Below are positions 1 through 64,000 of a stretch of DNA of 64,000 nucleotides, piece after piece. The first letter of the stretch is position 1; the number at the start of each line of letters is the position of its first letter. Origin of the DNA: Craspedostauros australis (Eukaryota); NCBI GenBank assembly GCA_030167865.1, contig JALAGF010002968.1, forward strand, positions 1-64,000, given 5' to 3'. The position numbers were made by a program, and so were the translations under genes. The notes beneath the pieces were generated by a model, which saw only the letters and a program-made list of their open reading frames with translations, ran no database searches and had not been told where the DNA came from.

Positions 1-177
1 AGAAGAATGACATTGTGTGGGTAGTGGGAGAGTAGAAGGAAGCACAAGTTGGCCATGACAATGAGGAATGTCCGGACAACACACGATCAGGCAACAGGGT
101 GTAAAAGTCAAAAATGGAGCCACGAATCTGGGTTTTGCATAAATCAGGATGATTGTGCAAACAACTGACAGGAAGAA

Positions 178-206
178 NNNNNNNNNNNNNNNNNNNNNNN
201 NNNNNN
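178..206. other. Assembly gap (29 N)
   Basis: Run of N characters. Confidence 0.99.
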
Positions 207-714
207 TTTTTGACTTTTGAACTGCTGATTATGGAAGAAACTGTTGTTGCCTTATCATGGGAAATGCAAAATTACCGTCTTTCCCCCCCCCCCTCGTGCC
301 GGAAGTGGATAGAGTTGATTCCGCATCATCCTTGGGCCCAGATTCGCCCTTGGGTCTGCATCGGAAGTATTCCGTTCAGCAAGAGTAGTTCGAACAGGGA
401 GTGCATGAAGGTGATCGTGTCGTATCGCTCCGAGTTCCATGCCTGTCACCGGACATTGCGGGTGAGGTAACAATGAATGGACATGTCCACACCGACATTC
501 ATGTTCGACCAAAGGAATCAGCGTATGTACGCATGATGAGCACTCGGGACACGATACGAATGCTCCACGAGCAACGCCATCCAGTCGCACTCGTGCGGTA
601 CAAGAGTCCATGACGAATCTTCATGGTACCTACGCCAGTACAGAGCTACGTTCTGCCTCTCTTGGATCTTCCGTCCTGTTTCGTGGGAGCGGGTACGAAG
701 TGTGTGTGCCAATG

Positions 715-730
715 CTCTCTCTCTCTCTCT
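715..730. repeat. (CT)n microsatellite
   Basis: Perfect dinucleotide run. Confidence 0.9.
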
Positions 731-973
731 GGTCCCTGCAGGTCCTTTCTGACGCTGCCAATGCCATTCACAAAAGACGATTTCCACGGAACGAGAAGCG
801 TGCTCACACGCGCAAACATGTCTGGTCGGAATCGGTGATGGCGCCGGCGCTGTCGCCCATCACAACGCCTCCACATATCATGGCCCCGACGATCGAAGAA
901 GAATGCCGTCACCCTGTTACGTTCTGCAACGAGTGAGTTTGAATGGGATGTCTCAGGGGTGCGGAAGACTCTG

Positions 974-1000
<27 letters not shown>
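974..1000. repeat. (GA)n microsatellite
   Basis: Perfect dinucleotide run of about 13 units. Confidence 0.95.
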
Positions 1001-1004
<4 letters not shown>

Positions 1005-4000
1005 TGACGAGCCCTGGCATGCAAGGCACTGAAGAATGAGAATGGATGGTCCTCACATCACAAAACTGATGTCCAGGTTGAAGTTGCGCGCATGCGCGCG
1101 TACTTGGTCGGAACAAATGAAGTCATGTGGGAATACTCGCAATGTGTCGTCACATCCATCCATTCTCCGGCCCAAGAGAGCCAGCGTTCCTCTTCTTGTT
1201 TCGTTTCCCACCGTCATTCTGTGCTCTGTGGCATTCTTGCGGGAATACAAGCAACAGAACACGATTGCATCCAACAGAAGGAGAAGCGGGAAGACGCAAA
1301 AGAGCGAAGAGCTTGATGGCGACGCAAACTCACGCACTGAGCGGCGAACCGTGAAGACAGATGGACGACGGATCATGACGTCAACAAAAACAAGTGCAGC
1401 CTGCTTCGCATCACGAGGGCGGCACCAGCAGCGGGTAGCTCGTATGGGATAGACATTCATGAGAGACATCAGTATCGGCATGATGCGGCTCCACAGCGGG
1501 AGCATCTACTTTGTGCAGGTAGCTCGTACGCACGAGCTATGAGTGACACATTCATCTTCCTCGTCTTGCGGCCATGGAAGATTGGAAGACTTCTGTGCGT
1601 CAGTGGCCACTGGTACCGCAGAAGCAGGGGTTGGCCATGGCCGTGTCGCCATGGTTGCGAGGATCTTCGCTTCAACCTTGTGCCTATCATGGTCTTGCAA
1701 CAAAGGATGGATCCGAAAGCCCGCCTCTCTCATCATCACTAGGTGGCAAGGAAGTTCTAGCTCTTCCGACTTGGTGTTGGCAGCAGATGAATACGATGGT
1801 GACGACGATGACGACGCAGCGCTGTCACGGGAAGTGATCCTCAGCAGCTGCTGCTGCCGTTGGCTACTACACGAGTTATGGCACCATAGTGGTACACCCC
1901 TGCCTGCAATAAATACCTCTTGCCTCATCCTCTACAAATAAGCCTAGCCATGGAGTAATCGAGCAGATTAGAGCGACATCAACAGCCGCAACGGCAACAT
2001 TCTGCCAATGGATCAGTTGGCAGTAGCAACCACGCCTGGTAGAGGCACGGACACAAGGAGTGGGACACCAGAATCGTGGCAACAAAGATCCAGCGTCCTT
2101 TTGGAAGGGCCACTTCATCGGAAGATTTGCCACCTCTGCCGATCACACGAAGTGAAACAGTCACACCATAGCCCCCTTGCGGAGCCAGATCGTGACAAGG
2201 CATCTGCCAATGCAACTGCAGGAAGCGTTGGGTAGCGTCCGTTGCTCGCACACAACACTTCGCAAGAGCATGTTGCTGCTGGACCAGTGGCGCTGCGCTA
2301 TGCCGCACTGTGATATCTTCTGGAGAGGCCAACATACACCTAACATCCCGCAGTATCTGGCGAACGCAGAACAAATGGATACCGGCAGAGAGGCAAGGGA
2401 TGAGGGGCAAGGATGATGAGAATGATGACCATGGTGTTTGCGGCCGGTGTGAGTGACGCTCTCCAGTTCTCGCGTGCGCTTTGTCGAACATGTGGGACTG
2501 TGGTGACTGGCGAGGCCACATCCTCCTGAATTTCCCATGATGAGGCAATGCGACAGCTTTTCGCGTTGGGTGGGTATTGGCACCTTCTGCCGGTGAGAAT
2601 CAGATGCTATGCCTCTTGGGCGAGCCGAATGCAACTACCTCCGACGGGATTTCACAGACGGTCGCTTTTCGTTTGCTTTTGGTTTGCTCCGTCATGCCTC
2701 AGTTTTCGTTTTCGTTTCAGGCTGGTTGCTGAACTTCTGCCTTGTGCGACTATGCACACTGCACCAAATGAGTTTGGAATCCTCCGATACTTCGTCGGCG
2801 TCTCTCTCCATCTCCGCTTTGGCATCTCTCTCTCTCTCTTTCTTCTCCTCGTGCAATCAGTGAAGGAGAGACGGAGGACCTTTCCCAGTTCCGACTTTGT
2901 ACGCAGCCTCTGGCGCGGTTCTCCACGGTTGGGAGAATTGAACCCGCCTTCAGACGAGCATGGCATCACTCATCTTGACGAGTACAATCCAGAAGGCAAG
3001 GCAGAATGAGTGAGAGAGCGACGAAGAGATTGGAAGGCCTTCCACGGACTCAAGAGCTGTGGATGCACAACTACCATGCCATACTCAACGTACATGCTCG
3101 TATTATACGCACGTACATACGGATGTTACCTTTGGTGAAGGGATCAGATAGACACAACACCGCCCGAACGATGGTGTAGGTTGGTCGAAATTGCATTGGT
3201 TCAACGAGTATCCCGTGATTGCCGTACTTGCATGGAGGTTGGATGAATGATGGTGTCGCCTCTCTTGGTGGATGACATCGTCGCAACCAACAAGGGGAAC
3301 AGAAGGGTGACGAGAGATGCGGTGGAGCCGCTGTTCACACAGAAACGCGTCCGCGTCACTCCGGGAAGGAGAAAACATCTTTTTGTCATCCACGATCGCC
3401 GACGATCCGCCCATGCGTGACAAGGGGACTTTTGAGTTGCGACCAACCGCACTTCTCTTCATAGTGACGTTGTGTATTATGACTGTCCACAGTCACCTAT
3501 GGGTCATTGTGCATAAATCGAAGGCACATCCGAGCCCTGCGGAGTTCAAAGCAACCTTGTTGAATGTCCGACCAGAACGCAGAACAGCACTAAATGCACC
3601 CCTTCGACAACTCAGCAACCAAAGATGGAGCGATGATGAAACGCGTTAGGATACTTGCGCCGTGGCCATGCAATAATGAGGATCGCCTTTGCTGCCCAAC
3701 TCTCTAAAATCTCACAAGCTGCACCAATACTGTTGATACATTGCTAGGTGCCTTCGTCGGCAGCCTGCACAGGTTTGGTGCAAATGCACTGGAGACATGA
3801 AAGGCGATGCCAATAGCGATGCCGATGGCGATGACGTTGATGCCCTTGCGAGGATTTCCACAGGGCAGGGCAACTTCAGAACCACACCATCGGCAACAAC
3901 TTCAACAGCGACAGTATCAGAAGAAGCACAAGCTGGAACAATTTACAAGTGATGACGGAGTTCCACGCTTGTATTAGCGCCAACCGTGGGAGACACAGCC

Positions 4001-5267
4001 TAAGTCCGCAACGATCAAATGGATAAAAAGCAAGATGACTTGTCATTCCTTTCGAGCGCTTCGGGTTATCAAATATACTCCGTCAGTCCCATGGTGCGTT
4101 ATATTTGATGGTGCCAAACATCTGGGCTCGCGTTTGTGGCCAGTGTGGAGGTTTTGATTGGTCGACGAAATGCAGAGAAGGCTGGTCCCAAGAGCAGAAA
4201 AGCCTCCTGGATGCTTTTCGGCAATGGAGAGATCTTGTGTCCTCGGTGCCTTGTTCTGTCCGTACGCGCAAAGAACGCACGTTCATCCATCTGAGGAGGC
4301 ATTGGTATTCGCACACAGGGACACGTAGATTCACGTAGGCTTCAGTACCACATGCGATCTGTCATTTCGACAGACAGCGTCGACCCATCACATACCAACA
4401 GCGCACTTTAACGTGGTTGCACCTGTGTGGGAAACGAGGACGAATTGGCTGGTTTGGCCCGTTGCGGTACCAGTAACCTACGAGTACGTGTATGACAGGC
4501 GATGATACCTTCGTGTCGTACGATCTACGTGAATTGTGTACGGATGCCTACGAGTAGTAGTACAGTTCGCTATTTGTCCAGCACGATTTGGATGGTGGCG
4601 GCGTTGGGTGGACAACTTCCCAGCGGGAGGAGGGAGCAGACGTGGAAATTGCTTTGCTCTGTGCCGAAACGAGAAGAACCGATGTCGTGCTCAAATTGCA
4701 TGGGGTAAATCGTGCCCAATAGAAAACTCGCGGATGTGTGCGTGTGTGCGCGCGTGCTGCCATGACCTGCGCGCAAGGCTAAGTATCCACATGAGTGTGC
4801 CTTGTGTGTGTTTCTGTGTGTGTGGCTTGAATCTTCTTTTGCGCGTTAACACATACGGCGACCTTAACGTTACCGCACAGTAACTGGAGCACGACCACGC
4901 AACGCCACAACGCGCACACCGCCGACTCCTTCGCGCAAATTAGCACGACACAACCGAAAAAGCGCCACACGCGCACACGTGAACGCACCATCGCACACCA
5001 GTTTGTTCCATCATAAAAATTCAGAACGTTCGCTTCTCTTCGCCTCCGCCTCCGCATTGCGCAACGCAACAACACACCAAAGACCAAAGACCAAAACAAC
5101 CGCGGCAGTTTTCTCGCACCTCGTCGCAGATCTGCTTTTCATTTTCTCTCACATCACAATCTGGCAATCCGACAATTCACAACCGACCTCCAATCCAACA
5201 CCCCACCCCACCACTCCATCCATCCATCCATCCACTCATTCACCCACTCACTCACGACACAACCACA

Positions 5268-6068
5268 ATGGCGCCCAACGCAACCACCAACTTCTTCACC
5301 GGTCCACCGTCCATGACGACGATAGCCGAATTCGCCATGCCATCCGAGTGGGACCAGCACAGCCGTCATTGCGCAGCGGCCCAGAAGCACTCCAATGCCA
5401 ATGCTCAGGACCGCTCCAGCATGACCGTCGACGGGGATGTCGACATGGACATGCAGCACGCCGAGGAGCTGTCCGCCACATCTCACGAGGAGGCGAGCAA
5501 GGTTCTGGAGCAGTGGCAGTCCGACGACGACCACCACAGCATCGCCATGGCCAACGGGGGCATCATCAGCGGCGGGATCCACACCGCAGGTGAGCACGGC
5601 CACGATGTCGACGTGGATGTCGACCTGGAAATCATGAAGGTCGACGAGCAGATCGGATCCAACCTTCTCGGCGAGGACATCTTCGGCACCATGCCGCCAT
5701 CTCCCACCGGTCCGCTCGAGGAGCTCGTCTACATGAATCTCGAGGACGAGGAGGACGACGCATCCAAGTTCTTCGTTCCGTTGCTCGACCACGACACGGA
5801 CGACGCGGCGGCGGCATTGGCGCACGCTCACAAGACCGGCGGCCCCCACTCCATCCTCTTCGACGATCGTTATCAGGCCACATGGCGCAAGCTCGAGGCC
5901 TCCATGAAGCGATCGCGCGAGACGAGGAACAGCTTGCGAATGAAGACCGTCCAGACGGAAACGTACTCCCGCACCAACAGCGTCCACGGCGTCCTCTCCT
6001 CCATCGAGACGTCGTCGCAGCAGCTCCTTCAGACGTACCTCCAGCACATCCAGCAGAGGAACTTGTAG
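5268..6068 (+). CDS. Hypothetical protein (266 aa), acidic N-terminus plus diatom-type C-terminal helical motif
   Basis: Strongly C/G-ending codons and an ACAATGG start after a CA-rich leader. The C-terminal RYQATWRKLEASMKRSRETR resembles the Y..(K)L..SMKRS..(T/S)R motif I recall from an uncharacterised diatom family. Confidence 0.8.
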   Translation: MAPNATTNFFTGPPSMTTIAEFAMPSEWDQHSRHCAAAQKHSNANAQDRSSMTVDGDVDMDMQHAEELSATSHEEASKVLEQWQSDDDHHSIAMANGGIISGGIHTAGEHGHDVDVDVDLEIMKVDEQIGSNLLGEDIFGTMPPSPTGPLEELVYMNLEDEEDDASKFFVPLLDHDTDDAAAALAHAHKTGGPHSILFDDRYQATWRKLEASMKRSRETRNSLRMKTVQTETYSRTNSVHGVLSSIETSSQQLLQTYLQHIQQRNL

Positions 6069-9000
6069 GTACTGCACCTGATCGAGCAGCAGCCCCAGCC
6101 CACCACCTCAAGCTCTCAGGTCGGCATCATCCGATCCGATCAAATCAAGTTAATGGATCCGATCGGATCCACGGTGCCAACCAACGCGCCAACCAACTCA
6201 CCAAGCACAACCCATCAAGCACACAGAACACTCCAACGAGTACGACACCACATCATATACATACACTCTGCATATTGACGCAGCGCAGCGCACTGCTCAA
6301 CACATTCCTTCTCCTGCCGCGAGATAAAACCCATTGCCTGCAATACTCCAACAACCAACATCACTCTACTCTACCATTATTCCAATTCCTACAATCCACA
6401 AACCAATCAAAATCAAAACCAAACAAACACACAAAAACACAGTGCCATACCAATACCAACTCTACTACTCCTATACCATAAACAAAGACAAGCATATCAT
6501 ATCCACCTCATACCCACATCATCGCAAACCAGACAATCATGCAAACGCACACAAGTAGTCCCGGATGGTCCGGCAATCATCCATCGCCGCATCCCTCATT
6601 TGCAATTCGATGCATGTCTTGAAAGAAGACCAAGGAGGGACAGCAAAAGAGATCCCATCATGCGATCCTCACCTCCTCCTTCCTGTCATCCAAGATCTTC
6701 TTCTGCACCTGTTTCTAACTATCAGTTCAAAAATCAACATATCCACTAAGCCGACCAAAGTTAACAAACGCACACACACCAATACATACCACGCACACAT
6801 TCACGAGCACAGGGGCGCAGTTGCGGTTGGAAATACAGTCACAGCCGCAATCGCAAAACGTGCAATCATCGGCATCGCCGCCATCATCATCGTCGTCATC
6901 CAACATTCCAGCCCATCCCACATACAGATCTTGCTCATGTCGAAGAAGTGCAACGCAGTCTCATGGTGCAGGGTCCTTCATAGAATACATCATGCGCACA
7001 CGCACTTCAAATTCTCAAATCCAACGGCCAGCAGATCCTTGCGTCACATGCGAGCATGATGGGGCATGGCATTCGGTTTCGCATTGCGAGCGCAGCCACA
7101 GAATCTGGCACCACCAATGCAACGGCGGGCTTCTGGTTACACCACGAGAACGCAAAGAAGGATCAACATCACATCGTGACGTACGATGTCATCATCGCGA
7201 TTGGAGAGTTTTCACGGGTACTGGATGCAGAGAGAGTGCAGGACTTGTGAAGCGCGGGATGATGCTCGCGTTCCACTTCTGGATTCTCGAGCCCGCCATG
7301 CGCAACAGCGTCATGAACATCGCCATCAGTTGTGCGCACTCGTAGCGATAGGAGGACTGAGAACAAAGGGGAAACCACGCCATGGATGGATGGCGATGAC
7401 GGTGATAGAGTATCCGTCGAGCGCATGCTACAACAGATTCGCAACAGATAAAACAGAACTGGCGCCTGCAAGATGCCAGCCACGAGGAAGGAAGCAAGAG
7501 GGAAGATGAATCCAAGTCGATGCCATGCCTCCCAAAACGAGGCGGAGCGACAGCAAAAGATTCATGGCTGTGGATGGCTCCAGATAATCCCAACGCGCTC
7601 TCATCTCTGAGTACTCGGCATTGTGCGATTATCAATACTGAGGAAAGTACTGGATCGACAGGCACCCTGCTCCCCGCCAGTAGTAGCTTGTACTGACGCT
7701 GTTCTGTTGGTTTGCGTCGTTCTTATCCGTGGGAATGTCTGTGCATCTCGGATCTTGGATGGAACTTGGGTGCTGTGTGCGTTGGGTGGGATCGGAATTC
7801 AGGCCGAGAAAAGAAGGAGGACGCGTGAAGTCAAGTAAAGCGACGCCGAATCGCACGCTTGCGGTGACGCCGCCCCTGTGTTGCATCCCATGGGGGAGAA
7901 TTTGGGGCGACGCGTGTCATGGTGGTGGCATCGCCCAGCCGGCGGAGAGGAAAGCCAAAAGGCTGCAAAGATCATCCAGCTGGATGGAGGATCGCCAGAT
8001 GGCCATGGACTGTGCAATTGGGGGACGTGGCCACGAGCGCCCATCGTTATTATCAATTGACAACATCACTTGCGCGACACTCAGGTTCGTATTGGCTTTG
8101 TCCCGATGTCCCCGACATACCAAAGGGCGATTTCTGCATGGCATTGACATTGACATCGGCCCATGGGCATGAGCGTGGGCATGAGCATGGACAACAACAC
8201 CAGAGCGACCCTGCGAAGCGTGATGCAGACAACCACACACACAAGAGAGAGAGAGAGAGAGATGAAGGCGACGCTGAGAGACATCCAGACCATCACCGGT
8301 CAACTGGGTAACCACAAGCCGCCAAGAACAACGCAGGAAACAATCAAGAGGAAGCGATCCAACAAAAAACCAACAACGCCCACACACACAAACGAGACAA
8401 GCGACCACACAGAATCACAAAAAGGCGCAGCAGAGAACACAGAACTGGCAGCAGCAAAGCGGGAGTGTGGCGACGAACAAACACTTGCGAATGGTCAAAC
8501 TCTCCCTTCCAGATTTCGCGGTGGAACCAAAAAGCTCCGCACCGTTCATTTTTCTCTTTTTCGCAAACGTCAATGGCGAACACAGCCCAATTCGCCGTTT
8601 TCGCTTGGCTGGTCATTGTTCGCAGCAAATGACTCTTGTGATGTACCACGATGTGGGAGTATCGTGCCACCCACCATATATCCAACGACTCACATAACCT
8701 CCTCACGACTGGATGGTCTGTGCGTGACCGACATCTCTCCCGCGAAATGAATCTTGGAATGTGATGGCGGGTATGCCGCGTCTTCGATGCAGAAGAGAGC
8801 CACATGCATGGTGATGATGATGCCAACATTCCACACATTCCAATCACAACCATCAAAGCCAAGAGAGGCCAACAAGGCCAATGACCATGTCCTTCTCGTG
8901 TTCCTACGATTACTCATTCGATCTGCTTGTGCCGATGGCATGTATATCCCCATGATCACGAGTACAAATCGACATCATGGCGGTGACGATGATGGTGTGG

Positions 9001-9658
9001 CAAGACCACTCTCTCAAGGGCTTGCGTCGCGGTCTCAGGAAAGATCCTCAAATGACGTTTCCAAACGATCAGCAGTGCTGATGTCCCATGCATGTGCCAA
9101 GCGTAAATGTGGACTACCATACTCCACTTGTACTCGTGCCACCTGCGGAGGTCATCGGAGGTCAGGCACTGGGCCAATGGAAAAGTATCGTCTCGCAGAT
9201 GGCCGACGAAGGGCCAAGATCTATGACATCGCGCATCGGCGTTGCCCTCTCTTGTCTGGTGATGGCCAAGACCCTCCCAAATCGCAATTCCATGTATCTT
9301 GTGAGGCTTCTATCATACGAGTACCCCTCTCGAATGCTAAATCAGATTCTAATGGCTGTCTCCGATACTTTACTTGTATCCGTGGGTACCAAACGAGGAC
9401 TTCGTCAAACCAATCATTCTGATTGTTATGAAGGCGCCACTCGGCCGTTCGTGCCGCAGCGGAGTTGCGATGAATCTTTGCAGAATGTTTCTCTTTGTGG
9501 AGCAGCCATTTCCAACGCAGCGACAACACGCCTGGAGTCATGGCTAATGTCGCAATCCACGCTCTATTCTGTGCACACGTGTTCGGTCGAGTACCACACA
9601 ATGCAACGAATGATTCCCATGCGTTGCTGTATCTACGTGATGATTTCCTGCAATAACC

Positions 9659-10570
9659 TCATGGCACATAGGGCACATCCAGGTGGTCGAAGAAGTACTC
9701 CCCTGAGCAGAAGAATCCACCGTGCTCGAAATTCACCGCCGCCTCCTTGTCGGGTGCAACCCGAAGCAGATCGTTGACGTCACATCTTCGTTCTATCGCG
9801 TCGACCAACTCACTGCTGCAGAAATCTCGCTGAAGCGGACTCCTCAAGGTGGACAAGGCGTTGATCGGCGTCCGGACGAGGCTGGAATACTCCTCCAGCG
9901 AGAATGGACCCAGGTAGACGTATGCACGCAATCCTCGCATGTCTCGCTGTCCATTTTCATCGTCATCCATATCAACGTGCTGCTGCCGTTGCTGCTCCTG
10001 CTGTTGATTTCGATTCCCGTTGCTCGGCGCATCACCGTCATTGCCAACAACGTCATGCAGGGCAGGATGGATTGGAACAAGGCTGTCGTTGTGACCGGCG
10101 TCACCAGCATTTTCGTTGCCAGCATCACCATCCTCATCCATGCGCTGAACGCCGATGTTATCCTCCAACCGCAACAGAACGATGTTGTCTCCCGAGACAT
10201 TGCACTTCGCGAACTTCTCGCAGACGATGTCCATGTCCCGCAGCCGCACGGCTAGTTGGCCATCGATGATCAATTCCGCCTGCAGCATCGTCTGCAACGG
10301 CAGGCACAGCCGAGAATCCGTCGCAAACAAATCCGTCCCATTGTCCTCATCCACGACGTTGACGTCCAGCGTGTTGGCAACGTGCACAGCGCCGCCAATC
10401 GTCAGCTGCACATCCCTCATGGGATTCCTCTCCTTCAGCCGACGCCGCATCGTCTGCGCCTCGCTTTCCAGCAGCTGCACCTGCTGCTCCAGCTTGTGGA
10501 TCTGCTCTTGCTGGTCATGCACGACCTTGTCGCGGATGGTCGCAGCGACGAACGTCGCCATGTCGCTCAT
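9659..10570 (-). CDS. Hypothetical protein (303 aa) with N-terminal coiled coil, diatom-type family
   Basis: ATG at 10570 gives MSDMATFVAATIRDKVVHDQQEQI, like the MSDLA..VAA.LRDKVV start of a diatom-expanded family. Coding-like codon bias. Confidence 0.72.
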   Translation of the reverse strand: MSDMATFVAATIRDKVVHDQQEQIHKLEQQVQLLESEAQTMRRRLKERNPMRDVQLTIGGAVHVANTLDVNVVDEDNGTDLFATDSRLCLPLQTMLQAELIIDGQLAVRLRDMDIVCEKFAKCNVSGDNIVLLRLEDNIGVQRMDEDGDAGNENAGDAGHNDSLVPIHPALHDVVGNDGDAPSNGNRNQQQEQQRQQHVDMDDDENGQRDMRGLRAYVYLGPFSLEEYSSLVRTPINALSTLRSPLQRDFCSSELVDAIERRCDVNDLLRVAPDKEAAVNFEHGGFFCSGEYFFDHLDVPYVP

Positions 10571-11178
10571 TTTGAATTCGGCGGTTGTGTGGTGCTGTAA
10601 TAGAGTACACTGTGCGAGTATGGTATGTATGTTACCGTGGCGGTGATGACAGACTCTCTCTTTCTCTCTTGGTTTCGATTGGAAATGGAGTGGGATGAAG
10701 TGAAGCACCGCCGTCGTACTCATGCGGATGATAGACTGTGGCCTGGCCCGTTTGTGATCATGGTCATCGTCGCTGCCGTTTCTGTCGCCACCCTTGTCCT
10801 TGTTGGTGATTGTGACTGTTGGTGTGTGTCCGCGGCAACGTAGACTGTGAATGTAAGCAAGACAGTGCCGCCTCCAAAAGAAGGACTAAAGAATCTCCAA
10901 ACTTGCCGTGTGTTGATCAACGAAGAAACGCGCCAATTCCGAAAAAAACACCAAAACAAGAACGGCGTCAAGTTTGAACGCAAAGCTTCAAACATGACAA
11001 CAAACAACCATGAATCATGTGCAGAATGCCAACAACAACAGCAGCAACAGAGCACCTGACGACAATCAAGCCAACCTCTGTATTTCACACCAAGACAACC
11101 ATCAATAAACATCATCGGTAGCGACAGCTGCAACAGAAACAGCAACAGCAACAGAAACAACCCCCGAACACAGCAACC

Positions 11179-12511
11179 ATGTCATTTTCCACGATGAACC
11201 ACGACGACGATCGTGGCAGCAAAAGAACCAGAAACAGCCACGACAATACCATAAGAAGCCCTGGCGGCACGGTCCAGATCCACCGTCTTGGAGATGCGGA
11301 TCGTCGCGCCATCCGCGCGGAGCAACGCAAGCTGATGCGCGAGCTGGAAGAGCAGGATGATGTCGATCTGGAGCAAGCGCGCAAGAACAACAATGCGCTC
11401 TTCGAGGTTGTGGATCACACGCGAGAGGCTGTGCTGGATGGCGAGAATATGAAGGCCATCACGAGCAAGACGTCCAAGTCCATCGAGAAGCTCATTCAGG
11501 TATGTCCTTCACTGTCCTGCACTGCATTGTACAATATTATATCATATTTTGCTCTATACATAATGGCACTGCCTTCCATTGTGTGTTGCGTTCTGCCTTG
11601 TTTCGCCGTCGACTGGACACTCACCACATGCTTGGCCCAACACACCACAACATCAAACAACACACCATATCATGCCATGGATTCAACGAATTCGACGAAT
11701 TCAACAGGTTCCGCGGTACGATGCCAGACGCCTGGTGGACAAGCTCGTGAAGAAGTGCAGCACGGGGGCAGGTGACGGAGGGTACTTCGATTGGTGCGTG
11801 CTGGGAGAAGAGGCGAGCGTCTGCTTCAACGCGGTGCCGCACAATGTGTCATTCTTGAACGGCCCTCTGACGGATGGAGCGGAATTGCAGGTGCGACAGC
11901 GAGCGCAGCGACAGAAGCACGTGTACGACGAGGAGGAGGCCGAGGAGGCGAACCCAGAAAAGATCAAAGAGCAGATGAAGACTCCCGATCAGCTTTCGGC
12001 GATCGAGAAGTCAATGAAGCAGATGCACAAGACGCTGAGGAAGCGATGCAACACGTCGTACCTCGAAATGAAAGAGGCGATGGTCAAGGAGCACAGCGAC
12101 GGGATCCCGCCACCGGAGAAGAAGAAGCTGAAGAAGCACGGTCCCGAGATCAACGCGGTGCAGTTCCTCTTCAATCCCAACTCCTTCACGCAGACGATTG
12201 AGAATGTGTTCGCCTACTCCTTCATGGTCAAGAGGGGCATCGCCACCATCGGCGTCAGAGATCCGAAGGCATCCAAAGATGGCGCGGACGATGACGCTGG
12301 CGAGGACAAATTCAAGCAACAGGCAGGCCCCGTGTGCAAATACGTATCCAATCCGGAGGCCAACCATCCTGTTGCACGGCAGGCAATCGTTTCATTGACC
12401 ATGAAGGATTGGAGGGATCTGTGCCAAGCATACGGTGTGACGAAAGGGGATCTGCCGCATCGGGCAGGAAGTCGTCACGCGAGAAGGCCACAGCAGTCCT
12501 CGCAATCGTAA
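11179..12511 (+). CDS. NSE4: Nse4/EID kleisin subunit of SMC5/6 (2 exons: 11179-11499, 11708-12511; 374 aa)
   Basis: GTATGT donor at 11500 and CAG acceptor at 11707 join in phase 0. Nse4 C-terminal signature FNPNSFTQTIENVFAYSFMVKRG; N-terminal RRAIRAEQRKL and TREAVLDG; FDW..LG motif. Confidence 0.88.
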
Positions 12512-12655
12512 AATCGAATGTCCTCACCATAATACACGACTCGTGTGTAGAATAGATTAGTCAGGTTTATTACTCTATGGATGGACATGTGCACCGCATT
12601 TCATTTGGCGGAACGAACACACACACGGCACTCACCCACATGCGATCCCTTCGAA

Positions 12656-13327
12656 TCACAGGAATTCCAATACATCCAGAGAAGTGATGATGCAGAGCAC
12701 AGAAATCAACATGCCAGAAACGTATGATGGATTGCAAGGCAGGTGGTGACCCATCTTCATCCCCACAGCATGTCCCACAAGCATCGTCAGGAACGACGCG
12801 AGCAGCGCATACCCTGCCGTCACAGAAGGCGAAAAGCCTGCAGCACCTCCCGCCACACCACCCGCCAGATTATTCAGAGTCATCGGCAGCGCGAGCTTCA
12901 GCACATCCTCCATCCTTGCCTGCTGAAGTTCTGATTTGGCACTGCCTGCTGTCGCCGTCACCGCTGCGGCTGATGATGATGATGTTGACGATGTTGACGA
13001 TGATGGTTGCGTTCCTCTTCTGTTGCCATTGCTCCTGTCCTTGCGCTCCTCCGCCACCGCATCGCGAAATTCCTGCACGGCAAGGTACGCAAATGCCATC
13101 GCCGCCAGCATCGGCGCCAAATTGGGGAACCGACTTGCCATCACGATTCCGCCAAAGCTGGCGATCCACGCACCGCACGCGTTGCAAATTGAGATGAATG
13201 CATTGACCCAGTGCGGCAGTGGCTTGCGACGCACGCCGATGGACAAGCCGACCATAAAGTTGTCCGTGGATGATGCCAGAGCCAACAGAATGGCATCGAC
13301 GTGCAATCGCAGCGCATTCGGCGTCAT
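12656..13327 (-). CDS. YtaF/MntP (DUF204)-like multi-pass membrane protein, putative metal (Mn) exporter (223 aa)
   Basis: Two internal repeats, LALASSTDNFMVGLSIG and LALPMTLNNLAGGVAGG, match the S.D.F.VG..YG and L.NN...G motifs of bacterial YtaF/MntP. About six hydrophobic segments; intronless. Confidence 0.75.
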   Translation of the reverse strand: MTPNALRLHVDAILLALASSTDNFMVGLSIGVRRKPLPHWVNAFISICNACGAWIASFGGIVMASRFPNLAPMLAAMAFAYLAVQEFRDAVAEERKDRSNGNRRGTQPSSSTSSTSSSSAAAVTATAGSAKSELQQARMEDVLKLALPMTLNNLAGGVAGGAAGFSPSVTAGYALLASFLTMLVGHAVGMKMGHHLPCNPSYVSGMLISVLCIITSLDVLEFL

Positions 13328-14115
13328 CGTTTCTTGAGAATGGTCTACGCGTATCGTGATTCTTGCACGTACGCGAAGCAGAATAGTATTGTATTATATT
13401 ATACTCTGAAGTCAAATGTGAGTGCCAATGCAGACGAAGATGGGTAGAGTGGGTGGACATCAAGCATCATTCTTTGGGCGCGTTGAAGTGTTTTGATCAT
13501 GTTTTTGGAATACGAATAAAATGTATAATTGGAGTATTACCGCATCATTCGTGTCTCGTACATGAACGAGTCATATGGTACGCGGTAATTATTTTATTAT
13601 AAAATATTATTCCGATGCAAACATGTTAATCGACATGTTTTACATCTGTCCGCCGCAAGTGGACTGCTGGTGTCGATCCACGTTTCGACAACAAAATGCC
13701 AACCGTTGACACGCAAAACATGGGCACACCAAGATCCAGAACAAAACAAAACAGGAAGAATGCGATCACTGTGGGTGCAGACCAAGAACCAAACAGGACA
13801 AAGATCACACCAACAAGACCAACACAACGATCAAGAGCAAGACCAAGAACCAAACCACAACGACCGTGTTGATCTTGCTCCCATAAAAGAGCAGATCGCA
13901 CAATACCATACTCTGCCACAATACTTTGTTTGACCATCGGCACAGCACCACACAGAGTGCGCCTATCACTCCCGTCGACACTTTCCTTTGTGTCTTCCCA
14001 CAAACGTTGTGCTTCCTCACAATACTCGTATCATCCACGCTTGCTGACACTGTCACATCTGCCAACATACTCACTTTCGCGCCAATTCGTACCAACATCC
14101 CATCCTGCAGCCACC

Positions 14116-16704
14116 ATGGGACGGAAGAAGCCATTCCAGAGCAGACGCAAGCGCTATGCGCAACAACCACAACCGCAGGAGGAGAAGCGTCCCTCCGTCG
14201 TGGGTCCCGGCTACATGGAGATCCTGGACGGGCACCTCTTTGGTGCAGAAGTGTCCATCATCATGTGCGGTGAATCACACCACGACGCCATCGACGTGAC
14301 ACGGGAGAAAGGCATCTTCCACCCGAAGACGGGATGGGTGGAGGTTGACGACATCGGGTTGCCTGGACAAGTCTTCAATCGTGACAAGAGCGACGGTAGC
14401 GAAAACAAGGAATCGTTGGCCATCAAGATCATCACCAAATCCAAGACGATGAAGACGCTGAAGAACAGCATGGAATGGAGCGCCGACTTCGTGAAGGAGA
14501 AGGAAATCTACGGCAACCTCTTCCTCTTTTGGTCGTACGACAATGACACCTCGGCCACTCCAAAAGGACGGCCCTTCATCGTGGAAGTCGAGTATGAAGC
14601 CTCGCTGGACGACCCGGACTTCCAAGAAGGCTGGGCGAAGCTCCCCAAGAGCGACATCAGCAATAGTGGCAACGCACGAGCAAGTTCCACATTCCTCCAA
14701 ACGACAACGAAACAAGCCATCCGGCAGGTCGATCCCAAGGCCGACATCAGTGCCGGCAAATACACCTTGCACAAGTACGATGATCTGGATGCTGTTGCTC
14801 GAGAACTCAACTCCAGACGATTGTCGGATCATCATGTACCCACATCTACCTACGACGACATCATCAACACACGAAAGCTGAAGCGACAGGAAGAGGGCAT
14901 CTGGACGTGGGATGATTGGTTTGATCATCTGCAATCGACTCTTCAAAAGAAGGAGATCCCCGTCGACCTGATCCTCGAGGGCAGTATCCCGCCGTGGGAA
15001 CTCGACCTGCACCGTCCCATCGTGGAAGGCAGCGATGTGGAAGGAGGTGGAATGAAGTTCGATCTGGAGGCACTCACCTTGCCAGAAGCAGCCGAATGCA
15101 TCCGCCGTCTCCCAGAAGATGACGCAGCCTCAGCGGAAGACCAGTGGGATCCATCGTCCGACGGCATCGGCTCCTACATCGACTTCATCTACAGAAAATT
15201 CATGAACAAAGTCCAGAACGCTAAAGCCAATGGTCACACTGCCTCTTCCTCCGCACCAGCAGCAACAGGCACAGGTGAAGCAGACGAAACGAGACCACGC
15301 GACGACTGGCTACACTGCGTTGACATGCGGGATCTTGGTTGCGAAGCGGCCTGTCGCACCCCCGTCGTTGCCAAGCTATGGGAGGACAAGCTCCACGCCA
15401 ACGAAAGAGAAGTTGTCGCAAGCATGAGCAAGAAGCAAGGAGGTGCCAAACCGGCGATCGAAACGCCAACGATCTACGATGGCCAGGCCCAATTCCTGCC
15501 ACAAAGCATGCTCAATGCAGAAGCTTACAGAGCTCGGCAACTCGAAGCAGAGGGCGAGCTTGCAAAGCTCGGAACCAATGATGACGACGACGACGACGAC
15601 GACGCCGACATTGATGATGAACACCTCGCGATATCATATCCATCATTCGAAGGCTTCTTTGGACAGAACACTGACTTCCTGTACTACGACAAGCAAGTCT
15701 TCCTCGCCTACTCTCCCTTTCTGGCACACTGCATCGGAAGCAAGCCTACTTGGGAGGCATTCATCCAGTCGCTCTTCTTTGGAGGCACCATTCCCGAAGC
15801 CATGGCTCATGTGAACCTGAAGGACCATCGCGGAATGATCCACGTGCGCAGTCCAATCCACGAGAAATGGGACGAGAATCCCATGACCTACAGCTACTAT
15901 GAAAGAGATGATCGGGAGCACTACATCTCCTTCCCATACTTTCCGTATCTGTTCTTCCTGGCCGCCAAGAACACCATGGACGCTCCCACGACCTGGAGCT
16001 CCAATGAATTCCGCAGATTGCATCAATCCACTACGGATGCTCCAGCAGCAGCAGCATCTACTGCTTCGCAAGGCCATCAAACTGCCAGCAGCAATCCGGC
16101 ACAGTTTGCGCTCGCCGTCCGCGAATGGGCCATCGCAAGCGCGATCCGGCACGGCGAGGATCCCAAGAACTCGGACGATACTAAATGCGGAGGCGAATGG
16201 TTCGAGGCGTATCTGCATGCCGCGCACCGGGGCATCTACGTTGACATCGAACGTGACGATCCGACTCAGCTGCTGGTAAAGAATCAGGTCCCCAGCTTGT
16301 TTTTCCGCAAAAAGCACAACATCGGCGAGATCCAGATCCCATCCGCAGACCAGGGATACGAAGACATCGTTGCCCACTTCGCGAAGGACATGGAGGACGG
16401 CAAAGTGATCCCGCCAGAGATCGAGGTGATGGCCAAGATCATCATCGATATCTGGATGTCCAACTTGGTTGACTTCGGTGCGCTGCTGAGACTTGGCAAC
16501 ATCGTGAAGGAGCGCAAGGTCAAAGCGTCCAAGATCGTCGTCGTCATGTACATGGGATCCTCTCACACGCAGAACCTTACCGCCTTCCTCACCAACATCA
16601 TGGGATTCAAAAAGAGCTCTTTTGTCGGGGATATCACCGGAGAGTTGGGAGGCGGGAACGTGTCACAATCGCTGGATCTCGCAGAACGATACTGGAAGAT
16701 GTGA
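14116..16704 (+). CDS. Uncharacterised 862-aa protein with EreA/ChaN/TraB-like motif series
   Basis: Intronless ORF with a CCACCATGG start. Ordered motifs IIMCGESHH, VDLILEG, LHCVDMRD, LVDFGALLRL and VVVMYMGSSH..L..FL...MGF. Confidence 0.8.
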   Translation: MGRKKPFQSRRKRYAQQPQPQEEKRPSVVGPGYMEILDGHLFGAEVSIIMCGESHHDAIDVTREKGIFHPKTGWVEVDDIGLPGQVFNRDKSDGSENKESLAIKIITKSKTMKTLKNSMEWSADFVKEKEIYGNLFLFWSYDNDTSATPKGRPFIVEVEYEASLDDPDFQEGWAKLPKSDISNSGNARASSTFLQTTTKQAIRQVDPKADISAGKYTLHKYDDLDAVARELNSRRLSDHHVPTSTYDDIINTRKLKRQEEGIWTWDDWFDHLQSTLQKKEIPVDLILEGSIPPWELDLHRPIVEGSDVEGGGMKFDLEALTLPEAAECIRRLPEDDAASAEDQWDPSSDGIGSYIDFIYRKFMNKVQNAKANGHTASSSAPAATGTGEADETRPRDDWLHCVDMRDLGCEAACRTPVVAKLWEDKLHANEREVVASMSKKQGGAKPAIETPTIYDGQAQFLPQSMLNAEAYRARQLEAEGELAKLGTNDDDDDDDDADIDDEHLAISYPSFEGFFGQNTDFLYYDKQVFLAYSPFLAHCIGSKPTWEAFIQSLFFGGTIPEAMAHVNLKDHRGMIHVRSPIHEKWDENPMTYSYYERDDREHYISFPYFPYLFFLAAKNTMDAPTTWSSNEFRRLHQSTTDAPAAAASTASQGHQTASSNPAQFALAVREWAIASAIRHGEDPKNSDDTKCGGEWFEAYLHAAHRGIYVDIERDDPTQLLVKNQVPSLFFRKKHNIGEIQIPSADQGYEDIVAHFAKDMEDGKVIPPEIEVMAKIIIDIWMSNLVDFGALLRLGNIVKERKVKASKIVVVMYMGSSHTQNLTAFLTNIMGFKKSSFVGDITGELGGGNVSQSLDLAERYWKM

Positions 16705-17270
16705 GGTGCGAAATGCTCGTGCGATCGAGTGTGCGGAAGTGCGCCTCTTCATCATCAACCGTGGGAGACGGCGTACTGCAGTAGAATTGATGTAAGCAGA
16801 ACAGTATTGGTGTAGTAGTACGTGTCCTCTGGAGAGTAGTCGCAGGTGTGACTTTGGTATTCAAATGGCTATTTTCGGAGCTAGCGCGCTAGGTCTGTCG
16901 TATGTGCGAGATTGAGTCGACCGAGTCAACCGTGTGACAAAAATTCCTGAAGTGGTGCGGGACGCGCGAACAACACGAGAGCATTTTTCCTCTCTTGGTC
17001 TTCATTTTTGTTTTCTCGTTTTCTCGCTCGTTGAGCGATGTCCCACACCAGCCACACACATGGCACAACAAGGGACATCCCACCTGAAGACAACGCAAGG
17101 GATCATTCATCAGGCATCGGGAACGCGACATCAAGAGGATCATCCCTTTCCACCATACTTTTCACTCCCACCGTGACAGAAACGAAAACGACACCGCCTG
17201 CGCTCGTTCTTGAGTTTGATCCAAGTTCCCCCTTGATTCGCAACCACATTTGGCAAACAGGCAAGCAATC

Positions 17271-17330
17271 AGTGCAAGCGTGAGTCCGAGTGCAAGTGCA
17301 AGTGTAAGCGCAAGTGGAAGTGGAAGTGCA
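17271..17330. repeat. Degenerate hexamer repeat (AGTGCA-like)
   Basis: agtgca/agtgta/agcgca/agtgga units in tandem upstream of the prenyltransferase. Confidence 0.7.
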
Positions 17331-17394
17331 TTCAGAACTCATACTCGGACGAAGACCCAGCCGAGCGCAACGGCGTTCGCACGGACAGTGCACG

Positions 17395-19233
17395 ATGGTC
17401 AGCTCCGCCTTAGATCAACAACAACAACAGGCACCATGGCCAACCAAGGTGTTGGTCTCGACGTACGAGCAGTACGTGGCTTCCAACCAAAACAATGACG
17501 AGGTGGGGCAATTCCTGCTGCAACAGACACAAGATTCAGGTGCTGCAGCATTTGCATCGACGCCGGACGAAGACGTCCTCGTGGAATGGTTCGGATCCGC
17601 GTTTGACAACACCAGCCGACAGCAGCAATGGTGCACGTGCAGCGAAGCGATCTCATCCTCGTGTCACCAAAGCATGATGATCGATGACAAGCCCGTTTGG
17701 TGGTTGCTGCTGCGCTGGTGCAAGATGATGCTCTTCAAGATTGCGCGATCGTACAATGCTAAGCCCGTGCTGTTGATGATGATGCCGTTGGTGGTGGGCA
17801 TCCTCGTTGGGTATTGCTTGGGAACGCGTCGGACGAACACCAAGCCAACCGGGCGCATGATTTCGACGTCCCTTCGCAGGGCGTGGGATGTCCTTGCGGG
17901 CCTTTCGCTGTGGGTGTTCCTGTTTGTCACGACGCAGGGCGGATCGCTCTTTCTGTCGACGGTGCGGTCCGATGATCTGACATCGACGACGGCGCGGTCG
18001 TCGGCACCGGCAACACGGGATGCATCGACTTCCACCTCGACCTCCACTTTGGTGTGTCCCAAAATACCACCGGGCGTTGCATCCTCCACGTCGGACGGTG
18101 TCACCGCGGCCACGAAGCAACCGGCTGCCATTGATCCGCTGCTTGTTCAACGAGAAGACAACGTCCGATCCAACCTCCGCAGCGACGACGGCATGCGATG
18201 CGAAAGCGGCGTCGACGCCGCCAAGGTCCCCAAGCACATCGCCGTCATCATGGACGGCAATCGTCGCTACGGGAAGGAAAAGTACGGCAGCGCCTCGCGC
18301 GGACATTGGGATGGCAGCGCCAAGCTGGTGGAATTCGCCAAATGGTGCATCGCCGAGAATGTCTCCTACCTCACGGTCTACGCCTTTTCGACGGAGAATT
18401 GGAACCGCGATCCTGCCGAGGTTGCGGCGCTCATGAAGATATTCATCCGGTACTGCGATGAGCTGCGCATCGAGGCATTGCAACGCAACATCAAGATCTG
18501 CGTGCTGTCGACGGATACGGTTCGGGTGAGTGCGCAGTGGAGTGGAGTGGAGTGCAACACAGCGCAGCGCAGTGGAGCGCAATGCAGCGGTCTTGTTCTT
18601 CCATGTGCAGCTACGGCATGGTGAAGGAGCGTGGTTATGTGTCATGTGATGGCACCATTCATGCCAGAAGGGGTCTTGCGAACGAGCCACTCTTTGGATC
18701 TCCGTACTCTATGCCGTGCCACCGTCCTCTCTTCAATTCAAATTCTCACCCATCTTCCCATCTGAAACACGACGACGCTTTGATTCGTTGCGATACTGAA
18801 CTAACTCTCTTCCAATCAAATATCACAACAGATACCCCAAGCTGTCAAGCAAGGACTCAAGCAGATGGTCGATGAAACCGCCCACTGCGAAGGTGGTTTG
18901 ACGTTGAATATTTGCATGAGCTACGGCAGCCGCGGTGAGATTGTAAATGCAGCACGTTCGGTCGCCACGAACGTCATGCAAGGCAATCTCGATGTCTCCA
19001 GCATCGACGAGGATTGCATTCAAGGCCATTTGCTGACGGCGCAACGTGGGGGCGACCCGGACATCCTCATCCGCACGTCAGGTGAACTGCGCATTAGTAA
19101 CTTCTTGCTGTGGCAGCTGGCATACGCGGAGTTCTTCTTCATCGACAAGGCATGGCCCGCAATCGAAAAGGAAGACTTGGTGGAGGTGATACGGTCCTTC
19201 GCGAATGGTCGGAAGCGACGGTTTGGGAAGTAG
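17395..19233 (+). CDS. cis-prenyltransferase (UPPS/DHDDS family) with long hydrophobic N-terminal extension (2 exons: 17395-18525, 18832-19233; about 510 aa)
   Basis: Motifs PKHIAVIMDGNRR, TVYAFSTENWNR, SYGSRGEI, DPDILIRTSGELRISNFLLWQLAYAE and C-terminal RRFGK. GTGAGT donor at 18526, CTAAC branch point at 18801, CAG acceptor at 18831, phase 0. Start codon uncertain. Confidence 0.92.
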
Positions 19234-20282
19234 TGCGGGAAGGCACTGTGTGGTGCATGCTCTACACGACAAGGCAATTGTAGAATTTTACACTATCGAG
19301 TAGATTATGCCATTTGACATCTCCTCACCACCCAAGCGTACTCTCCACAAGTATGCAAATGTTCTATGCACGTTGTGCTGTCCCATTGCATGTATTGGGA
19401 GGGACGTATACAGTACCATACCCGCACATCCAGGAGATCACGAAAATAAATGGAACTGTCGCGAGCATGGCTTTCGCCTGACAATTCCAATCACATCAAG
19501 CCGCCAGTACTCTGGAGAGATGACGAATGGGCAGAATGTGCAGATTCATTGACTCTATACTCGTACGGGTGAGAAGAGTAATGTGGGAATGTGTACACAT
19601 CACTATCAAATGTAGAGCATGGTAGGGTAGGGTAGCATGGTTTATGGATTTGTGCTATCGTATTATTTACATCGTTGCGATCGGCTGCAGGACAAATAAA
19701 GAAGAAAGTGGAGGCGGCACCGGCGTGCGAGTAGACCGACGGTTTGCGGTCGTCTCTGCCCCCAAAAGTAGATGTGACTACTACATGTACATGTGTGCTT
19801 GGCGGTTGGTGCGTGGTGTGGTATGAGCCGAGGTGCTCTGCTTGTGTTTGCACTGGTGTGGATGGCTTGTGCGATGACGGTGGTGACGATGGTGGCGTTC
19901 ACCATCACGCAGATCTTCGCAGAAGAGCAACAGGAATAGAAACGTACGAGTATGTGCAGATATGAAAGTTCCTGGTGCTGAGTGAATCGAGTTGATGGAC
20001 GACGATTCATCTTTGTGAATGTGCATATGTTCACTAGCGTGATGGATCCTTGTCGTGATGAGCCAAGCACGCAGCTAAAGGATCATGGCCTCCTTGTGGA
20101 TGGGCCATGGCGTTGCTAATCGATCTGCCCATCGCTGTTACATGGCCAGTGCTCGCATAGCAGCGAAACGAGGGGCATTGGTTTGAGTGGAAGCCTCGAC
20201 TTCCAGCGCCTTGGAATGATGACGTCCCGCCCTTCGCACGCACTTGTTCGATAACAGTGTGGGACCATCACGATGCGTCTCC

Positions 20283-22540
20283 TTATTCGTCATGAACTGG
20301 CGTCAGGGCGTAGTCGAAGAACTTGGCTCGTCCGTGAGAGCTTCGGACCAGTGCGACATTGAGCCGGATCTATCCATGGGGCGAATATCGTAGTGGTTGT
20401 GTTGAGGTTGTGTTTTTGTTGACATGCAGTTGTGCGCAAGCGTTGATCACCATCCAGGAAGAAATGGGGGAAGGTGAACAAGAGAAAGTTGAACGGAGAG
20501 ACAGAGATTGAATGTGCGATTGTTAGTTTGGATTCGGGCAAGAGAAAAGATCAAATATGAAGCGATAACAGGGTGATTCTTCTTGCGAGCAAAGCTCTGT
20601 GCGGTTGCATCCGAAGGGCCGTCGATCCAGTGTCGGTGCTAAAGCGCGAACAAGGAGCTTACCTTCTGGTCGGGATTCCTGCTGAACCGGACGATGCCAC
20701 TCCAAAAGTCGTCCTCAGCAATGGTGGATGCTGCGGTTTGCGGGTCCACCGACTGGGATTCCTCTCTGCCGGGCTTCTGTAGGATGTTGCTCATGGCAGT
20801 GAAGACATTATCCATATCCTCGCGGCATAGCAGGTTGAAGAGCGAGAGGTTCGTTGGATTGACGCGTGCTGCCGTTGAAGATGCGCCTTGCGCGACACTA
20901 TGTTGGTGTTGATTCGGCTGTGGCTCCTGTTCGTACGTGGGCGATGACGACACCATGTCGGGATGCCCCGACAGGTCTCCTATCGATGCGCTGTTGGGCA
21001 TGTTGGCGGCCTCTTCGGGGAGAAGTACGGAGCGGCTGATGCCGGTGAGGTTTTCGAACTCACGGTTGCAGTCCATGAACCTCCCGTCGACGCTGGCGAT
21101 GGCGAGCGGGATGCCGCAATGCGTGAAGATGCTCTTGTAGTCCACGCCGCTGACCTGCAGCAGTTCGTCGGCGGCTTCGGCAAGCGGCGTTGCGGCGGCC
21201 GCTGCCACGGAAGATGTGGCGTCAGAGGAGGACTGGGGGTTGTTCGGTTCCATATCGCTCGAACCCGATATCGAGGAGTTGGTCGTGGTTGTGGACGGCA
21301 GGTACCTCTGGTTAACGAGGTCGTTCGTGGTGGAGATCGTATCGAGGAGCTTCTTGTGTTCTTGGTCGAGGCTGGCGGACTTGTTTTGGAGTTGCTTGAT
21401 GTACTCGGCAACGGTGACCAACGTCGAGTACTTGTCGGGCTTGAATTGTATGTTGGCAGATTCCAGGACAACGCGGAGCTCGGCAATCTGGTGCGTGATC
21501 TTGTGAGCTCTCTGTTGTTCTCTGAAGTTGCGGTCCTGTCTCTTTCGGACATGGCCGCCCTCCTCTTCGGGGACCTCCACCAGGCTGTTTCTGGATCGCT
21601 TGCGGGATGATGACGACGACGATACGGACATTGCGGATGATGACTTGCTCATGTGTGTGCCCCGGCTTTTGGCGGACTTGTGCGACGAGGCGACGGAGCC
21701 ACCGCTTCGGCTGCCTCGTTTCTTGACCGACCGGGAGCTGACGCTGACGGTGGAGGGCATTGTTGCGGTTTGCTGCAGCGGCGTTGACGTCGGTTCGAAG
21801 CCTCCCTGGTGCGGCATAGGTGTCATGGCTACAACCGTGCCTTGGGTAGACGCGGGTTGCATCGGCGGGAAGCCGTATCCTGCGGAGAACTCCGATTCCA
21901 GCAATCCTGTCTGCGGTGGGTGCGTTGGATGACCCTGCAGATGCTGTTGCTGGTGCTGTTGTGGCTGCTGCTGCATCGGAAGCTGTTGATGCATCTGCTG
22001 CTGATGCTGCGGCATAGATTGCATTTGTGTGTGCGTCTGGGCTTGAGCGTGCGGTTGCATCTGCTGCATCTGCATCTGCGGCTGATGCTGCTGCACGATG
22101 ATGGGCGCAGTGGGCGGCTGCGGCAGACCAACCGGGACGGGACTCGTCATGTCAGGAGTCTGCCCAGGGAGGTTGTTTTGAGTGATGGCATACTGCACGT
22201 ACGGAACCCCTGAAGGCGTTGGTGTTGGTGCTCCGTTTGAGGTGAGCAGGCCTTGCGAAGGCACCGAGGCGATGGTCTGCAGTTGCGGGTACATGCTCTG
22301 TTGCGGCGGCTGCTGTTGTGGCTGCTGCGCCTGTTGTTGACACTGTATTTGGTGCTGTTGATGGTGCTGTTGATGTTGTTGGTTCTGCAGCTGGTGCCTG
22401 TGGTGATCGATGGCGGTAACGGGAGCAGGTGTTTGGACCGAGACTCCCATGAAGGGGTCCTGTGATGGTGAGATCCCTCCACCGAGATGCTCGCTGTCCA
22501 GCAGGGCATCCAGAGATGCGTTGAAGTTGATCTCGTCCAT
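20283..22540 (-). CDS. bHLH-PAS transcription factor, diatom bHLH1a/1b (RITMO1) class, copy A (2 exons: 22540-20663, 20369-20283; 654 aa)
   Basis: bHLH RNFREQQRAHKITHQIAELRVVL..KPDKYSTL..VAEYIKQLQ and PAS DYKSIFTHCGIPLAIASVDGRFMDCNREF..SLFNLL. The intron at 20662-20370 (GTAAGC..TAG) restores the terminal PAS strands IRLNVALVRSSHGRAKFFDYALT. Confidence 0.9.
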
Positions 22541-23143
22541 TGTGTCCTTGTGAGTTGGCCACTTGGCTACTTGGGCGGTTCGTTGGCTCGTTCGCTTGCT
22601 CGGCCTTCGCACCTCTGCCTGTGCTCTTGCGTGTACTTCCCTGCGCAGCGGATGTCCTTGTTGCTGTCTCTGTGACTGGTCTAGTTTCCTCTTGTTGGCC
22701 TGTGATGCTGTGGCGTGCCAATACGTAGAAGTCGTGCTGTGGGGTACGTCGAATGTTGCAAACAAGCAAGCAAGCACACAAGAGCGCAAACAGAACGGTG
22801 CTTAGTTGTGGCAACGCTTGGTTCGGCTCAACGATGGCGATTGCGCAGCGGTGTGGGTGTGTACGCGTCTGGCGGGGCTGCTTGGATGGTGGCGGCGATG
22901 CTGCTGCTGCTCGTACAGTTGTTGAGGCTCTGCTAGTGTGTGCTCAATGGTGAGACTCCTGTTGGGCAGCGGATGGATGGGTGGATTGACCGGAGGAGGG
23001 AGATGTGGTTTGCGCGCCAAAGATGCTGCCAGTCTCTTCGGTGTTGCTATTGTGGATGATGCGGTACGCGGCAACGTAGGCGTTTTTGGTCTTTCGCTTG
23101 GTTGAGCTTCAGCCTTTTTCGTTTCGTTTCTTGTTGTGACGTT

Positions 23144-23171
23144 GCCTTGCCTTGCCTTGCGCCTTGCCTTG
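23144..23171. repeat. (GCCTT)n pentamer repeat
   Basis: Near-perfect tandem pentamers in the leader/upstream region of bHLH-PAS copy A. Confidence 0.8.
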
Positions 23172-23819
23172 CGTTGGGTTGCTGGTCCTCTCGCTTGGGA
23201 GGGTGGTGTTTGGATGCTTTGCCTTCGAGAAGGGTTGTTGGGATCTTGTTGCCGATGATGGATGAGGTGATGAGATGATAGATGATAGATGATGGGTGAT
23301 GGGTGGTTGCAGTCAGCGTCCCGGAGGTTCTGTTCTCTTTAGATTTCCCGGCGGTGTGGCTGTTGTCGATAATGATGATGATGAAGCTGCTGCTGCTGCT
23401 GATGCGGAGGAGTGATGATCACTCCACCAATACTTCGTTTGCCTGTTTTTCGTTTGCTGTCGACTGTACTCCGATCCGCTCTGGTACTATTTCTACGTGA
23501 AAAAGCACTGATTGTACTCTCACTGCTGCGTCATGCAGATGGTGTTCGTCAATTTGCGTTCGTTTCGCTGCGGCGCGCTGCTGGGGGTGTGTGGCAGTGT
23601 CGTGTCGCCAACGTCGTTGTTGCACAGAGTTCGGGTGATACTCTGCCAGGCTACAACCGCGGTGAACGCCGTGCAACACCAACGCAACAACACTCGCCGA
23701 CTTCACCCTTTTTGATTGTGGTGTTGCCCTTTGGTTTCCCTACGAAGTGTACCTTGGCGTGGCACTTGCACTTGCCACGCTCACCATCTGACTTTGTTGC
23801 TGTTAGGAATACAATGATA

Positions 23820-25245
23820 ATTCTGATTGGCCAGAATCAGCTGGTTGCCACTGACGTGGTTCTTCCTTTCCAACGGAGGATCTAAGTAGATCCATGACAA
23901 ACTGCAACAACGTTAAGCGGAAACGTCAAATCGTCCAGTTGGAAGTGCAACAGTTCCCAAAAATGCAACGTGCGAGCAGAACCAGCGAAGAACCCCGACG
24001 AGGCAACGATCTGCGAGTCATCTCACGTCACGAGAAGGCTTTTCGAGGGACTGGTTTTGACCTTTTGAGTTGGTTGGTGCGACGGTCGGTCTGCAAATGA
24101 CAACGACAGGGAGGCCATTGATTTTGAGCGTTCGTGGAGTTCAGAAGGTCGAACGCGTATCTCTGATTGTCCGTGTCGTGTCCGCAGCATGCCACGTCGG
24201 TCGTGGCTGCAACATCCGTCCAATGATACCACGGCAGCGGACTTCCACCACGGTTTAGCTCAACACGGTTCGTAGAGTTCGCACAGAGGACTTCGTTCGA
24301 ACTGGAAGCTAGTTTCATTTTAAGTAGGCTTACGTAAGAGCACGGATCTCATCGTGCTCTTTCCTCGGCATCACCACACTCTGTTCCACCCACTCCACAC
24401 CATGGCATACCATACCATGTCGTGCCATCCCATGAGATCCCTGTTGCTCTCTACATCATGTACGACCATGTGAAACGAAAGAGAGCCATCACCAACATTC
24501 AACACATGAGTCGCGAGTACGAATACTCCACAATGCACATGCGCGTTCCCTATTGATTGCAAACGCAAAGTAGCAAATTGAAGACAATACGATACGGAGT
24601 TATGGTACTATATCGTACGCCAGAACAGAGGCTCTGTGGTGTACTATATCCCATTTGCTCCAGCCCAGTCCTCAGAATGGCACTTCGTCGATATGCCCAG
24701 CTATCATCTGCCACCATCACGATTCCACCATTCTGTATGATCTGCGTGCAAGAACTCGGATCATCAATCCTCATACCGCGCCGTACATACTCATGCCACA
24801 GCTCATGATGCTCTGGCACCAATCGACCCAGCCTTCCTCTCCACAATCATGAGCAACACTACATTCAACAGTATAGCCTGCTATTGCCTTTCTTCCCAAT
24901 ACCGCATCGTCGCCTCCGATGAGTCAGCAAGGGGCTTCCGAAGTTCCCAGTTTGAGGTTGGTTGTTTGAAGCAGGCAGCTGGGTTGGGACGAGCTCGTCC
25001 AATCATAATGACGTCGCGAATTTCGTCGTAGAATTGAACGTGATTTTCTCAGTAGGCACGACGCTCGCAGATGTCACTGGAGGCCACGTCAACGGGTGTT
25101 CGTACATTTGACAGGAAGCAAAGTTGCTGTTGTGTTGTGCGCACGATTGTGTGTATCGTGTTCGCTGGGATGGTTGGGCGCGTACGAGGTTTGCGCTGCG
25201 TGTGGTCTCGCACGGGCTGTACTATCGATTGTTCGCAACGTCACT
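23820..25245. promoter_or_regulatory. Putative divergent regulatory region with two TGACGT clusters
   Basis: TGACGT/ACGTCA at 23852, 23923, 24025 and at 25009, 25086, 25238. CCAAT/ATTGG at about 23826 and 24999. Lies between the divergent bHLH-PAS genes. Confidence 0.45.
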
Positions 25246-26051
25246 TCGTGTGTGCTCATCTTGCCTGTGGTTGAGGAGACGGCGACGGAGACAACGAAAA
25301 ACGGCTGTTTTGCGGCAACCCGGACAGCTGATGAAAGACACACCTCCACGCGCAACCGCCCACATCACGATCCGCACCATCTGCAGCCATCCTTTGGGTA
25401 TCATCCACATCAACCTGCGCGCGCGTCTTCCGAATAAGAGCTATACCCAACCGACATCATCGGCACGAGAGACAGCTTCCCAGAGAGTCGTTCACATCTC
25501 TTGGCCTCAATTCCAATCATCGCCTGCAGCAGCCGCATCACTGACATCCATCGCAACAGAGGACGCAGTTTCCGGAGCACACAACACCATTCGCTGCTCA
25601 GCAAGAAGGGGGTCGCCTCGGGACAGCAACCGTATCGGCAAAGAGAGAGAGCGTCCATCGTCGTGGAAGTATCCGCACACACTCGTGCTGCATTGCAGAG
25701 AGCACTTGACCACAAGCACAGCAGAGCCCAACAGAATCAGTTTGGCAAACCAGTCCCAGGGCGTCACTCAGTTCAGACAAACAAGGAGGACAAGGAGCGC
25801 GCACCATAGACGAGTTGCGTTTTGAATCAGCAAGACGCGTTGGTGCAATTGGCGCACTCTGCGGATATCCCCACTGACGCACTTTCGACGGATCTGTGAA
25901 GGCCAGCCTTGCTTCAGCGACGAACCTGCAAATCGAAGACCGAGGCAGTTGGACTTGTAGGCATCGGCCTCTCTCTCTCTCTTCTCTGTGCTTCGCGAGA
26001 CGCCACTCTGCAAGGAGAGTCTATACTCGACCCCATATTCGCAGCAAAGAC

Positions 26052-28461
26052 ATGAGCATGAGTGGGACGCATCACCAGAACGCTGCGTCGAGCTTGACAG
26101 GTCACCATCAGGCGCAGCAACAGCATCAACAACAGCAGCAACAGCATGTTCGCATCCAGGGACATGTGCAGATCCAACCTCAGCAGCAGCAGCAGCAACA
26201 GCCACAACAGGTAGCAGGGGCGCCATCAAACGGAGCTGTGCTGGATCTGTCCTCGTTGGAGCATCTGCAAGCGCATGCGGTGCAACTGTCGGCTTCGGCT
26301 GGCCTCACCTCCATGTCCAACGGGGCCAACCCCGCAACAGCGAACGGTGGCGTGCAGTACCAGCAGTCTCCCATTTACCAGCATCATCAACAGCAGCAGC
26401 AACGGCAACAACAGCAGCAGACGAATCTCGGAGCTCCCGCCACGGCCCCAGCGCCTGCCCACCAGACGATCGCGGCACCAGCAATGCACGGTCTCAACCC
26501 ACAGGCCCCTGCTCAGCTCGCACCGCAGCCAATCATCCCGCAAGTCCAGCAGCAGCAGCAACAGCCTCGGCAAGTACAACAATGGAAGGCGCCACCATCA
26601 CAACAACAGCAACAGGTGCAACAACAATCGCTCCTCCCCAAGCACTCCAATGCTGCGGCTGCAGCAGCAGTGGCGGCAGCTGCCGCGGCGAATCCATACT
26701 TGTACCTGCAACCTCAGATGATGGCCGCAGCGGCTGCGGCAGCTGCTGCTGCAGCGAACGGATTGCAACCCATTTCGGCGGCCCCTGCTCAATCACCCTC
26801 CAATGGAAAGCATGCGATCGCCGCCGCTCCTCCGCCCACCACCATTCCAATCGCACCTCCCGCTGCACCTCAGATCCAGGCCGCGCCATCAGCTCCTGGG
26901 ACTGCCGCAACCCAACCGCCGGCCTTCCTCATCCCAAACCCCGTCGTCGGCCAGCCACCAAAGACGAACGCACCGCTTCACTTTGGCAACGCGCCCATAT
27001 TCCCAACAACGGCAGCAGCGGCCGCCGCGGCTGCCTCCATCCTTCCGAACCACCTCGTGCCACATTTCACCTCCATGGTTGCTGCTAATTCGGCCGTGGC
27101 GGCAGCGGCGCAACAGCAAAGAACGACGCCGATCATGCCACAGCCGACTCCAGCCGCGCAAATCAACCACGCCGCAGCGGCGGCGGCAGTTGCGGCGGCT
27201 GCTGCGGGAGCAACAAGCGGAGTCAAACGGCAGGCGAATCTCATTGCGACTGACACCAACAACCCTTCCATCACTCCCACGTCAACCACAACCGATCGCA
27301 CGGGCGGTGCTGCCAATAAGAAGCGACAGTTGGCACCGTCCGTCATTCCGTCCTCCACGAACCATGCCAATGGAACTGGCGCCACGACGACACCATCATC
27401 CCAGCGTGGATCTTCTCCGCACCATACAGCGCAGACACCACAAGAGCACCATCATCAGCAGCACCATCATCTCCACCAACAACTGCCACAAGGCATGGGT
27501 GGCATGGGGATGGTGCCCAATCTGAGCAGAATGGAGTTGGAGAAAATGTCACCCACAGACCGTCGGCGTCACGAGCGCAACCTGCGCGAACAGCAGAGAT
27601 CGTCCAAGATATCCAACCAGATCAACGAACTGCGCGACGTCCTGTCGGAATCGAACGTGCCCTTCAAACCCAACAAGTACTCCATCCTCCTCAGCGTCGT
27701 GGAATACATCAAGCAACTGCAATCGCGAGCGATCATGCTCGATGCAGAACACCAGAAGCTCATCATGACCATCCGCCAAACCAACGAGATGGTCAACGCG
27801 GGTGCGACGCCGAGCTCGGCGGAAGAATCCATCAACACCGCCAGCCGCAACGGCAGCCTACCGCACCAAGGACACGACTCCGACATGCTCTTCGTTCAGG
27901 GTCTGGACTACCAATCCTTGTTCGACCAATGCCCCGCCGCGCTGGGCATCGCCGCCTTGGACGGGCGGATATTGGAGTGCAATCCGGAATTCCAAATCCT
28001 AATGGGCCTCAATCGAGACGATCTCCTCAAGCAGAGTCTCTTCAACCTCGTCAAGCATCATCAGGAAATATTCGGTGCCATGGCAGAAATGCTCAAGAGC
28101 GCCGAAAACGCGAAGAAGCTGGGGCAGTTGATGTTGCAAAATACGGCCGAAACCGTCAAGAGCCGACATTGGAGCGGACCAGTCGTGTCGAAGCGTGATA
28201 AGCAGGTGAGCGGCGCATGTGTGTTGGATGTGCGTATGTATATGCACGGTAGAGCATTGCAGTGTGTACGTTTGGCTTTGAACATGAACTTGCAGAGGAC
28301 CTCTTTCTCACGCACTTGCTTTCTTCGCATCCTTTGATTTGAAATATTCTGCGTCTCCATCAAACCACTTTCATGTGCCACAGTTGCTGATGAACATCAC
28401 GCTCACGCTGGCATCGGATGGCAATCCCAAGTTTTTCAGTTGTGCATTGACTACCGTCTAA
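26052..28461 (+). CDS. bHLH-PAS transcription factor, diatom bHLH1a/1b (RITMO1) class, copy B (2 exons: 26052-28205, 28384-28461; 743 aa)
   Basis: bHLH ERNLREQQRSSKISNQINELRDVL..FKPNKYSILLSVVEYIKQLQSRAIMLDAEH and PAS LDYQSLFDQCPAALGIAALDGRILECNPEF. The intron at 28206-28383 (GTGAGC..CAG) gives LLMNITLTLASDGNPKFFSCALTTV*. Confidence 0.92.
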
Positions 28462-29198
28462 ATGGGTCCGGCACGGATCATGTGGAAGCATGATCAGGCG
28501 CTCCCGTGAGTTGATGAAGCGAATTGTCCGGAGTGGTACACAGAAGCTAGCGACATCCAACGCCCTATAGTACCCACCGAACGCGCTCGGATGGTTCACT
28601 GTGATGGATCGTTGTTGATGGTGCCATACTCGTGCTCCGCCACAAATAACCAGTCCCAATCCAAATGCAGTGCCAACACCATGAAGCAAGTGACGGAAGA
28701 TGATGCACACCACCTCCATTCTTTGGGACTGGCGACAAACAACGATTGCGGAAGGGGGAAAGATCGCAGTACTCGTATGTATGCACCAAATGCACACTTC
28801 CAAATAAACTTGTACCATCCATCTCTCCATGAACATACCACGAGCACATTACTCTATTATACAAATAAAACACGCCTACGTATCTGTACACACCAACCGT
28901 TTCGTAGTCACTTCTCGAATGGGCAAGTGTACTCCAAACAGCATCATCCTCTTGCAACTGGGTCTGAATGCTCGTGTGCCCAAGATCTGCTGAATGCCAT
29001 TCTGCTGCTCGCTTGGTTCCAACGAAGGAGGAAGAATGGCGGGAAATCAGCGGAATCAAGATGGTGGCATGGTGGTGGTATCTTTGGTTGAGAACACCAC
29101 CCGGTCCGCACTTTGCGCCAAAAACAAGCCTGCCACGCCTCAAGCACACAACCATAACCATAACGTTGACTCACTGATTCGCTGCAGGACGAGGACTG

Positions 29199-30531
29199 AT
29201 GGGCGGCACCAGATCCAAACGAGGCGGCAAGAGCAGCAAGTACTATGCCGTGGCTGTCGGGAGGAAGGCCGGGATCTACCGCACCTGGGCTGACTGCCAA
29301 GCGCAAGTCAAAGGGTACTCCAAGGCATGCTTCAAGAGCTTCCCCAGCGAAGCTGGTGCTCAGACTTTCCTCAAGGCCAATGGATCTGTCGCGGCCGCGT
29401 TCACATCAGCAAATGCAAGCATAAGAATAAATGCGGGACAGACTTCGTCAAGAGCTTTTGGGACCCAGCGTGAATCCACTGCAAGTGTCCCCCGAGGCAG
29501 AGGCCAGAACCTCAGTCGAGAGACTGCCGGTACTGCAGATGCCACTACTGCCTCCACAGGAAGTAGAGTTGCGCCATCGTCATCATCGTCGCGATCGAAA
29601 CCATCCGCAGCGTCATACATCGCGGTCTTCGGTCCTGGCGCATCGCTCACCGACAAAGGGTTGCATATTGAAGTATCCTTCGACGGCGGCGCCAGAGGCA
29701 ACCCAGGCATCGCAGGAGCGGGTGCCGAAATCCTCACGCGATACCGCAATTCCCAACACGATCGCACGGTGCAACGATCGAAGATTCACATGCGTCGCTT
29801 CGTCGGCAGATCGTCCACCAACAACGAGGCCGAGTACGCAGGCCTGCTGGCGGGCTTGGCCAAGATCGTGCAGGAAATTCAATCATTTGCAACGTGCCGT
29901 CACCTGTCGTCCAAGCAACTCGATTGCACCGTCGCGGTCAAAGGCGATTCCAACATGATCATCCAACAGCTCTTGGGGAATTACAGATGCAACAGTCCCA
30001 ATCTCAAGCCATTGTACCGCGAGGCGAACAGCCTGATTGCGCAAATCCGATCCATCTCGCAGGCAAAGATCAGCTTCCAGCACGTTTATCGCGATCACAA
30101 CAAGACGGCAGACAGTAAGTGCGACGTTTGCATGAACGAATGGAGCCACGGGCGATTTGTGGTGTGATTTGAGGAGGTGCGCTCCTACTTCATTGCACTG
30201 ATGGCGCTACACCGCCTTACTCGTATGAGAGCGTGCAAGCTAGCGCCGAGCATCACTGCTGTCGCTGTCATCGTTGCCATGCGGACAGCTAGTATTGCCA
30301 TCATCCAATACCCTCACATGATTTGCTCGTCGTGCGTCCAACCCCATCCCAACATCTCTGCTTCCTTCCGTGGTTTCCGTTCTTGAAGGACTGGCCAACG
30401 AGGCAATGGACTCTCAACGTAGCTGGGTTTCGCACTTTGGCGAGGACGGCAACGAAGTTGATGGCGATGCAACACAGGAACGCTTTGAGAAGAACACTGT
30501 GGAAAATGCCAAAGAAGAATTCTCGTTCTAG
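29199..30531 (+). CDS. Ribonuclease H1: N-terminal hybrid-binding (Cauli_VI) domain plus archaeal/plant-type RNase HI domain (2 exons: 29199-30114, 30389-30531; 352 aa)
   Basis: HBD KYYAVAVGRKAGIYRTWADCQAQVKGYSKACFKSF. Catalytic motifs FDGGARGNPG, TNNEAEY, KGDS and HVYRDHNKTAD. The phase-1 intron 30115-30388 (GTAAGT..AAG) completes ADRLANEAMD. Confidence 0.9.
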
Positions 30532-31248
30532 AAAATAATGAAGAGTGCGATTACGGGTATGCTTGTCGAGCAATGAAGTCGTTCCTTCGTTGTACCATCT
30601 GCCTCCAGCACCGCCTTCTTGCAACATCAGCAATCAACATTTCGAACGAGCGACAAGACAAACCAATGAAACAGATAGATACAGCAAGATCGACGTCGGC
30701 GAGCGGGTATGCTGGTGTTTTTGAAGTCTTCTTCACCGGTGTGTTTACTGTACTTAATATTGTTGCGTCACGCTACGAACAATTACTAGACGTCGGTCAA
30801 CAACTATAACATGAATTTGGATTGAATGTGCGGACGGCGGCATGTGCTCCTGATTGCCTGGATCTCCATGCACGCGCGCACGCCTGGGTGCCCAATCTCA
30901 ATACTTTTTCTCTTCTTCCCCTGCACACATGCAGTATTATGCATTCGAGTATGGTATACTCCAAGTGCTTCCCACTCTACTGCTGCTGCTTCAGCTGCAG
31001 CTCTTGCGCTTCGACTTGGTGGCATGCAGGATCATGCCAACATGGAATTGAAGCGCAGCGTTCTAACGCATTGCATGGCTGTGCCTATGCATGCACATGT
31101 GTGTGTGTGTGTATTGATGTGGTCAACGTTTGATCGCTGGTGCTTGCTCCCCAGTCACCAACTATCCCCAGTCCGTGGACGACGCATAGCACCAGCCACC
31201 ACTATCACTTCGGAGCAACCGCTCGGAACGAGATCCGCACAGAACGAA

Positions 31249-34200
31249 TCAGGCAGCGATGCCAGTGTCATCGCCGAAGCAGCTGTAGCACATCTTGGCG
31301 CTGCCGTTGGATCGGTGCTGTGCTCTGATGACCGAGCAGTGTCTTCTGTACAGCATCTGGAGACCTGGCAGCCCGAGGCTGCGTTCAAATTCCGAAGGAG
31401 GGGCAGGGCTGGCGTACACAACCGGTGAGGGGCTCGGCATTGCGCCGTCGGCAGCCGAAGATGCTTTCGCTGCGGGTGCGTCATGCTTCTTGATGTACCG
31501 GCCACCATGATGCCGGCCTTCGACAGCCTTCTTCATGGGTCTGACGCCGCTGTTAACAGGATGGCTGTGCGGGCAGACATCGCCGAAGGGACAGCCGCGC
31601 GATCGAGAGTGCGATGCGGTTGAGCAAAGCTTCGTCTTGTATCGTCGTGGCGAGTACAAGATCTCCTCCGAGGAATGGGCCTTGGTGCACTGCGCACCCA
31701 GAGGGCATTCGTTAAGGATGAAGGAGTCTCGGCCTCCGCGCCTGTCCGTTGCAGCAGAGCACACGGTGACATGCTGGCACATCTCGCTGTCGTAGTGCAC
31801 CTTGCGAGGGTCTCTGCGGAGCCAACCGTCGTTGATCTCGACGTGGGCGAAGCCGCACAGCTCGTGGTTGTGATCGTAGCGCTTCGAGCACCACGTGGTG
31901 CGGAAGCTGCAGAGATCGGCCATGGTCATCTGCCCCAGAGCATCGTCCTTGCGTGTGGCGTCAAAGCCCGCGATGTCGCCGCCGTCGGCGATACCGGAGA
32001 CGGGGATGCCGACTGCGCTCCACGGGAACTGTTCACGTGTCGGGTGACCTCCGAAGAAGGCCTTCCATTCCTCACCAGAGAGCTGCAAATGCGAAGCGTT
32101 CGCGGTGTCGCGAATGAATTCGTTATGGCAACGAAATACGTCTTCGGCGGATCGCACGTTCTCGTTGAAACAAAGCAGTACGGCCCGCTTGGGTCCTTCT
32201 GCGGCAGCTGGGTGGTCCGATTCGGGAGCGTTGTCCTTGCTGGAGGAGGCGTCGTTGTTTGCGGCGCCCGATGCACCTGTGAGGCGTGGTGATGACTTGG
32301 GGGTGGGAGGTTTCTGACCTCTGTCTTCGGCATCCTGCCTCGATGCCTCGATGACCTCGTGCTTGTTGACGACGAGGTTGTTCCATGGAGATGGCAGCTG
32401 GAGGAGCAATGCGGAATCATCCGTGGCCTTCGGCGTGAAGGAGTCACGGAAGGTGTCGCCGTTCTCCTCGGTGCCATCCGATCGTGGGATGATGTAGTGG
32501 AAGCAAGAGTTGAGAATGATCTGCATGCAGCGGTTCACCTTGGTTCGTGTGATCGTTCGGTTGTCTATCTTCTGCGCGACGCATGCGTGGACGCCTGATT
32601 GGAGCTGCTGGCGGGAGAAGTAGCCAAACTCGTTGGCAAGCTCCCGTCCCACCAACCATGTCACCAAGGCGACCGCTCTCGATGTGCCCGGTTCGTACAG
32701 GCAGGCCTTCTTGCGCAGCAACGTCTTCAGTATCTCCGAAGACGAGCGGTGGGCACCAGACATGCCTCCGTGATGTGGACTGCCTGGCGATTGGCCCATG
32801 CCGCTGAAGTGGCGGCCCGAGTGCGCGGGTGGCTGACCTCTCGCTCCGCGTCCATTTCTGGGAGGTGTCAGGCTTCGGCTGCGACTTTTGAGATGCGGGG
32901 AGGTGTTGTGGGGATGCCGCTTGTGCTGTGGCGAATGCACATGCGATGCGAAGTGGCCCGCGTGAGCACCAGAACGAGTTTCGCTCATCGTCGCGATTCC
33001 ACGACTGGCGGTGCCGTGATGTGCCCCACCGGCTCCCACTGGTGTAGCCGCAGCGTACTGCAGGTGTGGGTGTGGATGCTGTTGGTGTTGATGTTTGTGT
33101 TGCTGCTGTTGATGTTGATGAGACAGCTGGATATGATTTGCCCACGTTGGGGTTGCCGTTCTTCGCTGGTGCGGGTTTGGGCCGATGGCCTGAGGTTGAA
33201 ACGCCCCCTGTCGCGCCCGTTGTGGCGGCAACGGAGGAGTTTGAGATGATGCCATGTGAAGGCCTCCGTCGTTGCGGAAGCTTGCCACACGTTGATGGGA
33301 AGTTGTAGCGGCGCCCGGAGCACCGTGCAAAGCCTGAGGCTGGAGCTTCCACGCTGGTCCCGTGAGTTGCATGTCATCTCCCCACGATCCGATCCTCCTG
33401 TGGCCGGGGCCCGACGGTGCGGAAAGGAGAGTCGATAGCATCGATGGAAAGTCCTCCATCTTGATGTCCGCCCCCAATGACGCTTCATCGGTGGACGGTG
33501 CTGTCGAGACTGTGGATGGCGTTCCCATCATGGGCACCTGCGTGGTCGCATTGCTGTTGTCCGCGCCATCCTCCGTTTCAAGGTCAGTCTCGTCATCTTC
33601 ATGCAGAGTGCGACCACTCGCAGCAGCTCTGTTTGATCCTCTCGTAGGAATGGGACGTGTAACATTACCCCGGCGGTCTCCACCTGGTGCGCCTGCCCTG
33701 GCACCACCGATGACGCTCATGGTGGCGTTGGCTGCGAGGTCCGATTGCGGTGCTTGCTTCGTTTCGTTGAGCGCAATGCTGTCCAACGATGACATCGGTG
33801 GTGACGATGCTCTTGCGCTTACTCCAACTCCCACTGCTGCCGTGGTTGCTGCTGTTGCGGTCTTGTGATTGATGTTTGCACTGTCGTGCGTGATGGGTGG
33901 CGTGACTGTTGCTGTTGCCGTGATGTGTCTGGGAACGGTGCGCTGGCGTTGCGACAACGGGCTATATCGTGAATCGTGGCTGCCCATGGCTGCTTGCGTA
34001 CCAGTGCGATGGGATCGATGTGGGTGAGCTTCCGGCTTTTGCTGGTCCTCTGCTCGTTCCTGGTCGTACTGTTCTTGTCGCAGTGTCTCGTTGTGATTTG
34101 GCAACACAGCAAAGTCGTTAACGGACCTGGACGGTCTCAGCGCGATGTCCGCGGCAGTTGTCTGCGACGAAAACGGGTCGATTTGTGCAGGTCTGACACT

Positions 34201-34276
34201 GGTTCTGTGGACGCTGAGCAAACTTGACGATGGCAGCAGGAAAGCGTTGTGCTGTGGCTGTCTCAGTTGTTGCAGT

Positions 34277-34314
<38 letters not shown>

Positions 34315-35265
34315 GGGTTGGGGTTGTTGAGATTGAAACTGGAGTGGCAATGTGTCAGAACTGTTGACTGAGAATGGCTTCGTGTCAGTTTCTGTGTTTG
34401 TGGCTGTGTCTGTGTCTGTATTGAAGAGTATGCTTTGATTTGTGTTCCACACAAGAGGTTGTTCTCGATCGCGGTGATCAGAACCAAAATGAAGTGAAGA
34501 GAAGGGTCCGGTCGGCAGTATTGATGATGTTGTTGCTGGTGCTGGTGCTGTTCTCTGTGTTGTTGTGGCAAATTGTGGATGATTCTGTTCCGGAGCAAGT
34601 TCTGTGATTGCGCCAGGCGTGGCCGTGGAAAAGCCGCGCACACACGATTGGATGCTGGTTCCGCTTCGATTTTCTTCGGCTGTTGGTGGGTAATTTCTGA
34701 CACCACCTGTCTTGCTCTCGTTTTGCCCCTGTTGTTGCTGGCTGGTGATTTTCGAGCCTCCACCTGTCGTGGATTGTGCTGTCGATCCCAGAGACGAAGC
34801 CCAGGTTTGGTTTCGTGTTTGGGTTTCCGTGTCCAAACTGATGGCGTGAGTGTGATTGTTATCGATTGGGGCTTGGTGTTGTCGTGTTTGCGATTGTTGT
34901 GGATAGGTCAGGTTTTGTTGCAGCTCCTGATGGTCTGGTGTTTGAAAGTTCCGTTTTTGATGTTGTGGCGACTGTGGTGGTGGAGGAGATGATGACTGGA
35001 ACATGAATGAGGATGTTTGCGAAGGCAACGATGACACATCCCCGACACGGCCATCAAGTTGACCGTCGCCGAAGGAGGAGGAAAGAACCGTGCTTCGTTC
35101 TTCTTCTTTGTTGATGTCTTCTTGTCGATGTCTCGTTTTGAGTCGGTGATTCATCATCCGTGTTGGATCGTGGGCACAGTCCTTCGATTCTGATTGGTGC
35201 AGAGGCCACGATTTGGGAATGGTTTCTTTGGACAACGGGACTGCGTCGAGTTTCATCGAGACCAT
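31249..35265 (-). CDS. Large protein with C-terminal Unkempt/TZF-like CCCH zinc-finger array and long disordered N-terminus (about 1338 aa)
   Basis: FRTTWCSKRYDHNHELCGFAH..RRDP..Y...C..CPLGAQCTKAHSSEEILYSPRRYKTKLC..CPFGDVCPHSH. Uninterrupted 4-kb ORF; first ATG at 35265, true start uncertain. Confidence 0.85.
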
Positions 35266-37609
35266 GTGTGTTGTCGGTGACAAGTTGTGGCTGGTGCCGG
35301 TTTTGCTGTTGTTCGCACAGTTTTTTTACCGTTGTGGTTGTCGTTGCCGCTGTGTTGTTTGTGCTGTTGCTTTTGTTGCTGTGTTGTCGTTGCTGATGAG
35401 GTCGGGGGAGAGGTCGACAATGGCGCTGCTCGCAACTCCGTGGCTGGGCTGTCGTGTTCCGTCGCCGATTTTACGATTGCGAACTTGAAGGCAGGAATGA
35501 AAAAGAGAGGTCTTGTTTCACTTCACGCTGTGCTCAGCTTCGCGCGCCCAGTTCCTGCGCGTGGTGGTTGCTGATGTTGATGATGATTTTGATGCTGTCG
35601 TGTTTGCCTTGACGAATGCGGGGGGCCTTCTGTGCTGTGCTGCGCTGCACCGTGCGTGGAGTTACAGATGGTTGTTCGTTCGTTCGTTCTTCCTCACACA
35701 CACACACGCACTTGCTCCTGGCTCTGCGTCTCTGTCTCTTGGTCTCCTCGCCGTTGACTCGCAAGGCAGATGTCAGGCAAGAGACGATGGCTTCGCTTCC
35801 GGACGACACCACCTCGATGGTTGCGGTATTGCCGTTGTCGCTGCGATCGTTGATGTGGATGTTGATGTTGATGGTCTGTGCGTATCGTATCCTCTGATGA
35901 GTACCGTATGTCGTGTTGTCCGTGGTGCAGGCACAGCGCTTGTCGTGTCGTGATCGTTCGCGTTCTCGATCTCCTGTGTGGTGATGATGGTGATGAGTGA
36001 GTATGTGTGGGATGAGTGTGTCGTGTGTGTGCTGTGACTGGGGTGGTCTGTTTTTGTCGCAGCGATCATCCACGGTGCTCTTGTTACGAGGCGAACACCG
36101 TCCGTTGGAGCAAATTCGGAAATTCAATTCAAATTGTTGTTTGCTTTTTGTCTTCCGCGCCGCGCCAAATCGGCCGACCGACTCTCTCCCAAGTTGACAC
36201 TGCCACTAACACCACCAACGATGACACACCTCCAATCACACAAAAACTCCGAAAATAGTCGTTGTGCACTCCGAACAGATCAGCAACTCCACGCGCCGTT
36301 TGGGATGCTCACAGATGTGGCACTTCTGTCTCCTCACAATCTGCTCGTATCTGTGTAGCTTCCGAGTTCTTTCTCTTGGTGTTGTTTCCTCCTCCACAGG
36401 CCTGATTCGTCTTGGTGCTTTGATTGTCTGCACGTCCACGTTGAGTATGTTTGTGTTTGCACCAACCTCCTTGTCGCCGTCGCCGTTGTTGTTGATCCCA
36501 AAGCGCCTTTGCGGAACGGGATGGATGACGATGACGCTGTTGTTGCTCTCTTGTTGTCTTTCTTGATCGCTTCTGGGGAGCGCGCTAAAATCGCCAGCTC
36601 TGCACTCCTTGTCATGTGTGGAATGTTGGCGTCAGCCATCCCCGCGTGCATGCACACGCTGCACGTGAATGTGGCGATACCAACATCTCCATGCGAAACC
36701 TTCATCGTGCTTCGTGATGGGCTTGCTCGCTTGTGACGGTTAACACTCTGGTGCTTGTTATTGCGCGCAGTCGCTCGTTGGTGCGCCCCCGTGCAGCGCA
36801 TAAAACTGTGTCCACGCAACCACGCTGCACAAATACGATTCAACCAAAGACAAAGCTGGACGGAGAAAATTGGTTTCAAATCCGCAGGGTCCACGTTTGC
36901 AACTCCACCATGTTGCACACGTTACCGTGCACAATTGACATGATTGTGGCGAAGAATATCGGTTTGGGAGACGTTATTTGTCCGGTCAATTCTGCGGTGC
37001 GCTTTGAGTTTGTTAAATGTGCAACAGAGCGCTCCACGCCAAAGCTGCGCGAGAAATAGTGCCATGGTTGTCACTCGTTGTCGGATCAATTTGTGTGGCC
37101 ACACACAAAGCACCAGTTCGTCACAATGCGTGGCTGGCTGTGGCTGTGCCTGTGGTTTGTTGATGCGTCCGTTGAGGTGTCAGGCAAATCACTCCTCGAT
37201 TCTCCAATTCTCCGCTGTCCAGTTCTTTTTGTGTGATGCGGCTGTCAACGTCTCCGCGTGTCACGTACAGAACGTCGAAGAAGACGAAGAAGACACACAG
37301 AGAGAAAAAATCCACTTCAACTCGGTCACGATGCAGTTGATCGAAGGAGTCATTGTGTCCACGAGCCCGGATCGGCACATCACCAAGAACAGAAAAGATA
37401 CCCAAAGCGCCCACAGCCAACCATGATGTCACAAGATGTGCCTCTCCCTCTCTCTCGGCCTGTCGGTTTGGATCCCTTCCAGAGAGCATCCAGATCATCA
37501 ACCCATCACCACCCCATCACTATTACTATCGCTACCGCTACCGCTACCGCTACTCTCCCATCGCTTTTTCACTGCTCCACCATACTGTTCGTGGATCCTG
37601 TGTGTGGTC

Positions 37610-39196
37610 ATGAAGTGTCGATTACTTCACATCGCCTGCCTCGTGCAAGGCATCTCGGCCAAGATTCAGAGGCGCGGCGACCTTGAATCTTCGGCATCAA
37701 CGTCATCCCTCGGCTACGCATCTGATTGGCCTCTTCCTTCGTCGGCATCACCGGCGTCACCGCAGTTGGTGTTGCTATCTGCAATGAACCCTCTGTTGGA
37801 CGCTCACAAATCCTGGAACACATTCCAGCAACGCCGATCACGCTTCGATGGGCGGTGCAGAACAACGTGGCAAGAAAATCCAACTACGACAACATTCTTA
37901 CGGTCGGCGGCGATCAAATCCAGAGATGGGAGCCATCTCGTCAGGAGCCATCTCGTCTGGAGCCATCCACGGATTCGGCAGGACGCACCCAGCTTCAGAG
38001 ATGCCGATACCGTCGTGCTGGATAGGAACCGCGCGATCACCGCCGTACGTGGTGGAGCCATCACGGAATCTGCGACAGCAACGACGGCAGCAACCGCCAA
38101 CACGAATGGCGTGTTAAGCGCCTTGCTCGCGATGATCCAGTTCATCGAATCGAGCGAGACCCGGTGTTGGATACTGTTGTTTGCTGCCATTCTTCTGGAG
38201 ACCTTTGGTGCAACACTGATGAAGCTGGGACGGGATCAAAACTCCTTGAAGATTCTGGCTCTCGCGCTCTCCGTTGAGTTGACCAGGTGAGTCTGTGCCA
38301 ACGATTGGCTCCTGTGTCTGAATCATGGCCGTGCTGTGATGGTGTTGATCAGTGTCAGAAACTTGATCTTTGTGTGAATGAATGAATGGACAGGCGCTCG
38401 CATGCTCTGTTGGGAATGTCGGAACACTGGTCCATACTTCGATGCGTTATTATTGTTTGGAGTGCCCTGTTCTTCTTTTCCGGCTGTGCACGAGAGTGTG
38501 GTGAAGGGCACAAGCCATCAATGCTCTCAAGGAGATGCTGCATCAAATCACTCAACCTGCCACTTCGCTTTGCTTGCCCATGCAGCGTATCTGGATTCGC
38601 AATCGCCTTGGAGAACATCGATGTCAGCGTGGCCTACGCGGTAAGTGAGAATCGCATGGCGTGTTGGTGCTTCTGTCATGTGCATCACACCCCTCCTTGT
38701 TGGCACGGACCCGCACATCGGTGGTATCATCCGTTCATGTGGTGCGACGGAGAGATTGCTTTGGAAGAGGCTCTCTCAACACAGACGTGTTGCACCCGTA
38801 ATTGTGCACTTCTGTGTTGGTCGATATGATGCTGCGCCATGAATGCTATTAAATGTTTGACCGACTGCTGGTCATCGGTGTACTGTAGCGAGTTGTCGGA
38901 TGCCACTCTCACCTGCTCTACTCTAACCTGTTTGTGATACTTCATGCCATACCATACCATACCATACCATACCATCCTGCCTACTCTACTCTACGCTACT
39001 CAACTCTCTCTATGCTCTGTCACACTGTGATCTCTTCCCCAATTCCGCCTTGCAGGTTTGGGCTGCGCTGGGCACGGCGATAGTATCCGCAGCGGGCATA
39101 TTGCTATTCAATGAGAGCTACGATGCCATCAAGTTGTGTTGCCTGGCAATGATCATCGTCGGTGTCGTTGGGTTGAATCTGCGAGACTCGCATTGA
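37610..39196 (+). CDS. Small multidrug resistance (SMR, EmrE/QacE-like) transporter with about 180-aa N-terminal extension (3 exons: 37610-38286, 38586-38640, 39056-39196; 290 aa)
   Basis: Introns 38287-38585 (GTGAGT..CAG, phase 2) and 38641-39055 (GTAAGT..CAG, phase 0) yield WILLFAAILLETFGATLMKL..SVSGFAIALENIDVSVAYAVWAALGTAIVSAAGILLFNE..IIVGVVGLNL, with E14, S43, Y60 and W63 equivalents. Start codon less certain. Confidence 0.88.
38947..38975. repeat. (CCATA)n pentamer repeat in SMR intron 2
   Basis: About six tandem units. Confidence 0.9.
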
Positions 39197-39562
39197 GATA
39201 GGTATTATACGTACGTACGAGTATGCAAACGCCACGGCATCAAATGGAAGCACAAGTCGTCAGGACGTCAGGAGTAACTATTGTGCTATCAGGAGTAATC
39301 GCACTGGTACAACTCCCTCTCTCTCTCTCTCTCTCTTTGCTCCAGCGCAGAGGATACTTCCTTCCAATCTCTGCACGAGTCTGTTATGGCAGCAACGATC
39401 CTTGTGTTCGTCGCCAATCTGATCCTCAACAGCCGCATTGCTCGATCCGCACAATACTGTTGCATGTTGTGGCCGTATGCGTTGTCCGCGATGATGCTGC
39501 CACTTGGATGCTCCACATTGCTGCTCCGCGCTGCTGCCAATTGACCGCAATGATGCCGCTCC

Positions 39563-41106
39563 CTATTTGTCCTGATCCGGAAGACACCAGATCTCTTGGT
39601 ACGTTCGGATGAGATCCGGCAACGCCATGCGGCGCGGCAGCTCAAAGGTCCGCGAATTGCTGGCCTTGGCCAAGCCCTTCGCCAGTTCGTGCTGCCGTGG
39701 CGGTTCCGGTTTCTGCGGGATGGTGTCAACCGTCTGCTTCTTCCATTCCATCCTTGCTTTCTCCCACGTTTCGAATCCGCAGTTGTGAAAGTGACGTCCA
39801 TCTGCCCGGTTCCGGATGAAGCCATCGTCCGACCATGAATTCTTGGTGGTTCCAACGACCATGAAGGAGCCTCGTTTTGCTTGCTCGTTGGTTTGGCCCG
39901 ACGCGGACTTCGCCTGGTCGTCGGCGTTGCTCCTATCCCCAGGTCTTCTCCACCATTCTTCTGAGGTTGGTGCTCCAGGTCGGATGTTCTCTGTTGTATA
40001 ATAGTATTTCGTATTGCATGATAGATGGCATTGCGTGCGAACGTACATGCGTATTCGTGCAATTGCGTGAGACGAATGAAATGAGACATGAATGGGGCAC
40101 TGCGGCATGATGTGGGATCCAATCCGATCATTGCAAGGAGTCTTGCGTACACACAAGCACACACACTCATGGCAATCACAAATGGAGTCTCTCCACCTCT
40201 GTCCGTAGGAAGCCGAAACCGTTCGGGCGGGAGCTGCACGATACAACCACCAAACAAAGTACGAGTCGACCAAGAGTGTGCACTGACTGGCAAGCGCGAA
40301 CAAGGACTCCATGAGGAAGCCAAGCGCGTGGACGGGCGGTGCTCGCATCGATTGGACTCACCGACCCTCCATGCCGCGGTGGAAGAAGTGTCCGAATAGA
40401 AGCTCTCCTCTTCCGTGTAGCTGGGTGTCTTGGAGGCGGACGACCTCCTCTTCTTGCTCTTGCATGTGAACAACGAACGGGGGCTGCGCCGTGATCCCTC
40501 CGGTGAAGACGATGAGGCAGTCGTCGAAGTGGAGTGCGCTGGTGATTTTGGCTGCGCACGTCGCCGACTTCCCGCTTTGGACATGATGTTCTGCATCCAC
40601 ATTACAAGCGTTGTGCCGAGCTTCTTCTTCGTCTTCTTCCTGCTATTGCTATCGCTGTTCTTGCTTGGTGCTCTGCCGCTTCTTCTGCGTTCTTGCTTGT
40701 GCTTGCACTGATTGGTGTTTGTGTTTGTGCTCGTATGGTTGCGTCTGGTGTTTCTCCTGGTGTTGTTCGTCTTCGTGGTTGCACGACTACGATTGCTTCG
40801 ATGACTATTTGTGTTTGGACGACTGATCGAGCGGCTGCTTGGGCAAGAACTTGCGCTCGTCAAACTACGGATGGATTTGTTCCTGGCTTTGCTGTGATCC
40901 TTGTTGCTGCTTCTGCTGCTGCTGCTGAGCTTGGTCCAACTCGACTTCGGTTGCTTTGTGGGATGTATCAGTCGGGAGGACCTCCTCGTGGTGTTGCCTT
41001 TGGTCCGTGCAGTGCGATGCGTCCTTTCCCTCTTGGTTGTTCCTGTTGCTGCGGAAGCCGTGATTGTTGGTGTCACTGGTCTTGCTCTTGTGTGGTCCAA
41101 GACCAT
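39563..41106 (-). CDS. DUF4050 (Gag1-like clamp) domain protein with basic disordered N-terminus (2 exons: 41106-40362, 39990-39563)
   Basis: C-terminal HNCGFETWEKARMEWK..FELPRRMALPDLIRTYQEIW is typical of DUF4050. The phase-1 intron 40361-39991 (GTGAGT..CAG) joins the two ORF frames. Start uncertain. Confidence 0.72.
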
Positions 41107-42730
41107 CGTCGGTCCCAATTCTTCGCTTGGTGGGCGTCTCTCTGCGATTGTCGGAACTTGTTGTTCTTGTTTCTTTCTTTCCTCTTTTGCCCTGTTGTCG
41201 TTGCTGGAGGCAGACAGAGACAGACACAACACGTAACGAAACGCAAGTGCGCGATTTCACGATTTGTGCCAACGAAAGCCACGCGTGTGTGTTCGGCCAA
41301 GCTCTTCGTGTCTCTGCTCGTGTCGTGGTGCCACGTGCGACCGTTTCAGTGTCGTTCAACCGAGTAACACATGTATCGCAACGGAAACCAAACATATGAG
41401 AGATGTTCAAACATTAATAGTCATATCAACGAGCGGGCGCGTTCAACAGTCATGTGTGTGCGCACGCCATCGCCGCATCTCCCACCTCATTGCACCGGTT
41501 TGCGGACTGACAAACTCGACAACGCTCCGCTCTCCTCCGGCTGTTTGTTTGGCGCCAACCTCCGTGTTACGATCTACCACACGATTGGGTAGCCTCAGAC
41601 ATGAAGGCTAGAGAGAGAAGAGTTGAACGGATCGGTGCATGGTGTAGTGTGTGACATGAGAAAGCAACCAGCAGAAGCATGTGCTGTACGAGCTAGCTCG
41701 TAGTGTGACAGGATCTGTGACGACCCTTGCTTTCCCCGTATGGTTCTCTCTAATAGTCGTAGTCGAGAGAGGATTGTCGTGGTGGTTAGAAAGCAATTTG
41801 CAGAAGATGGTCGCAAACTGGAGGCGAATCTATCCAAGACCAAGGATGCCATGCAGAAGGCAACTCACATCAAAGCTGACAGCGTCATGTTGCAGTACCA
41901 ATACATAATATAATAGTACACATACCAAGCCTGCCACAAAATCAAAGCGTTTGTTGGTTCCCAAAGTTACTGATTCGTATTGCTATGTTCGCTTGCTTCA
42001 TTTCTTCTGTTGTTTCGTCTTTCATTGTTTTGCGTCGTATTGTCTTTGTGCTACTCGTACGCGCTGTTGTCTGTATAGTATGTGTATGATATGTGTGCGT
42101 ACGTGTGCGTTGATGGGAGTGGATTGCACACAGAATGGTTGTGAAAAGTGGACGTCGGAACGCGATCTGCGTGAACAGATCCCGCGACGACGTTCCCGTC
42201 ATCGTCCGTTCTTTCCTGATTGCTGTGCCACCCCCTCCCTCCAACTTGTTCCTGTGATAGTGTTTGCGCTTATTTCCACTGTAGCTGCGATCGGAATGTA
42301 GAATACTGTATCGTCCAATTGCCAACACAGCATTCATCGAGTGGGGGACAATCCAAACAGTCAGCCACGCAGGCACAGAGAGAAATCGGGATGCAGAGAC
42401 AGCGCACATTGCTTGGTCCCACACCCACCTCTCGTTCCTGTTTGACTGACTGTGGACATTGTCCATCCAAACCCTTTTCCCTGGTTCCGGTGCAGCATTT
42501 GATATTTTCGCGCTTTGTCTCTTTGTCTTCATTCGTCATGTCCCAACCTCTTCTTCTCCTGGCACGCTGCTGGATGTTGTTTCCAGACCCCGCATGCGAG
42601 CCGAGGTTCTCCGTTTCTTGCCTAATCCCTTCGCCGTGCCGCAGCCGCTGCTGTTCCATGAAACCAATTCGTTGCGTTTGCGCGGAAAGGGGCTTTGTTC
42701 TGAGCGAGGAATGCCTCTTCTTGTGTCTGT

Positions 42731-44566
42731 CTAGAATGGCGAGTCAAAGTCGAAGTCGATCTCGCCATCCGTCCTGGTCCAGTTGAGGATGGTGCCGCCG
42801 CCCATCGGGTTGAAGGTGCCCTCTTCGGCGTCCTCCGGGATCGGGATCTCTTTGCTACCGGCCTGCATGTGGTTGTACTCGTTGAGCACGATCGTTGACG
42901 AACCGTCGAAGTGGATGACGATGGAGTAGTACTTGCCCTGCACGCGGTAGGCCAACGTCAAGGTTCCGAAGTTGGTGCCGAAGTCCTTACCGACGTTGAG
43001 GAAGAGAACCTTTTTGCGCAGGACGTGCGACTGGACCTTGGAGGTGACAGACATGGAAGGTCTGTAGAAGTTGGGGTTGCCGTACTGCACGGTGGCGATG
43101 ATGATTTCGAATGGGGAGAAGTTGAATCCCACGAGCAGACTCATGAGGGCCGGGCAGAGATCGACATAGTCCAGCATGATGATGTTCCATGGCTCATCGG
43201 CATTCTTCTGGAAGTACGTGTGCAGCACCGGCGTCGCGAACTTTTGCGGTGGGTTGTACATTTTGCTGACGAGGCGGGCTGGCTGCAGCGACCCCAGGCC
43301 AAGGATGAGGTTGGCGGCATCCCGAACGCCAGCGCCTGGTGTGAGGCACATCTGGTTGTTCAAAAATTTCCCCTTATTGCCTTCGGCCTTGACCTCTTCC
43401 AGGTTCCATTCCAACAGCTGGTCGACCTGGCGGGTGTTGCTGTGTGGTCATTTGTTGGTCATTTGTTGGTCATGTCGTGTGATTTCGATAGTGGAATGAA
43501 TCGAAACGCGGCGTGGTGCACAATCGTGAGCATAGCATCATGGAAGGAAGATGGAGAAAGCGGTCGGTAATGTGCAAGAGGGTCGATGATGCATTTCGTG
43601 CAGCGAAGACAGAGAGGAATGAATGGGTCAGTTGTGCGTTGTGATGAATTAAATGTTGTTGGTCGTGCGAAGAAGCACAAGGAGACATCGGTATTACTCA
43701 TGCTATGAGCATTACTTGGATGCCCTCTTGACGATACGCGCATCGGCACCGAGAAAAACATGCACGACGGAGGTGGATGTCTTTTGCGCACGCAATACCA
43801 AACTCGTCTTCATCGTATGTACCATACTCGTATAGAGTACAGTACAGTACAGTGGAGATGATACTTACTGCCACTTGCTGCGCATCCACTTGCTGCTGTT
43901 GAAGAAGCCGTACTTCTCGACGATCTGCTTTTCGTCGTAGACGACGCCGTCGACCTCGAAGTCCTCGTACATGCGGTTGTGCACCATCATGCAAACCTGC
44001 TTGCCGGAGTCGGTGAGCTCCTTGATCGGCGTGGTGAGGATCTTGTCGATGTCATTCTCGATGAATATCTTGTCGCCCAGCGTCTCCTTGACGAGATCCA
44101 GGCACTTGACCTTCTGCGCGGGGGTGAAGTCACGGCCGTACTCGGCGGCCAGCTCGACGATGACGAACTCGTTGGGGAAGTCCTGGCAGAAGCTGTGGAT
44201 GTCGGCCAGGATGGTCTCCAGCTTGGCGCCCTGCAGGCATCCGTGCCAGATGGTGATGGAGTCCTTGCCGGCTCCGGCGACGCGCAGGTCGAGGTATCGG
44301 GCGCCGCGATGCATCTGCTCCAGGACGGAGACGTTCTGGGTGCGGCCGACGGCGGCGAATGGCTTGTATCCCTTGATGGAGAACGAGCCGGAGTCATGCG
44401 TTCCCGGGATGATGAGCTGGGACAGGTTCGTGTCGGGGCAGCTCTGGATCAGGTTGCCCATCCAGTCGGGGTAGAGACCGATGGGGAAGTCGATGCCAGG
44501 CACCGTCGGCACGCAGCATGCGAATTGGCAGCAGTTGATTCCCACGGATGTGCTGGGGCAGGTCAT
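42731..44566 (-). CDS. PI-PLC X-domain-containing protein, PLCXD/bacterial-like PI-PLC (2 exons: 44566-43869, 43439-42731; about 468 aa)
   Basis: Motifs DWM..L..L.IPGTHDSG, TQNVSVLEQMHRGARYLDLRV, IWHG and NIIMLDYV. The phase-2 intron 43868-43440 (GTAAGT..CAG) gives KWHNTRQVDQL. Alternative ATG at 44605. Confidence 0.9.
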
Positions 44567-46103
44567 GGCCGATTCCAACCTTCGGCGCCAGAAACGAGAA
44601 GTCATCTTCAAAGATCTGCTGTTTGTTGCGTCTTGCGCTTCTGCTCGTCTGTGTCTTATGTCGTCTCAACGTCTCCGTGCCGTTGATTGTGTGTTGATTG
44701 TGTGTTGTTGTTGGGATTGGATCTAGAACTTGGTGAAGTGTTGGCCTGGTGGGAGGATTGTGTTGTTGCGATGACGGTTGGTGTTGTTGGTTGTGGTGCC
44801 AATACGAACTATTGGTGGTGGTAATGGCAGCGGCAGAGGGCGTATGCGTGCCCGTAAGTAATCTATCGGTATTATGAATGCTGGCACAACATCCTGTGGT
44901 GACCCGCACACTTTCTGAGGCGCTCTTGCGTTTTTCGCTTCCATTGGCGCAAAGTTGGCCGCCTTCTCGTTTGGCGCAGTTGGATTTTTGGATCATGGCG
45001 CGAGCACTCGTACGAGTGCGTGTACGGGCGCTCTGCACACAAAAAGTACCTGTATCTGCGGCAACAGGTCGTGCGATAATCACAAACGCTGGTACCGACA
45101 TGAGGTGCTGGGGAATAGTGCGGTGAACATGGTACCACACAGTGCCGAAGGATACATACTTGCGACTAGTAGAACTTCTGCGTTCGCTTCCAGGATCGCG
45201 TGGTGGAAGCGCACAATCAGAAACACCACAACCTCCGTTAAGTACATACAGACGGTTTCATAAAGAGCTGGTATGCACTGGGACAGTCGCTGCGACAGAC
45301 CCGATTTTCCGTCAATTCGGTTCATTGGAGCCGATTTATCATTGTATCTACCGAGCGTTCGGCAGCGATAAAACAAAGAAACCATGCGGTCATCCAAGCC
45401 ACAATGCCCGAGCACAAAAGAGAAACCAGAATGAGGCGAAGGATTGGCGTGTCCACAATTTGACCAACACAACACCAACAGGCATCAGCCCATCTGCCAC
45501 CTATTGAAACAACAGCCGTCATCACACGGCACCATCTCAGTATAGCAGAGCGCGGTACTAGTAGCCGCAGCTACGAGCTATGCATCGGCAGATGTGGTGT
45601 GTCGTCCCGTAATTGTTTGCGATGTCAATGCAATTGGAGATGAATCCAGCCGAGCATTCAATCATGTGCCAACTCTGCCCCAGCCAAATCTGTATTGCTT
45701 GGCTTTCGAGCGTCTGTAACGAGCTGGGGTAAGTCACACGCCACCTTCATTGCGTTAGACTGGCATGCTCCAAAGACGTATTATATTACAGTACTCTTAG
45801 CTCGCAGCTGTGGTGCTCGTACAATAATGGAGTACATGTATTACGCCAGGGTCCCGGCGTTAGTTTCATCCTATTATATCTCATTTTACTTGTTGCAATC
45901 GCAAGTGCTTGCGCGCAGTATGGGACAGGACAGGATACGACAAGGCAGAGACGCACAAATGCAGATGAGCCTTGGGACCCATTTGCGGGCGCTCTGTGGT
46001 CGCAACTCGCATGCTGCTCCGATGCACATTCGGCAATGTGCATTCATTCAATTCGTCGTTTCATCTGTTTGTCTGTCTTTTTTTGTCCACGCGTCTCTTG
46101 TGA

Positions 46104-47804
46104 TCAGGCAGTCGCATCGCCATTGCCATTGCCATCAACGAGTCGCGACGAGAGGTTATTGAAGCTATCCGTCTCGGCATCCGTGTCATACTCGGCGTCC
46201 TCGTCCATGTGCTGCAAGCTGATGGTGCCGGAATCCGTCGCCTGCGAGATGACGCGCTCCACACCGTGGCGCAATCGCCGGATGTCCTGGATGGTCTCCG
46301 ACGGCAGCGTGCTGCTCCAGAAGGCGTCTCGGAAGTTCAAAGGTTGGCTGAGCACGGTGGGAGGCCGGTACGATGCGGACCGTTCCGACTCCGTGACGCC
46401 GCCGAGGTTCTCCGTTCCCATCAAGTTGTTCATGGTGTTTTGCTGCTCCCGTTCGGCGTTTTCCATGGCCTCGCGCACCGTGCTGGGCAAGTACTCAGTG
46501 TAGGTGAATGTGTAGGAGTGAGCGATGGCGAAGAAGACCATCTCTATGCAAACGCAGTAGTCGATGAGCCCGTTGGCGACCTCCTCGCCGGTCCATTTTC
46601 CAATGTTGTCGATGACCCCGTGCGACTGCAAGTAGAAGATGACCACGCCCTGCCACCAGGTGAAGAAGACGACGCCCTTGACGCAGAGGAACTTGCCTAG
46701 CGGATGCCAGTTGATGGGGTACCGCAGGTCGTGGCTGACGACGTGGAAGAGCAAGACGAGGCAGTAGAGGGAGTACATGACGCTGATGTTGATGACGAAG
46801 GCCATGTAGGGATACGCTGCATCCCAACGGAAGTCTCCCTCGTTGTAAACGTCGATGCTTTGGAAGCCGAAGATGAAGATGGTGGCGACCGCCTTGACCA
46901 CGACGTACTGCAGCACGCCGTGCTTGGTTTGCACCATGAACTCCATCCCCAGCTTCCATGGTTGCAGGACGAAGTTGAGCGGGAAGGTGTGGTGCGCCGC
47001 GCGGCCCGCCTGGTTGGGGCTCTGCGCCGCCTTCATTCGGAGGGTGCGCACCAAAGCCTCCTGCCCTCCCAGAAGCTCAATGAGATAGTAAAAGAAGCTG
47101 GAGATGACGTAGGCCTCGTAGAGATCCCGGATGGTGTCGATGTAGATTCTGGCGCCTCGGAAACGAAGGCTGAGCCAGCTCTGGACGGCGTAGAGCGGGA
47201 CCATCCAGAGGATGCGAATGACGTACTTTTGCACGTTGGGCATGTACCAATGCGTGAAGTGCAGGTAGACGAGACGGATGGAGAGGATGAGCGTCCCCAG
47301 CACCATGACGCCGGCCGACTGGAAGGCCGCGAAGTCGAGCTTGCGATGCACCAGCTGCTTGTACGTGACGATGGGGATGATGACGAGCATCGCGAGCAGC
47401 GTGAAGGTCGCCACGAAGTTGCCGATCTTGCGCAGCACGAGTCGCACGCTGCTGTGCTCGCGACCTGCCGCGGTGATGAATTGGGATGCCGTCATCCCCG
47501 GCGCATCGCCATCGTCGCCGTTGTTCAGATTCGCGCCGCCTCGCTGCAGCAACGACGATGCCAATTCGTCAGCATCCTCGTTGCTGTTGTTGCCGAGGCC
47601 TGATTGTGGCGTCACAGAATTAGCAGCGTTGGTGGCGGAATGGAACCCCGATCCGCTCATCGACGACGACTGCTGCTGCGACAGGGCGGCTTTCTGCAGG
47701 TCCCTCTCCGCGTATTCCTTGACGAAGACGAGCTCCTCCAGCGGCTCCTCCGGGTTGGGATTGTCCCGTCCATCTCCACCGTCACTTCCTCCGGTGGACG
47801 TCAT
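46104..47804 (-). CDS. TMEM184/OST-alpha family (Solute_trans_a) membrane protein (566 aa)
   Basis: Motifs QKYVIRILWMVPLYAVQSWLSL, IRDLYEAYVI..F, KHGVLQYVVVK, PLGKFLCVKGVVFFTWWQ and CVCIEMVFFAIAHSYTF. Confidence 0.93.
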   Translation of the reverse strand: MTSTGGSDGGDGRDNPNPEEPLEELVFVKEYAERDLQKAALSQQQSSSMSGSGFHSATNAANSVTPQSGLGNNSNEDADELASSLLQRGGANLNNGDDGDAPGMTASQFITAAGREHSSVRLVLRKIGNFVATFTLLAMLVIIPIVTYKQLVHRKLDFAAFQSAGVMVLGTLILSIRLVYLHFTHWYMPNVQKYVIRILWMVPLYAVQSWLSLRFRGARIYIDTIRDLYEAYVISSFFYYLIELLGGQEALVRTLRMKAAQSPNQAGRAAHHTFPLNFVLQPWKLGMEFMVQTKHGVLQYVVVKAVATIFIFGFQSIDVYNEGDFRWDAAYPYMAFVINISVMYSLYCLVLLFHVVSHDLRYPINWHPLGKFLCVKGVVFFTWWQGVVIFYLQSHGVIDNIGKWTGEEVANGLIDYCVCIEMVFFAIAHSYTFTYTEYLPSTVREAMENAEREQQNTMNNLMGTENLGGVTESERSASYRPPTVLSQPLNFRDAFWSSTLPSETIQDIRRLRHGVERVISQATDSGTISLQHMDEDAEYDTDAETDSFNNLSSRLVDGNGNGDATA

Positions 47805-49729
47805 CCTCGCAGGTGTACGCGTAGTGCAATGGAGGAGAGCGCAGGTTCTGTGCTGTCAATGGACGATGGAGATTCCCTGAGGCAGACAATCAGCCAAGCG
47901 AGAATCCCTCCTGTTCTCTGGTTCGAGGTTCAAGTCCGCAAATCACAACAACGATCACAGCGACGGTCACAACGGCACGAAGCGAAGCCTTTCTTCGTAC
48001 GCGTACTCGCAAGGAGTGCCTGGAGCGATGCCTTCTATTAGATGGACGCAAGTAGAACTGCAGCTGCCTGTATGATGCTATTGCTGTCTGAGTATCGATG
48101 GCAACGGTGGTTGATCCTTTTGTCGACCCTTCGTTGCTCAGAGGCTTCTTCTTCTCTCTCTTGTCGCGCTCTGTTTGGCGTTCCTCGATCGTCCCACCAG
48201 GTTGCGGAGTGCAAGGACCACGACACCTCCCTCCGTGGTATTTTCCTCCTTTGTGCCACGGAACAGGATCCCAGAATCAAGGAAGAGGAAAATTGAATCG
48301 TGTGGAAAGACTCTGTAGTTTTCGGCGTTGTTCGTGTGTTCGGGTCGTTCGGGTCAAGCTGGTCGCCTCCATGCGACTGACTGAATGACGTACGTTTTAT
48401 TAGCAACCCAATTCACCATTTCAACATCTGTCTCCTAGTCGTGTATACGGTCTGAGAAAGGTGTCGAAATCGAGCTTTCGTTTCTTACTTTGGTGCAATA
48501 TCAACAAAAAATGGCAAAATTGTTGTTCATTGCCTGTTTCGATCAAACCAACCAAGAACAAGCAGAAAATGGAAAGGAGGAACCAAGGCGATGACGTGCA
48601 GATGCGCGTGGAGCTGGAAACTTGGTTCGTGCGGGAATGCGCACGAGTCTGCAAATGGTGTGCGTCTCCGCCTCTTTCTTTCCAACACGAGTCAAAGAGG
48701 CGTCAGAGGGGTTGCATTCCGGGTGGAGAGCAGAGTATATGAATCTCGAACCACAATCGACTGCTTGCTTTCCTGGGATTGTGACGCCCTACTCCAACCT
48801 GTCCCACATACTCCTTGCTCCTTAATGCTCCATACGTACGTACTCCAGGCATGCCCCTTCAATGCTACAATTGCAATCCAGTTCCCAGCTGAGTTGCAGA
48901 CATCCAAAGAGAATTCCTCGTGTATTTCGGCCCGTCCCTTGAGACTTGGTATGCCATAAATATTAACGTTGGTTTCGCCGCTGGTTTGTGCATGATGTTG
49001 TTGTTACAGTTGCTGTTGTTGTTGTTGCCCTCTCCACGCATGGCTCGTATGCGCGTGCGTATCCGTGTCCATCTCCAATGCCATTGGTGCCTTCATCTGT
49101 CACACTTTGTGAAGCTCCTCCTTGCATTGGCTTTCTCGGTTTGGTTTGTTTTCCCTCTTCTGCTGCATGGTGGCGCAATCTGTGACAGAGTTGAACGTTG
49201 CCCTGTCTTCACAGCACAGGAAACGCAACACTGCCAGTCTTGGGCGTTAGATGTTGTTAAGAATTCGGCATGTTCGCGGTCACGTGTCATCACCGTTGGG
49301 CCTAATTAGTGCCGACTTCAACAGCCCCGCAATGTCGCAGCGAAGCGCTCGAAGACACGGCGATTCCGACCGGAGCGATCGACTCCAACGAAGCCCGTGG
49401 GGGTTCCGAGCGTATCATCGTCCTGATCAATTCGTGTTCGTGGGAACGCGCAGGAAACGCATCAATCATGTTCCCGTTGTGTTGTCGTTGTTGTTCTTAC
49501 CAGCGGAGGTGCACAGAACGCTGAGTTCCTTCGTCCTCGTTGTTGGCGCCATCGTTGTTATCGTTGTTATCGTTGTTGGGCGTCTCTTGGGCGCATTCCT
49601 TGTCCCACAAATAGATGCCTGTTCTACCAATCAATCCGCAACCCACTTCAATCTTTCACAAAGAGGAGACTCGCACACTCCGGACACAATCACAAGACAC
49701 TACCACAAGACACAATCAATAAGCACACC

Positions 49730-52159
49730 ATGACAACAGACGAAGGACCGCACATGCAACTGCCACTGCAACTGCACATGCAGCAGCCCAACAACGAGAT
49801 CTCATCATCCAACAGGAATCGGTCAGGACGACGACGAAGACAAAGCAACAATCAGAGCAGCAATATTCAAAGCAACAACATTTTCAGCAACAGCCATTCA
49901 GCACATCAAACGCACAAACAGCAACAACGGCAAGCTTCGCAGCGCACGATCAACACGGAGGCATCGCCGACGGGCATCATGGACTTTCCCATCGACGACA
50001 ACCGCTCCAACCTGCTTTCCGCACTGAAGGCGGCGCAGCACCCATCCACCAGACAGTCGACCATGCGCCGTTCCAGGAGCGACGCCAGCGGCGACTTTTC
50101 GTTCGAGGCGCGCCAATCGACTGCAAGCAAACCGAACTCGGGATGGATTGTGGACCCGAGCACGAGCGTCAAGTCGCGTGCAAACACTGGTGCAAACGCT
50201 GAAGCAGGCACCATCCCGCATCGTCGACAACGAGCCACGCGTCGCCTTTCGATGGACTTGGAACGAGCGCCTGCTTCGTCGCGTCAGCTGGGACGACCGG
50301 GATCGCAACAGGGCAATCTCGCCGATCGACGCATGAACCGATCCTTCAGCAGCTTCGGAGGCGCCTTCTCGGACAACGACGATGACGACGACGCCAACCT
50401 GAACAACTCTGGCGACACCCACAACGACACCTTCGATGTGGATGTTTGGATCGGATTCCGCAACGACAGCTTCGCATCACGGCAGCAAAAGCTGGAGCAT
50501 GGGCTGGCGATTCGCGGAAAAGCATCGCAGCCGCTCCAATCGATGTCCGACACCACACCGATGATGAAGTCCGCAGCGGCAGCAGCGATAGCATCCTCTC
50601 TGGCTCCACCCAAGAGCCATTCCTTGGACGCATCGTGGCAAGCCTACTCGCCAATGCGCCAGCAGCGCAAGAAGATGTTGGACTCTGTCAATCATGCTCG
50701 CCCTAATGGCCATTCCCATTCAGAGTTGGGAAGCAGTTGCTCATCACTCAACGTCTCGGATCTGACGCCATCCACATGGAATGTCAGCGAAGTATCGAAG
50801 TCTACCATCACGCAAAGCGAGGAACTCGCCTTGTTTGGCCAGAGCTCGACCTCGACTTGGTTCTCCACGCCATCCAATGCCAGCGGCAGCAGCATCGTGA
50901 TGAACGACAGCGGGATCAGTCTCAACAGTCCCACGGCGTCCAAGCAACCCAAAGCAGGTCATGCGGATGATAGGGATGGGATTGACGAGTTCCCCAAATG
51001 CACCTTCCAAGGCGATGATGACTTTTACGAATTCGTCCGCCACAGGAGCAACACCAAGAAGCAGCAGGTGCCGAGAAGGGAGAGGCCTGGGATCACGCTC
51101 AGTGATGCCAAAGAGAGAAGGCTCGCACGGCGCAGCAGGAACAGCACGGCCGGCAAATCCCCACGAAGAGGAGCCACGCGCAACGACAGCAGCAGCAGGC
51201 AACGCAGAGCAAGGCGACTCTCCAACTCGGATTCAAACGTCTGTGTCACCGAGCCGGCTGCTGCGCTCGATAAGGAAGCGACCCCACGATCGCACCGCAA
51301 ATCCAGGACCCTGCCACCCAAGCCAGCAGGCGGCTCTGCCCGACAGAGGTCATCGGTATCGACTGACGGCCCGTCGCTCACGGATCTGTCCTCGCCGCGA
51401 CAACGCAGCCGCGGCAGCAGCCAAAGCCGCAAGAAGGTTGCAAGCGAAAGCGCTGATCTTGCAGCGCGCTCAGCCACGCGCAACCGCGCCAGCAGCCGGT
51501 CAAGGCGCCATGCGCAGCGTGTGACGAACAGCGGCAGCAAGGACAAAGCACGCGACGACAAGTACGTGGATGATGACGACGAGGATCTTCCCTTCGAAGT
51601 CAAGAAGATCTCCGAAGCGGTGTTCGATTTCCAACGTGTGCCCGCGAGAGCCAGTGGCACGGAATCGGATACAGCCGAGGACGAAGATGGTGCTGGAAAC
51701 GATACGATCCAGATCAATGCAAGCCGCCCTCACTCCGCCCGATCTCTGCGTGGCGCCTCGCTGGAAACACGCCAGAGCGCGAAGCACAGCGGCAGCAGCA
51801 GTGGCAGCGGACAGCCCTCCCGCAAAGGCAGGCACGGCGTCATGCGCTCCCGCAGTTCCAAGGGATCCATGCGAAGGACGACAAGCGCCACGAACGACCT
51901 GGCGACCATGAGACAGCATGCCCAGCCCAAACCCACCCGACGTTCAAGTGCTGGGTATGGGTTAACGCGGACACCGTCGCAAAGGCGAATGGGATCATCG
52001 CGCGCATCGACCTCGATCGCAGAAGCAACCGCCACCACAGATCAGGAGGAGGAGAACAACGAGATCAGCAGCTCCAGACGAAGCCGGCAGAAGCAGGATG
52101 ACGGCAGGCCCGGATCGCGAAGCCGGTCCAAAGCGCGCAGGAAGTCGCACAAGGCATGA
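49730..52159 (+). CDS. Hypothetical intrinsically disordered Ser/Arg-rich protein (up to 809 aa)
   Basis: 2.4-kb open frame after a CA-rich leader; low-complexity S/R/D composition; no domain recognised. Confidence 0.65.
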   Translation: MTTDEGPHMQLPLQLHMQQPNNEISSSNRNRSGRRRRQSNNQSSNIQSNNIFSNSHSAHQTHKQQQRQASQRTINTEASPTGIMDFPIDDNRSNLLSALKAAQHPSTRQSTMRRSRSDASGDFSFEARQSTASKPNSGWIVDPSTSVKSRANTGANAEAGTIPHRRQRATRRLSMDLERAPASSRQLGRPGSQQGNLADRRMNRSFSSFGGAFSDNDDDDDANLNNSGDTHNDTFDVDVWIGFRNDSFASRQQKLEHGLAIRGKASQPLQSMSDTTPMMKSAAAAAIASSLAPPKSHSLDASWQAYSPMRQQRKKMLDSVNHARPNGHSHSELGSSCSSLNVSDLTPSTWNVSEVSKSTITQSEELALFGQSSTSTWFSTPSNASGSSIVMNDSGISLNSPTASKQPKAGHADDRDGIDEFPKCTFQGDDDFYEFVRHRSNTKKQQVPRRERPGITLSDAKERRLARRSRNSTAGKSPRRGATRNDSSSRQRRARRLSNSDSNVCVTEPAAALDKEATPRSHRKSRTLPPKPAGGSARQRSSVSTDGPSLTDLSSPRQRSRGSSQSRKKVASESADLAARSATRNRASSRSRRHAQRVTNSGSKDKARDDKYVDDDDEDLPFEVKKISEAVFDFQRVPARASGTESDTAEDEDGAGNDTIQINASRPHSARSLRGASLETRQSAKHSGSSSGSGQPSRKGRHGVMRSRSSKGSMRRTTSATNDLATMRQHAQPKPTRRSSAGYGLTRTPSQRRMGSSRASTSIAEATATTDQEEENNEISSSRRSRQKQDDGRPGSRSRSKARRKSHKA

Positions 52160-52786
52160 GCTGTCGGCGATGCGCAGCTTGGTTAGAATCAGTGTGCTAC
52201 CATGCAATAGAGTACAGCATGGTAAAATGATATAATATAATAAGATATAATTGGTATTATGATAATAGGAATAGAACAATACTTGGCGCCGCATGAGTCT
52301 CGAGCGTATGGCGGAACTCGCCAGTTCCTCATCACCTGTACAGCAAGCAGACACGAGAGAGAGTACCAGAACCTTGCGAACCATCCACATTTTCTCTTTT
52401 CTTCGCAATGCTGTTCGCCGCTGAAGCCATGTTCGTGTTTTCGCCGGTTTGGGTCGGATGTTGTGAAGAGCAGAAAACTGCGGAAAGGTGGAATCTCGGT
52501 GCGATTTGTCACCACATGCGTAGTTCAAAGTCCGTCACGCATTCCCACGACACCAACAATCAAAGCCGGGGCCGTAGTGTTAGCAGCAACGACACGAAAA
52601 GTCACAAGTTTCAATAATTACTTTGTATCACTAAGGATGAAGAAGACAAGCACTCCCAAAGTCGGACATTCTCATCCGAACCGGAAGGCATTACATTGTG
52701 CGTATGGTGTCTGTCGCGTAACAGCACGATAACAGCAGTCCAAGGAAGCGAAATCAAGTGTTGGCAGCAGGAACAGCAACATCACG

Positions 52787-55700
52787 ATGGGAAGTTCGCG
52801 CAACGACGACACCACTCACCACTCATTGTCTGCATCTGTGGCCACAATCACAATCACAATCACAACCACAGCAAATGCAAATGCAGGAAATCATCAAGTA
52901 AATGTACCGAGCAAGAACAACAACAACGACATTGAAACAGGAGGAGCTTCAGCAGAGAGAGAGAGAGAGAATAGAAGAGGCAAGATGACGGGCAACGCGA
53001 GCCTGGAGTGGACGCCGACGGGAGACAAGATGGAGATGCCGTCGGAGTGGACTTCCGATCCGTTCTTCGGAGAGGCCATCTTCGACGACAGTCCTGGCAA
53101 CAGTCCTGGCAACAACGATGCCAACAATGATGACAACAATGATGACAACATCAATGCCGAGGCCGACACCAAATCCAATGCGACTGTGACTGCGACTGCG
53201 ACTGCAACTGCGAACGCCCGCGAAGCCTTCGATCGCAAGCCGAGCAAACGGACCAGCGGATCCAACCACTCCTCCACCTTCGAGGTGCTGGAGGAGGACC
53301 ACAAGAAGAGCAGGAGCGGCCACCCAAGCCGCAGCGTCGAACGCCAGAACAGCGGAAGCCGGCAGAGGCGAGGCAGCGGCGCGAAACGAAGCAAGAGCGG
53401 CGGCCGTCGCAAGCATCGCAAGGGACACAGCAGGGACAGCAGACATGCGACGGGCAACAGCAATCACAGCCTCACCGATCAGAGCCTGCGACAGAGCGCC
53501 CACAGCCACAATCACAGCACTGCCAACGAATCCTCCTTTGCTTCCTTCGGATTCGATGATCTGTCTTTCGCTGACACCAATGATCACAGCAACAGCAACA
53601 GCAACAGCAACGATGATGGTGTGGCCACCAAGCCGCACAGGCAATCCAAACAACCCAAACGGCATTCTGCTCAAAGCTACAGAGCGGCGTCCAGGAATGA
53701 TGCCAGCAGCAACGCAGATGACGATGCTGCTTTCGAAATTGATTTCGGTGTCATGGACGCCGCCGATGGTTCCCCAAATGATGCAGGCAACGCGAGCGAC
53801 AGCAGCCACAGCGAAGATCTCATTGTGGACGCAGGCTTCGAAAACAGCCTGCAAGACGATATCTTTGATGCCACCCATCCGGAAAATGAACATCGTGACA
53901 ACAACGATAACAGCAACAACAGCAACAACAACAGCAACACAAAGAAAGGAATTGATGCCGCCGCTGACGATGATTATGATGATGATGGAGGACAGGCTGG
54001 CATTCAGGTCAATTTCCTGGAGGGCGGGGCTGTCAGCATCTCGCATCTTGATGGATCGGGCTGCCTCTCGTTGGATTTCATGACCGATGAGAGCACGCAC
54101 AGCACCAACCGATCCAAGCGCCCAGGACGCAAGCATCGCGACGCTGCCAGCAACAACGCTTCTGCTCCCACAACGCCCGACAAACACAAACACAAGCACC
54201 ACGATCGCAGTCATGATCGCGGCACAAAGACCAAGCCCAGAAGTCAACGACGTCTCAATGCATCATTTACAGATCGCACTCCAAAAAGCAAGGATGATGC
54301 TACTACCAGTGCACCCAGAGACAGCGACAACAACAACAACAGCAACAACAATCATGACAAGACCCGGTCAAGGACCAGCACGAAGGAGAAATCGAAGGAG
54401 AAGACAAAGGAGAAGCACCAAACACAAGCAAAATCACCAACGAGGTCGCAGCCACGCGCATCGCACGACGATGACAAAAAGCCAACTGACTCTGCAAAGC
54501 CCAGATCATCGAGGCACCTGTCGTCGCGGCAAAAGCGACCGTCAGCATCCGGACGCCCCAGCTCAAGGCGGCATCTCACATCGTCCGATTCTGACACACT
54601 CAAGCCAGCTGCGGACTCCCTGCGCACGAATGGATCGTCCAGGAAGTCCAGCAGCAAATCTCCGGACGATCGCAAACAGAAGCGACGCTCCAGCCGTAGC
54701 CGCAGCAGGCGTCGCAAGGGCCGCAGTCCGCCCAAGCAAGCTCGCAGCAGGAGCAACAGCCAGAAGCGTACCCACAATCGCCGCCAGCAACGCGGCCGCA
54801 GCGTCGATCCTGACACACAGGCCGCATCTCCACAGCCAGCCGCACCACAACGCAAGGGCCATCGCAAGCCACGTCAGCGTCGATCATGCTCCGTGGATGC
54901 CCAGACGATGGCAGGTGCCGGGGATTCCACACCCAAGATGCGCAGAAAGACCAAGCTCGGATCAGGTCCCAACGACACCACTGCTGCTGGTGCTGCTACC
55001 AATTCCGCATCAAAGCATCGTCGCCAAAGTTCGCGCGCGTTGAGGAAGAGCACATCGAGTGTTTCATCGACCAACGTCAACAGGACGGATGCTTCAAACG
55101 ATGGCGAAGATCTCACGGTGGAATCCGAGCACTTCTCCACGCGAGATGCGCCATCGCGACGTTCATCGTCACAGGCACCGTCAAGCACTCGAAGTTTGGG
55201 TGTGGATTATCAGTCGCCCTTCATTGAGGATCTCCTCAAGGATGCAAAGGAGGCAACAGCGGCAGCGGCAACCACGCCCAACAGCTCGAAGGAAAACAGC
55301 CCACGCGATGTTGCGGAATCCAACTCGACGCGCAACGAAGGTCGATCCATCAAGTTTGGTAGCCGTCGTGGGCTGCTCGTGCGAACCTTATCCTCGGGTG
55401 CATTGAATTTCATCAAGCCGGAATACAAACAGCAGCAATCGACCGATGACGAAGGCGAAAGGCCGATGCGACGGGCTGGCAGGAATCCGCGAAATCGGGG
55501 CACCTCAACGGGGATCAGCGGCAGCACCACGGCCGAAGCCTCACGCAACTTCACCTTCGGTCTGGACAAATCCATCTTCAATCGCCGTGTGGCTCCCAAC
55601 GCCGCCAGCAAGGACGGCTCGGGTGCATTCTCCAAGACCTCGCAAGATGATGTCAACACCCCTCGATTTGATGGCTCCTCCATGCGACGACAGCGCGGCA

Positions 55701-56008
55701 TCACGAGAGCGCAGTCAACACGAGAAGTCACACGAGCCATGACGCGCGAGATGGCAGCAGCCGGCCAGCAGATCGCCGAACGCATGGGTACATTGTTCGA
55801 CGGTCTCCGGATTCCAGGACCCAACTCCAACCTTGGGTCCGGCAATCAGTTCGCAAACGCGACGAACCGCTCGTTGGAGAGCATGAAGCTCGATCAACTG
55901 GCACCGACGATGAAATCTTTGTTCAACAACATGAATCCGCAGCCGGCACCTGACTTTCAACCGTTTGCGGATGATGGCAATCATGAAGACGACGATCTCT
56001 TTGATTAA
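52787..56008 (+). CDS. Hypothetical intrinsically disordered Ser/Arg/Asp/Asn-rich protein (up to 1073 aa)
   Basis: 3.2-kb open frame with alternating acidic and basic blocks. The start may be the AAGATGA ATG at about 52985 (MTGNASLEW). Confidence 0.68.
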   Translation: MGSSRNDDTTHHSLSASVATITITITTTANANAGNHQVNVPSKNNNNDIETGGASAERERENRRGKMTGNASLEWTPTGDKMEMPSEWTSDPFFGEAIFDDSPGNSPGNNDANNDDNNDDNINAEADTKSNATVTATATATANAREAFDRKPSKRTSGSNHSSTFEVLEEDHKKSRSGHPSRSVERQNSGSRQRRGSGAKRSKSGGRRKHRKGHSRDSRHATGNSNHSLTDQSLRQSAHSHNHSTANESSFASFGFDDLSFADTNDHSNSNSNSNDDGVATKPHRQSKQPKRHSAQSYRAASRNDASSNADDDAAFEIDFGVMDAADGSPNDAGNASDSSHSEDLIVDAGFENSLQDDIFDATHPENEHRDNNDNSNNSNNNSNTKKGIDAAADDDYDDDGGQAGIQVNFLEGGAVSISHLDGSGCLSLDFMTDESTHSTNRSKRPGRKHRDAASNNASAPTTPDKHKHKHHDRSHDRGTKTKPRSQRRLNASFTDRTPKSKDDATTSAPRDSDNNNNSNNNHDKTRSRTSTKEKSKEKTKEKHQTQAKSPTRSQPRASHDDDKKPTDSAKPRSSRHLSSRQKRPSASGRPSSRRHLTSSDSDTLKPAADSLRTNGSSRKSSSKSPDDRKQKRRSSRSRSRRRKGRSPPKQARSRSNSQKRTHNRRQQRGRSVDPDTQAASPQPAAPQRKGHRKPRQRRSCSVDAQTMAGAGDSTPKMRRKTKLGSGPNDTTAAGAATNSASKHRRQSSRALRKSTSSVSSTNVNRTDASNDGEDLTVESEHFSTRDAPSRRSSSQAPSSTRSLGVDYQSPFIEDLLKDAKEATAAAATTPNSSKENSPRDVAESNSTRNEGRSIKFGSRRGLLVRTLSSGALNFIKPEYKQQQSTDDEGERPMRRAGRNPRNRGTSTGISGSTTAEASRNFTFGLDKSIFNRRVAPNAASKDGSGAFSKTSQDDVNTPRFDGSSMRRQRGITRAQSTREVTRAMTREMAAAGQQIAERMGTLFDGLRIPGPNSNLGSGNQFANATNRSLESMKLDQLAPTMKSLFNNMNPQPAPDFQPFADDGNHEDDDLFD

Positions 56009-56871
56009 TGAAAGTAAAGCGAAGCAAACACAATACGAGCAAGGTGGAATATTATTCGAATGCAGCGTCCTTCCAAACAGAGCTCGACACGATGAATTGA
56101 CGTGGGGTTCAGCACTCGTACGTATTATAGATCATAGTCGTCCGTTGAAATCTGTCTCTCTCTCCAGAGACAGAGAGAAACATCGTTCTCGTGCGTCGAG
56201 GTAGCGTCGGAAGGGAGGCGACAAATCTCGCCCAAAACATGTTAGAGAGACACTGAGCTTCAAGATGGAACAGAAGCTTCAGCCGATTGTTTTGAGCAGT
56301 TACATGTAATAGATTTGAAGGTGATGCTTGGTTTGCCGTGAACGCTGAGCGCGAGCGAATCGATGTCGAGCAAGTGAAAATCGAGCACCCTGTTTTGGTT
56401 CCGCGACACGTCACGAAGCCCAACAATGAAGCAATTGCCAAGAGGATGAGTTGCCAGCTAGAGTACCATGCCATCTCCCCTCTTCATTGCCTTGTTCTGC
56501 GTCATGACATCGACGCGTTCATTTCCACAGCGACAAGAATGGTAGCGGAGAGACAGGAACGCCGCCAATTCTGTTTCTGCAGCTGCCAACACACGTGGCC
56601 CGAACAAAGAGGGGGACAGAGAGGATCGGTTCCAGACACCAGACGATCGAGACCTATTGTTTCAATTAGATCGCGGCTTGCATTCGGTCAACCGATGCCG
56701 CCGCCCGAGGTCCATCCTTTGTGCTCAAGCCGACTCGTGCATCGGTGTGTGTGTACGAGTGGTGCTCCATCTGCTCCATCTGTTGACCTCTGTTCACTGC
56801 ACTCGATGCTTGGTTGGCTCTATTCTGCACACTCTCACTGAATCGTTCCTATGAGAGCTGGGTGGCTCAGA

Positions 56872-57396
56872 TTAGAACAGAAGCAATTTCGGTTCGTCGT
56901 CGTCATCGCCGTCGTTATCTTGGTTTTCACCGGCCGCTTCATCAGTGAACATCAGAACCTGCGAATCAGCGTTGCCTGCCTCCTTCTTGGAGCTCTCCCA
57001 GTCATCCATCTCGCCGTACAGCTCCTTCTTCTCATCCGCAAGCTGGTGCCAATCGTCGTCCTTCGCTCCCGATTCCACGCTGGCCTTGCGTTCTTCAGAT
57101 CGCTTCCTGGCAGCTGCCAAGAAGTCGGACTCCGTGAATCCGTAGGTGGATTTCATCTTCCCCATCTCATCATCGAGACCTCCCAGTATCAACCCGTCAG
57201 AGCTTTCCGGTTGGTCGCCATCATTTCCTGGTGCAGTCGAACGCAGGAGCACCCTCGATCGTTGTGCTGCTGCTTGTGGATGCGTCCGCGTCTGCACATG
57301 TGCTGGTGCCTGTGCTGGTGCATGCGACACCACGGCAAAGCCGGATACCACTGGCAGGAACAGCGCGCACAGCCCGTGTTGCGTGATCAGTTGCAT
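56872..57396 (-). CDS. Predicted plastid-targeted acidic protein of unknown function (174 aa)
   Basis: Signal-peptide-like MQLITQHGLCALFLPVVSG followed by FAVV (ASAFAP-type cleavage with +1 Phe), then an R/A/Q-rich transit-like stretch and an acidic mature part. Confidence 0.72.
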   Translation of the reverse strand: MQLITQHGLCALFLPVVSGFAVVSHAPAQAPAHVQTRTHPQAAAQRSRVLLRSTAPGNDGDQPESSDGLILGGLDDEMGKMKSTYGFTESDFLAAARKRSEERKASVESGAKDDDWHQLADEKKELYGEMDDWESSKKEAGNADSQVLMFTDEAAGENQDNDGDDDDEPKLLLF

Positions 57397-58076
57397 CTTG
57401 ATTTTGTTTGTCTTGCACGGATGCAGAGAATACGAGCAGAGCACAGGAAGTAGAGAGTGGAGCCGAGTGCGGTTCTTGGCGTTGTAGTTAGGCCTGGTTT
57501 GTGTTTGTGTTTGTGTTGATGCCTTCAGGCCTGCGATTGGAATTGCGATTCTGATTGGGGCTGCGATGATGTTGACGCCCCACCGTTCTTCGCAATGATG
57601 ACCACTGCTGAAGCCTCTTTCGTTCGGCAAAAAGATGTGTGGTGATGGAGTGCGTCACTCTCGCCAATACGAGAAACAAAGCTCGGGATTGAATCCAGTC
57701 CAATCCCATGCCGACTGTCCGTTTATTCAAACGAGTTGTCGTTGTGTTCGTTTTGAAGTATGTCGTTAATCGGCGTAAAGCATGCAACAAAGATAGATAT
57801 TTGCAGTCACAAGAATGACTCGAATGGCGCGACAGACAGCGAAATGGCGCCAATCATCGAGATTCATCCAACGCACGCAGACCTCCTTTCTCGAGACCGT
57901 ACACCCACACATGAGGTGAACAAACGAAAACACGCATTCTCGCAGAAATGATGGCCACATGCTTTGCTTCTATCGGCTGGACATGACAACAATTGGGACA
58001 TCAGTGCAATTCAACACGAACACCGCTGCAAGCACAGCATCAACAATTGGCAGTTCCGGCTCCCTCGACCTTCACC

Positions 58077-59369
58077 ATGGCCAATGCCAACGATGACAAC
58101 GGTTCAGAATGGACGAAGGGAATCGGTCTCTCTGTCCTCGCATCAGTCATCGGGGCAGCGTCCAAGTTTGCCATCCGAAAGTCATGGCTCATGGAGAATG
58201 GAATCGCTGAGAGTGCCAACGCGGTCACACCGGCTCGAACAGCTGCCGATGATCATCCTCCCTTGCATGACGGCAGCTACGAGTATGGGAACAGCACCAT
58301 GGACGGCGACGTTGACAGCAACGACGGTGCGCGCTTGGCCTCTGCAAGAAGGGGACAGAAACACCCATCGCGGAAGCTCAGCAGCACACAGGTCCAATGT
58401 ATCGCCTACGCCCTGAGGTTGTCTGGCATGATCGGGATGTCGTTCCTCAACCCAGCATGCGGCGTCCTCGCCATGCAGTACGCGTCACCTTCCATCACGG
58501 CGCCATTCTCAGGCTTGACACTGGTGTGGATCGTCTGGCTCAGCTACCCCGTCCTGCGAGAACGTCCTTCGAGGAAGCAGGTGTGGGCGACCATATGGAT
58601 CTTAGTGGGCGAGGTGGTCGTGGCTTTGTTCGGCGATCACACCAACGACGAGGGCCTGTCGGAGGCGGGCGTCAAGAAATCGTATCAGGATCCTGTGTTC
58701 GTCGCCTTCCTCATTCTGCTGACGTTGTACATGATGCTCCTGTTCTACTGGATGGGAGATGCGACGGCGATTCGGTCGCCTGCAATTTCCCGATTCGCGT
58801 GGGGGACGGCGGGCGGCACCATCACCGGGCTTCAGAACTTCCTCAAGGATGCGTGGATAGTGCTGCGGGATCAGCAGGAGGCGGCGGCCGATGGCAGGCA
58901 TCCATCGAGATCATTCTTTTACTTCCTTCTCTTCATGGCATCCGTGACAGCATTCGGAGGTTTGCTGATCCTCACGGCCTGCATGAAGAGGTATTCTGCG
59001 ACATTCTCAGGCGCAGCATTCGTGGGTTCCTTCGTGATATCGGCATCCATCATGTCTGCGATCCATTATCGCACGTTCCGATCCCTGGAGGCATGGTACG
59101 ACTACATTCTGTACCCGATTGGGTTGATGCTGCTGGTGCGTGGCACCGGGATGCTGATCCAGGACGATTCTGAACAGCACAGCTCCGATTCTGCGAAAAT
59201 GGTTGATGGGGTGTCGTATTACTCGGAGCACATCGCGGCTTGCGAAGATGACAAGACACGTCGGCAGAAGCCAAAGTACAACTCTGAAGCGGACAGGCAG
59301 CGTGCAGAGAACGGAGGGCAGGCACCAGCCCCATCGCTGATGGGGTCGTATCAGCACCCCGAACTCTGA
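58077..59369 (+). CDS. NIPA-like (Mg_trans_NIPA/DMT superfamily) membrane transporter (430 aa)
   Basis: N-terminal W..GIGLSVLASVIGAASK..IRKSW and AMQYASPSITAPFSGLTLVW....S..VL.E; about nine TM segments; CACCATGG start. Confidence 0.78.
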   Translation: MANANDDNGSEWTKGIGLSVLASVIGAASKFAIRKSWLMENGIAESANAVTPARTAADDHPPLHDGSYEYGNSTMDGDVDSNDGARLASARRGQKHPSRKLSSTQVQCIAYALRLSGMIGMSFLNPACGVLAMQYASPSITAPFSGLTLVWIVWLSYPVLRERPSRKQVWATIWILVGEVVVALFGDHTNDEGLSEAGVKKSYQDPVFVAFLILLTLYMMLLFYWMGDATAIRSPAISRFAWGTAGGTITGLQNFLKDAWIVLRDQQEAAADGRHPSRSFFYFLLFMASVTAFGGLLILTACMKRYSATFSGAAFVGSFVISASIMSAIHYRTFRSLEAWYDYILYPIGLMLLVRGTGMLIQDDSEQHSSDSAKMVDGVSYYSEHIAACEDDKTRRQKPKYNSEADRQRAENGGQAPAPSLMGSYQHPEL

Positions 59370-60113
59370 CCGTTGCAGCAGCAACAGCAGCAGTGCGAAC
59401 AGAGATACAAATAGTACATCAGAGGCTAGATACGATGTACTAGTAGAATGACACAGTGTTGGCAATGAGAGTGTGCTGATTGACAAGAGCAGCAGCGAAC
59501 TTGGCATGTGAAGAAGGTTCAGCGTTGGTGTTTGGCCTTTCTCTGTGATTCTCTCTAGATTCTTCCGTGAAGTCTACAATAAACCGAATGTGTTCGCATG
59601 TCGGTCACACCGATCCGTGTCAAGTGTTCTCGTGTGTTCCACGGTTTTGGGACATCACCAGGATTCCACCAACCAAAAACTGACGAGGGAGCAATCAACG
59701 CGTCACGTCGGCAGATCCATCACCGCAGTGGCATCAGGTGGCATCAGGTGGTGGTGGTGATGTTGGTTGACACTGAAGCCAATCAAGAGCGCGCAAGGAC
59801 CCCTCCACCGACGCTGAGCAATCAGAGCGAAGCATCCAACCGACCATTGCCACTGAGAGCTTGATTGCGTGCATGGTGACAATAACAGATAGAGTACTGC
59901 AGAGAGAGAGAGAGAGAGTAGAGTTGAGTAGAGTACTTGAAGTACGCATGCGGGTGCGGAGTGGTGGTTGTCACAACGTCGAAAGCAAAGAAACGCATCG
60001 CTCTGCTCGACTCTGCTCGAATTCTGTGCTCCAAGAGAACTGCTGAGTGAAGCACGATCTACATATCGACGATCTGCAAGTCCACGATCGAGACACTGGT
60101 ACGTGCCAACGAT

Positions 60114-61592
60114 ATGGTAACGTCGGAGCAATCCAGCCATCCACATCCCGTGCCGAGGTGCCTCACGAGGAGCAGCAGCGTCAGCAGCACGAGCAGCTCT
60201 CGCAGTGATATCAGTGCGAGCACCAGCATCACCAGCAACACGGGGAATCGGGCCGACAGCGGCAACGGCAAAGGCAGCACTATCATCGTCAGCAACGATA
60301 CTCACAACGACGGCGGCGACAGCGATAGCCAGAACACTGGCATCGATACCAGCTCGGCCATCAGCAGCACTCGCAGTCACACGGCGTCTGGCTTGGCACG
60401 GCAAGGCATACTGGGACGCGCAAGCACGATGATTCCGTTCGTCTCCCTCCTATTCGTGGTGCTGGCGATCGTCCTATCCATGAACAAGGACGTCAGCTTC
60501 GCGACCGCCACAGCACAAGCTTCTGCCGAATCGGCCACACGAAGAGTAAATCCAGGGTCGGCACTCGCATCGGAATCAATTTCAATTTCAGAATTCGCAC
60601 CCACCAAGCGAGGCAAGCCGATCGGCGATTCCTTTGATTCCAAGGCGTTGTATGGGGCATACAAAGAGATCCAGACCGAATACCTGGAACGTGCTTTCGC
60701 GTCGGCGGGATCCGCAACCCAAATGACGAGAACATTGAGCAATGATCGTTGGAAGGTCCTTGTCGAACGCGATGGCATCCAGGTATCCATGATGGAGCAT
60801 GCGTCGGATCCCAACTGTCCCTACGTCCGCATGACGGCGATCATTCCGACCTCCGTCGAAGACTGCTGGGATTTCCTCCAGCTGTCCAATTGGGGTGAAT
60901 CCATGCCCAAGATGGATCCATTCTACGAAAGCGTTGCGGTGTATGGGGAGTTCCAGCATAACAGGGTCCACATGCTGCTGGCTCACAAGCAGACGAAGCG
61001 CATCCTCGCATTCGGAAAGCGCGATTTCGTCTTCCTCTCCGTCTCCGATCGGCCGTTGGCGGACGGAACCCTGGTGTCGGGCACGGTGAGTGTGCAGACG
61101 CCGAAGATACCGCGACAAGCGGGCTACACCCGCGCCTTCCAAGATTCGATCGCATTCTACACGCCGCGGAAGCAAAATCAGGAGACGATGTTGACCATCG
61201 TCTGCCGGATGGACCTCAACGACTCCACGGACGGTGGATCGGGTGGATCCATGCCGATGTGGCTGTACGTCAAGACCATCGGCGCAACAGGTGCCCGATC
61301 CGTGCTGAATATGCGCGAAGCCCTGGTTCAGCGGAAAGAGCAGAGACAGAAGGAAGAAGCTTTGGCGGAAACGACGATGAGAGGGAAGCGTGGAGGGCAA
61401 GGCTTGCAACGCAGACCCAGACCGTTGCGGTGGCTCAAGAAGCGTTGGAGCATTCTCACCGGGAGAATACGAACCTCGTCGAATGAAACCAACGAGGGTG
61501 CGCAGCAGTTGGAAGACTGGGAACCACCTGCATCGCAGCCTGGCGATGCATCAATCGTCACGTCCGCCTTCAACTTGCTGAAATGGTGGTGA
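60114..61592 (+). CDS. START (lipid-binding) domain protein with Ser-rich N-terminus and one TM anchor (492 aa)
   Basis: START-type elements WKVLVERDGIQV, MDPFY, KRDFVFL, AGYTRAF and DL..GGSMPMWL; hydrophobic FVSLLFVVLAIVL. Confidence 0.82.
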   Translation: MVTSEQSSHPHPVPRCLTRSSSVSSTSSSRSDISASTSITSNTGNRADSGNGKGSTIIVSNDTHNDGGDSDSQNTGIDTSSAISSTRSHTASGLARQGILGRASTMIPFVSLLFVVLAIVLSMNKDVSFATATAQASAESATRRVNPGSALASESISISEFAPTKRGKPIGDSFDSKALYGAYKEIQTEYLERAFASAGSATQMTRTLSNDRWKVLVERDGIQVSMMEHASDPNCPYVRMTAIIPTSVEDCWDFLQLSNWGESMPKMDPFYESVAVYGEFQHNRVHMLLAHKQTKRILAFGKRDFVFLSVSDRPLADGTLVSGTVSVQTPKIPRQAGYTRAFQDSIAFYTPRKQNQETMLTIVCRMDLNDSTDGGSGGSMPMWLYVKTIGATGARSVLNMREALVQRKEQRQKEEALAETTMRGKRGGQGLQRRPRPLRWLKKRWSILTGRIRTSSNETNEGAQQLEDWEPPASQPGDASIVTSAFNLLKWW

Positions 61593-63560
61593 ATGGTGCG
61601 TCGATTTATGCCATCCCCTGACAAAAGAGAGCGAATGCTATCGATGTCGAAAGAGGGGAAGCAGAAACTTGGCGGGAGCATCTGACGTACGTATAATGCC
61701 AATACTGCGGCCCTGTGAGCAAATAGTCCCAAGACAGATGTACGTATGGTACGAGTATGGTATGGTGTTTGTAGGTCGAGTGCTCTAACCAAAAGCAACG
61801 CATGCGCAGCACAACTACAGCCCATCATGGGAATGAGTGCGGATGGGTACGAACAGGTACCAACTGAGTACAAAAAGCACGAGCAGTACTCTACGGCATT
61901 CTCTTGGCATCATCCTGTGAGCAGCAGTGGAGCCCGTCGAGGGGTAAACTCACCACATCTTCTGATCTTTGGGACAAGTATAATACATGATTCTACACTG
62001 ATAGGACAGCGTGGAGCGCGACAACCAAGCGGAGTTGAGAGTGTGCAAGGCCGTGGCATAACAGGAGGCGACATCTGCAGAGACCGTCGAAGCACCCAAC
62101 ACCGAAGGGGCTGTGTTGTGAGAATCATTAAGTCGAGTAGATCGTTCGGCACTTTCAGGAATGAACCAGTCTATTGGCCGGCCGAGTCACAGTCTCAATC
62201 TCGTGCGTTTCGGACATCCCTCAATGTGATACACGGGATACTCCGTGGTGCTGTTTGGTGTAATAGTTGCAGATCTGTTCCTGTTCCTGTTGTCGCTGCT
62301 GCCGCTGCTGCTGGCACGAGGGCGATCAATGCATGAGTATTGATTGGGTGCTGGCCACGAACGGTGATGTCCATCTTCACTGGCGAGGAGAGTATCAATG
62401 GTGATACTCCAACACAAGAGGGATTGGACGGCATGCGGTGTCACCCTTGTGTGATTCAATCCCAGGCCCCAAGTCTTTCTCACGTCGGCGATCACGCCAT
62501 TCTCAACATCTCCGTTGGACACCTGGTGCGCGGAACCCCTTGTCGTCATGGTTGATGTTGATGTTGACGTTGACGTTGGTGTTCCAGGTACTTGCGAGCG
62601 GTGACTGTGGTGCCGCTGACGGTCGCTCTTGCGTCAACGTCAACGGCAACGGTATCTGACCTGCATCAACACCAACGCCAACACCAATACCACCAGGCAT
62701 CCATGCACATGCAGACCATTTGGCGCGAACGACAGATTTTGTGAGAGACGAACTTTTGGGTTGACCGAGGCGCGTGTTGTTGTTGGTCCTTGGGCGCGTG
62801 ATCGAAGGAATTCATGAATCAAATTCCCTAATTGCGACAGTGTTGCGACACTGAAGGGCCCATCTCGGTTCGTTTTTGTGTCATGCAAGTACAGCCCGGG
62901 AAGGGGTTCTGGCTTCGCAAGACCGAGGTTCGATGCGCTTCTTGGTCCAAATACCATCGAGTACGAGAACGCCACGCGAGTATGGCGCCATGCCGGGTTG
63001 GACTGTTTCTTGTGTGATCCCACGGTGAACGTTTGACACGACCTGGCACCCCAATCCTTCACAGAGTTACCAGGTTGCCGCGCACGTTCCGCAAGTACGC
63101 GTATTTGCGCGTGCACTCCGCTGTCTGTGTGACACGCAAGACTTCCCACGGATGCAAACAACGCGCGTGTCAGCAAACACCCACTACTGACAGTCCCCCT
63201 TGGCGTTCGCCGGAAGCGTTGATGGTGTTCGAGAAGGGTCAGGGCCTGCGCCTGTAAGTTTGAAACCTGTGAGCTGCTCGTACACATCCGTCGTGACGCA
63301 CCCAAGGACTGCCCAGGCCGCTCTTGACTTCATCGCACATCACATCGACGAATCAGCGGGAACGTCCTTTTGTCGTGTTTCGATGCGATACATTCGCATC
63401 GTGTCAGGCGATCTCACAAAATCAACTTGCACCAACTATCAGTCATCAGCCGTAGAAGCAATTGGAACCAACAAGTATTCATAAATCATCAACATCGAAC
63501 TCATCAACCACCTCATCAACGGTTCCATCATCCACAACGACACAACGACACAACAACACA

Positions 63561-64000
63561 ATGACACCGCAAGCATCACAAATCACAATGGAATTCAACA
63601 ACACTGGAAGCAGCAGCATGAGTTCATCCTGCAAATCCGTCCAGTTCAAATCCACCATCCGCGTACGCCGCATCGAGCGCTTGGACGCAGCCCTGTGGTA
63701 CTCGCCTCAAGAGGTTCGGGCATTCCGACAGGAAGATGCGCAGATCGTCCACCTCATGAATCACAATGTGATCACGCCGAGGATGGAGGACGAGTTCGAT
63801 GAGTACTGCACAAGAGGACTCGAATCCAGAACGTGCTCCGGCCTGCGAAGGAAGCAGCGCAACCGCCTGCACGCATCCCGCACGGTGATGGAGGAGCAGG
63901 AGGATCAGTTCATCGAGCGGATGGCGGACGCAGACTTCCTTGCGGATCTGTACGCCTCGGTATCAGCCCATGCCCAAAAGGAGGCACGGCAGATGGCATT
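63561..64000 (+). CDS. Diatom-expanded uncharacterised family protein, 3'-truncated by window edge
   Basis: ACAATG start; open to the end of the window. SVQF..IRVR..LWYS..E..F..C.RGLE..V.EEQ.DQ..LA..Y..VS..A is a pattern I recall from an abundant diatom family. Not in the ORF track because it has no stop. Confidence 0.78.
   Translation, partial: MTPQASQITMEFNNTGSSSMSSSCKSVQFKSTIRVRRIERLDAALWYSPQEVRAFRQEDAQIVHLMNHNVITPRMEDEFDEYCTRGLESRTCSGLRRKQRNRLHASRTVMEEQEDQFIERMADADFLADLYASVSAHAQKEARQMA

What the first reader, a model, noticed from the sequence alone, without database searches (positions are those of the whole stretch)
37610..39196. Intron-containing eukaryotic EmrE-like SMR transporter with a presequence
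Seen: three exons with canonical GT-AG sites and consistent phases reconstruct a complete four-TM SMR domain of about 107 aa that the ORF track misses. It is preceded by about 180 aa starting with a short hydrophobic stretch and containing a VRGG motif. Knowledge: SMR proteins are regarded as essentially prokaryotic, and EmrE works as an antiparallel dual-topology dimer. Inference: this is a domesticated bacterial gene targeted to the ER or complex-plastid membranes. A presequence would fix its orientation, so it would need an opposite-orientation partner, presequence cleavage or a different mode of assembly.
Basis: partly seen in the sequence, partly recalled or inferred. Interest (0 to 1): 0.72.

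Follow-up and report, generated by a model that had tools for sequence, protein, structure and literature searches.

The report
Intron-split algal SMR transporter with presequence
This is a real three-exon nuclear gene, most likely of a diatom, for a small bacterial-type cation exporter (SMR family) that carries a long N-terminal targeting extension, and it belongs to a large algal clade of such genes that the transporter literature has almost entirely overlooked.

Summary
Exons 37610-38286, 38586-38640 and 39056-39196 (+), joined at GT-AG sites in consistent phases, give a 290-aa protein. Its last 106 residues are a complete four-helix SMR domain, scoring 136 bits over all 106 positions of an HMM built from 16 relatives. 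A Fragilariopsis-like metagenome contig has the same two intron positions and phases and the same 55-nt middle exon.

The protein nests in a clade of 63 representative proteins, 59 with N-terminal extensions, separated from 40 named prokaryotic SMRs with support 99/100. Named members are diatoms. [quoted passage not shown] This is a Qac/EmrE-like pocket, but no curated subtype cut-off is reached by its relatives.

The compartment, presequence cleavage, topology and substrate are inferred, not shown. One 2023 paper states that SMRs are absent from eukaryotes other than anaerobic fungi. One 2020 paper notes algal EmrE homologues in a single sentence. I rate it a new variant of a known kind, of moderate to high interest.

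The parts
37610..38286 (+). Exon 1: ATG, N-terminal extension (aa 1-184), TM1 and most of TM2 of the SMR domain; ends in phase 2 inside a Ser codon (AG|C)
   Evidence: Pfam PF00893 positions 3-35 on aa 187-219; a run X1 contig ends exactly at 38286
37610..37660 (+). Signal-peptide-like start (aa 1-17): basic n-region, 11-13-residue hydrophobic core, small residues at -1/-3, Lys at +1
   Evidence: Best KD11 window 1.98 at aa 5-15. No 19-residue hydrophobic window of 1.2 or more starts before aa 161. No predictor such as SignalP could be run
37929..37967 (+). In-frame 15-nt tandem repeat (2.6 copies) inside the extension, repeating a 5-aa unit
38045..38056 (+). VRGG (aa 146-149): family-wide RGG motif at the boundary between the variable extension and the conserved part
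   Evidence: RGG in 47 of 59 extended clade members, shuffles mean 1.9, max 7
38132..38134 (+). Internal in-frame ATG (aa 175) that could give a presequence-less protein of about 116 aa (rival start)
   Evidence: This Met is not conserved in the 16 relatives aligned, while conservation extends upstream to RGG
38162..38286 (+). First part of the SMR domain (aa 185-225)
   Evidence: Domain envelope 185-290
38198..38200 (+). GAG = Glu197, equivalent of EmrE Glu14 / Gdx-Clo Glu13 (central proton and substrate carboxylate)
   Evidence: numbering from the gap-free alignments of relative P0006 with EmrE and Gdx-Clo
38287..38585 (+). Intron 1, 299 nt, GTGAGT...CAG, phase 2
   Evidence: same position and phase in L082
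38586..38640 (+). Exon 2, 55 nt: end of TM2, loop 2 and start of TM3 including the Tyr of the 'AYA' motif
   Evidence: the exon is 55 nt in L082 too (1613-1667)
38641..39055 (+). Intron 2, 415 nt, GTAAGT...CAG, phase 0, with (CATAC)n and (CTACT)n microsatellites
   Evidence: same position in L081/L082
39056..39196 (+). Exon 3: binding Trp, rest of TM3, TM4, C-terminus ending in His, TGA stop
   Evidence: PF00893 positions 61-93, 24.7 bits; a run X1 contig begins at 39055
37436..37438 (+). Alternative upstream in-frame ATG (would add 58 aa)
   Evidence: not resolved

Best explanation
A functional nuclear gene, most likely of a diatom, encodes a 290-aa precursor. The precursor has (i) a short signal-peptide-like start, (ii) a fast-evolving, Ser/Thr- and Arg/Lys-rich linker, (iii) a conserved RGG motif followed by a juxtamembrane helix, and (iv) a complete four-helix SMR domain. 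The gene descends from one old acquisition of a prokaryotic SMR of the Qac/Ebr-like side of the family. It has since gained two introns that are conserved among diatoms.

Mechanism (inferred from residues and family knowledge, not shown): two protomers form the transporter. The membrane-embedded Glu197 pair binds either protons or a small organic cation. The conserved Tyr switch and Trp of TM3 drive alternating access, so the protein exchanges H+ for a cation and moves the cation towards the more acidic side.

My odds:
- Real, intact SMR gene of this eukaryote: 0.95.
- H+/organic-cation antiport: 0.6.
- Extension is a targeting sequence entering through the ER: 0.6.
- Final home is a membrane of the complex plastid rather than another endomembrane: 0.4.
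- Extension is removed near RGG and the mature protein assembles as an antiparallel homodimer: 0.35.
- Substrate is a quaternary-ammonium-type metabolite or toxin rather than guanidinium: 0.45.

The overall confidence given for this explanation (0.7) refers to the core: a real, spliced, presequence-bearing SMR gene that works as a proton-coupled cation carrier in an internal membrane.
For: Gene model:
- Canonical junctions and consistent phases.
- The joined product matches relatives end to end without a gap at either junction: 136 bits over positions 1-106 (alignment).
- Both intron positions and phases, and the 55-nt exon, recur in L082/L081, which is 63% identical to exon 3.
- Gene predictions P0005 and P0022-P0027 read through the same exon borders.

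Eukaryotic setting: neighbouring ORFs carry bHLH-PAS, bHLH, START, Solute_trans_a and Prenyltransf domains.

Weak hint of splicing: in run X1 (kind only guessed as RNA), two contigs with 0 differences end at 38286 and begin at 39055. These are the last and first bases shared by the spliced and unspliced forms.

Expression of relatives: three MMETSP transcript ORFs marked complete carry the extension.

Family:
- Relatives score 59-72 bits on PF00893 over the whole profile.
- P0006 aligns gap-free with Gdx-Clo (E 8e-8) and EmrE (E 1e-5).
- The AF2 model of P0003 has four helices with pLDDT above 90, and the top 12 Foldseek hits are all Gdx-Clo or EmrE, with TM-score 0.68-0.87 on the target.

Clade: 63 rows form one side of a branch against 40 named prokaryotes, with UFBoot 99 / SH-aLRT 100, in 100% of 200 bootstrap trees, and a stem of 0.80. 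The window's protein sits in a 16-row subclade (97/92) with the three named diatom proteins.

Residues in the window's protein: Glu at column 13, Gly at column 16, Ser at 42, Tyr at 59, Trp at 62. Clade counts are E43/D20, A45/S15/G2/C1, S48, Y61 and W63 of 63. Gdx proteins have Trp16 where Qac proteins have Gly or Ala (PMC7695847 passage).

Nearest prokaryotic rows score best on EbrB/Qac models: 6 of 13 (7 with P0068) reach E<=1e-22, and none does so on SugE.

Extension:
- RGG in 47 of 59.
- Hydrophobic start in 29 of 59, and an ASAFAP-like site in 10 of 59 by my regular expression.
- The K+R bias of the mature part lies between -2 and +2 in 47 of 63; it is -1 for the window's protein.
Against: No read or contig spans a junction, so splicing rests on homology, conserved intron positions and contig ends.

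Translation of aa 1-145 is unproven. The codon score of -0.013 per codon is the best of six frames, yet 12% of random windows reach it, and it lies below the 5th percentile (0.063) of training coding windows. The secure exons also score low (0.02-0.07). No relative of the extension was found.

The start lacks the aromatic +1 residue required for stromal import and has charges straight after the cut, so plastid-interior targeting of this particular protein is doubtful.

RGG does not fit the published diatom stromal-peptidase site, which has Leu at -2 (PMC3774753 passages).

30 of 59 clade members lack a clearly hydrophobic start; these may be truncated models or use other targeting.

No curated SMR subtype cut-off is met by relatives: best 40-59 bits against cut-offs of 92-288.

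The first Gly of the TM3 GxG motif is Ala here and in 52 of 63.

The window's protein has Glu at the position of EmrE Tyr40, where 57 of 63 have Tyr or Phe. This could alter or impair binding.

No donor lineage can be named: identity to prokaryotes is 33-45% and the taxa are scattered.

No dimer prediction or topology test was obtained.
Confidence: 0.7

Rival explanations
1. Fixed-topology SMR. The signal peptide and extension hold the N-terminus on the lumenal side, so all protomers face one way. The protein then works with an oppositely oriented paralogue (as paired bacterial SMRs such as EbrA/EbrB do) or as a parallel dimer.
For: A signal-like start followed by a long hydrophilic extension would normally fix an N-lumenal orientation (established topogenesis rules). 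A second group of N-extended, RGG-bearing SMR proteins exists (P0162, P0170, P0179, P0183, P0201, P0204) and could in principle be a partner lineage. Relatives score about as well on the EbrA/EbrB models as on others.
Against: Each of the three named diatom genomes appears once among the 64 hits; this is weak evidence, because the search uses word-based cluster representatives. There is no second SMR in the 64-kb window. The charge bias of the mature part is near zero rather than clearly one-sided. The second group is also near-balanced by eye, and an AU test does not reject joining it with the main clade (p 0.63, constrained tree 7.6 lnL better). Its A/R/P-rich make-up suggests other, GC-rich organisms. 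The whole genome could not be searched.
Confidence: 0.2
2. No presequence. Translation starts at the internal ATG 38132 and gives an ordinary SMR of about 116 aa. The upstream open frame would be 5' UTR.
For: The only contig of run X1 on exon 1 begins at 38093, 39 nt upstream of that ATG. The codon test on aa 1-145 is inconclusive. The extension has no relatives.
Against: Protein-level conservation reaches upstream of that Met: RGG and the helix after it are shared with relatives, and the Met itself is not conserved. The frame stays open for 287 codons from 37427. 59 of 63 clade members carry extensions of 35 aa or more, including three complete MMETSP transcript ORFs. GC3 of the extension is 0.62, against 0.47-0.52 in the introns. 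A contig start at depth 6 is not a transcript start.
Confidence: 0.08
3. Decaying or non-functional relic of a transferred bacterial gene.
For: Unusual residues for its subclade: Glu at the Tyr40 position, and Gly at column 16 where the others have Ser, Ala or Cys. It is only 58% identical to the nearest relative. The extension is unusually long and repeat-bearing.
Against: The frame is intact across three exons, the splice sites are canonical, all catalytic-core residues are kept, contigs of a run guessed to be RNA lie on exons 1 and 3, and the end branch of 0.29-0.37 is ordinary for the tree.
Confidence: 0.04
4. Bacterial contamination or assembly chimera, not a gene of this eukaryote.
For: SMR genes are overwhelmingly prokaryotic.
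Against: Two spliceosomal-type introns are shared with another diatom-like contig. The flanking genes are eukaryotic. GC content is uniform at 0.51-0.60 across the window. The clade is separated from 40 prokaryotes at 99/100.
Confidence: 0.01

Closest known systems
Qac-subtype SMR exporters (E. coli EmrE; EbrA/EbrB; QacE and relatives)
   Same: Four helices of about 105 aa. Central Glu in TM1, followed by a Gly/Ala position and a 'TLMK'-like stretch. Ser43, Tyr60 and Trp63 equivalents. Relative P0006 aligns gap-free with EmrE residues 10-103. The nearest prokaryotic rows score best on EbrB/Qac models.
   Different: No NCBIfam Qac, Ebr or EmrE cut-off is approached by relatives: 23-59 bits against 160-226. 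Ala replaces the first Gly of the TM3 GxG. Glu replaces the Tyr40 equivalent in the window's protein. There is a 184-aa N-terminal extension, two introns and a nuclear eukaryotic setting.
Gdx/SugE guanidinium exporters (Gdx-Clo, PDB 6wk5/6wk8)
   Same: Best PDB sequence match of relative P0006 (E 8e-8, residues 2-102, no gaps) and best Foldseek matches of the P0003 model. Glu13, Ser42, Tyr59 and Trp62 are kept.
   Different: The Gdx-specific Trp16 is Gly here and A/S/G/C in all 63 clade members (PMC7695847 passage). Relatives score 40-57 bits on the SugE model against a cut-off of 126.
SMR-like proteins of anaerobic gut fungi (Neocallimastigomycetes; Protein Sci 2023, PMC10443351; abstract and passages read)
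   Same: Eukaryote-encoded members of a family thought to be prokaryotic. Charge distribution suggests dual topology.
   Different: The fungal genes are reported as intron-less and about bacterial in size, with close rumen-bacterial relatives, which points to recent transfer. Here the gene has two conserved introns, a long stem branch (0.80), a targeting-type extension with RGG, and a clade of 63 representatives.
Auto-annotated diatom proteins: 'Multi_Drug_Res-domain-containing protein' of Fragilariopsis cylindrus (P0006), and 'EamA domain-containing' or unnamed proteins of Pseudo-nitzschia multistriata (P0009) and Cylindrotheca closterium (P0019)
   Same: Same clade and same 16-row subclade. 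Same architecture of hydrophobic start, variable linker, RGG, helix and SMR domain. 53-55% identical in the domain for P0006 and P0019.
   Different: They have Asp, not Glu, at the central carboxylate (15 of the 16 subclade rows; the window's protein is the exception). Their extensions are 46-91 aa against 184. No function or localisation has been published that my searches found.

Membership tests
SMR family (Pfam PF00893 Multi_Drug_Res; TCDB 2.A.7.1, the TCDB number is recalled) | Match to the family HMM above the curated cut-off | tested here: met
   Exon 3 alone scores 24.7 bits against a cut-off of 23.7. Exon 1 adds 16.4 bits on profile positions 3-35. Relatives score 59-72 bits over the full profile. 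The joined protein could not be sent to the Pfam tool; on a local HMM of 16 relatives it scores 136 bits over positions 1-106.
SMR family (Pfam PF00893) | About 100-110 residues forming four transmembrane helices | tested here: met
   Four hydrophobic peaks at aa 186-204, 215-233, 244-262 and 268-286. The AF2 model of nearest relative P0003 has four helices with pLDDT above 90, matching Gdx-Clo/EmrE.
SMR family (Pfam PF00893) | Membrane-embedded carboxylate in TM1 (EmrE Glu14) plus the TM3 Tyr switch and binding-site Trp | tested here: met
   Glu197, Tyr243 and Trp246 in the joined protein. Clade counts are E43/D20, Y61/F2 and W63 of 63. The importance of these residues is stated in PMC9574504 and PMC7695847 (passages).
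SMR family (Pfam PF00893) | Antiparallel dimer as the working unit | not tested
   The complex-prediction job was never accepted because the queue was full. Topology needs experiments.
Qac subtype (EmrE-like drug and QAC exporters) | Gly or Ala at the position where Gdx proteins have Trp16 | tested here: met
   Gly in the window's protein; A45, S15, G2, C1 of 63 in the clade. The rule comes from the PMC7695847 passage.
Qac subtype (EmrE-like drug and QAC exporters) | Score above a curated NCBIfam Qac, EmrE or Ebr model cut-off | tested here: not met
   Relatives P0003, P0006 and P0007 score 23-59 bits at best against cut-offs of 160-226. Exon pieces of the window's protein score 32 bits or less. 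It is therefore not filed as Qac; it only resembles one.
Qac/Gdx subtypes | GxG 'fulcrum' motif in TM3 | tested here: not met
   Ala-Leu-Gly in the window's protein. The first position is A52/G6/S5 and the third G63 of 63. The motif is named in a PMC9574504 figure legend.
Gdx subtype (SugE guanidinium exporters) | Trp16 in the binding-site hydrogen-bond stack; SugE model cut-off | tested here: not met
   No Trp at column 16 in any of 63. Relatives score 40-57 bits on the SugE model against 126, while control P0008 reaches 126.9.
Diatom bipartite plastid presequence (ASAFAP type) | ER signal peptide followed by Phe/Trp/Tyr/Leu at +1 of the transit peptide, with few acidic residues early | tested here: not met
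   In the window's protein the residue after the likely cut (GISA|K) is Lys, and Asp and Glu follow within 10 residues. Five close relatives do have SG[TA]|F[HY]P. The rules come from PMC4329603 and PMC12136025 passages. SignalP and ASAFind were not available, so the cut site is my reading.
Algal N-extended RGG-SMR clade (defined in this report) | Placement inside the clade; RGG 15-50 aa before TM1; introns at the Ser42 codon and after 'AYA' | tested here: met
   Tree support 99/100. RGG lies 38 aa before the domain. Intron positions and phases are identical to L082.

The most novel reading that the evidence does not exclude
Algae with red complex plastids share an old, organelle-targeted SMR lineage. 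Its presequence is cut at a conserved [LIV]RGG site, a processing or sorting signal that does not match the known diatom stromal-peptidase site. The released four-helix protein, with almost no charge bias, then inserts in both orientations and works as an antiparallel homodimer. That would be the first dual-topology transporter shown in a eukaryotic organelle. It would export a quaternary-ammonium or similar cationic metabolite (betaine or choline type) in exchange for protons.
Probability: 0.2. Interest if true: 0.8.

Novelty: new variant of a known kind. Interest (0 to 1): 0.6.

Why it matters
SMR proteins are the textbook case of dual-topology membrane proteins and the minimal model for proton-coupled transport. 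The field treats them as prokaryotic: a 2023 paper states that anaerobic fungi are the only eukaryotes with them (PMC10443351).

An old, intron-bearing, presequence-bearing clade in ecologically dominant algae shows that this picture is incomplete. It also gives a natural test of a long-standing question, namely whether a dual-topology protein can survive the move to a eukaryotic targeting and insertion system, and how.

The conserved RGG boundary is a concrete, testable candidate for a processing or sorting signal.

For algal physiology, the family is a candidate carrier for small organic cations (methylated osmolytes, guanidinium-like compounds, polyamines or cationic toxins) across an internal membrane. 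Few such carriers are known.

For this single gene the result is modest: it is a member, somewhat deviant, of that clade.

Tried and rejected
**Genome and database access**
- Whole-genome search for a second SMR: no genome is held for this window. Within the window, tblastn found only chance-level hits. The recurrent one at 15382-15534 (-) lies antisense inside a 943-aa ORF and was dismissed.
- Relatives of exon 1 including the extension: none among 1961 candidates of 123-394 aa. The Atlas gave no usable hit for aa 1-165.
Taxon names for most clade members are therefore unknown. Only the names shown and the Atlas taxa (clusters of 108 and 57 members, all Eukaryota, the second commonest Haptophyta) are available.
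- Earlier findings of this scan: nothing to show.

**Sequencing runs**
- No RNA holder was listed.
- In the one run laid (X1, kind guessed), there is no contig on the introns, exon 2 or 37300-38092, and no joint. These blanks are not evidence either way.

**Gene model checks**
- Codon-usage test of the extension was inconclusive.
- A search for hidden exons or splice sites in the extension, and for an ASAFAP site upstream, found no GTRAG donor or pyrimidine-tract acceptor in 37610-38100 and no credible site in 36300-38100.
- Rfam on 36000-41500: 0 matches at E<=0.1.

**Origin**
- Donor lineage: the best 80 of 518 prokaryotic relatives are taxonomically scattered at 33-45% identity, with one Nostoc at 33%. 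An endosymbiotic (cyanobacterial) origin is not supported and no donor is named.
- I first read the RGG in a second N-extended group as convergent. The AU test does not reject a single clade, so I withdrew that reading.
- Ubiquitin-tail mimicry and a mitochondrial R-2 site were considered as readings of RGG. Both are recalled resemblances and were not tested. No Pfam ubiquitin hit on exon 1. LRGG has 0 occurrences in the 10 listed of 34 papers.

**Structure**
- Complex prediction (two copies of P0003 residues 88-215, with alignment A4) was never accepted because the queue was full, so there is no result.

**Literature**
- Searches for algal or diatom SMRs. Only PMC7240134 (one sentence) and PMC10443351 bear on eukaryotic SMRs.
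- The main text of PMC5462543 (ochrophyte plastid proteome) has no 'multidrug', 'EmrE', 'SMR' or 'EamA'.
- PMC2716321 has no 'eukary' or 'alga'.
Supplement tables of PMC5462543 and Tables S3/S4 of PMC7240134, which may list these genes, were not seen.
Full report
**1. Is it there?**

Yes. On the + strand an ATG at 37610 opens a frame that runs to 38286 and is followed by GTGAGT. A 55-nt piece (38586-38640) lies between ...CATGCAG and GTAAGT. A last piece (39056-39196) follows ...CCTTGCAG and ends in TGA. The lengths 677+55+141 = 873 nt give 290 codons. Intron 1 is in phase 2 inside a Ser codon, and intron 2 is in phase 0.

Translated separately, exon 1 ends in TM1 and most of TM2, exon 2 gives 18 residues ending in 'AYA', and exon 3 gives 46 residues. 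Pfam PF00893 matches exon 1 (residues 187-219 to profile positions 3-35, 16.4 bits) and exon 3 (profile positions 61-93, 24.7 bits against a cut-off of 23.7). The gap between them is what exon 2 should fill.

I could not hand a joined sequence to the database tools. Instead I joined the exons inside scripts and scored the product against an HMM built from 16 relatives, leaving the window's own protein out. The result was one domain of 136.0 bits (E 3e-44) covering positions 1-106 at residues 185-290. Exon 1 alone gives 22.5 bits (positions 1-37) and exon 3 alone 71.3 bits (positions 61-106). Leaving exon 2 out breaks the frame. The alignment with relatives has no gap at either junction.

**2. 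Independent support for the gene model**

A scan of metagenome contigs with an alignment of exon-3 peptides matched 106 stretches, of which 19 encode relatives. Two of these, L081 and L082 (GC 0.37-0.38, 63% identical to the window's exon 3 peptide and 86-88% to Fragilariopsis cylindrus P0006), show the same three pieces.

Reading L082: exon 1 ends ...GTA AG|GTAAGT, exon 2 starts after ...ATACAG with C CTT TCG GGA TTT, and it is 55 nt long (1613-1667). It ends GCA TAC GCA|GTAAGT, and exon 3 starts GTG TGG after ...AAAAAG. Both introns therefore sit at the same codon and phase as in the window, and the micro-exon has the same length. This holds although the two proteins are only about 55% identical in the domain.

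Several database gene predictions (P0005, P0022-P0027) diverge into nonsense exactly at these borders. This is what read-through of the same introns produces.

One public run holds part of the stretch (X1; its kind, RNA, is only a guess). Two contigs without any difference lie on 38093-38286 and from 39055 onwards. 38286 is the last base shared by the spliced and unspliced forms. 39055 is the first shared base, because exon 2 and intron 2 both end in G. An assembly graph that branches between the two forms would break there. I count this as a weak hint only, since no contig spans a junction.

**3. Setting**

The window is eukaryotic nuclear DNA. Long ORFs nearby carry the following domains:
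- bHLH plus PAS (25878-28334 +)
- bHLH (20642-22801 -)
- Prenyltransf (17308-18621 +)
- Solute_trans_a (46107-47855 -, 284 bits)
- EamA/NIPA-like (57987-59366 +)
- START (60051-61589 +)

GC content is even, at 0.51-0.60. No second SMR lies in the window. No genome is held for it.

**4. Relatives**

With exon 3 as query, 6 of 49 candidates scored. They include a Fragilariopsis cylindrus protein auto-named 'Multi_Drug_Res-domain-containing'. With that protein's domain as query, 64 of 445 candidates scored. These were:
- proteins of 158-310 aa at 46-73% identity, including Pseudo-nitzschia multistriata, Cylindrotheca closterium, a Bacillariaceae MAG and three MMETSP transcript ORFs marked complete;
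- then a step down to prokaryote-sized proteins (105-124 aa) at 32-47% identity.

A profile search of 1.84 billion representatives found 4197 proteins at E<=0.001 and 52 at E<=1e-30.

Of the 212 stored proteins plus the window's, 160 cover the whole domain, and I dropped the rest. In a quick tree of these 160, the window's protein lies in a starred clade of 63 rows (SH-aLRT 98). Of these, 59 have 35 aa or more in front of the domain. The 4 short ones look like truncated models.

A careful tree of 124 rows contained the 63, the 40 best-scoring of 93 full-domain prokaryote loci, and 21 other rows that I chose. It puts the 63 on one side of a branch with UFBoot 99 / SH-aLRT 100, in 100% of 200 bootstrap trees, with a stem of 0.80. 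The window's protein sits in a 16-row subclade (97/92) with all three named diatom proteins. Its best identity is 58%, to P0003.

The Atlas lists two all-eukaryote PF00893 clusters near P0003 (108 and 57 members, the second commonest Haptophyta).

The best 80 of 518 prokaryotic relatives are scattered over archaea and many bacterial phyla at 33-45% identity, so no donor can be named.

**5. What kind of SMR?**

Relative P0006 aligns without gaps to Gdx-Clo (residues 2-102, E 8e-8) and EmrE (10-103, E 1e-5). An AlphaFold model of P0003 (mean pLDDT 76.9, four C-terminal helices above 90) finds only Gdx-Clo and EmrE chains among its top 12 Foldseek hits, with target TM-score 0.68-0.87.

Using Gdx-Clo numbering for the HMM columns, the residues are as follows:

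| Position | Window's protein | Clade counts (of 63) |
|---|---|---|
| 13 (central carboxylate) | Glu | E43 / D20 |
| 16 | Gly | A45 / S15 / G2 / C1 |
| 42 | Ser | S48 |
| 59 (Tyr switch) | Tyr | Y61 |
| 62 (binding Trp) | Trp | W63 |
| 64-66 (GxG motif) | Ala-x-Gly | first position A52 |

Kermani et al. (PMC7695847, passage) state that Trp16 is conserved in Gdx proteins and is Gly or Ala in Qac proteins. By that rule the pocket is Qac-like.

Relatives reach no curated NCBIfam subtype cut-off. They are about equally far from the SugE, Ebr and Qac models, at 40-59 bits. The nearest prokaryotic rows score best on EbrB/Qac models and not on SugE at E<=1e-22. I therefore file it in the SMR family but in none of the four described subtypes.

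Two oddities of the window's protein stand out. It keeps Glu13, whereas all 15 other rows of its subclade have Asp. It also has Glu at the position of EmrE Tyr40, where 57 of 63 have Tyr or Phe.

**6. The extension**

The four hydrophobic peaks are at residues 186-204, 215-233, 244-262 and 268-286. Nothing in residues 1-160 could span a membrane. The start has a basic tip, an 11-13-residue hydrophobic core and small residues before a likely cut, followed by Lys. Residues 18-145 are 23% Ser+Thr, with 18 Lys+Arg against 11 Asp+Glu. They hold an in-frame 15-nt repeat and have no relatives.

Conservation begins at VRGG. Strict RGG lies within 50 aa of the domain in 47 of 59 extended clade members. 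Shuffling the same stretches gives a mean of 1.9 and a maximum of 7 in 1000 trials. The residue before RGG is mostly Leu, Ile or Val, and the residue after is mostly Gly or Ala. In the P0003 model the region after RGG is a short helix leading into TM1, and residues 33-87 are disordered.

Among the 59, 29 have a clearly hydrophobic start and 10 match my ASAFAP-like expression. Five close relatives (P0012, P0013, P0015, P0016, P0017) read SG[TA]|F[HY]P. That is the diatom plastid signature described in PMC4329603 and PMC3774753 (passages).

The window's protein lacks the aromatic +1 residue and has charges at once after the cut. These are features ASAFind 2 reports for periplastidial presequences (PMC12136025 passages), and they also fit plain secretory proteins. 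RGG does not fit the published diatom stromal-peptidase site, which has Leu at -2.

A second set of N-extended SMR proteins with [LM]RGG exists. An AU test does not reject uniting two of them with the main clade (p 0.63), so the motif may simply be ancestral.

**7. Topology question**

Counting Lys+Arg on the two faces of the mature part (from RGG on), the bias lies between -2 and +2 in 47 of 63 clade members and is -1 for the window's protein. That is similar to the 77 prokaryote-like rows, whose median is -1. My loop borders are approximate.

Each of the three named diatoms contributes one protein. Together with the conserved boundary motif, this favours removal of the extension and a homodimer of both orientations. 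If the protein instead integrates at the ER with the extension attached, its orientation would be fixed, and a partner or a parallel dimer would be needed. No tool result decides this, and the dimer prediction could not be run.

**8. Literature**

The SMR reviews and surveys that I read in passages treat bacteria and archaea only (PMC9574504; PMC2716321). PMC10443351 (abstract and passages) reports SMR-like genes in anaerobic fungi as the first in any eukaryote and states that no other sequenced eukaryote has them. PMC7240134 (passages) says in one sentence that Thalassiosira pseudonana, Guillardia theta and Emiliania huxleyi encode putative EmrE homologues. Its tables were not readable here.

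Searches found nothing else on algal SMRs. The family is therefore present in databases and noted once, but it is not described: not its introns, extension, RGG motif, clade structure or function.

**9. Verdict**

It is a new variant of a known kind, a eukaryotic, intron-split, presequence-bearing SMR lineage. The window holds a somewhat deviant member of that lineage.

Noticed in passing
window 39292-41256 (-) and 39055-39500: A 655-codon low-complexity open frame on the opposite strand ends about 95 nt from the SMR stop codon, so the two genes converge. The 1572-nt contig of run X1 that begins at 39055 runs on over this frame at a higher depth (48.6 against 6.3). It may therefore mostly represent the neighbour's transcript, with overlapping 3' ends. 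No Pfam match at E<=1e-4.
   Followed up: partly
window 25878-28334 (+) and 20642-22801 (-): Two bHLH genes lie within 6 kb of each other, one with a PAS domain after the bHLH. Their bHLH domains score alike (36 bits each), so they may be paralogues.
   Followed up: no
window 13873-16701 (+), 31252-35325 (-), 49427-52156 (+), 52733-56005 (+): Four open frames of 910-1358 codons have no Pfam family at E<=1e-4. Some regions are open on both strands (for example 52733-56005 + and 52952-54262 -), which suggests skewed composition.
   Followed up: no
window 37526-37553, 38943-39012, 39313-39336: Microsatellites surround the gene: (CTACCG)4.7 just upstream of the ATG, (CATAC)6.6 and (CTACT)6.6 in intron 2, and (CT)12 in the 3' region.
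   Followed up: no
proteins P0162, P0170, P0179, P0183, P0201, P0204, P0156: A second group of N-extended SMR proteins with an A/R/P-rich make-up has [LM]RGG before TM1. Two of them (P0204, P0201) have ASAFAP-like cuts followed by Phe or Trp. They fell outside the main clade in the free trees, but an AU test does not reject joining two of them to it.
   Followed up: partly
proteins P0151, P0159, P0211: A third kind of extended SMR has an acidic, Ser-rich, non-hydrophobic N-terminal extension without RGG. It forms its own starred group. Its origin is unknown, and it may be another eukaryotic lineage.
   Followed up: no
16-row diatom subclade: All 15 relatives in the window protein's subclade have Asp instead of the otherwise near-universal central Glu of SMR transporters. 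The shorter side chain at the proton and substrate site is fixed across several diatom genera.
   Followed up: partly
window 178-206: A run of 29 N, an assembly gap, lies near the window's start.
   Followed up: no
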